DNA of 32,074 nucleotides, taken from assembly GCA_964654735.1 (NCBI GenBank), contig CAZZML010000001.1, positions 1-32,074 of the forward strand, read 5' to 3'. A program made the translations under genes and the position numbers. This document shows positions 1 through 32,074 of the stretch, piece after piece (the stretch's first letter is position 1; the number at the start of each line of letters is the position of its first letter). Source of the stretch: an uncultured Roseivirgaceae bacterium. Lineage in GTDB: Bacteria; Bacteroidota; Bacteroidia; Cytophagales; Cyclobacteriaceae. Below the pieces are notes generated by a model. The model searched no databases, had not been told where the DNA came from, and worked only from the letters and a program-made list of their open reading frames with translations.

Positions 1-17
1 ATTGAGCATAAAAATGG

Positions 18-50
18 CTGAATAGTTACGATTATTCATGAATTATTCAG
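18..50 (-). terminator. Candidate weak intrinsic terminator hairpin downstream of the 65..445 (-) gene
   Basis: On the + strand, CTGAATA (18-24) and TATTCAG (44-50) are reverse complements. This gives a 7-bp stem and a 19-nt loop containing the 10-bp palindrome ATTCATGAAT (34-43). On the minus-strand transcript the stem is followed by CCATTTTTA. It lies 14 nt past the stop codon. The stem is AT-rich and weak. Confidence 0.25.
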
Positions 51-64
51 GTTAGAAATTAAAC

Positions 65-445
65 TTATTCGTGGTATGGAGAGTTTGATTTTTTCTCCTT
101 TTTAAGCATAGATACAAATAGGCTTCCGGTGAGGCTGCTAAATCCTCCTATAAGTGCACCAACTAAGGCAGTAGCTAACATTAATTGCATACTCGATTCT
201 AAGCCTAGCAATGCTGCTACTTTACCACTTAATAAGCTTTTATTGGCAGTATCAAGGCTGTTGGCTAAGAAAAACCAGAGACCTCCTACACCCAAAAAAC
301 CTGCTAAAAACGAATAAAACCCTTTATGATATAATAGTATTGTGGCCAATGCTGCTCCTGCCATTACACCCCACCATGGAAGAACATATTGAGCTAGAAA
401 GCTTAGCGTTATTACCAAAATCAGTTGAATTAGGAAACGTATCAT
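65..445 (-). CDS. Small integral membrane protein of unknown function (126 aa)
   Basis: The ORF has about four clean hydrophobic segments (LIQLILVITLSFLAQYVLPWW, GFYSFLAGFLGVGGLWFFLA, LMLATALVGALIGGF) and a basic C-terminal tail (KKEKKS). It sits 5 nt downstream of the acylase gene on the same strand. I recognise no family. Confidence 0.55.
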   Translation of the reverse strand: MIRFLIQLILVITLSFLAQYVLPWWGVMAGAALATILLYHKGFYSFLAGFLGVGGLWFFLANSLDTANKSLLSGKVAALLGLESSMQLMLATALVGALIGGFSSLTGSLFVSMLKKEKKSNSPYHE

Positions 446-450
446 AATGC

Positions 451-2880
451 TTAGTTTAGGGGGGTTAATGTTTGTAGAACTTGTGTGTGATTGGGTTCTG
501 AATCAGGAGCTTTCATTAAGTACAAATTAAAGTATTTACCAGCTGCCCAATCGTCTATCATATCATCATAATGTACACTTCCCGGGTTGCCTGATTGCCC
601 ACCTGGATATACACCATAGGCTTTTATTCCATTTGGGTCTAGTTCAACTATCATTCGCCAAGAAGGGCCGTGATTTTCGGAAGTGGCATTTACAATATTA
701 TGATTACCGCCTATTGGAATATTATAAGTACCGAAGGGCTTTAATCTTAAAAGGTGTTTAATATAGGTCTGTTTATAATCTTGCCAGTTTAATGAAGTGG
801 TCGAGTCCCGGGCTCTTTCATTCATCACAACGGCCATATCTTTAAATGATTTAGTAATGATATCGAACCCATTTTCCTTAGCAGTACTCGATTCTAAATC
901 AAATAATTCAAAATAAGGATTGTCTTTCAATAATTTAATGGTGTTATAGGCGGTTGGGTATCCCATAGCTACTTTACTCGCTTTCAATTCATCCCACGAT
1001 AATCGGTAAAGTGTATCCCACCAAGCCTCATAATAAGAAGCACCTTTGGCTTCGATGTTATTATAAAGGTTCCAATTTTTAAGAACACTCAAGGCTTCTT
1101 GCTCTTTAATATTTAGCTCTAGTGTATCCACAACACCAAGAAAGTAAGGAAGGGATTCTGCTGCTTTTAAATTGTAATTATCATTTTGAAGTCCCATTAA
1201 ATCTTCAATTAAAATACTGTCCATAGCCCTTAACCTGTTGTTTATTCTCCGATTTCGGTAAGATTCATAGCTACGAGCTGTTATATAATAAGGATAGGTG
1301 GAATCAGCAGGGTATTGATTGGCCGAAGAAACAAACCCTCGCTCAGGATTTTTATACATTATATTTTGTTCATAAGGAATGAAAGTCCAATCATGTTCGG
1401 TAGTGCTTCCATCCAATAAAAATTTACCTTCTTCAAAACCTTTATTTGGGTATTTCCCTTGTACTCTCATAGCAATATCACCCTGAACCGAAGCAAAGGC
1501 GAAATTTTGTGCGGGAGCAGAATAATAATCTAATGCAGCCATATAGTCTGCATGATTTTTAGCCCTATTCAATTTGTAAAAAGCAAGTGCTTCTAACGAT
1601 GGGTCGTGGGCAATCCAACGTAAGGCATAATATTTTTTCTCAGATGATGAGTGGAATGAATCATCGAACATAACAGGGCCAAAGTGAGTATATAGTACAG
1701 TATCATAAATTGGTTCTGCACCGGCAATTTTTATTTCCTCAATTTTCTTTTCGGTTGTAACCCATTTGCCATCCAATTTATACTCATTATGGGTGTTGTC
1801 TTTAAAGCTTATTTTATACCAATCCACCAAATCGCGTTGGGCATTAGTTACCCCCCAGGCAATAGAATCGTTAAAGCCAATAATTACGTTTGGTGAGCCG
1901 GGCAGACTTGCCCCCATTACGTTTACATCGGGCGATGATAATTGAATGGTGTACCATAAAGAGGGCAGATTTAGCCCAAGGTGAGGGTCGCTGCATAAAA
2001 CAGGGTTGCCCGATTTTGTTTTAGAACCAGATACAGCCCAGTTATTGCTTCCATTATAAATATTAGGCTCAGGCACTAATTTATTGGTAATTAATTCTAC
2101 AACCTGTTCAGGAGCTATTGAATCTTTTAAAATGGGTTCAAAATTCCATTCGCCCGGCTTGCTCACAATAGGGTCTAATGGGGTGTCTATATCAGGGTAA
2201 AGCAAATCAAAGGTTTCTCTGCCTAATAGAGCCAGAGCATTGGTGTTTTGTAAATCTTTTTCGCCAAACGACAAATCATTAGCCATATACTTTAATAATA
2301 AGGCTGCTTTAAGATTCGTCCAGGGCTCCGGTTTATATCCAAGTAACTTATATTCAAAAGGTAAATTTGCCTGAGAAAGTGACTGGATATAGGCATTAAT
2401 CCCTTTGGTATAAGCGTTTACCACACCTAATATTTCTGGCTCCGATTGCATTGCCGCAATAAAGTTTTCTGCGGCAAACACCATTCCTTTACGTCTTGCA
2501 GTCCTGTCGTAATCTTGCACGCCCTTATTTACACCCAAAATTTCAGAAAGCCTTCCTGCCGCAGCGTGGGTTTGAAACTCCATTTGCCATAACCGATCTT
2601 TGGCGGTTATATAACCTTGTGCAAAATACAGGTCGTGGTTGTTTTTGGCGAAAATATGCGGGAACATACTTTTATCATAGGTGACAGTAACCTGTTCAGT
2701 TAGCCCCTCAAGGTCTAAATGTTCATCAAATTCGGCTTCACTAGGTTCTCCATTTTGCCAAAAACCTACTGTTGGAGAAAGGAAATTGCCTAAAGGAGGT
2801 GCTGGGTCTAACTTAATGCTAAGTGCATACCCAAGACCAATGGTGATAACTAAAGAGAAGATAAACTTAAAAGCTTTCAT
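451..2880 (-). CDS. Penicillin acylase / acyl-homoserine-lactone acylase family Ntn hydrolase, secreted (809 aa)
   Basis: N-terminal signal-like segment MKAFKFIFSLVITIGLGYALS. The motif YNGSNNWAVSGSKTKSGNPVLCSDPHL matches the autoproteolytic site and beta-subunit N-terminal Ser nucleophile of the penicillin amidase family. The length is typical of that family. Confidence 0.88.
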   Translation of the reverse strand: MKAFKFIFSLVITIGLGYALSIKLDPAPPLGNFLSPTVGFWQNGEPSEAEFDEHLDLEGLTEQVTVTYDKSMFPHIFAKNNHDLYFAQGYITAKDRLWQMEFQTHAAAGRLSEILGVNKGVQDYDRTARRKGMVFAAENFIAAMQSEPEILGVVNAYTKGINAYIQSLSQANLPFEYKLLGYKPEPWTNLKAALLLKYMANDLSFGEKDLQNTNALALLGRETFDLLYPDIDTPLDPIVSKPGEWNFEPILKDSIAPEQVVELITNKLVPEPNIYNGSNNWAVSGSKTKSGNPVLCSDPHLGLNLPSLWYTIQLSSPDVNVMGASLPGSPNVIIGFNDSIAWGVTNAQRDLVDWYKISFKDNTHNEYKLDGKWVTTEKKIEEIKIAGAEPIYDTVLYTHFGPVMFDDSFHSSSEKKYYALRWIAHDPSLEALAFYKLNRAKNHADYMAALDYYSAPAQNFAFASVQGDIAMRVQGKYPNKGFEEGKFLLDGSTTEHDWTFIPYEQNIMYKNPERGFVSSANQYPADSTYPYYITARSYESYRNRRINNRLRAMDSILIEDLMGLQNDNYNLKAAESLPYFLGVVDTLELNIKEQEALSVLKNWNLYNNIEAKGASYYEAWWDTLYRLSWDELKASKVAMGYPTAYNTIKLLKDNPYFELFDLESSTAKENGFDIITKSFKDMAVVMNERARDSTTSLNWQDYKQTYIKHLLRLKPFGTYNIPIGGNHNIVNATSENHGPSWRMIVELDPNGIKAYGVYPGGQSGNPGSVHYDDMIDDWAAGKYFNLYLMKAPDSEPNHTQVLQTLTPLN

Positions 2881-2958
2881 AAGACAAAAATTAAAACCCT
2901 AAATTATAGATAAATAAACTATTCAGCAATTCAATATTTCTTACAAGAATAACTTTAT

Positions 2959-3483
2959 TTGCCATTGATGAATCCGAAAAATCCAAACGAAAAAAAATGG
3001 CTTGTGTTTTATACCAAAAGCAGGGCTGAAAAAAAGACATTAGAATACCTTCAAAAATTTGGGTTCGAAGCTTGGTTGCCAATGCATAAAGTGCTTCGGC
3101 AATGGAGTGACCGTAAGAAAAAAGTGGAGATTCCGCTATTTAATTCGTACATTTTTGTAAAGGATATAGAAGCCAATATTGGCGAAATATTGAAGGTTCA
3201 GGGAATATCGTGGAACATCCGCCATAATGGAAAACCGGCCGTTTTGCACTCAACCGAGCAAGCAACTATTCAACGATTTATTGAAACTGGCCTTACTTTA
3301 GAAACACAAGCGATCCAAGAGTTAGTCCAAGGCCAAAAAGTACAAGTAATGGACGGGCTCTTAAAAGGCCAAATTGGAGAAGTGGAAGCTAACTATAATG
3401 AAGACAAGCTATATGTTACCATCGAAAGTTTGGGGCAGCAAGTGATGGTTACTATCGATAAGGGATTGCTAAAACCTTTGTAG
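2959..3483 (+). CDS. upxY: UpxY-family (NusG-like) transcription antiterminator, first gene of the polysaccharide locus
   Basis: NGN-like N-terminus (KKWLVFYTKSRAEKKTLEYLQKFGFEAWLPM ... IPLFNSYIFV) followed by a KOW-like segment (GQKVQVMDGLLKGQIGEV). It is positioned directly upstream of wza/wzc. The track start at 2959 is TTG, and an in-frame ATG at 2968 (MNPKNPNEKKW) is at least as likely. Confidence 0.85.
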   Translation: MPLMNPKNPNEKKWLVFYTKSRAEKKTLEYLQKFGFEAWLPMHKVLRQWSDRKKKVEIPLFNSYIFVKDIEANIGEILKVQGISWNIRHNGKPAVLHSTEQATIQRFIETGLTLETQAIQELVQGQKVQVMDGLLKGQIGEVEANYNEDKLYVTIESLGQQVMVTIDKGLLKPL

Positions 3484-3559
3484 CTAGTTAGTTGGTATTT
3501 TTGCATAAAAAATGGGTTACCTACCCTTTAACTAATTGCATCTAATTTGGTGAAATTGA

Positions 3560-3590
3560 TTTGATTAAGCGTAAAATCAACCTATTTTTG
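3560..3590 (+). promoter_or_regulatory. Candidate Bacteroidota sigma-A-type promoter (TTTG-N19-TAnnTTTG) in the upxY-wza leader
   Basis: TTTG at 3560-3563, a 19-nt spacer, then TATTTTTG at 3583-3590, which matches TAnnTTTG exactly. The spacing fits the 19-21 nt described for the Bacteroides -33/-7 consensus. A chance match is plausible in AT-rich DNA. The element overlaps the hairpin at 3569-3599. Confidence 0.3.
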
Positions 3591-3599
3591 ATTTTACGC
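3569..3599 (+). terminator. Perfect 12-bp stem / 7-nt loop hairpin; candidate terminator or attenuator between upxY and wza
   Basis: GCGTAAAATCAA (3569-3580) and TTGATTTTACGC (3588-3599) are exact reverse complements, with loop CCTATTT between them. There is no immediate U-tract (the stem is followed by CTACTCTGCATTTTG), so this is not a canonical intrinsic terminator. Confidence 0.35.
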
Positions 3600-3696
3600 C
3601 TACTCTGCATTTTGTGACTGAGGAGGCGGAGCTGTGCATAATAAAATGAATCGAAATTAGGATTATTTTAATTGACAGAATAGATTAGCTAGAATT

Positions 3697-4494
3697 ATGA
3701 AACAATTACTATTAGTTCTTATATCCATTATTATTACAAGTTGTGTGGTTAATAAGAAAGTTCAATACCTTCAGCATAGTGATGTAAACATAAAATCTGA
3801 TGTAGTTGAAAAGGACAGCATTTTAAGAACCTACAACTTGAGCGACTTTGAGTATAAACTTCAACCTGAAGATATTATTTCAGTTAAATTCTACAGTTTA
3901 ACTCCAAAAGAGTTTGATTTTTTTACATTGAAAGAAGGCAATGGAAATAGCTTTAATCAATTTCAGAATGGTGCTTCGATTCTTATTAATGGTTATTTAA
4001 TTGATGAAAATGGAGAAGTGGAATTTCCCGTAGTTGGTAAAGTGAATATTAATGGACTATCAGTATATGATGCCCAAAATGAAATTCTAAAAATTGCAAA
4101 GCAATATTTAGAAAGCCCAGTTGTAGAAGTAAGATTATTGAACTTTAGGTTTACACTTTTGGGAGAAGTTAGAAAAGAAGGTGCAATAGGATCACTCAAT
4201 AATAGAATTACTTTTTTGGAGGCAATAGGGTTAGCAGGTGGCTTTACTGACTATGCTGATAAATCAAATATTAAGGTAATACGCCAAGGAGATGGGAAGG
4301 CTGAAATTTACTATTTAGATTTATTAGAAGAAGATTTTATTAGATCACCTTTTTATTATATGAACCAAAATGATGTAATTATTGTGCCTCCATTAAAACA
4401 GAGACCATACCAAATTTATTTTGGTAAGAACCTTGCACTTGTTATATCATCTATCTCGTTGCTGTTAATTGCATTAAACTTAGTTCGACAATAA
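3697..4494 (+). CDS. wza: Polysaccharide export outer-membrane lipoprotein (Wza / Poly_export + SLBB family)
   Basis: Lipoprotein signal with lipobox (LLLVLISIIITSC). PES-type motif region (YKLQPEDIISVKF). SLBB-like region (RITFLEAIGLAGGFTDYADKSNIKVIR) and NDVIIVPP. C-terminal hydrophobic helix (LALVISSISLLLIALNLV). Located immediately upstream of wzc. Confidence 0.85.
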   Translation: MKQLLLVLISIIITSCVVNKKVQYLQHSDVNIKSDVVEKDSILRTYNLSDFEYKLQPEDIISVKFYSLTPKEFDFFTLKEGNGNSFNQFQNGASILINGYLIDENGEVEFPVVGKVNINGLSVYDAQNEILKIAKQYLESPVVEVRLLNFRFTLLGEVRKEGAIGSLNNRITFLEAIGLAGGFTDYADKSNIKVIRQGDGKAEIYYLDLLEEDFIRSPFYYMNQNDVIIVPPLKQRPYQIYFGKNLALVISSISLLLIALNLVRQ

Positions 4495-4559
4495 GCAGCA
4501 TGATTGATGCAAAAAACAAACTTTACACTTCATTATACTATCAAAGAAAATTTTATTAA

Positions 4560-6923
4560 TTGAAACCACTTTTAGAATCATCTAATTACTCAAAAATTGA
4601 AGAGGAAAAACCTTTAGTTAATTATAAACGAGTCTGGTATCGTATACTTCGCTACTGGTACTTGGTCGGGTTATCTCTGTTTATTGCGCTATGTTTATCT
4701 TATATATATAATCGCTATGCATCCAAAACATATGCGGTGGCAGCTTCCATTATTATTAAAGAAAGCGAAGAGGCGGGGCAAACAGCTGAATTACTTTATA
4801 ATAATCCGCTGGTAGACGCCTATCGAAATTTTTTGAACGAGCCTTACATAATTAAATCGTACCCGCTTTTACAAAAGGTGGTTGATTCACTTAACCTTTC
4901 AGTTGCTATCTATAAAGAGGGGAATATCAAGACCACTGAACTGTATAAAATTTTACCTCTGAAAATTAGTGGCAATAAAAAGTTATCTAAGTATCTTATT
5001 GGATTATATAACTTTGAAATTATTAACAGCAATGAGTTTGTACTAACCTCTCGAATTGAAGAAGGCAGCGATAGTTTGGTCTCATCTGAACCTAAAGTGT
5101 ACCATGGTAGTTTCAGTAAACCAATTAAAGTTGAAGGATTTCCTATTACGATTTCAAAAACTGGAAGTATTGCTAGCAAAATAAATCAAGAGTATATTAT
5201 TAGCTTTTTAGACGGGTACAAATTAGCAATTTTATACTCATCTAGGCTCACAGTTGATTGGGCCGAAGAAGGAGCTTCTATAGTTAATCTTGGAATTAAC
5301 GGAGCTTTGGCAAGTAAAGAAATCGATTTTTTAAAAAAATTAATTTATGTTTATACACAACATGATTTAAGGATAAAAAAAGAAGTTGCAACAAATGCTA
5401 AAGAATTTATTGATCAGCAACTTTCTTACATATCAGATTCTCTTCTTTTGGTTGAAATGCAGCTAGAGCGATTTAAAGATAACAACACTCAAATTGACTT
5501 AGGAGCTGAAGCCTATCGAACATTGTCTAAAATTGATGAACTAGAAAAAACTAAAACTTCGTACATACTTAAAGAAAATTATTATCAATACCTCTTAACA
5601 TATCTGAAAGATGAAAATTTGCTTGATCAAATTATTTTACCTTCTGCGATGGGGGTAACAGATCCGGTTATGGTGGGTTTGATTAGCCAAATGGTAGAAT
5701 TACAACTACAGGCAAAAATAATGGAGAAACAAACAAGTGGAGAAACTCCTCTCACTACTAATTTGCTTCATCAGATAAAAGATTTAAGATCCGCCATTTT
5801 AGAGAGTATTAGAAATTTACAATCAACGGATCAAATTGTTATGGCTCAATTAAATGGAGAGCTAAAATTATTGGAAAAGCAACTTAGTAGTCTACCCAAG
5901 GAAGAGCGTCAATTGGCTACCATTCAGCGAACTTATAACTTAGGAGAAAACTTATATGTTTTTCTAACTCAAAAGCGTACAGAAGCCGCTATATCAGAAG
6001 CCTCAACAACTTCTGATATTATGATTGTTAACCCTCCTGGGCAGGTTGGTGGTTCTATTTCACCTAAAATCCAGCAAAACTATTTGGTGGCGATTATACT
6101 AGGCTTGGGAATCCCTTTTGCTTTCTTTGTAATTTTAGAATTACTCAATGATAAAATCCAATCACGAGAGGATATTGAGCTTGCTACTTCAATTCCTATT
6201 ATTGGTGTTATTGGCCACAACAACGATCCTATTCACATGGTGGTTAGCAACAAACCAAAGTCAGCTATGGCTGAAGCCTTTAGGTCGCTGCGTTCGAACC
6301 TTAATTATTTCGTGAATAAAGACAAGTTTGTTATGATGATTACTTCTTCTATTAGTGGTGAAGGGAAATCATTTACAGCACTCAATCTCGCTAATATTCT
6401 AGCACTATCGGGTAAAAAAACGATTATTCTTGGTGCTGATATGCGTAGGCCAAGACTTTTTCAAGAAATGAATATTAGCAATGCTGTTGGCTTAAGTAAT
6501 TTCTTATCAAGGCAATCCGAGTGGAAAACAGTTATTCAACCCACCGGTATTGATAACTTAGACATAATTACAAGCGGACCAATTCCACCTAATCCAGGAG
6601 AACTGTTGTTGAGATCTGAGTTTACTGATTTGATAAACAAACTGAAGGATTTATACGATGTAGTATTGATTGACACACCTCCAATTGGAATTGTTGCAGA
6701 TGCCTTAGAAGTAGGGCTCATTGTAGATTATACCCTCTTTATAGCTCGACAAAATTATACACCTAAAGAAGCAATAGTATCAGTACAAAATCATGTTTCA
6801 CAAGGCAAGCTAAAGAATATTAGCCTAGTTTTTAATGATATTTATAAATTTGGACCTGGTTATGGTTATGGTTACGGCTATGGTTACGGCTATGGTTATG
6901 AATCTAGTTATTATAGTACTTAA
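4560..6923 (+). CDS. wzc: Wzc-type polysaccharide co-polymerase / BY-kinase (chain-length determinant plus tyrosine autokinase)
   Basis: N-terminal TM segment (YWYLVGLSLFIALCLSYIY), a long coiled periplasmic region and a second TM segment (LVAIILGLGIPFAFFVILELL). Walker A (SSISGEGKS), Walker A-prime (VVLIDTPP) and a Tyr-rich C-terminal tail (GYGYGYGYGYGYGYESSYYST). The TTG start at 4560 is effectively forced: TAA lies at 4557-4559, and the next in-frame start codon falls inside the first TM segment. Confidence 0.9.
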   Translation: MKPLLESSNYSKIEEEKPLVNYKRVWYRILRYWYLVGLSLFIALCLSYIYNRYASKTYAVAASIIIKESEEAGQTAELLYNNPLVDAYRNFLNEPYIIKSYPLLQKVVDSLNLSVAIYKEGNIKTTELYKILPLKISGNKKLSKYLIGLYNFEIINSNEFVLTSRIEEGSDSLVSSEPKVYHGSFSKPIKVEGFPITISKTGSIASKINQEYIISFLDGYKLAILYSSRLTVDWAEEGASIVNLGINGALASKEIDFLKKLIYVYTQHDLRIKKEVATNAKEFIDQQLSYISDSLLLVEMQLERFKDNNTQIDLGAEAYRTLSKIDELEKTKTSYILKENYYQYLLTYLKDENLLDQIILPSAMGVTDPVMVGLISQMVELQLQAKIMEKQTSGETPLTTNLLHQIKDLRSAILESIRNLQSTDQIVMAQLNGELKLLEKQLSSLPKEERQLATIQRTYNLGENLYVFLTQKRTEAAISEASTTSDIMIVNPPGQVGGSISPKIQQNYLVAIILGLGIPFAFFVILELLNDKIQSREDIELATSIPIIGVIGHNNDPIHMVVSNKPKSAMAEAFRSLRSNLNYFVNKDKFVMMITSSISGEGKSFTALNLANILALSGKKTIILGADMRRPRLFQEMNISNAVGLSNFLSRQSEWKTVIQPTGIDNLDIITSGPIPPNPGELLLRSEFTDLINKLKDLYDVVLIDTPPIGIVADALEVGLIVDYTLFIARQNYTPKEAIVSVQNHVSQGKLKNISLVFNDIYKFGPGYGYGYGYGYGYGYESSYYST
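6858..6899 (+). repeat. Hexanucleotide tandem repeat (GGY TAY)x7 encoding the (Gly-Tyr)7 autophosphorylation tail of Wzc
   Basis: Read directly as ggt tat ggt tat ggt tac ggc tat ggt tac ggc tat ggt tat. The seven units differ only at synonymous third positions. Confidence 0.9.
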
Positions 6924-6926
6924 TCT

Positions 6927-8054
6927 ATGAATAAAATTGAAATGGTTGATTTGGGTCGGCAGTATCAAAAGATTAAAAGTTCCATTGATAAGGAAATTTT
7001 AAATGTAATTGATAAAACCGATTTTATCAAAGGGATGGCACTATTTGAATTTGAAAAGAACTTGGGTTCTTATCTTGACGGTGCTAGTGTTATTGGTTGT
7101 GCAAATGGTACTGACGCACTTCAAATTGCATTAATGGCCTTAGGGCTAAAAAGAGGCGATGAAGTTATAGTTCCTTCATTTACTTATGTTGCTACTGTAG
7201 AGGTTATTGCTCTTTTAGGATTAACCCCAGTATTAGTAGATGTTCACTCAGATACTTTTAATATTGATTTAAACGGTTTAGATGAAGTTATTACTGATAA
7301 AACCAAGGCTATTATTCCTGTACACTTGTATGGTCAAGCAGCAGATATGGATAAAGTCCTTTCTTTTGCTCGAAAGCATAATTTATTTGTTGTAGAAGAC
7401 TCAGCTCAAGGAATAGGGGGTACAATAAAAATTGAGGGCATTAATAAAAAATTAGCAACAATAGGAGATATTGGTTGTCTGTCTTTTTTTCCTTCTAAAA
7501 ACTTAGGTTGCTATGGAGACGGTGGTGCTTTGGTTACAAAAAATAAGCAATTGGCTCACAAAATTAGAATGATTGCCAACCACGGGCAAGAAAAAAAATA
7601 CCACCATGATATTGTTGGTATCAATAGCCGATTGGATACCATTCAATCAGCCATTTTAAATGTGAAGTTACCGCAACTTGAAGGATACAATAATGCCAGA
7701 AGAAGTGTGGCCAAGTTGTATGACCAAGGGTTGTCAGATGTGTTAGAGTTGGAAACACCTGTAAGAAATTTAGGCATCAAACATGTATTTCATCAATATA
7801 CAGTTAAGGTTAAAAATGACAAAAGAGATCAGTTAAAGAATTATCTTAAAGAAAAAGGGATTCCTAGTATGATTTACTACCCATTGCCCGTTCATAAACA
7901 AAAGGCTTATAAAGATATTGTTAAAGTGGGCGGAAGTTTGAAAAATACCGATACGCTCACAAAAACTGTATTATCACTGCCAATCCATACAGAAATGGAT
8001 GAAGAGCAACAAGCATATATTATTCAAGAAATTCGCCATTTTTTTAACTCATGA
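6927..8054 (+). CDS. wbpE: DegT/DnrJ/EryC1/StrS-family PLP aminotransferase, WbpE-like (3-keto-UDP-GlcNAcA aminotransferase type)
   Basis: Family motifs: GCANGTDALQIAL, EVIVPSFTYVATVE, VVEDSAQGIGG, and SFFPSKNLGCYGDGGA containing the PLP lysine. It overlaps WbpD-like and WbpB-like genes. Substrate assignment rests on context only. Confidence 0.8.
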   Translation: MNKIEMVDLGRQYQKIKSSIDKEILNVIDKTDFIKGMALFEFEKNLGSYLDGASVIGCANGTDALQIALMALGLKRGDEVIVPSFTYVATVEVIALLGLTPVLVDVHSDTFNIDLNGLDEVITDKTKAIIPVHLYGQAADMDKVLSFARKHNLFVVEDSAQGIGGTIKIEGINKKLATIGDIGCLSFFPSKNLGCYGDGGALVTKNKQLAHKIRMIANHGQEKKYHHDIVGINSRLDTIQSAILNVKLPQLEGYNNARRSVAKLYDQGLSDVLELETPVRNLGIKHVFHQYTVKVKNDKRDQLKNYLKEKGIPSMIYYPLPVHKQKAYKDIVKVGGSLKNTDTLTKTVLSLPIHTEMDEEQQAYIIQEIRHFFNS

Positions 8055-8626
8055 GTAACTACTTTGCCCATGAAACAGCAATAATAGAACCTAGTGCAGT
8101 TATTGGTGCCGGATCTAAAATTTGGCATTTCTCTCATGTTATGAAAGACTGTGTGCTTGGTAACAACTGCAATATTGGTCAAAACGTGGTAGTATCTCCA
8201 CAAGTGGTATTAGGGAATAATGTAAAAGTGCAAAACAACGTATCAATATATACAGGGGTTATTTGTGAAAACGATGTGTTTCTAGGGCCTTCATGTGTTT
8301 TTACCAATGTAATAAATCCTAGAAGTAGAGTAAATAGAAAAGGGCAATATACCAAAACAATTGTTAAAGAAGGTGCCTCTATAGGGGCAAATGCTACTAT
8401 AATATGTGGTTATAATATAGGTAAATACGCTTTTATTGGAGCAGGTGCAGTAATAACTAAAGAAGTACCCAATTATGCATTAATTGTTGGTAATCCTGGG
8501 AAACAAATAGGTTGGATGAGTGAATATGGTACAACCCTTAAATTTAATAAAGAAGGATTAGCTAAATGTAGCGAAGAGGGTGGTATGTATAAATTAAAAA
8601 ATGATATGGTAACAAAGTTGAAATGA
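8051..8626 (+). CDS. wbpD: Left-handed beta-helix N-acetyltransferase, WbpD-like
   Basis: Consecutive hexapeptide repeats (IGAGSKIWHFSHV, LGNNCNIGQNVVV, LGNNVKVQNNVSI, IGANATIICG, IGAGAVITKEVP, VGNPGKQIGWMSEYG). Length about 190 aa. ATGA overlap with the upstream aminotransferase. Confidence 0.8.
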   Translation: MSNYFAHETAIIEPSAVIGAGSKIWHFSHVMKDCVLGNNCNIGQNVVVSPQVVLGNNVKVQNNVSIYTGVICENDVFLGPSCVFTNVINPRSRVNRKGQYTKTIVKEGASIGANATIICGYNIGKYAFIGAGAVITKEVPNYALIVGNPGKQIGWMSEYGTTLKFNKEGLAKCSEEGGMYKLKNDMVTKLK

Positions 8627-9603
8627 AAAATTTTTCGCTAATTGGTGCATCTGGTTACATTGGACCAAGGCATTTAAAAGCCATTAAAGCAACTGGGAAT
8701 AATTTACTTGCTGCACTAGATCGATTTGATTCAGTAGGCATAATAGACAGCTATTTTCCTCAGGCGGATTTTTTTACAGAGCCAGAACGTTACGATCGCC
8801 ATATTGAAAAATTGAAATATGATAGAAATGTAAAACTCGATTATGTGAGTATTTGTACGCCTAATTATCTGCATGATTCTCATATTAGAATGGCACTAAG
8901 AAGTGGTTCTGATGCTATTTGCGAAAAGCCTTTAGTACTAAACCCTTGGAACATTGATTCTCTGGAGAAAGTAGAAAAAGAATCTGAAAAAAAAGTATGG
9001 AATATTCTGCAATTGAGAGTACATGAAAGCATTTTAACACTTAAAAAAAATATTGAGAGAGCACCAAAAGACAAAATATTTGATATTGACTTAACATATT
9101 TAACATCTCGTGGAAACTGGTATTATACATCCTGGAAAGGCGATTTATCAAAATCGGGAGGAATAGCTACCAATATAGGTGTACATTTTTATGATATGTT
9201 ATCATGGATATTTGGTGACGTAAAACAAAATATAGTTCATGTTCATGAGCATGACAGAGCATCTGGGTACTTAGAGTTTAGCAGAGCCAGAGTAAGGTGG
9301 TTCTTGTCCATTAATGAGAATGTGCTGCCACAAAAGATTAGAGAGAAAGGCCAAAGAACATATAGGTCTATTAAAATCGAGGGGCAAGAATTAGAATTTA
9401 GCGATGGTTTTACGGATTTACACACTCGGGTGTACCAAGATATTCTTGACGGGAAAGGATATGGCCTTAACGATGCGCGCCAGTCAATAGAAATTGTACA
9501 TGATATCCGTAATGCAAAACCTGTAGGACTTGTAGGCGATTATCATCCCTTTGCAAAATTAGAAAAATCGAATCATCCGTTTGGGAAATTATTTAGTAAA
9601 TAA
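8623..9603 (+). CDS. wbpB: Gfo/Idh/MocA-family NAD-dependent oxidoreductase, WbpB-like (UDP-GlcNAcA 3-dehydrogenase type)
   Basis: N-terminal Rossmann segment (FSLIGASGYIGPRHLKAI), EKP motif (AICEKPLVLN) and conserved ICTPNYLH. ATGA overlap with the WbpD-like gene. Confidence 0.78.
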   Translation: MKNFSLIGASGYIGPRHLKAIKATGNNLLAALDRFDSVGIIDSYFPQADFFTEPERYDRHIEKLKYDRNVKLDYVSICTPNYLHDSHIRMALRSGSDAICEKPLVLNPWNIDSLEKVEKESEKKVWNILQLRVHESILTLKKNIERAPKDKIFDIDLTYLTSRGNWYYTSWKGDLSKSGGIATNIGVHFYDMLSWIFGDVKQNIVHVHEHDRASGYLEFSRARVRWFLSINENVLPQKIREKGQRTYRSIKIEGQELEFSDGFTDLHTRVYQDILDGKGYGLNDARQSIEIVHDIRNAKPVGLVGDYHPFAKLEKSNHPFGKLFSK

Positions 9604-9612
9604 ATAGAGAAT

Positions 9613-10590
9613 ATGAAATTAAAAGATTCTAAAGTATTAGTAATAGGAGGTGCTGGATTTATTGGTGGTTTTGTAGTTGCAGAGTTGTTAAAAAAACAAG
9701 TGAAAGAAGTTATTATTTATGACAATTTTGCACGCGGTAAAATGATAAACATTGCGGAAAGCTTAAAAGATAAAAGGTGCACGATATTTCCATTAGGAGG
9801 AGACGTTCGTGAAATTGACATTTTGGATGCTGCAATGAAAGGTGTTGACTATGTATTTCATTTAGCTGCTATGTGGTTACTGCATTGTAAAGATTTTCCT
9901 CGAACAGCCTTTGATGTAAACATTACAGGCACATTTAATGTGCTGGAGGCCTGTGTAAAAAACAATATAAAAAAACTAATCTATTCTTCGTCAGCATCAG
10001 TCTATGGTGATGCCATTCAAGTGCCAATGACAGAAGATCACCCATTTAATAACAAAAACTTTTACGGAGCTACCAAAATTGCAGGTGAGGCTATGGCTAC
10101 CGCTTATAATGATAGGTTTGGGCTCGAAATAATTGGACTACGCTATATGAATGTGTACGGGCCTGGGCAAGATCAACATGCGGTCTATAGTGGGGTTGTG
10201 CCAATAATGCTTAATAAAATTGAAGAAGGCGAACAGCCAGTGATTAATGGTGACGGTAGTCAATCGTACGATTTTATTTATGTAGAAGATGTAGCCATTT
10301 CAAATATTACCGCACTGGAATCTGACACAAAAGTAGGATTTTATAATGTAGGAACGGAAGTTCAAACTTCTGTAAAGGAATTATGTGATACAATACTTGA
10401 ATTAAAAAATTCAAGATTAAAGGTAAAATATATCCCATATTCTGCTGATGATGCCAGGGCTTTAGTTCAAAACAGAATTGGTTCGAGGAAAAAAGCAGAA
10501 CAAGAGATTGATTTTAAATATAATTACCCATTAAATACTGGCCTCCAAATGCTAATCGACTGGAGAAAATCAGTTGGGATTGATAAGTAA
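9613..10590 (+). CDS. NAD-dependent sugar-nucleotide epimerase/dehydratase (extended SDR)
   Basis: GGAGFIGG dinucleotide-binding motif, SSSASVYG, catalytic YGATK (YxxxK), and RYMNVYGPGQ, which is typical of extended SDRs. The exact reaction is not assignable from sequence. Confidence 0.85.
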   Translation: MKLKDSKVLVIGGAGFIGGFVVAELLKKQVKEVIIYDNFARGKMINIAESLKDKRCTIFPLGGDVREIDILDAAMKGVDYVFHLAAMWLLHCKDFPRTAFDVNITGTFNVLEACVKNNIKKLIYSSSASVYGDAIQVPMTEDHPFNNKNFYGATKIAGEAMATAYNDRFGLEIIGLRYMNVYGPGQDQHAVYSGVVPIMLNKIEEGEQPVINGDGSQSYDFIYVEDVAISNITALESDTKVGFYNVGTEVQTSVKELCDTILELKNSRLKVKYIPYSADDARALVQNRIGSRKKAEQEIDFKYNYPLNTGLQMLIDWRKSVGIDK

Positions 10591-10596
10591 ATTAAT

Positions 10597-11700
10597 ATGA
10601 ACATTCCACTCATAAAGCCATTTATTAACCAAGAAATAAAGGATAAAGTCATAGCAGTTTTAGAAAGCGGCTACCTTACCGAAGGGTCTGTAACCAAGGA
10701 ATTTGAAAATAAACTAAAAGCCTATATAGGCTGTAAGCATTTGTTGGCAGTTACTTCCGCAACAACAGGGCTTGAGGTGGCGTTAAGAGCTTTAAAAATT
10801 GGTGTAGGTGACGAAGTTATAGTGCCTGATTATACATATCCAGCAACAGCTGCAGTAGTTCCAATTGTGGGTGCTAAGGCAGTAATTATTGATGTATGTA
10901 AGCAAAACATGTTAATAGATTATGATGCACTTGAAGCTGCTATTACCTCTTACACTAGAGCTATCATACCCGTATCCTTATTTGGGTCGCCACTTGATTA
11001 CGATCGATTAAATAAAATAAAGAAAAAGCATAACATTTACATTATAGAAGATGCCGCATGCTCGATTGGAGCCTCATTTAGCGGAGAAAAAGTTGGAAAC
11101 CAGGCTGATATAACTGTTTTTTCTTTACATCCAAGAAAGTTTATTACTACTGGTGAAGGCGGGGTAATAACTACAAACAATAAAGAATGGGCTAATTGGA
11201 TGAATTCTTATAAGCACTTTGGTATGAATATGAATAACTCTTCAAGAGAAGGTATTGAATTTGATATTATAGGAACGAATTACAAATTATCAAATCTTCA
11301 AGCTGCTGTTGGGTTAGGCCAGCTAAATCATATAAATACACTACTGGCTAAAAGAATAGAGTTGGCAAATAACTACATTCAAATTTTTAACAAAATGGAC
11401 GGTATTAGCCTGCCAACCACACTAGAAAATGGGCAGCATTCTTACCAAACCTTTATTGTTTTTGTAAAGCAAAGAGACCGGGTAATGAAGGAAATGAGAG
11501 CAAAAGGGATTGAAGTGCAAATTGGTACTTACTCGCTGCATATGCACAAAGCTTTTAAAAGCAACGACTTGGTAAGCATTAGTGGGAAAACGAAAAATAG
11601 TGAATGGTGCTATACCCATGCATTGGCTCTTCCGTTATTTAACGACCTCACCAAAGAAACACAACAAATTATAGTACAGGAATTACAACGTTGCCTCTAA
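10597..11700 (+). CDS. Second DegT/DnrJ/EryC1-family PLP-dependent aminotransferase
   Basis: IPLIKP start, AVTSATTGLEVALRAL, EVIVPDYTYPATA, IIEDAACSIGA, and FSLHPRKFITTGEGG containing the PLP lysine. Confidence 0.85.
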   Translation: MNIPLIKPFINQEIKDKVIAVLESGYLTEGSVTKEFENKLKAYIGCKHLLAVTSATTGLEVALRALKIGVGDEVIVPDYTYPATAAVVPIVGAKAVIIDVCKQNMLIDYDALEAAITSYTRAIIPVSLFGSPLDYDRLNKIKKKHNIYIIEDAACSIGASFSGEKVGNQADITVFSLHPRKFITTGEGGVITTNNKEWANWMNSYKHFGMNMNNSSREGIEFDIIGTNYKLSNLQAAVGLGQLNHINTLLAKRIELANNYIQIFNKMDGISLPTTLENGQHSYQTFIVFVKQRDRVMKEMRAKGIEVQIGTYSLHMHKAFKSNDLVSISGKTKNSEWCYTHALALPLFNDLTKETQQIIVQELQRCL

Positions 11701-11701
11701 T

Positions 11702-13603
11702 ATGTGCGGAATATTAGGTCAGTTCAACCTAAATCAAAAACCAGTACATCGAGGTAGTTTTTCTTCTATGCTAAATAAAATAGCCCATCGAGGCCCCGAT
11801 GGAGATGGGATGTATGTTAAAGATTGTATCGGTTTAGGTCATACACGATTAGCTGTTTTAGATACAAGCCAAAAAGGAGCACAACCCATGGCCTCTAAAG
11901 ATGGAAAATGGGTTATTGTGTTTAATGGCTGCATCTATAATTTTTCTGAATTAAAAATGGAACTTAAAGCAAAGGGGCACACATTTACATCTGAAACTGA
12001 TACTGAAGTTATAGCCGAAGGTCTTTCGGCTTATGGGTCTTCTTTTTTCGAGAGGTTAAACGGAATGTTTGCTATTGGCGCATGGAATACAGATACACAA
12101 GAGTTAACTTTAAGCAGAGACAGGTTTGGAATTAAGCCTTTGTATTATTGGTTTAATAACGATGTTATTTGTTTTTCAAGCGAAATTAAGGCTATTATTA
12201 CCCATCCTGACTATGAAATAGATGTTGATTTGGATGCATTGAATGAATATTTCACTTTTCAAAATGTATTTTCTTTTAACACATTATTTAAAGGAGTAAC
12301 TATGTTGCCTCCTGCTAATACAGTTACGGTTACAACAGACTCTCAATTTGTAAAACATGAGTCGTGGTGGGACTATGATTTTACACAACCAGATGAAAAC
12401 ATGTCGTTTGAGTTTGCTAAAACCGAAACCAAAAGACTTTTTGAACAAGCAGTTACCCGCCAAATGATTGCTGATGTTCCTGTAGGTTCTTATCTATCAG
12501 GGGGGATGGATTCCGGTTCTATTACAGCTATTGCCTCTAAACATGTAGATAGGTTATCCACTTTTACATGTGGATTTGATATGAGCGAAGTTACCGGAAG
12601 AGAGACAAATTTTGATGAAAGAAGAGATGCCGAATTAATGGCTAATCATTTTAAAACTGAGCATTTTGAACAGGTAATGAATGCTGGTGACATAAGGTGG
12701 TCATTGCCACGCTTAGTGTATCATTTAGAGGATCTTCGTGTGGGCATGTCATACCCCAATTATTACATTTCAAGGCTAGCCTCTAAGTTTGTAAAAGTAT
12801 GCTTACAAGGTACCGGAGGAGATGAATTGTTTGGAGGGTACCCATGGCGGTATTACAAAGTGTTTGATTCGTTGAATCAAAAACAGTTTTTTGACCAATA
12901 CTATGGTTTTTGGCAGAGATTAGTACCTGATGAAGAGAAAGAAGAGCTGTTTACCGATTTAGTGTATGCTAAAATAGATAAATCAAAGCCTAGAAGAGTT
13001 TTTGAAAATGTATTCAAATTCAATAAAAAACTTAAGTATGATACACCAGAGGAACATATTGGAAACTCACTTTATTTCGAAATTAAAACGTTTTTGCCCG
13101 GTTTATTTTTAATTGGAGATAAATTGGCAATGGCACATGGATTAGAAGAACGCTTTCCTTTTATGGACAATGATTTGGTAGATTTTGCCATGAAAGTACC
13201 TGTAAAACATAAACTTGGTAATTTAAGCAAAGAAATTGATCAAATTGATGAAAATGAAACAGGCGACTCTAAAAAGAAGTTGTCTTACCGCGAATATGAC
13301 GATGGTAAGAATGTACTACGCAAAGCAATGCAAGATTTTATACCTGAATCTATAATTAATAGAAAAAAGCAGGGATTCTCTGCACCCGATGAAAGCTGGT
13401 ACAGAGGTGAAAATGCTGAATATGTTAAGGAATTATTGCTCGGTGATCACCTAGCAAGTTCACCATACATAGATCAGAATTATATTCGAAAAATTGTTCA
13501 CGAACATATTGATGATCAAATCAACCATCGATTATTAATTTGGTCTTTTATGAATTTTGAGTGGTGGTGTAGGATATTTTTAAACAAAGAAAAAGTTGGA
13601 TAG
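11702..13603 (+). CDS. Asparagine synthase (glutamine-hydrolysing) family amidotransferase, locus-embedded paralog
   Basis: MCGILG N-terminal Cys nucleophile of the class II glutamine amidotransferase domain. PP-loop SGGMDSGS in the synthetase domain. Length 633 aa. It starts 1 nt after the previous stop codon. Confidence 0.9.
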
Positions 13604-14090
13604 GCTAATAAAATACTTACGAATAAAACGAGATGAATTAAAAAATAACTTTAATCGCGTTTTACCTGTTGGGGAAATGTTATTTGACCGTTGGGAAAAG
13701 GCCAAATATCTAGGTTTTGGCGAAGGTGCAAGTATTTATGATAGTGCTGTTGTAATTGGTGTTGTTAAGGTAGGGAAAAATACATGGGTTGGGCCAAATA
13801 CAGTACTAGACGGTTCTGGTAAGTTAGCAATTGGTAACAATTGTTCAATATCTGCGGGTGTACAAATTTATAGTCACGATACTGTGAAATGGGCGATTTC
13901 TGGTGGTAAAATGCCTTATGAATATGCGGAAACAGTTATTGAAGACAATTGTTACATTGGACCAAATACAGTTATTGCCAAGGGAGTTAAGATTGAGAAG
14001 GGAGCCGTTGTTGGTGCCAATAGCTTTGTGAAAAGTAATTTTCCTCCAGATAGTAAAATTGCTGGAAACCCTGCTGTACTCATAAAATAA
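13596..14090 (+). CDS. Hexapeptide-repeat acyl/acetyltransferase
   Basis: Left-handed beta-helix repeats ([67 protein letters not shown]). The track start is TTG and overlaps the asnB-like stop by 8 nt. The true start is uncertain, since an internal Met occurs at MLFDRWEK. Confidence 0.75.
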
Positions 14091-15265
14091 TGAGACAGTT
14101 AGAGCCCAATATCTTAAATGCTACTGTTAAAATTTGCACCAATTGCATTTACGATGAGCGTGTAAATGGGATTTCTTTCGATAATAACGGTGTTTGTAAT
14201 TACTGCCGGCAAATAAACTCGTTAATAGAGGAGTATGGAACTGGCGAGAAAAAAGGAGAGCATGTTTTTTTTAATCTAATAGAAAAGATTAAGAAAGATG
14301 GAAGAAATAAAAAGTATGATTGTGTAATAGGAGTAAGTGGAGGAACCGACTCTTCTTACATGCTTTACTTAGCAAAAAAGTGGAAATTAAGACCACTTGC
14401 AGTACACTATGATAATACTTGGAACAGCGCAATTGCCACAGAAAACATACGTAAAGTACTCGGTGCCCTAAATATTGATTTATATACTCATGTTGTAAAT
14501 AACATAGAGGTAGATGATATTTTTAAATCTTTTTTTAAAGCAAGTGTAGCAGAAATAGAAGCTTCAACAGATTTAGCTTTAGCCGAAACTTTGTATCGTG
14601 CAGCAGCTAAACATGGAGTAAAGTATGTGTTTGAGGGGCATTCGTTTGTAACGGAGGGTATAACTCCTGTTGGAAGGAACTACTTTGATGGGAAGTACAT
14701 AAGTTCAATTCATAAAAAATTTGGCACAACTAAAATAAAATCTTATCCATTAATGACGTTTAGTCGTTTTTTATATTGGACAATATTTAAAAGGATTCGA
14801 AAAATAAGACCATTTTGGTATTTAGATTACAATAAAGAAGCAGCTAGAGAGTTTTTAGAAAAAAATTATAACTGGAAGTATTATGGTGGGCATCATTTAG
14901 AAAATAGAATGACGGCATTTTACCATAGCTATTATATGCCAACTAAATTTAATTCAGATTTAAGGAATAATACATTATCTGCCAAAGCGCGGAACAAACA
15001 AATTTCTAGAAAGGATGCTTGGGCCGAGTATAACACAGAACCATTATTAGAAGATGGCTTATTAGATTATTTTAAAAAGAGATTAAAACTATCGGACGAA
15101 CAATTTATGGGTATAATGGCGCGACCTCCTAAGTCTTGGTATGAATACCCTACCTATAAAAAGCGATTTGAATTTTTACGCCCGCTATTTTTTGTGTTGG
15201 CAAAATCTAATTTGGTTCCTATGAGTTTCTACCTTAAGTATTGTTTCCCATCGGTTAAAAATTGA
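14090..15265 (+). CDS. N-acetyl sugar amidotransferase (WbuX/WbpG/LfnA type, PP-loop ATPase)
   Basis: N-terminal Cys-rich element (CTNCIYDERVNGISFDNNGVCNYCRQ) followed by the PP-loop GVSGGTDSSYMLYLA. It lies immediately upstream of hisH/hisF paralogs, which is the characteristic arrangement for this family. TAATGA stop/start junction. Confidence 0.85.
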   Translation: MRQLEPNILNATVKICTNCIYDERVNGISFDNNGVCNYCRQINSLIEEYGTGEKKGEHVFFNLIEKIKKDGRNKKYDCVIGVSGGTDSSYMLYLAKKWKLRPLAVHYDNTWNSAIATENIRKVLGALNIDLYTHVVNNIEVDDIFKSFFKASVAEIEASTDLALAETLYRAAAKHGVKYVFEGHSFVTEGITPVGRNYFDGKYISSIHKKFGTTKIKSYPLMTFSRFLYWTIFKRIRKIRPFWYLDYNKEAAREFLEKNYNWKYYGGHHLENRMTAFYHSYYMPTKFNSDLRNNTLSAKARNKQISRKDAWAEYNTEPLLEDGLLDYFKKRLKLSDEQFMGIMARPPKSWYEYPTYKKRFEFLRPLFFVLAKSNLVPMSFYLKYCFPSVKN

Positions 15266-15269
15266 GTAA

Positions 15270-15878
15270 ATGATAACAATTATAGACTATGGGGTGGGCA
15301 ATTTAGGTTCTGTTTATAATATGTTTAAAAGAATTGGAGTAAAATCAAAAATTACTTCGGATAGGGCTGAAATTGAAAATGCAACGAAGCTATTGCTTCC
15401 GGGCGTTGGTTCGTTTGATTATGCTATGAACAAGTTGAACTCGTCAGGTATTCGAAAAACGTTAGATGCAAAAGTACTGGAAGATAAAGTACCTGTTCTT
15501 GGAATTTGCCTTGGTATGCAGTTATTAACCCATGGAAGTGAAGAAGGAACAGAAAAAGGCTTGGGTTGGATAGAGGCAGACACCATCAAATTTATTCCTA
15601 CCGATAACACTGTAAAAGTACCCCATATGGGGTGGAATGTTGTGCAGCCCTCTACAGCAAGTGAATTAACCAGAAAACTTCCATTAGACTCTCGGTTCTA
15701 TTTTGTTCATTCATATTATGTAAAGGTAAAAAGTCAAGCAAATTCTATTTTAAAAACTAAGTATGCACTTGAATTTGATTCTGCCATACAGCACGATAAC
15801 ATATTTGGGGTTCAGTTTCACCCTGAGAAAAGCCATAAATATGGCATGAAACTCTTCGAAAATTTTTCTAAATTATAG
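15270..15878 (+). CDS. hisH: Imidazole-glycerol-phosphate-synthase-like glutaminase subunit (HisH paralog of LPS/capsule loci)
   Basis: ITIIDYGVGNLGSV start, catalytic Cys in GICLGMQLL, His/Glu in QFHPEKS. Length about 200 aa. Confidence 0.9.
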   Translation: MITIIDYGVGNLGSVYNMFKRIGVKSKITSDRAEIENATKLLLPGVGSFDYAMNKLNSSGIRKTLDAKVLEDKVPVLGICLGMQLLTHGSEEGTEKGLGWIEADTIKFIPTDNTVKVPHMGWNVVQPSTASELTRKLPLDSRFYFVHSYYVKVKSQANSILKTKYALEFDSAIQHDNIFGVQFHPEKSHKYGMKLFENFSKL

Positions 15879-15880
15879 CA

Positions 15881-16642
15881 TTGCTCCGAACCAGGGTTAT
15901 ACCGTGTTTACTACTAAGAGAAGATGCCTTGGTAAAAACTATAAAGTTTAAAAAATACAACTACATAGGTGATCCTGAAAATACCGTTCGAATTTTTAAT
16001 GAACTTGAAGTAGATGAACTGGTTTTTTTAGATATTTTAGCGAGCAAAACAAATCAAAAAATAAAGTTTAATACGCTTAAAAATATTGCGGCCGAAGCAT
16101 TTATGCCACTGGCGTATGGAGGTGGAATACGAACGTTTGAAGAGGCAAAAAAAATTCTTTCCATTGGGTATGAAAAGCTGATTATAAATTCAAGCGCAGT
16201 CGAAAGCCCTGAGTTTATTACTGAATTATCTATGCACTTTGGAAATCAGAGTATTATTGGGTCTATTGATGTAAAAAAGAATTTTTTTGGAAAGTATAAA
16301 GTTGTAACTCATGGTGCTTCAAAAAAAACAGGGTTAGACCCTGTAGAGTGGGCAGTAGAATTGGAAAAAAGGGGAGTAGGCGAATTGCTCATTACCTCGG
16401 TAGATAAAGAAGGAACCTGGAATGGATATGATGTGGAGTTAATCAAGCAGATTTCTAAACATGTTACCGTTCCAGTGGTGGCAAATGGAGGGGCTGCTAG
16501 TGTAGAGAACATTCAAGAGGTTGTCAAAGTTGGAGGAGCTTCAGCAGCTGCAGTGGGCAGCATGGTAGTTTATCAAAAAAAGGGGTACGGGGTATTGGTC
16601 AATTTTCCTGATAATTCGGAATTAGAAAAGTTATTGGAATGA
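15881..16642 (+). CDS. hisF: HisF-like cyclase subunit (HisF2/AglZ-type acetamidino modification protein)
   Basis: RVIPCLLL, DELVFLDI, YGGGIRTFEEAK, and VANGGAAS ... AAAVGSMVVY, all typical of the HisF (beta/alpha)8 barrel. The TTG start at 15881 is forced: an in-frame TAA at 15869-15871 precedes it and no ATG or GTG lies between. Confidence 0.9.
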   Translation: MLRTRVIPCLLLREDALVKTIKFKKYNYIGDPENTVRIFNELEVDELVFLDILASKTNQKIKFNTLKNIAAEAFMPLAYGGGIRTFEEAKKILSIGYEKLIINSSAVESPEFITELSMHFGNQSIIGSIDVKKNFFGKYKVVTHGASKKTGLDPVEWAVELEKRGVGELLITSVDKEGTWNGYDVELIKQISKHVTVPVVANGGAASVENIQEVVKVGGASAAAVGSMVVYQKKGYGVLVNFPDNSELEKLLE

Positions 16643-17352
16643 AAAAGCTTAAATGGACTTTTGATTATATAAAAGATGAATATCAAGTGCTAAAAAATAA
16701 CGGATACTCATTTATTACGTGTGAAGATTACTATTTGAAAAAATATAACTTGAAAAGCAAGACCGTTGTGAATAGGGTAGATATTGATTTTTCGTTAAAA
16801 AAAACGGATGTGCTATTAGATATTTTTGAAGAATTGGAGATCAAAGCATCATTTTTTTTAAGACTTCATGCTCCTGAATATAACCCGTTTTCTTTTGAAT
16901 CTTACCGAATTATAAAACGATTAATAGCAAACGGGCACGAGTTAGGCTACCATTCTGAAATAATAGACCAAGCCGTTATATGGAATGAAGAACCTGAAAA
17001 CTGTTTAATTCGTGATATACAAGTAATGGAAAAAGCGTTTGAAATTAGGGTGAAAGGTGTAGCCAGCCATGGAGGCAATACAGGTTTAAATAATTTAGAG
17101 TTTTGGAAAGACAAGAAGGCTTTGGATTATGGACTTTTGTATGAAGCCTATGACCATCAACCAGCATTTAATCTGTTTCAGGAAGCTTTTTATATTTCAG
17201 ATTCTGAATGGACACAATGGAAGTGTTATAATAAAGGAAAACTACTTGTAAATGATAGACGCTCACCGTCAGAACATTCTTTAAGCGGTCATAACCTAAT
17301 TCATTTATTAATTCATCCTGACACCTATTATAACCGGCATATTTATGAATAG
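16639..17352 (+). CDS. Polysaccharide-deacetylase-like (NodB/CE4-like) protein, divergent
   Basis: NRVDIDFSLKKTDVLLDIFEELEIKASFFL resembles CE4 motif 1 and the following strand. GHELGYHSE resembles the His motif. GVASHGG occurs downstream. The canonical TFDD and RxPY motifs are not evident, so this call is tentative. ATGA overlap with hisF. Confidence 0.4.
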   Translation: MKKLKWTFDYIKDEYQVLKNNGYSFITCEDYYLKKYNLKSKTVVNRVDIDFSLKKTDVLLDIFEELEIKASFFLRLHAPEYNPFSFESYRIIKRLIANGHELGYHSEIIDQAVIWNEEPENCLIRDIQVMEKAFEIRVKGVASHGGNTGLNNLEFWKDKKALDYGLLYEAYDHQPAFNLFQEAFYISDSEWTQWKCYNKGKLLVNDRRSPSEHSLSGHNLIHLLIHPDTYYNRHIYE

Positions 17353-18301
17353 TGTTTTGGGTAAAAAAGGTAAGTTTGATGAGGTCGATGAATTTATCTT
17401 TTTAAATGATTTAAATCAACACCTGATTGAATTTGACAGAAAATTATTAAGAAATAGCCTAACTGAGCAATACCCTAATGTTTTTTTATTCGGTCTTCCA
17501 CGGTCAGGCACAACTATGCTATCGCAGGTTTTATATAATAACCTAAATATTTCTACTTTTAATAACTTGGCAGCGCGTTTTTGGGATGCACCACTCGTAG
17601 GATTACATTTTTCTAACACAGTATTAAAAAAGGATAAAAAAGATAACTATACTTCAAATTTTGGCTCAACAATGGATATGAATTCACCCCATGAGTTTTC
17701 CTATTTTTGGAGAAAGCACTTGCTGGTAGATGAATTGCTAGAAAGCTTAGATGTGGCTAAAGTTGGCAATAGTATAAACTGGCAAAGGCTATTTAAATAT
17801 TTAATAAATTTTAATCATATAAATAGATCACCTTTTGTTTATAAAACAATGGAATATACGGGTTTATACATTGATTATTTTTTAAAATATTTTAGTAAGT
17901 CATATTTTATTTATATTCAAAGAGATTACTTATCTGTAGCTAAATCCATTTATAGTGCTTGGGTTTTAAATACAACAGGAAAGAACGATTGGTGGGGAAG
18001 TGCTCCTCTGGAGTATAGAAAGTTAATGGGTTTGCCATTGGTGGATAAAGTTGTTGGCCAGATGTACTACTTGGATAAAATGTATAAGATAGCTTTAAAT
18101 AAAATTCCGGACAATAGACTTATTAAGGTACAGTACACTGACTTGTGCCAACATCCTAATGATTTATTGATGAAAATTAATGACTTAATAAAAATCCCTG
18201 TTCTTTCTTCTCCATCTAGTTTTGAAATCTCAAATTCATCAGTTGATAAAAATATAGAGCAAAGGATTGTTGAACTGTTAAAAATATATAAATTATCATG
18301 A
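17345..18301 (+). CDS. Sulfotransferase-family protein (PAPS-dependent type)
   Basis: 5-prime-phosphosulfate-binding loop LPRSGTTMLSQVL and a 3-prime-phosphate-binding-like motif IQRDYLSVAKS (the R-D-x-x-x-x-x-x-S pattern). Length about 320 aa. It overlaps the upstream gene by 8 nt. Confidence 0.7.
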   Translation: MNSVLGKKGKFDEVDEFIFLNDLNQHLIEFDRKLLRNSLTEQYPNVFLFGLPRSGTTMLSQVLYNNLNISTFNNLAARFWDAPLVGLHFSNTVLKKDKKDNYTSNFGSTMDMNSPHEFSYFWRKHLLVDELLESLDVAKVGNSINWQRLFKYLINFNHINRSPFVYKTMEYTGLYIDYFLKYFSKSYFIYIQRDYLSVAKSIYSAWVLNTTGKNDWWGSAPLEYRKLMGLPLVDKVVGQMYYLDKMYKIALNKIPDNRLIKVQYTDLCQHPNDLLMKINDLIKIPVLSSPSSFEISNSSVDKNIEQRIVELLKIYKLS

Positions 18302-19014
18302 ATTATTTATATGCACTACACCAGCCTGACTTTATGCCTTGGTTAGGGTTTTTTGACAAAATGAACAAAGTTGATAACTATATAGTTTTTGATAATGTTT
18401 ATATAACCACAGGAAAATCTTGGTCAAATCGAGTTAAAATTTTACTAAATAATAAAGAGTATTGGCTTACAATTCCAATAAGTAGGTCAGGTATTAGTAA
18501 TAAACCAATATATGAAGTAGAATTAAATCAGCCGGAGAGAAATTTTTCCAAATTGTTAAAAACGATTCGACAGGCTTATTTGAAGCACCCCTTTTTTAAA
18601 GAGGTCTTTCCATTTATAGAAGAACTTAGGTTAGAAAGAGAACTCAGGTTATCAGAGGTTAATGCCAAATTTAACACTAAAATGTATGAAAAAATTTTTG
18701 GCCGAAGCAAAAACATACTTTTTGCCTCTGATGTGGCAGGTTTAAGAAACATAGATAAATTTAAAACAGATATGATTATTAAAGTATGCAATAATTTTGA
18801 TGTTGAAAACTATTTATCTGGTGAAGGATGTTTGAGTTTTTTAGAAACTGAACAATTTAGAGAAAATGGAATAAACATATCGTTTCAAAATTTTGAACCG
18901 CCAGTTTATCCTCAGTATAGGAATAATGAGTCATTTGTGTCAGGATTATCAATTATTGATGCCTTAATGAATATTGGTTTTGAAGGGACAAAACAATTAC
19001 TTGACAGGAAATAG
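18298..19014 (+). CDS. WbqC-like family protein (LPS/capsule-locus protein of unknown biochemical function)
   Basis: The N-terminus LHQPDFMPWLGFFDKMNKVDNYIVFDNV resembles the WbqC-family signature (QP-aromatic-aromatic-P-aromatic-x-G-aromatic-F). Length about 240 aa. ATGA overlap with the sulfotransferase. Confidence 0.65.
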   Translation: MNYLYALHQPDFMPWLGFFDKMNKVDNYIVFDNVYITTGKSWSNRVKILLNNKEYWLTIPISRSGISNKPIYEVELNQPERNFSKLLKTIRQAYLKHPFFKEVFPFIEELRLERELRLSEVNAKFNTKMYEKIFGRSKNILFASDVAGLRNIDKFKTDMIIKVCNNFDVENYLSGEGCLSFLETEQFRENGINISFQNFEPPVYPQYRNNESFVSGLSIIDALMNIGFEGTKQLLDRK

Positions 19015-19019
19015 GAATT

Positions 19020-20222
19020 GTGAGAGTAGGAATCTTAGGTAATATGAATAATAACCATTTTGCACTAATGCGTTATTTAAGAGATGAAGGTGTTGATGCT
19101 TACTTGCTATTATATCAAAATGAATTAGAGCATTTTCGACCCATTAACGATACTTTTAATATACATAAGTGGGAAAAATATATTGTTCAAACCGATTTGA
19201 GCTTTGGAGATTTCCCTGCTTTGAGAAGATATTTTTCACCTGCCAAAATTAAAAAATGGATAGATGATTTTGATTTTGTGATAGGCAATGGGTTTGCACC
19301 TGCCTATATGGTTGCATGCAAAAGAAAGCTAAACATATTTACCCCGGTTACAATCGGAGGCGAATACCTGAGAAATATGGCTTCTTTAAAAGGATTCAAA
19401 GATCGTGTTAAGCATGCTTTTCTTAAACACTTTCAAATAAAAGGGCTTAAAAACACAGATTATATATTCACAATTGATCAATCTCAAGAGAACTTATTTC
19501 ATTTTAAAAAAAATAAGTTAACTACCAAGCCTATTGGCATGCCTATGGTATATAACCAAGAAATACCCAGCGTAGAAAATATTAATAACAAACTTAGGCG
19601 TGTGATATCTGAAATGGGAAAAGCTCAAATCGTAATCTTTTCTCATTCACGGTTATTGTGGAAAACATTGCCAAAATTAGATGTAGATAAAAATTATAAA
19701 GGCAAAAGAAATGATATTCTAATTAAAGGGTTTGCTAACTATATTAATCATTCTAAGCAAAGAACAGCCCGTTTGTTTTTGCTTGAGTATGGTGTGGATG
19801 TTAAAGCCACCAAAGAGCTGATTAGTAAACTCAAAATAGATGAATATGTAACTTGGCTGCCCAAAATGAGTAGGAAAGAAATAATGATACTACTTGATTA
19901 TGTAGATATTGGTGCTAATGAATTTCATGGTAGAATGTGGGGAGGTACAGGTTGGGAGTTTTTGTCAAAAGGAGTTCCATTTTTCCATTATTTAGATATA
20001 TCAAAGGAAAGGTTTGAGACCATATACAATATGCCCATACCATTTATGTTCAACTCTAATAAAAGCGAGCAAATTTCAAAATACATATTAAATTTTGAAG
20101 CCAACCCAAAGAAGTATGAATATATAAGAGCCGACTTAAAAAAATGGTTTAATACCAATAATGGTGTTGAATTAGCAAAAAAATATAGTAAAGTAATTCG
20201 AAATTTTGAGGAGAAGCAATAG
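19020..20222 (+). CDS. Hypothetical protein with GT-B-like (two Rossmann domain) layout; possible divergent glycosyltransferase
   Basis: MRVGILG N-terminus. The C-terminal half has a GT1/GT4-like pattern (KGKRNDILIKGFANY ... RLFLLEYGVDVKATKELISKLKIDEYVTWLPKMSRKEIMILLDYVDIGANEF ... GWEFLSKGVPFF), but the canonical E-x7-E motif is absent. GTG start. Confidence 0.4.
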   Translation: MRVGILGNMNNNHFALMRYLRDEGVDAYLLLYQNELEHFRPINDTFNIHKWEKYIVQTDLSFGDFPALRRYFSPAKIKKWIDDFDFVIGNGFAPAYMVACKRKLNIFTPVTIGGEYLRNMASLKGFKDRVKHAFLKHFQIKGLKNTDYIFTIDQSQENLFHFKKNKLTTKPIGMPMVYNQEIPSVENINNKLRRVISEMGKAQIVIFSHSRLLWKTLPKLDVDKNYKGKRNDILIKGFANYINHSKQRTARLFLLEYGVDVKATKELISKLKIDEYVTWLPKMSRKEIMILLDYVDIGANEFHGRMWGGTGWEFLSKGVPFFHYLDISKERFETIYNMPIPFMFNSNKSEQISKYILNFEANPKKYEYIRADLKKWFNTNNGVELAKKYSKVIRNFEEKQ

Positions 20223-21695
20223 TTGTTACATAATGCACTAAAATTTTTAATAAAAGATACGGCTATTTATGGCATTGCTGGTGCGATTACTAAATTTATA
20301 GCCTTGTTTTCCGTTCCAATTGTAGCAAGAGTTTTAACAAAAGACGAGTTTGGAACTCTAAATACAATAATTGCCATTACCGTGGTATTTTCAGGGTTTA
20401 TAACACTAGGTCAAGATTCGTCCGTTGCAAGATGGTTCTTTGATAAAGATAAATCGGATAAAGAATACAAAGTAAAAGTTGTGAGTACTGGATTTTTGCT
20501 GCAGTTGACAGCTACAGTCATATTTGCCATAGTATTCTTTTTTTTTCACGGTAGAATTGGCACTCTAATTTTTAAAGAAGATTATAACTTAATACACTAC
20601 TGGGAGTATTATATTTTTGCGTTACCGGGAGGAGCTTTTTTGTTGTTTTCAAACAATGTTTTTAAATGGACATTTCAAAGAAACAAGTATTTGTTTTTAA
20701 CTCTGGGCAACTCAATATCAACAATTTTATTAACATTGGTATTTATTTTGGTTTATGATATGGGTATTTTCGGTGCCATTATCGCACCGGTTATCTCTGT
20801 TAACTTGTTTTCAGTCATTAGTTTAGTAATGAATAGAAACTATATTAAACTAACAAACAATTTTGATAAAGAGTTAATTATTCAGATGCTTAAATATGGA
20901 TTGCCTTTTTCATTAATTGCGATTGTTGCTGCTTTATTACCTTCTATGGATAGGCTTTTTTTAATTAGATATGTTAACATGGATGTTATTGGTGAATATT
21001 CTGTTAGCTTAAAAATTGCAAGTTTATTAATGCTAATCACAGGGGCATTTCAAATCTCATTTGGGCCATATGCCTATTCTATTTGGAAAAAACCTGAGGC
21101 ACCTAAAGTCTTAAGCGAACTTTTTACGATTTATTTAGGTGTACTGCTAGTAATTGGAACAACAATGACAGTTTTTGGAGAAATTGGAATCCAGCTTTTT
21201 GCTGGTGAGCAATATGTTAAATCTATTTTAGTACTGCCATTTATACTATTAGCTTACGCCATAAGAGGGTTAAACCAGTTTTCGACAATTGGAATAAACT
21301 GGTCAAAAAAATCATATTTTAATGTTTTTTCAATTTTAATACAACTTGCTGTGTTGCTAGTCTTTAATTTTTTGTTAACGGAAAAATTTAAAATTTTTGG
21401 AGCTGCAGGAGCCTTATTAATATCTAACCTAGTTTATGTAATATTTACCTTTATAATTTCGAATATGTATTACAAGATTAAAATAGATATTACAAAATCG
21501 CTAGTAATTATTAGCTTAGCAGTAACCGTACACTCTATAGTACTATTCGACTTCTATTATAATAGTTCCTTTCTAACAATTGCCAAGTTTGCAACTTTAA
21601 TAGTTTATTATTTTATTCTATATTTCATTATTTTAAATAGAGATCAACGATTAAGTGTGGCATTAAAGGTTCAATCAGTTATGAAGCTTAAATAG
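20223..21695 (+). CDS. wzx: Wzx-type oligosaccharide flippase (MOP superfamily polysaccharide biosynthesis protein)
   Basis: 490 aa with about 12-14 hydrophobic segments. The N-terminus LIKDTAIYGIAGAITKFIALFSVPIVARVLTKDEFG is typical of Wzx. The TTG start comes directly after the TAG of the preceding gene, and no in-frame ATG is nearby. Confidence 0.8.
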   Translation: MLHNALKFLIKDTAIYGIAGAITKFIALFSVPIVARVLTKDEFGTLNTIIAITVVFSGFITLGQDSSVARWFFDKDKSDKEYKVKVVSTGFLLQLTATVIFAIVFFFFHGRIGTLIFKEDYNLIHYWEYYIFALPGGAFLLFSNNVFKWTFQRNKYLFLTLGNSISTILLTLVFILVYDMGIFGAIIAPVISVNLFSVISLVMNRNYIKLTNNFDKELIIQMLKYGLPFSLIAIVAALLPSMDRLFLIRYVNMDVIGEYSVSLKIASLLMLITGAFQISFGPYAYSIWKKPEAPKVLSELFTIYLGVLLVIGTTMTVFGEIGIQLFAGEQYVKSILVLPFILLAYAIRGLNQFSTIGINWSKKSYFNVFSILIQLAVLLVFNFLLTEKFKIFGAAGALLISNLVYVIFTFIISNMYYKIKIDITKSLVIISLAVTVHSIVLFDFYYNSSFLTIAKFATLIVYYFILYFIILNRDQRLSVALKVQSVMKLK

Positions 21696-21742
21696 TACAT
21701 GACATGGTAGGCAAACTAATATTTTTCTAGTACGTTGAGTTA

Positions 21743-23095
21743 ATGAAAGTTATAATTCTAGTTTTAAATTTACTAACCCTAGGAATAATCATAGCCTTAA
21801 GGCCAGATTTCTCTTTGCTATCTTCTGTTCCTTTTTTTTATGTCATACTATTGGCTATAAGTTGGATTGTTTCTAAAAATGGCGAATTTGGAAAAACTAT
21901 TAAGCTGGTCTTGCTGATTTTGCCTTTTTACCTGTTCTATTCATTTATTACCTATTGGGATATACAAGGATTGGATGGTTTTTTTTATTCAGATGAAACT
22001 TATTTTTATCCCACTTTAAGTAGTTTGGCTAGCGAAAAATCAATTGCTGCCATTTGGCAAAAAACGATTATCACACATTCTCACAGAGATTATGAAGGTT
22101 TTTTTTTAATTCATGGTTCAATAGCTTATTTGGCTCAAAAGTACTTTGAAGGAAACTCCATTGTTTTGCAAAGTATATGGGTGGCTTTTTTTGGAGTGCT
22201 TACTAACTTATTTATATATAAGCTGTTCAGGTTTTATTTTTATGAGAATAAAGCTTTTAACCTTACACTTATTTTCGCTTTATTTACCCCTTTTGTATTT
22301 TATATGCCTTGGATATTGCGGGATATTCACATTGTACTTCTTTATTCAATCGCATTGTATTTTGTACATAAAAATACCTCCTTATTAAATATTGTTATTT
22401 TATTAATTATAAGTTTTATAACCATCGAATTTAGGTTTGAAAACGGGTTGTTACTATTAATTTTCCCTGTCCTCAATACTTTTATTAATAGTGACTACCA
22501 ACAAAATGTAAAAAAATATTTTCCCACAATTTTATCATTTTCTGTACTAATCGTTTATTATGCGGTTACTATTGAAGAGCAAAACGTAATAACTTCAATT
22601 GATAAAATTGCTGTTTATAGTGAGTTTACAGACGAAAGTTTGAATGACGGGTTGGGAGCTAAATTATATGGCTTGCCTATTGGTATAAAGCAGTTGGCCA
22701 TTGTTGTTAATTCGCAATTTACTCCCATGCCCCCTTGGTTTCTGCTTAGAGAATATAAAGGGTTTATCATAGGTTCTTTAATTATGCTAATAAATACTTC
22801 TTTTTGGTCGATACTAATTTTGATTGGTTTGCTTTTAACTACAAAAAAGAAAATTTTAAAAAAAATGCCAACTTCACTCAAGTATGTCGCATTATTTGGT
22901 GTACTTGTTTTATTTGTTAATTCACCTAATTTAACTATTCGTAGAGTGTTATGCATTTATCCCGTTTTTTATCTTTGGGTAGTTTATATGATCAGTTTGT
23001 TATCCAACACCTATTTAAAACAGCTAAGATATAAGTCAACAATAATCTATTGTGGTATGCTTATCTTTTATGTTATACTAAAAAATATTGTGTGA
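21743..23095 (+). CDS. Polytopic membrane protein; candidate Wzy-type repeat-unit polymerase
   Basis: 450 aa, at least 10 hydrophobic segments, very low G+C, located right after wzx. I see no recognisable catalytic motif, so the assignment rests on position and topology only. Confidence 0.45.
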   Translation: MKVIILVLNLLTLGIIIALRPDFSLLSSVPFFYVILLAISWIVSKNGEFGKTIKLVLLILPFYLFYSFITYWDIQGLDGFFYSDETYFYPTLSSLASEKSIAAIWQKTIITHSHRDYEGFFLIHGSIAYLAQKYFEGNSIVLQSIWVAFFGVLTNLFIYKLFRFYFYENKAFNLTLIFALFTPFVFYMPWILRDIHIVLLYSIALYFVHKNTSLLNIVILLIISFITIEFRFENGLLLLIFPVLNTFINSDYQQNVKKYFPTILSFSVLIVYYAVTIEEQNVITSIDKIAVYSEFTDESLNDGLGAKLYGLPIGIKQLAIVVNSQFTPMPPWFLLREYKGFIIGSLIMLINTSFWSILILIGLLLTTKKKILKKMPTSLKYVALFGVLVLFVNSPNLTIRRVLCIYPVFYLWVVYMISLLSNTYLKQLRYKSTIIYCGMLIFYVILKNIV

Positions 23096-23109
23096 CTAGT
23101 TAAGAAATA

Positions 23110-23856
23110 TTGAATCAATTAAAAATGTTAAGTATGAATTTTTATGATATAGTTGCAAGTAATGGATTTTATTCTAAGTCAAGTCGACTTAAGTTTTATC
23201 TGGAAAATCAACTTTTTAAAGGGATTGACTTTAAAAATAAATCGGTTATTGATATAGGTGGAGGAAATGGACTTTTTGGATTTTATGCTGCAGTTAATGG
23301 AGCTTCCAAAGTTGTTGTAATGGAACCCGAATTTGAAGGTAGTTCGGCTGATATGATAAAAGAGTTCGGTGAAATTAATAATTTACTTGGAAGCTTGGGT
23401 AATATTACACACACAGCAGATGTGTTGGAAGATTATGATAGGGCAAACAACCAGTTTGATTATATACTGATGCATAACTCCATTAATCATATTGATGAAA
23501 AAGCATGCATCATACTTAAAGAGAATAAGGAAGCTCAACTAAAATATCTAAAATTCTTTAAATTACTTAAGGAAATATCAGTTTCAGGAACAAGTCTAAT
23601 AGTACATGATTGTACGAGCAAAAATTTTTTTAATGACATAGGTATGAAATCACCTTTTGCTAAATCAATTGAATGGGAAAAGCATCAGCATCCCAAAGTT
23701 TGGGCGAAACTCTTAGCGGAAGCTGGATTTACCACTAAATCTATTAAGTGGACTACCTTCAATGCCTTAAAGGCTTTTGGCCAGATTATCATGGGTAATA
23801 GGTTTTTTTCATATTTTACTAATAGTGTTTTCTTACTTAAAATGGAAAAGCTTTAA
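23110..23856 (+). CDS. Class I SAM-dependent methyltransferase
   Basis: Motif I VIDIGGGNGLFGFYAA, acidic post-I residue (VVVMEPE), motif II-like DYILMHNSINHI. The track start is TTG, and in-frame ATGs at 23125 and 23134 are alternatives. Confidence 0.75.
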   Translation: MNQLKMLSMNFYDIVASNGFYSKSSRLKFYLENQLFKGIDFKNKSVIDIGGGNGLFGFYAAVNGASKVVVMEPEFEGSSADMIKEFGEINNLLGSLGNITHTADVLEDYDRANNQFDYILMHNSINHIDEKACIILKENKEAQLKYLKFFKLLKEISVSGTSLIVHDCTSKNFFNDIGMKSPFAKSIEWEKHQHPKVWAKLLAEAGFTTKSIKWTTFNALKAFGQIIMGNRFFSYFTNSVFLLKMEKL

Positions 23857-23863
23857 ACACTAA

Positions 23864-24967
23864 TTGGTGAAAATTTTGTTGGTTATAGATAGCCTCGGGT
23901 CAGGTGGAGCACAAAACCAACTAACCCTATTGGCTCTTGCATTAAAAAGCAGAGGGCATAATGTAGTTGTATTTTTGTATTATGATAAGCCTTTTTTTAA
24001 ACCTAGACTTGAACAGGGTAATATAACTTGTGTGTTATCTAAAAAAACAAACAAAATTGGGCTAGGAGTTGTACAAAACCTTGTTGGTTTAGTAAACAAA
24101 AATAAGTTTGACGGTATTATTTCCTTTTTAGATACCCCCAACTTTTACTCTTGTTTGGCACTAGTGTTTTCAAAACATAAGCCAAAATTGATCATTTCTT
24201 ATCGCAGTAAAACCGATTTTACAAATATGTCTTGGTTTACCAAAAAGCGAAAAGAATGGGTAAATAATAGAGCTGACCATATTGTTACTAACTCTCATCA
24301 TGAAAGAAAGAGATGGCAACAATCATATCCTAATCAAGCAGAAAAATGGAAAACCATTTATAATGTTGTAGATACTAAAAAATTTAAACCCAATACTTTT
24401 TCTAAAAGATCAGAGTCGTTTTTAGTTGTAGGCAGTGTTGGCCCGGCAAAAAATGGCTTGCTATTAATTGAAGCTTTAAATGAGCTAAAAAAAAGAGAGA
24501 TTATAGTTTATATAACTTGGGTTGGACAAAAGGCAAAGGATATTAAAGAAAGAAGAGACTACATTGAACTGATGGAAAGTAAAATTAGTGAGTATGGCCT
24601 ATCAAATCAGTGGGCATGGCAGGAGCCAACTCACACCATTCAAAAAGAGTATAGCTCATACAAAGCACTAATTTTAGCTTCATTAACAGAAGGCTTACCC
24701 AATGTTGTGTGTGAGGCACTTTGTAGTGGGTTGCCTTGCATTATTAGTAATGTATTGGATCACCCCAACCTTATTAAAAATAATGAATCCGGTTTTCTTT
24801 TTGACCCAATGAGTAGCAGAGAGTTATGTGAGGCAATAATTAGCATAATTTCTTTACCTGAAAGAAACTATGCTGAAATGCAACTTAGGGTAAGAGAAAA
24901 AGGGTTAAAATTATTTAATCAATCGTCATTTTTGGAGTATGAAAAATTATTAAGTTGTTCATGTTGA
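23864..24967 (+). CDS. Glycosyltransferase family 4 (GT-B, retaining type)
   Basis: KILLVIDSLGSGGAQ N-terminus. E-x7-E motif in TEGLPNVVCEALCSGLPCIISNV. The start is TTG 23864 or, more likely, GTG 23867. Confidence 0.85.
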   Translation: MVKILLVIDSLGSGGAQNQLTLLALALKSRGHNVVVFLYYDKPFFKPRLEQGNITCVLSKKTNKIGLGVVQNLVGLVNKNKFDGIISFLDTPNFYSCLALVFSKHKPKLIISYRSKTDFTNMSWFTKKRKEWVNNRADHIVTNSHHERKRWQQSYPNQAEKWKTIYNVVDTKKFKPNTFSKRSESFLVVGSVGPAKNGLLLIEALNELKKREIIVYITWVGQKAKDIKERRDYIELMESKISEYGLSNQWAWQEPTHTIQKEYSSYKALILASLTEGLPNVVCEALCSGLPCIISNVLDHPNLIKNNESGFLFDPMSSRELCEAIISIISLPERNYAEMQLRVREKGLKLFNQSSFLEYEKLLSCSC

Positions 24968-25509
24968 AAGCTATAGGTCTTTTTTTGGTTTTTGTTGTTA
25001 GAGTTATAAAGAGGTTGTTAATGTATTGTTACAGGCCACTTTTTAAGAAACATGGAAGAAATTTTATTTTTGATTCGTTTAGTCATTTTTCTTACAAAAA
25101 TATAGAAGTAGGTAATGACGTTTTTATTGGGTCAGGAGCCCGATTTTCTGCCACTATATCTTATATTAAAATTGGTAATAAGGTTATGTTTGGGCCAGAT
25201 GTTAGCATAAGGGGGGGCGATCATAATGCATCAACAATAGGAGAGTATATGTATGATGTAAAAAGTAAACTTCCTGAAAATGATTTACCTGTGATTATAG
25301 AAAATGATGTTTGGATAGGAACCAGATCAATAATTCTTAAAGGAGTTACCATTGGAACAGGTAGCATTGTTGCAGCAGGAGCATTGGTTATTAAAAATGT
25401 ACCTGCGTATAGTATTGTGGGAGGAGTGCCTGCAAAAGTGATAAAGAAGAGATTTACAGAAGAAAAATTATTAGAGCACATTCAATTGTTAAAGGCTCAA
25501 AAAGTTTAG
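24955..25509 (+). CDS. Hexapeptide-repeat O-acetyltransferase (LacA/WcaF-like) with N-terminal hydrophobic segment
   Basis: IGNDVFIGSGARF, IGNKVMFGPDVSIRGGDH, IENDVWIGTRSIILKGVTIGTGSIVAAGALV, VGGVPAKVIKKRF. N-terminal segment AIGLFLVFVVRVI. The probable ATG start is at 24961. Confidence 0.8.
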   Translation: MFMLKAIGLFLVFVVRVIKRLLMYCYRPLFKKHGRNFIFDSFSHFSYKNIEVGNDVFIGSGARFSATISYIKIGNKVMFGPDVSIRGGDHNASTIGEYMYDVKSKLPENDLPVIIENDVWIGTRSIILKGVTIGTGSIVAAGALVIKNVPAYSIVGGVPAKVIKKRFTEEKLLEHIQLLKAQKV

Positions 25510-26603
25510 TGATTAAGAAGAATGTGATTTTTATTGGTTCGTTTAAAAGCAACACGGGTGATGGTGGTACTGGTGGGCAGCTATTTGCTTGCACTTCATT
25601 AATAGAATCGGATTTAAAAAATCATGCTAACTTCCTTCTTATAGATACTACTGCTATATCAATTCCTGCACCTCCTGTTTATAAACGATTTTTTAATGTA
25701 TTTAAGAGACAATTGCAATTATATAAATTACTCCTATTTTATAGGGTTGATACCGTGATTGCTTTTTCGAGTGCCGGTCTTAGTTTCATAGAAAAAGGGT
25801 TTATGCTGTTGGTATCTAAATTATTTAGAAAAAGAACAATTTTTGCTCCCAGGTCAGGAATTACTAAAGCAGATTACGCCAATTCTAAAATTTATCGTAG
25901 CTTAATCCCTTTTATTATAAAAAATGTAGATATAGTTATTTGCCAAAACATGAAATGGAAATTGTTTTATCAAGGAATTAACCCCCTTAATAATAATGAA
26001 TTCAAGGTTATTAAAAACTGGATTAATTTAGAGAAATATGAAGAGCTACCAACTCACTTTGATCAATCAGCTATTGTTAATCTTTTATATTTAGGATGGA
26101 TTGAGACCTACAAAGGAATTTTTGATTTATTGGATGCTGCTCATCTCTTACGAAGTAAGCAGGTACAGTTCAATCTTAAAATTTTTGGATCAGGTAGTGA
26201 GATGACAAATGTAAACGCTACGATAACTCGATTGGGTTTAGAGGATTCCGTTCAAACTTTGGGGTGGGCTAATTTCAATAAAAAAATTGAGGCTTTTAAT
26301 TGGACGGATATTTATGTGCAACCCTCGCATATGGAAGGTTCACCCAATACAATTCTTGAATCTATGGCACTCGGAAAGCCGGTAATTGGAACTAATATAG
26401 ATGGAGTTATCGAATTATTAGATAATGGTGTAGGTATGATTGTGGAAAAAGAAAACCCCCAAAGCTTAGCAGATGGGCTTATAAGCTTGATTAGAGATAG
26501 CTCACTACAGAAAGAACTTAGGCTTAAAGGTTTAAAGAGAGTTAAGCAGAACCACAGTATAGAAGTTGCAGTATCTAATTGGAAACAAATACTTAATAAT
26601 TAG
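25509..26603 (+). CDS. Glycosyltransferase family 4
   Basis: E-x7-E motif in MEGSPNTILESMALGKPVIGTNIDG, with a preceding C-domain pattern (YLGWIETYKGIFDLLDAA ... KIFGSG). The GTG start shares one base with the upstream TAG (taGTG). Confidence 0.85.
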   Translation: MIKKNVIFIGSFKSNTGDGGTGGQLFACTSLIESDLKNHANFLLIDTTAISIPAPPVYKRFFNVFKRQLQLYKLLLFYRVDTVIAFSSAGLSFIEKGFMLLVSKLFRKRTIFAPRSGITKADYANSKIYRSLIPFIIKNVDIVICQNMKWKLFYQGINPLNNNEFKVIKNWINLEKYEELPTHFDQSAIVNLLYLGWIETYKGIFDLLDAAHLLRSKQVQFNLKIFGSGSEMTNVNATITRLGLEDSVQTLGWANFNKKIEAFNWTDIYVQPSHMEGSPNTILESMALGKPVIGTNIDGVIELLDNGVGMIVEKENPQSLADGLISLIRDSSLQKELRLKGLKRVKQNHSIEVAVSNWKQILNN

Positions 26604-26635
26604 GTCACTATATGTAGATAAAATAATTGAAATAA

Positions 26636-28777
26636 ATGAAACAAATCCTCCAATCCTTTAAAACAGGCCAAACTATACTGGAAGAAATTCCTGAACCGAT
26701 GGTATCAGGCAAAAAGGTACTTATCCGAACATCTAAGAGCTTGATTTCTTTAGGTACCGAACGAATGTTGGTAGGTTTTGGAAAGGCAAGTTATTTAGAA
26801 AAAGCACGCCAGCAACCTGATAAGGTAAAAATGGTGCTGGATAAGGTAAAAACAGATGGTTTAATGCTTACCATTGCCTCTGTAAAGAATAAGCTTGACC
26901 AACCAATTCCTTTAGGTTATAGTAATGTTGGTGTGGTTAATGCTATTGGAAATTCTGTAGCTAAATTTAAAATAGGAGATAGGGTGGTATCAAATGGTGC
27001 CCACGCAGAGGTAGTCTCAATTGGTGAAAACCTGATGGCTAAAATTCCGGACAATGTAACCGATGAAGAAGCTACCTTTACTGTAATCGGAGCAATTGCT
27101 TTGCAGGGAATTCGATTGGCCAACCCTACCTTTGGTGAAACCATTGTTGTACAGGGCTTAGGCTTAATTGGTTTAATAGCTTGCCAGTTATTAAAAGCCA
27201 ATGGCTGCAAGGTAATTGGAATTGATCCCGATAAATCGAAATGCGACCTTGCTTCAGGGTTTGGAGTACAATCCATTCACTTAGGAAAAGGCTCTCCTGT
27301 TGAAAAAATACTGACATCAACAAATAATGTAGGTGTAGATGCTGTACTAATTACGGCCTCGGCTTCAACAGATGAAATTGTATCACAAGCAGCTCAAATG
27401 AGCCGAAAACGAGGGCGAATAGTATTAGTAGGTGTAGTTGGTTTAAAGCTAAATAGGGCTGAATTTTATGAAAAAGAGCTGTCATTTCAAGTATCTTGTT
27501 CGTATGGGCCGGGCAGGTATGATAACCGGTATGAGGGGCAAGGAATAGACTACCCTATTGGTTTTGTTCGATGGACAGAACAACGAAATTTTGAAGCTGT
27601 TTTAGAAGCTATGCGCACAGGAACCTTGGATGTTAAGCCATTAATTACTCAGAAAGTGCCTTTTGAGAAAGTAGTAGAGGTGTATGATACCATTGAAGGA
27701 TCATCTTCTATTGCTACTATTATTGAGTATCCTATTTCAAAAGTGGAAAAATGTAATACAATTCGACTAAATAATGCAAAATTTGAGAAATCTGATGGAG
27801 TAATTGGCTTAATTGGAGCAGGTAATTTTGCTAAAATGACCATGTTGCCTGTATTAAAAAAAACAGGAGCACAAATGAAATACATTGCTTCTTCGGGTGG
27901 TGTTTCGGGTACCCATTTAGCTAAAAAATTTGGTATAGCTCATTCAACTACCGATTATTCAACCATTTTAAAAGATAAAGATGTAAAGCTGGTAATCATA
28001 ACAACCCAGCATAATATGCATGCTTCAATGGTTACCAAAGTGCTTAAATCGAAAAAGCATGTGTTTGTAGAAAAACCTTTGGCTATTAATGAAGAGCAAC
28101 TCAATAATATACATAAGGTTATGGGAGATTCAGAAGGACTTACATTAACCGTTGGATTCAATAGAAGATTTTCGCCATCAATTCAGAAAATAAAAAGTTT
28201 GGTGGGAGAAAATCCTGACACTATGAACATTACCGCTACTATGAATGCAGGTGCAATTCCTCAAAATTCGTGGGTGCAGGATATGGAGCGAGGAGGAGGA
28301 AGAATTATTGGCGAAGCCTGTCATTTTATTGACTTGATGGTGTATATAACAGGGAGTAAGGTAGCATCTGTTTGTATGAATGCAATGGGATTAGATGCTA
28401 CATCAAGTACAGATAATGCCAGCATTTTATTAAAATTTGAAAATGGCTCCAATGGAGTAATTAATTATTTCTCTAACGGCAGTAAAAGTTACGCTAAAGA
28501 GCGTGTTGAAGTTTATCAAGAAGGAAAAACGTTAGTGATGGACAATTTCAGAGTGCTCAAAGGTTACGGATATAAAGGATTTAATAAGTTAACAACTAAG
28601 CAAGATAAAGGTCATAATAAGCAGTTTGAACTGCTTATTAAATCTTTAGAAAATGGAGGGCAACCCTTGATTCCTTATAATGAAATTTACAACGTCTCCA
28701 AAGCGAGTATCTTAGCTGTGGAATCTCTTAAAATTGGAGCTTGGGTTAGTTTAACAATGGACAGATTGCTTCCCTAA
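26636..28777 (+). CDS. Bi-domain oxidoreductase: N-terminal MDR/zinc-type alcohol-dehydrogenase-like domain fused to a C-terminal Gfo/Idh/MocA domain
   Basis: N-terminal half: GYSNVGVV, GDRVVSNGAHAE, and Rossmann VQGLGLIGLIACQLLKANGCKVIGID. C-terminal half: IGLIGAGNFAKMTMLPVLKK, VFVEKPLAI (EKP motif), FNRRFSP. The final codons (MDRLLP-stop) lie inside repeat copy 1. Confidence 0.85.
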   Translation: MKQILQSFKTGQTILEEIPEPMVSGKKVLIRTSKSLISLGTERMLVGFGKASYLEKARQQPDKVKMVLDKVKTDGLMLTIASVKNKLDQPIPLGYSNVGVVNAIGNSVAKFKIGDRVVSNGAHAEVVSIGENLMAKIPDNVTDEEATFTVIGAIALQGIRLANPTFGETIVVQGLGLIGLIACQLLKANGCKVIGIDPDKSKCDLASGFGVQSIHLGKGSPVEKILTSTNNVGVDAVLITASASTDEIVSQAAQMSRKRGRIVLVGVVGLKLNRAEFYEKELSFQVSCSYGPGRYDNRYEGQGIDYPIGFVRWTEQRNFEAVLEAMRTGTLDVKPLITQKVPFEKVVEVYDTIEGSSSIATIIEYPISKVEKCNTIRLNNAKFEKSDGVIGLIGAGNFAKMTMLPVLKKTGAQMKYIASSGGVSGTHLAKKFGIAHSTTDYSTILKDKDVKLVIITTQHNMHASMVTKVLKSKKHVFVEKPLAINEEQLNNIHKVMGDSEGLTLTVGFNRRFSPSIQKIKSLVGENPDTMNITATMNAGAIPQNSWVQDMERGGGRIIGEACHFIDLMVYITGSKVASVCMNAMGLDATSSTDNASILLKFENGSNGVINYFSNGSKSYAKERVEVYQEGKTLVMDNFRVLKGYGYKGFNKLTTKQDKGHNKQFELLIKSLENGGQPLIPYNEIYNVSKASILAVESLKIGAWVSLTMDRLLP

Positions 28778-28790
28778 GTTCGCAATAACG
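28751..28790. repeat. Intergenic repeat family, copy 1 (overlaps the last 9 codons and the stop of the oxidoreductase gene)
   Basis: ttaacaatggacAGATTGCTTCCCTAAGTTCGCAATAACG. It matches copy 3 at 33 of 40 positions, aligned by eye. The core contains ATTGC ... GCAAT inverted 5-mers. Confidence 0.8.
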
Positions 28791-28797
28791 TTCCATT

Positions 28798-28836
28798 CCG
28801 CCATCATGAAGCCCCACATCTACCGCCATCACGAGG
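28798..28836. repeat. Pair of 14-nt direct repeats CCGCCATCAYGARG
   Basis: CCGCCATCATGAAG at 28798-28811 and CCGCCATCACGAGG at 28823-28836. They are 12 of 14 identical, and both differences are transitions. Confidence 0.7.
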
Positions 28837-28872
28837 GAAGTATGACCGAAGTGATCTGATCTTAGAAAACTA

Positions 28873-28907
28873 AATGAACAGGTTACTTCGCTGCGCTCGT
28901 AATGACG
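28873..28907. repeat. Intergenic repeat family, copy 2 (most diverged)
   Basis: aatgaacAGGTTACTTCGCTGCGCTCGTAATGACG. The 28-nt core matches copies 1 and 3 at 20 of 28 positions each. The inverted 5-mers change in a compensatory way (GTTAC ... GTAAT). Confidence 0.65.
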
Positions 28908-28947
28908 TTAATAATGGAGAGATTGCCTCACTACGTTCGCAATGACA
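28908..28947. repeat. Intergenic repeat family, copy 3
   Basis: ttaataatggagAGATTGCCTCACTACGTTCGCAATGACA, in the same orientation as copies 1 and 2. Confidence 0.8.
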
Positions 28948-28969
28948 ATAACAGTTCATAACATTTTCA

Positions 28970-30847
28970 ATGCTTAAAAAACTAACCACCTACCTAAAAA
29001 TTACCCAACAAATGGGCATAAGGTATATGGCGTTTCGGGTTTCGTATGAACTAAAAAAGAAAACAGGGTTATTCAAAAAGAAATTTCCCATACGAATTTC
29101 TGATATTTCTGTCCCATCTTTACCAGAATGGCACAAGAATCAAACACCATTTTTTCAATGGAATTTTGATAAATTTCCTGAGTTAGATAGAGATGATATA
29201 ACAAAGCTATCTAAACGAGTTGATAATTTAAAGAAAGGAAAAATAGAACTCTTTGGAGGAAAGACATATTCAACTCCTTTAAATGAATGGCATATAAACC
29301 CATTAACCGGGTATGAGTATAGTAAAATAACGCATTGGAGCAAAATTCCAGAATTTACCAAAGAAGCAGGCGACATAAAATACGTATGGGAAAAAGCAAG
29401 GTTTAGCTGGGTATATAGTTTTATTCGTTATGATAAACACGCAAGTCAGGACTCTTCAAAATTTATTTTCGATTCAATTGAATCATTTATTGACCAAAAC
29501 CCTATTAACCAAGGCCCCAATTACATCTGTAGCCAGGAAATATCTTTACGCATATTAAACTGGGTGTTTGCCTTGTATTATTACAAACATTCAGAAGCAT
29601 TGGATGAAGGCAAGTTTCATAAAATTTTGACTTCCATTAATGCGCAGATAGATCATGTGTATTCAAATATAAATTTTTCACGGATAGCTGTTCGTAATAA
29701 CCATGCCCTAACAGAAACCCTAACGCTATACCTGACAGGCCTTTTATTTCCATTTTTCCCCAATGCTAAAAAATGGAAAACAGAAGGAAAAAAATGGTTT
29801 GAAAAAGAGATAGAGTATCAAATTTATGATGATGGTTCGTACTTGCAATATTCTATGAACTACCACCGGGTAGTAGTGCAACTACTCACCTGGGCTTTTA
29901 CACTAGCTAAAAATAGTGGAGAAGAGTTTAACCCCGTAGTTTACGAAAAAGCAAAGAAAAGTGTAACCTTCTTAGAAGGGTGCCAAGATACTGTTTCCGG
30001 ACAGTTGCCTCATTATGGATCCAATGATGGAGCCTTGTTTTTTCCATTAAATAATTTAGAATATCGCAATTACACTCCTCAATTAAATGCGTTAAAGTCG
30101 AGCTTAAATATTCCTGTATCTGCTAAAAACGATTTGTTTGAAGATTGTTTTTGGTACGGGCTTATTACTGAAATTGCTAAAGATGAAATTGCTGATAAAA
30201 GTACCTCTTTCCAATTTAAAGTGGGTGGGTACTATGTATGGAAAGAGCCGGATTCTCTCACTTTTTTGAGGTGTGGTTCACACAAAAACCGGCCTTCTCA
30301 AGCGGATAATTTACACCTCGATTTATGGGTAAATGGCCTAAACATTTTACGAGATAGTGGAACTTACCTCTATAATGGTTCTACAGATGAAGTGGCTTAT
30401 TATAATAGTACCAGAGCACATAATACTGTTCAGGTAGGTGACGAAGACCAAATGAGGAGAGGAGATAGGTTTATTTGGTTTAATTGGTCAAAAGCAGTTA
30501 AAGTAGTAATAGAAGAAACTGATGATTTTTGGCAATTTAAAGGAACTATTTTGGCATTTGATAATTTAGAATTGTTGCGCAGTGTAAAGAAATATAAAAA
30601 CCAGATGGTTTGGGAGATAGAAGATGAGATTCACAATAAACCCAAGGATAAACTAATGCATCAACATTGGCATCCTAATGCTACTAATATGTTCATTACT
30701 TGTAAAAATGAGATAGGCAGTAAAATCAAAGCAATTGAGACACATGGATGGCTTGCACCTAATTATGGCAAGTCAATTACTTCACCCATACTAACATTTA
30801 CTACTCAAGGGAGTTTTTTATCTACACGAATAGAAGTTACCGGCTAG
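28970..30847 (+). CDS. Heparinase II/III-like family protein (alginate-lyase-like alpha-toroid plus heparinase II/III beta-sandwich), no signal peptide
   Basis: NHALTETLTLYLTG in the central region. C-terminal SHKNRPSQADNLHLDLWVNG and RAHNTVQV resemble the heparinase II/III domain signature. The N-terminus MLKKLTTYLKITQQMGIRYMAFRVSYELKKK is neither a signal peptide nor a lipobox. Confidence 0.8.
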   Translation: MLKKLTTYLKITQQMGIRYMAFRVSYELKKKTGLFKKKFPIRISDISVPSLPEWHKNQTPFFQWNFDKFPELDRDDITKLSKRVDNLKKGKIELFGGKTYSTPLNEWHINPLTGYEYSKITHWSKIPEFTKEAGDIKYVWEKARFSWVYSFIRYDKHASQDSSKFIFDSIESFIDQNPINQGPNYICSQEISLRILNWVFALYYYKHSEALDEGKFHKILTSINAQIDHVYSNINFSRIAVRNNHALTETLTLYLTGLLFPFFPNAKKWKTEGKKWFEKEIEYQIYDDGSYLQYSMNYHRVVVQLLTWAFTLAKNSGEEFNPVVYEKAKKSVTFLEGCQDTVSGQLPHYGSNDGALFFPLNNLEYRNYTPQLNALKSSLNIPVSAKNDLFEDCFWYGLITEIAKDEIADKSTSFQFKVGGYYVWKEPDSLTFLRCGSHKNRPSQADNLHLDLWVNGLNILRDSGTYLYNGSTDEVAYYNSTRAHNTVQVGDEDQMRRGDRFIWFNWSKAVKVVIEETDDFWQFKGTILAFDNLELLRSVKKYKNQMVWEIEDEIHNKPKDKLMHQHWHPNATNMFITCKNEIGSKIKAIETHGWLAPNYGKSITSPILTFTTQGSFLSTRIEVTG

Positions 30848-32074
30848 TGCGGATTTTACTTATTCATCAGTATTTTTTAGAAAAGGACGACCCGGGAGGC
30901 TCACGTTTTAATGAGATGGCTCAATTGTGGACAGGGCAAGGGCATGAAATAGTAGTGATTTGTGGGATGCTCAACTATGTAACCGGTAAAATACCCAAAA
31001 AGTACAAAGGCAAACGCTTTGATGTGAGTTATTATAATGCAAAGTTAAAAGTGCACAGAGCTTATGTAAGTAGTGGGTATAATAGTAGTTTTTTTGGCCG
31101 GCTTTGGGCATATTTTTCGTTTGTATGGTTTGGAACATGTGCTGGCCTCAAGGAAAGGAAAAATTTTGATATTATTTTAGCTACATCTCCTCCACTTTTT
31201 ATTGGGATAATTGCTATGGTTTTATCTCAGATAAAAAGAATAAAGTTTGTGTTTGAAGTGCGAGATTTATGGCCTGAGTCCGCTATTGAAACAGGAGTAG
31301 TAACTAATAAGCTAATTATTAAATTGAGTTATTGGCTTGAGAAAAAAATATATAAAAAAGCATTTTTAATTAATGTATTAACTCCAGCGTTCAAATCAGT
31401 TTTAGTATCTAAAAAAAATATACCAAATAGTAAACTATTTATGATTCCCAATGCTTCAGATTTTAATGGTTCTGAAAAAGCTTTAAGATCAAAAAAATAC
31501 TTGAAAATTAAAAACGAGTTGAATCTACATAATTGCCTTTCGGTAATCTATATTGGAGCTCATGGGGTTGCCAATCATTTAGATCAGGTATTAGATGCTG
31601 CAATACTACTTAAAAATGAAGGGGTGCGATTTATTTTAGTTGGAGATGGAATGGATAAAAATAGGTTAGTAAAACGTGTTGAAAAAGAGCAAATTGCAAA
31701 TATTGAATTTGTGGATCCTGTTCCCAAAGAAGAGGTTTACAATTATATACTAGCTTCTGATATAGGAATTTCTGTTCTTAAAAATGTGACTACATTTAAA
31801 ACCGTTTATTCCAACAAAACATTTGATTATATGGCTTGTAAAAAGCCCGTAATTATGGCTATTGATGGAGTTTCTAAAGAACTTATTCAAACGGCCAATT
31901 CCGGGTTATTTGCAGAACCTGAAAATGCAGATGCCATTGCTAATCAAATTTTAGTCTATAAAAACGACAAAGAATTGTTATATAAACATGGCCATAATGG
32001 CTATGTTTATGCCAAGTCTCATTTCGACAGAGTAAAGTTGAGTAAAGAATATATGAAAGAGATAAATGAAAAAT
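30847..32074 (+). CDS. WbuB-like glycosyltransferase family 4, partial (3-prime end runs off the window; not in the supplied ORF track)
   Basis: I translated this frame by hand from GTG 30847, which shares one base with the upstream TAG. It is open for 409 codons to the window end. The translation reads VRILLIHQYFLEKDDPGGSRFNEMAQLWTGQGHEIVVICG ... TSPPLFIGIIAMVLSQIKRIKFVFEVRDLWPESAIETG ... GAHGVANHLDQVLDAA ... FILVGDGMDK ... NKTFDYMACKKPVIMAIDG. This is the typical WbuB-type GT4 pattern. Confidence 0.8.
   Translation, partial: MRILLIHQYFLEKDDPGGSRFNEMAQLWTGQGHEIVVICGMLNYVTGKIPKKYKGKRFDVSYYNAKLKVHRAYVSSGYNSSFFGRLWAYFSFVWFGTCAGLKERKNFDIILATSPPLFIGIIAMVLSQIKRIKFVFEVRDLWPESAIETGVVTNKLIIKLSYWLEKKIYKKAFLINVLTPAFKSVLVSKKNIPNSKLFMIPNASDFNGSEKALRSKKYLKIKNELNLHNCLSVIYIGAHGVANHLDQVLDAAILLKNEGVRFILVGDGMDKNRLVKRVEKEQIANIEFVDPVPKEEVYNYILASDIGISVLKNVTTFKTVYSNKTFDYMACKKPVIMAIDGVSKELIQTANSGLFAEPENADAIANQILVYKNDKELLYKHGHNGYVYAKSHFDRVKLSKEYMKEINEK

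Follow-up and report, generated by a model that had tools for sequence, protein, structure and literature searches.

A Wzx/Wzy surface polysaccharide operon of a Roseivirgaceae bacterium, probably built from independent precursor modules for amino-sugar tailoring and sulfation and for an L-hexuronic acid

We analyzed a stretch of 32,074 nucleotides (GCA_964654735.1 CAZZML010000001.1:1-32074; hereafter the window) from the metagenome-assembled genome of an uncultured Roseivirgaceae bacterium of the Bacteroidota, which carries a surface polysaccharide locus of the Wzx/Wzy type. The operon is probably best explained as being composed of independent precursor modules, in which Module A (about 9613-20222) would tailor and sulfate an amino sugar and Module B (26636-32073, extending to the contig end) would provide an L-hexuronic acid. 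Three of its genes, encoding a deacetylase-like protein, a sulfotransferase and a heparinase II/III-fold protein (Table 1), had been taken in the sequence-only reading as a set acting together, like the enzymes that mature animal glycosaminoglycans (GAGs). Open reading frames on the plus strand, Pfam domains and folds showed that all three genes exist, and each of the three activity classes is plausible singly, but a joint maturation kit acting on the polymer is unsupported, because the genes belong to two modules, the heparinase family was found with neither of the other two in 400 other genomes of the phylum, and the encoded proteins are cytoplasmic. The observations made directly concern gene families, conserved neighbourhoods, conservation of catalytic residues, the location of the proteins in the cytoplasm and the finding that the genes are not inherited together. 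As far as sequence can tell, the polymer is likely to be sulfated and to contain an L-uronate.

The locus encodes both amino-sugar and uronic-acid chemistry, with WbpE-, WbpD- and WbpB-like genes, AsnB and WbuX-HisH-HisF, in agreement with its earlier assignment to a polymer of such sugars. Neighboring genes overlap by 4 nt (16639-16642), 8 nt (17345-17352) and 4 nt (18298-18301), and a scan of positions 16000-31500 for promoters and terminators, in which Bacteroidota promoters were not covered, gave matches at chance level. No hydrophobic leader or membrane segment was found in the deacetylase-like, sulfotransferase or heparinase-like protein, and the prediction that all three are cytoplasmic, previously made for the heparinase-like protein, holds. 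Since flipping comes first in the Wzx/Wzy pathway and polymerization afterwards, proteins so located would be limited to nucleotide sugars or lipid-linked repeat units and could not mature the finished polymer. Five glycosyltransferase candidates are present in the window, four of the GT4 family and orf400 (a weak VpsD-family match), and none of them was identified as a synthase of the heparosan or chondroitin type.

Table 1. Features of the window discussed in the text
Feature	Position	Strand	Basis
WbuX + HisH + HisF subunits, acetamidino-forming trio	14090..16642	+	NCBIfam
CE4-like (NodB-fold) cytoplasmic hydrolase, divergent, 237 aa	16639..17352	+	Profile, fold, conservation
PAPS-dependent sulfotransferase, 318 aa	17345..18301	+	Pfam, motifs, fold
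WbqC-family protein	18298..19014	+	Pfam WbqC, 192.9 bits
Bi-domain oxidoreductase, N-terminal MDR/ADH-type and C-terminal Gfo/Idh/MocA	26636..28777	+	Pfam, PDB
Heparinase II/III-fold protein, leaderless, 625 aa	28970..30847	+	Pfam, PDB
WbuB/WcaI-like GT4, truncated by the contig end	30847..32073	+	NCBIfam

Module A starts with genes for an SDR, an aminotransferase, AsnB, an acetyltransferase and WbuX-HisH-HisF, and continues with the CE4-like hydrolase, a variable gene, WbqC and orf400. Scores against NCBIfam were 219.5 bits for WbuX (cut-off 203), 237 for HisH and 345.6 for AglZ/HisF2 (cut-off 310). From this gene content, Module A appears to act on an aminotransferase-derived, acetamidino-bearing sugar and not on a GlcNAc of the heparosan type. 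The CE4-like protein scored 20.6 bits with Pfam Polysacc_deac_1, under the cut-off of 23.1; its family profile matched solved CE4 enzymes in the PDB (E 6e-6), and its AlphaFold model (pLDDT 93.6) returned only CE4 enzymes among the top 15 Foldseek matches (probability 1.0, TM 0.40-0.56), the top ones including 2vyo, PplD and IcaB (TM 0.45-0.5). Its relatives number more than 1180, and many of them are 63-76% identical to it. Across 34 relatives, residues D48, D50, R75, E101, H105, E107, H144 and D188 are invariant, and at least 90% of them retain H226, which lies where the last strand ends and matches the catalytic acid His of MT5 (LxH). D48, D50 and H105 would belong to a putative metal site that departs from the canonical Asp-His-His triad (MT1 DD, MT2 HxxxH), since the second His is replaced and the invariant E107 is one residue away. 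The protein is a probable de-N-acetylase of an amino-sugar precursor, and its chemistry may differ from that of canonical CE4 enzymes because their second metal-binding His is missing.

The gene that follows encodes a genuine PAPS sulfotransferase, with 48.4 bits for Pfam Sulfotransfer_3 (cut-off 27) and 25 for Sulfotransfer_1 (cut-off 22). Both PAPS-binding motifs, GLPRSGTT (5'-PSB) and R193...S201 (3'-PB), are invariant in 21 relatives, as are the individual residues G50, P52, R53, G55, T56, T57, R193 and S201. Sequence comparison with the PDB gave chance matches only; the predicted fold (pLDDT 89.6) had 42 PDB matches at E<=1e-3, and all of those listed were sulfotransferases. A search for relatives of near-equal length yielded only 26. 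Some relatives of the sulfotransferase lie beside GT4, Bac_transf, FemAB-like and DegT genes in loci lacking a deacetylase gene. PAPS could be supplied by the same genome, in which a gene for APS kinase (CysC; 211 bits) adjoins that for CysD (438 bits, cut-off 397) on contig C26.

The surroundings of the CE4-like gene are conserved on one side and variable on the other. In most of 76 metagenome loci, the deacetylase homologue is immediately preceded by WbuX (N-acetyl sugar amidotransferase)-HisH-HisF, and in 32 of 61 loci it is followed by a gene for an N-acyltransferase, LpxD-type or GNAT. Specifically, the next gene belonged to the LpxD family (about 300 aa, scoring over the NCBIfam subfamily cut-off) in 28 loci, to GNAT in 4, to WbqC in 8, to DegT in 6 and to the sulfotransferases in 3. 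Apart from the window, only three or four loci (L103, L109 and L155, and L112 with a truncated homologue) had a sulfotransferase gene right after the deacetylase gene, and no LpxD-like gene was found in the sulfotransferase-bearing loci. A WbqC homologue is located downstream in 23 of 72 deacetylase loci, and directly 3' of sulfotransferase relatives in L191 and L192, both devoid of a deacetylase gene; the WbqC-family protein itself had no PDB relative and no match in an Atlas search. We infer the substrates, every reaction and the sulfation site proposed here. Module A would carry out cytoplasmic tailoring of an amino sugar, in which the CE4-like enzyme most likely strips an N-acetyl group and the product of the next gene re-decorates the sugar; with a PAPS sulfotransferase as the next gene, a sulfated sugar would result, carrying the sulfate at either the freed amine or a hydroxyl. 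The new point is that the CE4-like family following WbuX-HisH-HisF, widespread and unnamed, precedes a swappable decorating enzyme, which in a few marine Bacteroidota is a sulfotransferase where an N-acyltransferase usually stands.

A narrower form of the earlier idea may survive, in which the CE4-like enzyme and the sulfotransferase follow the logic of NDST at the precursor level, the freed amine being converted into a sulfamate that replaces the usual N-acyl group, with the heparinase cassette independent of both. We regard this as a tentative and rather doubtful possibility. In its favor, the sulfotransferase takes the N-acyltransferase slot without an accompanying LpxD-like gene, which is suggestive, the two genes overlap by 8 nt, and their order is repeated in the four other loci; however, the closest structures are those of O-sulfotransferases (Stf9, Stf1, TPST and 3-OST), with the N-sulfotransferase domain of NDST ranking only 38th, some sulfotransferase relatives occur without a deacetylase gene, WbqC or DegT directly follows the deacetylase gene in 14 of 61 loci with no acyltransferase, and N-sulfation is not mentioned in the literature that we found on sulfated bacterial capsules. 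We know of no description of an N-sulfated sugar in a bacterial surface polysaccharide. Sulfation of the freed amine would make this the first N-sulfated glycan from a bacterium, and the enzymes would offer a soluble pair for chemo-enzymatic N-sulfation, whereas with the sulfate on a hydroxyl the locus would represent one more sulfated marine capsule.

Module B consists of the bi-domain oxidoreductase, both halves of which have PDB matches, the heparinase-fold protein and the WbuB/WcaI-like GT4 (122.7 bits with the NCBIfam WcaI family, below the cut-off of 276). Both Pfam domains of the heparinase-like protein scored over their cut-offs (84 and 67.6 bits), and the protein matched solved heparinase III structures (E 5e-13). 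All of 21 relatives have N243, N244, H245, Y298 and R300, and at least 90% have H299, H449 and H484; in an alignment with heparinase III (5JMD), the conserved residues coincide with its NH and YH motifs. Based on a survey of 80 genome loci with a heparinase homologue (44-49% identity to the window protein), we found an oxidoreductase homologue (51-64% identity) in the same gene order in 53 and a GT4 homologue (46-56% identity) directly 3' in 61; the neighbors were biosynthetic in all 80, and none of these loci had a degradative (PUL) setting.

The same trio is present in the eps (EPS-I) operon of Ralstonia solanacearum, near wecB, wecC and PglC/D/E-like genes. The oxidoreductase shares 51% identity over 684 aa with an unlisted ORF of that operon, the heparinase-like protein 28% over 424 aa with its heparinase-family gene, and the GT4 29% over 420 aa with its GT4. 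The uronic acid of EPS-I is reportedly L-configured (as Orgambide et al. are said to have found in 1991). The polysaccharide contains an N-acylated galactosamine, 2-deoxy-galacturonic acid and bacillosamine (PMC12846841, PMC3759889). For Acinetobacter, synthesis of UDP-L-GalNAcA has been postulated as the function of gnlA/gnlB (= WeeE/WeeF), of which GnlB shows the fold of a heparinase (PMC9676051, bioRxiv 10.64898/2026.07.20.739706). The assignment of the cassette to L-GalNAcA, drawn by analogy from two polysaccharide structures and this literature postulate, is thus a suggested one; no literature linking heparinase with WbuB, or L-GalNAcA with heparinase, was found. Together, wecB and wecC would supply UDP-ManNAcA in the Ralstonia operon, and homologues of both (54% identity) are encoded in the genome of the window, on the small contigs C702 and C658. 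Halobacterium Agl32 was considered as an earlier example, from a prokaryote, of a C5 epimerase with a heparinase fold and was set aside, its paper assigning it to the AGE superfamily.

The most likely product of Module B is an L-GalNAcA-type N-acetyl-hexuronic acid in the L-configuration, made from UDP-D-ManNAcA or from a sugar closely related to it. The heparinase-fold protein would take the proton off C5 and put it back, inversion at C3 would come from an oxidation and a reduction by the two dehydrogenase domains, and the WbuB-like GT4 would transfer the resulting L-sugar. The heparinase-like protein is probably a uronate C5 epimerase (or an elimination enzyme) working on a precursor, and thus probably serves sugar-acid epimerization before polymerization; the cassette may represent a recurrent candidate route to a rare L-sugar acid. 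That the protein is instead a true lyase cleaving or trimming a uronic-acid glycan seems improbable. The lyase-type catalytic residues are conserved, and heparin degradation in a plate assay has been reported for the recombinant HepP of Pseudomonas aeruginosa, which has the same two-domain architecture and adjoins the bi-domain dehydrogenase zbdP (PMC5732420), a result suggesting that lyase activity is possible; however, an export signal is absent, as was also noted for HepP (PMC5732420), the linkage to dehydrogenase and GT4 genes lies in biosynthetic operons, with none of the 80 loci degradative, and the homologue in the Ralstonia eps operon belongs to a pathway for a polysaccharide in which an amino sugar of the galacturonic-acid type is present. 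Turnover of lipid-linked intermediates, or degradation of host GAGs after release, are examples of what such a lyase could do.

The three genes also differ in their distribution. None of the 80 heparinase-homologue loci had a deacetylase, sulfotransferase or WbqC homologue within 10-kb flanks, but the two genes lie 11.6 kb apart in the window, a distance covered by the genome-level test only. In that test, a cross-tabulation of 400 other genomes of the phylum, the heparinase family was present in 27, the sulfotransferase family in 20 and a deacetylase relative in 5, and in none of the 400 did the heparinase family occur together with either of the others. The three genes are members of two modules, each independently conserved with its own fixed partners and separately inherited. 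That they jointly mature one chain into a sulfated, C5-epimerized GAG-like capsule is very improbable: the three activity classes do share one co-oriented, tightly packed operon that also makes uronic-acid precursors, PAPS synthesis is possible in the genome and the animal C5-epimerase has a heparinase II fold, but the genes fall into different conserved modules, each with partners of its own, their combination is absent from the 400 genomes, the finished polymer is out of reach for cytoplasmic proteins of a Wzx/Wzy system, no GAG-type synthase was detected among the four GT4 candidates and orf400, and the Module A sugar appears to be of the acetamidino-bearing kind.

Compared with animal NDST, Glce and the heparan sulfate sulfotransferases, the window has matching classes, namely a deacetylase, a PAPS sulfotransferase and a lyase/epimerase fold. 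In animals, the enzymes work in the Golgi on a chain already completed and are mutually dependent, whereas those of the window are cytoplasmic, lie in separate modules and are not co-inherited, and no heparosan-type synthase accompanies them. The CE4-like protein shares its fold with CE4/NodB-fold de-N-acetylases (PgdA, IcaB, PgaB and ArnD) and its conserved Asp, His and C-terminal His fall at MT1, MT2 and MT5, respectively; however, its MT1 is D-x-D instead of the canonical D-D, the second metal-binding His of MT2 and the Arg-Pro-Tyr of MT3 are absent, and the protein is small, cytoplasmic and tied to WbuX-HisH-HisF instead of an exported polymer. In Ralstonia eps, Acinetobacter GnlA/GnlB and P. 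aeruginosa PA14 zbdP-hepP, as in Module B, an MDR+Gfo oxidoreductase is followed by a leaderless Hepar_II_III_N/C protein and a GT4 in a biosynthetic operon, with an identical domain layout described for zbdP-hepP (PMC5732420); the likeness to the Acinetobacter and Pseudomonas proteins is by description, sequence identity having been measured for the Ralstonia genes alone. The window differs in coming from a Bacteroidota genome, and the reactions of the named systems are still postulated. Vibrio sp. KMM 8419 and Cobetia marina KMM 1449 likewise have a polysaccharide locus that includes a PAPS sulfotransferase, and their genomes contain PAPS genes of the cysC/cysD type; the paper on the Vibrio strain proposed rhamnose as the target of sulfation and did not mention N-sulfation. 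In contrast to these marine capsule clusters, the sulfotransferase gene of the window is translationally coupled to a deacetylase-like gene. In lipid A synthesis, LpxC and LpxD perform de-N-acetylation and then N-acylation. A similar order is seen in 28 of the 61 related loci, where the CE4-like gene directly precedes that for an LpxD-family N-acyltransferase, although the deacetylase has the CE4 and not the LpxC fold, whereas in the window the acyltransferase position is occupied by the sulfotransferase.

The heparinase-like and deacetylase-like genes are members of different modules of a single co-oriented surface-polysaccharide operon of the Bacteroidota type, which occupies most of the window, a complete 32-kb contig from a MAG that is fragmented (703 contigs) and 88% complete. 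Genes for a UpxY/NusG-like protein, Wza and Wzc are followed by a WbpE/WbpD/WbpB-like trio; by an SDR, a second DegT aminotransferase, AsnB and a hexapeptide acetyltransferase; by WbuX and its dedicated HisH and HisF; by the deacetylase-like gene, the sulfotransferase, WbqC and a 400-aa orphan; by Wzx, a polytopic Wzy candidate, a methyltransferase, two GT4 genes and a further hexapeptide transferase; and finally by a bi-domain oxidoreductase, the heparinase II/III-like gene and a WbuB/WcaI-like GT4 truncated by the contig end. A divergently oriented penicillin-amidase-family gene (661 bits) upstream of the UpxY-like regulator is the 5' border of the locus. The operon's distal half has a single intergenic gap of appreciable size (192 nt), located 5' of the heparinase-like gene, and a promoter/terminator scan with a consensus that does not cover Bacteroidota promoters gave no signal above chance there.

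Coordinates of the features discussed
Feature	Sequence	Position	Strand
Penicillin-amidase-family gene	Window	451-2880	-
Surface-polysaccharide operon	Window	2959 to contig end	
Module with CE4-like and sulfotransferase genes	Window	9613-20222	
CE4-like deacetylase gene	Window	16639-17352	+
Sulfotransferase gene	Window	17345-18301	+
Cassette (oxidoreductase, heparinase-like, GT4)	Window	26636-32073+	
Intergenic gap	Window	28778-28969	
Heparinase II/III-like gene	Window	28970-30847	+
Ralstonia oxidoreductase gene	L168 (CP076416.1)	9603-11654	
Sulfotransferase relative and WbqC	Locus L191	8001-9646	
Sulfotransferase relative and WbqC	Locus L192	7995-9667	
Second Sulfotransfer_3 gene	Contig C7, same genome	17449-18036	
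Hexapeptide acyltransferase homologue	Contig C7, same genome	15828-16166	

The three genes are as the sequence-only reading had named them. The sulfotransferase call is strong, with a Pfam score of 48 bits (cut-off 27), a 5'-PSB loop and 3'-PB Arg...Ser pair that are invariant in 21 relatives, and a confident predicted model that gave nothing but sulfotransferases among the PDB matches listed; its nearest structural neighbours in a fold search were O-sulfotransferases. The heparinase-fold call is likewise strong, since both Pfam domains exceed the cut-off, solved heparinase III structures are matched (E 5e-13), and family members keep the Asn-His and Tyr-His residues without exception or nearly so. 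The deacetylase call is weak from Pfam alone (20.6 bits vs a cut-off of 23.1) but is rescued by the family profile, which matches solved CE4 enzymes (E 6e-6), and by the model (pLDDT 93.6), whose best structural matches are all CE4. The protein is divergent, with MT1 reading D-x-D and MT2 without the second metal-binding histidine; because acidic and His residues occupying the canonical motif sites stay conserved down to 25-30% identity, it is likely an active hydrolase.

In 80 loci from GTDB genomes encoding a heparinase-like homologue at 44-49% identity, this gene was flanked, in the window's order, by the bi-domain oxidoreductase in 53 (51-64% identity) and by the WbuB-like GT4 in 61, and homologues of the deacetylase, sulfotransferase and WbqC were found in the 10-kb flanks of none. 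A tblastn search of plasmid records revealed a further homologue on a Ralstonia solanacearum megaplasmid, inside the eps (EPS-I) operon, 3' of wecB and wecC and 5' of PglC/D/E-like genes. The unlisted 2-kb gap preceding it encodes a bi-domain oxidoreductase sharing 51% identity with that of the window over 684 aa; since this gene is missing from the record's PLSDB gene table, annotation-based surveys would overlook the partner of the heparinase gene. EPS-I is composed of N-acylated galactosamine, 2-deoxy-galacturonic acid and bacillosamine (PMC12846841, PMC3759889). For Acinetobacter, it has been postulated that UDP-L-GalNAcA is produced through the adjacent genes gnlA and gnlB, known as WeeE/WeeF in the RAG-1 emulsan cluster, and a heparinase fold was recently noted in GnlB (PMC9676051; bioRxiv 10.64898/2026.07.20.739706). 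Both protein architectures are also those of zbdP-hepP in P. aeruginosa PA14 (PMC5732420). The window's genome contains wecB and wecC homologues, 54% identical to the Ralstonia eps genes, on tiny contigs (C702 and C658, each homologue on a stretch of about 1.1-1.3 kb), which may represent the absent continuation of the locus past the contig end.

L-GalNAcA is the 3,5-epimer of D-ManNAcA, suggesting a division of labour in which the lyase-fold protein would handle the C5 proton beside the carboxylate, and inversion of C3, via a keto intermediate, would fall to the two dehydrogenase domains. Lyase chemistry is a less likely alternative for the heparinase-like protein: in the only assay published so far, HepP was reported to degrade heparin (PMC5732420).

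No leader sequence or membrane segment was found in any of the three proteins, in agreement with the cytoplasmic location proposed earlier for the heparinase-fold protein. Because 10-kb flanks are shorter than the 11.6 kb separating the genes in the window, the locus-level co-occurrence was supplemented with a whole-genome cross-tabulation of 400 other genomes sampled from the phylum, in which the heparinase family was present in 27, the sulfotransferase family in 20 and a deacetylase relative in five, with no genome in which the heparinase family occurred alongside one of the other two. In addition, no GAG-type synthase was detected in the window. With enzymes that are cytoplasmic, in a polysaccharide pathway of the Wzx/Wzy type, and with no such synthase detected, joint, heparan-sulfate-like maturation of a polymer by the three genes, as the sequence-only reading had proposed, is unsupported. 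Its family calls are confirmed and its interpretation is supported in part: the product is still likely an acidic, sulfated heteropolymer that contains an L-hexuronic acid together with amino sugars heavily modified at nitrogen.

The module holding the CE4-like gene is found repeatedly in marine metagenomes, Tara among them (loci L088-L164), where identity to the window reaches 84% in places; its order is SDR, DegT, AsnB, acetyltransferase, WbuX-HisH-HisF, CE4-like gene, variable gene, WbqC and 400-aa orphan. Relatives of the deacetylase-like protein numbered more than 1180, many at 63-76% identity, compared with only 26 for the sulfotransferase in a near-length search. In most of 76 metagenome loci, WbuX-HisH-HisF is directly followed by the deacetylase gene; ahead of them there is often the window's set of SDR, aminotransferase, AsnB and acetyltransferase genes (identity up to 84%), and after them WbqC and the orphan. 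Across 61 loci, the gene immediately 3' of the deacetylase gene encoded an LpxD-family N-acyltransferase of about 300 aa, scoring above the NCBIfam subfamily cut-off, in 28; WbqC in eight; DegT in six; a PseH-like GNAT in four; and a sulfotransferase of the window's family in three, a fourth such locus being truncated. Each of the remaining genes was of a type seen once, among them a FabG-like reductase and a MaoC hydratase. No LpxD-like gene was found in the sulfotransferase-bearing loci.

Sulfotransferase relatives also exist without any deacetylase gene, adjoining GT4, Bac_transf, FemAB-like, DegT or WbqC genes. In L191 and L192, from genomes lacking the CE4-like gene, WbqC directly follows the sulfotransferase relative, suggesting that WbqC may be its more constant partner; for WbqC itself, a PDB search for solved relatives found none and an Atlas search gave no lead. 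The window's genome encodes CysC and CysD on contig C26, so that it can make PAPS. A second Sulfotransfer_3 gene (76 bits), near a hexapeptide acyltransferase homologue on contig C7, may mark a second sulfated-glycan locus.

Sulfotransferases within marine capsule loci are already known, and the heparinase cassette is of a known, recurrent kind with a predicted function. The simplest reading of the deacetylase and its variable neighbour is the logic of LpxC-LpxD, in which an N-acetyl group is removed and another group then attached; in the window, the CE4-like enzyme would strip the N-acetyl group and the replacement would be sulfate. The sulfate may be placed on the freed amine, against which speak the O-sulfotransferases among the nearest fold neighbours and the sulfotransferase relatives that occur without a deacetylase gene. 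[quoted passage not shown]

What the first reader, a model, noticed from the sequence alone, without database searches (positions are those of the whole stretch)
26636..32074. Bi-domain oxidoreductase, leaderless heparinase II/III-like protein and WbuB-like GT4: a lyase-fold protein inside a biosynthetic operon
A 625-aa protein with heparinase II/III family signatures (NHALTETL, ADNLHLDLWVNG, AHNTVQV) lies in the same strand run. It sits between a fused MDR-dehydrogenase/Gfo-Idh-MocA oxidoreductase and a glycosyltransferase whose start shares a base with its stop codon. It has neither a signal peptide nor a lipobox, so it is predicted to be cytoplasmic. That location does not fit a degradative polysaccharide lyase. 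Polysaccharide lyases and uronyl C5-epimerases share the C5 proton-abstraction chemistry and related folds. A biosynthetic role is therefore plausible, for example epimerisation or 4,5-elimination on a nucleotide- or lipid-linked uronate. From memory this three-gene arrangement recurs in other surface-glycan loci, but I know of no assigned function. I cannot verify that recollection here.
Basis: partly seen in the sequence, partly recalled or inferred. Interest (0 to 1): 0.6.

Follow-up and report, generated by a model that had tools for sequence, protein, structure and literature searches.

The report
Cytoplasmic lyase-fold sugar-acid epimerase cassette
The "heparinase-like" gene, the fused two-domain oxidoreductase before it and the glycosyltransferase after it are one more copy of a widespread, biochemically untested cassette that most likely makes a rare L-configured amino-sugar acid (probably L-GalNAcA) inside the cell and adds it to a capsule repeat unit, rather than degrading anything.

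Summary
At 26636-32074 there are three genes:
- a 713-aa MDR + Gfo/Idh/MocA fusion (OR);
- a 625-aa Hepar_II_III N+C protein (HEP) with no export signal;
- a WcaI/WbuB-like GT4 whose GTG start shares one base with the HEP stop. The GT4 is cut by the contig end.

The arrangement recurs. In 80 species genomes the GT4 is the next gene in 61 of 72 loci, and the OR lies within 10 kb upstream in 46 of 57. WecB often sits between OR and HEP, and a PglC/D/E/F bacillosamine module usually follows.

The same cassette lies in the Ralstonia solanacearum EPS-I operon (OR 50.6% identical). EPS-I is made of GalNAc, galactosaminuronic acid and bacillosamine. The disaccharide alpha-L-GalNAcA-(1->3)-D-Bac recurs in many bacterial glycans.

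The HEP model (pLDDT 93.9) matches heparinase III (Z 25.5) and also human dermatan-sulfate epimerase 1 (Z 19.5). The Asn-His, Tyr-His and His motifs are kept.

Best reading (about 0.58): HEP is a uronate C5-epimerase, the OR inverts C3, and together they give UDP-L-GalNAcA from UDP-ManNAcA. No step has been shown biochemically.

Acinetobacter gnlA/gnlB (WeeE/WeeF) were already postulated for this sugar. This scan has flagged the same cassette on other DNA several times. I class it as a new member of a known, uncharacterised kind.

The parts
26636..28777 (+). Bi-domain oxidoreductase (GnlA/WeeE-like by inference). The N-terminal MDR domain lacks the catalytic-Zn ligands. The C-terminal domain is Gfo/Idh/MocA.
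   Evidence: Pfam and NCBIfam. It is 50-63% identical to orthologues next to HEP in 62 other loci, including Ralstonia at 50.6%. 170 of 713 positions are at least 97% invariant, including G174xG176xxG179, G394AG396, E479-K480-P481 and H563/D566. S/T-E and Y95 stand where Zn-ADHs have Cys and His-Glu (read directly).
28751..28946 (.). Three copies of a dispersed short repeat that fill the OR-HEP gap. The first copy supplies the last ~8 codons and the stop of the OR.
   Evidence: the repeat finder family D1. The 27-nt core has 22 matches in the genome against 0 for the reversed control. In relatives the OR-HEP gap is mostly -14 to +34 nt.
28970..30847 (+). Cytoplasmic heparinase II/III-fold (PL12-like) protein, proposed uronate C5-epimerase (GnlB/WeeF-like by inference). 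The start may instead be 29012.
   Evidence: Pfam. PDB sequence hits to heparinase III, E 5e-13. AF2 pLDDT 93.9. Structural matches: 4fnv Z 25.5 and 6hzn (DS-epi1) Z 19.5. Invariant N244, H245, E249, Y298, R300, D446, H449, D451, H484 and N485, all identical in the Ralstonia EPS-I homologue.
30847..32073 (+). GT4 glycosyltransferase (WcaI/WbuB-like), the proposed transferase for the L-sugar acid. It is truncated by the contig end.
   Evidence: Pfam and NCBIfam. An orthologue (45-57% identical) is the next gene after HEP in 61 of 72 loci.
11702..13603 (+). AsnB-type amidotransferase. It may amidate the uronate carboxyl. Association is loose.
   Evidence: Pfam. Orthologues sit directly upstream of the OR in several related loci (cluster 12).
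14090..16642 (+). PP-loop (WbpG-like) protein plus HisH plus HisF, an acetamidino-forming trio by analogy. Association is loose.
   Evidence: Pfam. The same trio lies directly upstream of the OR in at least 9 related loci.

Best explanation
The three genes are the core of a conserved cytoplasmic module that makes and installs an L-configured N-acetyl-hexosaminuronic acid, most likely L-GalNAcA.

Proposed route (inferred):
1. WecB and WecC, both present in this genome on other contigs, give UDP-D-ManNAcA.
2. The heparinase-fold protein uses the lyase machinery (Asn-His to neutralise the carboxylate, Tyr/His as base and acid) to remove H5. Because O4 carries no leaving group, it re-protonates from the other face. 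This is C5 epimerisation to the L-gulo configuration.
3. The bi-domain oxidoreductase inverts C3 by oxidation at the Gfo/Idh/MocA domain and reduction from the opposite face at the Zn-less MDR domain. This gives UDP-L-GalNAcA. The net change is a 3,5-epimerisation, analogous to GDP-Man to GDP-L-Gal.
4. The WcaI/WbuB-like GT4 transfers the sugar onto an Und-PP-linked bacillosamine-type first sugar made by a PglC/D/E/F module.

Shown here: gene content, fold, conserved residues, synteny, and the match to the Ralstonia EPS-I operon.
Inferred: every chemical step, the order of steps, and whether the substrate is the nucleotide sugar or the lipid-linked glycan.
For: 1. Location. There is no export signal, and the N-terminal helices are part of the fold.

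2. Synteny. In the order OR-(WecB)-HEP-GT4-PglC-PglD-PglE-PglF, the GT4 is the next gene in 61 of 72 loci and the OR lies within 10 kb upstream in 46 of 57. WecB lies between OR and HEP in 21 loci. Gaps are mostly -4 to +30 nt. In an even sample of the phylum, 8 of 11 loci carry the full triad.

3. Ralstonia. The eps operon carries wecB, wecC..., OR (50.6% identical over 711 aa), HEP, GT4, a PglC-like transferase, an acetyltransferase, DegT and CapD, with 4-nt overlaps. EPS-I consists of GalNAc, galactosaminuronic acid and bacillosamine derivatives (PMC12846841, PMC3759889). The motif alpha-L-GalNAcA-(1->3)-D-Bac recurs in the glycans of GMI1000 and of several other bacteria (PMC11200240).

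4. Prior postulate. gnlA/gnlB (WeeE/WeeF) were postulated for UDP-L-GalNAcA (PMC9676051).

5. Fold. Heparinase III gives Z 25.5. Human dermatan-sulfate epimerase 1, a genuine C5-epimerase, gives Z 19.5 with 503 aligned residues.

6. Residues. 22 key residues are identical in the window HEP and the Ralstonia HEP despite 28% overall identity. N-H, Y-H and H-N align with the heparinase III motifs.

7. Both OR domains are strongly constrained.

8. The own genome holds WecB (C702), WecC (C658, 534 bits against a cut-off of 459) and a contig that starts with PglE/PglD and later PglF (C108).
Against: - No enzyme of this cassette has been assayed, as far as I could find.
- The link to L-GalNAcA rests on gene-glycan correlation in one organism tested here (Ralstonia) plus literature statements.
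- Whether WeeE/WeeF belong to the same families was not tested here.
- Several loci have HEP+GT4 with no OR within 10 kb (L040, L094, L096, L108, L113, L118). Runella species carry a 46-47% identical HEP among unrelated genes, with no GT4 or OR. HEP can therefore work without the OR, and perhaps on another substrate.
- WecB and WecC of this genome lie on tiny unlinked contigs, and the locus is cut inside the GT4.
- Nothing in the sequence separates an epimerase from a lyase. The Zn-less MDR domain could equally be an enoate reductase.
Confidence: 0.58

Rival explanations
1. Same product, different substrate level. The GT4 transfers D-ManNAcA first. HEP (with the OR) then epimerises the residue on the Und-PP-linked oligosaccharide at the cytoplasmic face, as polymer-level epimerases do (DS-epi1, Glce, AlgG).
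For: All characterised lyase-fold or uronyl C5-epimerases act on glycan-bound residues (PMC12624080 discussion; the DS-epi1 match). HEP has a long open cleft-type fold like endo-lyases. The basic amphipathic N-terminal helix, more hydrophobic in some homologues, could hold it at the membrane. HEP is coupled to the GT4 more tightly than to the OR.
Against: WbuB/WcaI-like GT4s linked to L-sugar modules are generally read as taking the finished L-sugar nucleotide (from general knowledge). The OR's nearest solved relatives act on small soluble sugars. There is no direct evidence either way.
Confidence: 0.2
2. Different chemistry. HEP carries out a true 4,5-elimination on an activated or 4-O-substituted uronate. 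The Zn-less MDR domain reduces the resulting enoate and the Gfo domain adjusts a hydroxyl. The product is a 4-deoxy or otherwise unusual uronic acid, or an L-sugar acid other than L-GalNAcA (L-GulNAcA, L-AltNAcA).
For: The full lyase catalytic set is kept. The MDR domain lacks the Zn ligands and also hits enoyl- and quinone-reductase families. HEP occurs without the OR in some loci. By stereochemical reasoning, C5 epimerisation alone would give L-GulNAcA.
Against: The only cassette-bearing organism checked here whose glycan composition I could confirm from papers (Ralstonia EPS-I) contains galactosaminuronic acid and no deoxy-uronate. No activating kinase or acyltransferase is consistently linked.
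Confidence: 0.12
3. HEP is a genuine polysaccharide lyase that trims or recycles the capsule polymer, in the way AlgL, PslG or BcsZ are encoded in biosynthetic operons. Alternatively it is a cytoplasmic oligo-uronate lyase for salvage.
For: Pfam, NCBIfam and structure all place it nearest heparinase III. Cytoplasmic exo-lyases exist (Atu3025, PL15). Degradative enzymes inside biosynthetic operons are a known theme.
Against: In a Wzx/Wzy pathway the polymer exists only outside the cytoplasm, and HEP has no export signal. It is inherited with sugar-synthesis genes and a GT, not with Wza/Wzc or uptake genes. It is only 16-18% identical to true lyases and forms its own large clade.
Confidence: 0.05

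Closest known systems
Ralstonia solanacearum eps (EPS-I) operon: 714-aa 'Gfo/Idh/MocA family oxidoreductase', 'heparinase II/III-family protein', GT4 (e.g. CP056086.1 HWE47_18350-18360)
   Same: Same gene order and coupling. The OR is 50.6% identical over its full length. The HEP is 28% identical with all 22 key residues the same. The GT4 is 29% identical. It is followed by a PglC-like transferase, an acetyltransferase, DegT and CapD.
   Different: It belongs to a different phylum and to the more distant HEP subtype. wecB and wecC are in the same operon there, but on separate small contigs here. No gene of the Ralstonia trio has been characterised biochemically, to my knowledge.
Acinetobacter gnlA/gnlB (= WeeE/WeeF of the A. 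venetianus RAG-1 emulsan cluster), postulated UDP-L-GalNAcA module (PMC9676051)
   Same: A two-gene module postulated for the sugar I infer here, in a Wzx/Wzy capsule locus. gnlB also occurs alone in one K locus, as HEP does here in some loci.
   Different: The lead came from earlier notes of this scan.
Heparinase III / PL12 lyases (4FNV, 4MMH, 5JMD)
   Same: Two-domain (alpha/alpha)-toroid plus beta-sandwich fold, Z 22.7-25.5. The Asn-His, Tyr-His and His-Asn motifs align.
   Different: Only 16-18% identical. It has no signal peptide and sits in a biosynthetic locus, not a PUL. It carries family-specific invariant residues (R300, H449, D451) where heparinase III differs.
Human dermatan sulfate epimerase 1 (6HZN)
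   Same: The same lyase-type fold used for C5 epimerisation of a uronate: Z 19.5, 503 aligned residues, rmsd 4.0. It is the precedent for the proposed chemistry.
   Different: 12% identity. It is a eukaryotic, lumenal, polymer-level enzyme. Residue-by-residue equivalence of the catalytic His/Tyr/His was not established here.
FnlA/FnlB/FnlC plus WbuB (UDP-L-FucNAc pathway)
   Same: The logic is the same. A D-gluco/manno UDP-HexNAc is converted to an L-galacto-configured sugar, and a WbuB/WcaI-like GT4 encoded next door transfers it. A WecB-family 2-epimerase is part of the set.
   Different: Unrelated enzymes (SDR dehydratase/epimerase/reductase). The product there is 6-deoxy rather than a 6-carboxylate.

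Membership tests
Heparinase II/III (Pfam Hepar_II_III_N + Hepar_II_III_C; PL12-like fold) | Both Pfam domains above their gathering scores | tested here: met
   67.6 bits (cut-off 22) and 84 bits (cut-off 24)
Heparinase II/III (Pfam Hepar_II_III_N + Hepar_II_III_C; PL12-like fold) | Toroid plus beta-sandwich fold matching solved PL12 enzymes | tested here: met
   4fnv Z 25.5, rmsd 3.4, 514 aligned
Heparin-sulfate lyase HepC (functional lyase, NCBIfam equivalogs) | Score above the equivalog cut-off | tested here: not met
   68.6 bits against 700, and 54.3 bits against 600
Heparin-sulfate lyase HepC (functional lyase, NCBIfam equivalogs) | Export signal, giving a periplasmic or extracellular location | tested here: not met
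   No hydrophobic h-region or lipobox. The frame cannot be extended upstream. The N-terminus is part of the fold. SignalP was not available.
Heparin-sulfate lyase HepC (functional lyase, NCBIfam equivalogs) | Beta-elimination activity on a polyuronide | not testable with these tools
   Needs an enzyme assay
OR-HEP-GT4 cassette (Ralstonia eps type; postulated UDP-L-GalNAcA module gnlA/gnlB) | Orthologous bi-domain OR adjacent to HEP | tested here: met
   The window OR is 50.6% identical to the Ralstonia OR and 51-63% identical to the 62 other ORs in the alignment, Ralstonia included
OR-HEP-GT4 cassette (Ralstonia eps type; postulated UDP-L-GalNAcA module gnlA/gnlB) | GT4 immediately downstream of HEP | tested here: met
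   1-base overlap here. It is the next gene in 61 of 72 related loci.
OR-HEP-GT4 cassette (Ralstonia eps type; postulated UDP-L-GalNAcA module gnlA/gnlB) | Bacillosamine-type module (PglC/D/E/F) following the GT4 | tested here: inconclusive
   The contig ends inside the GT4. Own-genome contig C108 starts with PglE-like and PglD-like genes and also carries a PglF-like gene, but linkage is unproven and no small PglC-type gene was found.
OR-HEP-GT4 cassette (Ralstonia eps type; postulated UDP-L-GalNAcA module gnlA/gnlB) | Sequence homology to WeeE/WeeF (GnlA/GnlB) themselves | not tested
   The sequences could not be reached with the tools. The only source is a literature statement (PMC9676051).
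OR-HEP-GT4 cassette (Ralstonia eps type; postulated UDP-L-GalNAcA module gnlA/gnlB) | L-GalNAcA present in the organism's glycan | not testable with these tools
   The organism is an uncultured MAG, and no structure is known
Lyase-fold uronyl C5-epimerases (DS-epi1 type) | Shared fold | tested here: met
   6hzn_A Z 19.5, 503 aligned residues; Foldseek E 2.6e-13
Lyase-fold uronyl C5-epimerases (DS-epi1 type) | Equivalent catalytic His/Tyr/His and epimerase activity | tested here: inconclusive
   His245, Tyr298 and His484 are conserved, but they were not mapped residue by residue onto DS-epi1. Activity cannot be tested here.
Glce-type D-glucuronyl C5-epimerase (Pfam C5-epimerase) | Pfam match to that family | tested here: not met
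   Not among the Pfam hits at E <= 0.001

The most novel reading that the evidence does not exclude
The heparinase-fold protein would be the first bacterial, cytoplasmic, cofactor-free uronate C5-epimerase built on a PL12 lyase scaffold, acting on a UDP-sugar or an Und-PP-linked sugar. Together with a redox-neutral two-domain C3-inverting oxidoreductase, it would define a new 3,5-epimerisation route (UDP-D-ManNAcA to UDP-L-GalNAcA). This would close a long-open gap in the biosynthesis of a sugar found in Pseudomonas, Ralstonia, Vibrio and Acinetobacter surface glycans.
Probability: 0.45. Interest if true: 0.7.

Novelty: new member of a known kind. Interest (0 to 1): 0.42.

Why it matters
L-GalNAcA and related L-hexosaminuronic acids occur in O-antigens, capsules and exopolysaccharides of important plant and human pathogens and of environmental bacteria. 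I found no report of an enzymatically demonstrated route to them.

This cassette is the obvious candidate. It is very widespread: about 1,277 50%-identity clusters at E <= 1e-30. It would also show a polysaccharide-lyase scaffold recruited for biosynthetic epimerisation in bacteria, in parallel with animal dermatan-sulfate epimerase.

For annotation, it means that 'heparinase II/III family protein' or 'alginate lyase family protein' calls inside glycan loci should not be read as degradative CAZymes. This particular window adds one more example and no new principle.

Tried and rejected
I built the neighbourhood survey instead from the genome search, the fetch from genomes and the search for related loci.
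A 10-sequence alignment worked.
- Literature searches for heparinase together with WbuB, with O-antigen or with asparagine synthase found nothing relevant. All ten paper searches are used.
- I could not obtain the WeeE/WeeF or gnlA/gnlB sequences. The supplement search, the A. venetianus papers and the listing of cluster members on ten distant representatives gave no Acinetobacter names.
- I recall that the P. aeruginosa PA14 (O10/O19, L-GalNAcA) O-antigen locus is annotated with a 'zinc-binding dehydrogenase', a 'heparinase' and a GT. I could confirm only the glycan structure (PMC2997053), not the genes.
- I tried to use the more distant 660-770-aa Bacteroidota homologues (L013-L027) as a secreted contrast set. 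They too lack signal peptides, so they give no contrast.
- Model coordinates are not exposed to the script box, so active-site distances could not be measured.
- The Glce-type epimerase family was considered and rejected, as there is no Pfam hit.
- The AlgL-type periplasmic lyase role was rejected on localisation.


Full report
**What is there**

The window is a whole 32-kb contig of a fragmented genome (703 contigs, 87.7% complete). GC is about 34%.

It carries one long plus-strand capsule or O-antigen locus of the Wzx/Wzy type:
- UpxY/NusG-like, Wza and Wzc genes;
- a WbpB/E/D-like set (Gfo, DegT, hexapeptide transferase), an SDR epimerase and a second DegT;
- AsnB;
- a PP-loop (WbpG-like) protein with HisH and HisF;
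- a weak deacetylase-like ORF, a sulfotransferase and WbqC;
- Wzx and a likely Wzy;
- a methyltransferase, two GT4s and an acetyltransferase.

The last three genes are the finding:
- a 713-aa fusion of an MDR-type dehydrogenase with a Gfo/Idh/MocA oxidoreductase (OR, 26636-28777);
- a 625-aa protein with both heparinase II/III Pfam domains (HEP, 28970-30847);
- a GT4 whose best NCBIfam hit is the WcaI family (30847-32073, cut by the contig end).

**Location of HEP**

The N-terminus is basic and amphipathic and has no hydrophobic core or lipobox. Its maximum 10-residue hydropathy is 0.64, against a median of 0.96 across 92 homologues. The reading frame can extend only six codons upstream.

In a confident AlphaFold model (pLDDT 93.9, pTM 0.94), residues 2-38 form helices that belong to the fold. 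Many homologues start at the position of Met15. The protein is therefore cytoplasmic or peripherally membrane-associated. SignalP and LipoP could not be run.

**Fold and active site of HEP**

By sequence, the nearest solved proteins are heparinase III enzymes (E 5e-13). By structure:

| Match | Z | rmsd / aligned |
|---|---|---|
| Heparinase III, 4FNV | 25.5 | 3.4 A / 514 residues |
| PL35, PL15 and PL17 lyases | about 20-21 | |
| Human dermatan-sulfate epimerase 1 (6HZN) | 19.5 | 4.0 A / 503 residues |

The fold therefore has a proven precedent for C5 epimerisation rather than cleavage.

In a 44-sequence alignment reaching down to 28% identity, N244, H245, E249, Y298, R300, D446, H449, D451, H484 and N485 are invariant or nearly so. 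The N-H, Y-H and H-N motifs align with those of heparinase III, whereas R300, H449 and D451 are specific to this family. The proton-abstraction machinery is thus intact. Sequence alone cannot say whether the outcome is elimination or reprotonation.

**The oxidoreductase**

Both nucleotide-binding motifs are invariant (G174xGxxG179 and G394AG396), as are the Gfo-type E479-K480-P481 and H563/D566. In total, 170 of 713 positions are at least 97% conserved over 63 sequences, including Ralstonia.

The MDR half lacks the catalytic-zinc ligands (read directly). Its database neighbours include both dehydrogenases and enoyl or quinone reductases. The Gfo half is nearest to inositol, anhydrofructose and glycoside-3 dehydrogenases, which oxidise ring secondary alcohols.

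**Recurrence**

The HEP family is large: 1,277 clusters (50% identity) at E <= 1e-30. It is patchy within the phylum, found in 27 of 401 sampled genomes, as expected for a serotype-specific gene.

I took 11 loci from an even sample of the phylum and 80 loci from named species genomes. I called ORFs, clustered them and annotated cluster representatives. The recurrent order is OR - (WecB) - HEP - GT4 - PglC-like - PglD-like - PglE-like - PglF-like.

Counts:
- the GT4 is the next gene in 61 of 72 loci with enough sequence;
- the OR lies within 10 kb upstream in 46 of 57 loci, and is the directly preceding gene in 24;
- a bona fide WecB (308 bits against a cut-off of 210) lies between OR and HEP in 21 loci;
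- intergenic gaps are mostly -4 to +30 nt.

An AsnB amidotransferase, or the PP-loop/HisH/HisF trio, often sits just upstream of the OR, and both are present in this window.

There are two HEP subtypes, window-like (about 45-50% identical) and Ralstonia-like (about 28-33%). Both occur with the same OR and GT4 types, which suggests they are interchangeable.

**Link to a known glycan**

A protein search of plasmids hit 132 Ralstonia megaplasmids. There the cassette sits in the eps (EPS-I) operon:
- a tyrosine kinase, wecB, wecC, a transporter, a polymerase-like gene, a GT4 and an acyltransferase;
- then a 714-aa oxidoreductase, the heparinase-family protein and a GT4;
- then a small sugar transferase, an acetyltransferase, DegT and CapD.

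The Ralstonia OR is 50.6% identical to the window's OR over 711 residues. All 22 key HEP residues are identical.

EPS-I is built from N-acylated galactosamine, galactosaminuronic acid and bacillosamine (PMC12846841, PMC3759889). PMC11200240 notes that alpha-L-GalNAcA-(1->3)-D-Bac recurs in glycans of R. solanacearum GMI1000, R. pickettii, Vibrio vulnificus, Rheinheimera and Alteromonas, and in P. aeruginosa O3-type antigens. That disaccharide mirrors the gene adjacency [OR-HEP-GT4][PglC-F].

Cahill et al. (PMC9676051) named the Acinetobacter homologues of WeeE/WeeF gnlA/gnlB, 'postulated' to make UDP-L-GalNAcA. I could not test whether these are the same families. The gnlAB and Ralstonia leads came from earlier notes of this scan. 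I verified the Ralstonia lead here.

**Proposed mechanism (inference)**

D-ManNAcA differs from L-GalNAcA at C3 and C5. WecB and WecC supply UDP-ManNAcA, and both exist in this genome on small contigs C702 and C658.

The proposed steps are:
1. HEP abstracts H5, alpha to the carboxylate, and reprotonates from the other face.
2. The OR oxidises C3 in one domain and reduces from the other face in the second domain, which recycles the nicotinamide cofactor.
3. The GT4 transfers the product to Und-PP-Bac.

Own-genome contig C108 begins with PglE-like and PglD-like genes and also carries a PglF-like gene, so it is a plausible continuation of the locus. The AsnB and acetamidino genes may further modify the same residue.

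**Caveats**

- No step has been shown biochemically.
- HEP+GT4 occur without an OR in several loci.
- Runella species keep a 46-47% identical HEP among unrelated genes: DUF5606/6852, a transaldolase-CBS protein, a radical-SAM protein and TolB/OmpA-like proteins.
- The substrate level (UDP-sugar or lipid-linked glycan) is open, and so is an elimination/reduction route.

**Verdict**

The cassette is already postulated in the literature and has been flagged repeatedly by this scan on other DNA. This window is therefore a new member of a known but uncharacterised kind. Interest is moderate. The interest lies in the untested enzymology, not in this locus.

Noticed in passing
window 28751-28946: The 192-nt OR-HEP gap is filled by three copies of a 27-39-nt dispersed repeat (core AGATTGCYTCNCTANGTTCGCAATRAC). 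It has 22 copies in this genome against 0 for the reversed control, often in facing pairs. The first copy provides the OR's last ~8 codons and its stop, replacing the tight coupling seen in relatives.
   Followed up: partly
window 16639-19014: A weak polysaccharide-deacetylase-like ORF (E 4e-4), a Sulfotransferase_3 protein and a WbqC-family protein lie in the same operon. The capsule may therefore be sulfated. Another first-stage note on this genome read this as a glycosaminoglycan-like maturation toolkit.
   Followed up: no
L043, L028, L055, L105 (Runella spp.), HEP at about 10001-11965: Runella species carry a 46-47% identical HEP with no GT4 or OR nearby. It is flanked by DUF5606/DUF6852, a transaldolase-CBS protein, a radical-SAM protein and two TolB/OmpA-like proteins. 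This is an orphan context that the cassette model does not explain.
   Followed up: partly
L069 (Arcobacter sp. MAG, Campylobacterota): A HEP 47% identical and an OR 57% identical to the Bacteroidota window proteins occur in a Campylobacterota MAG, as close as most Bacteroidota relatives. This suggests inter-phylum transfer of the cassette, or a mis-binned contig.
   Followed up: no
P0245 and cluster members (937 aa): There is a fused form of the HEP family. A 937-aa protein that JGI names 'asparagine synthase (glutamine-hydrolysing)' matches HEP residues 11-568 within its residues 16-592. This hints at a functional link between HEP and uronate amidation or acylation.
   Followed up: no
own genome contig C108 (L143) 1-7789: The contig starts, open at its 5' end, with a PglE-like aminotransferase (56% identical to the one downstream of the cassette in relatives). 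A PglD-like acetyltransferase follows, and a PglF-like dehydratase lies further on. It is a probable continuation of this locus beyond the contig break. No small PglC-type transferase was found in the assembly.
   Followed up: partly
L028-L038 against the window: HEP evolves much faster than its partners, or exists as two subtypes. Loci with an OR 59-61% identical and a GT4 52-56% identical to the window's can carry a HEP only 28-30% identical (L034, L035, L037).
   Followed up: partly
window 451-2880 (-): A penicillin-amidase-family protein (809 aa, Pfam E 3e-198) is transcribed divergently just upstream of the capsule locus.
   Followed up: no
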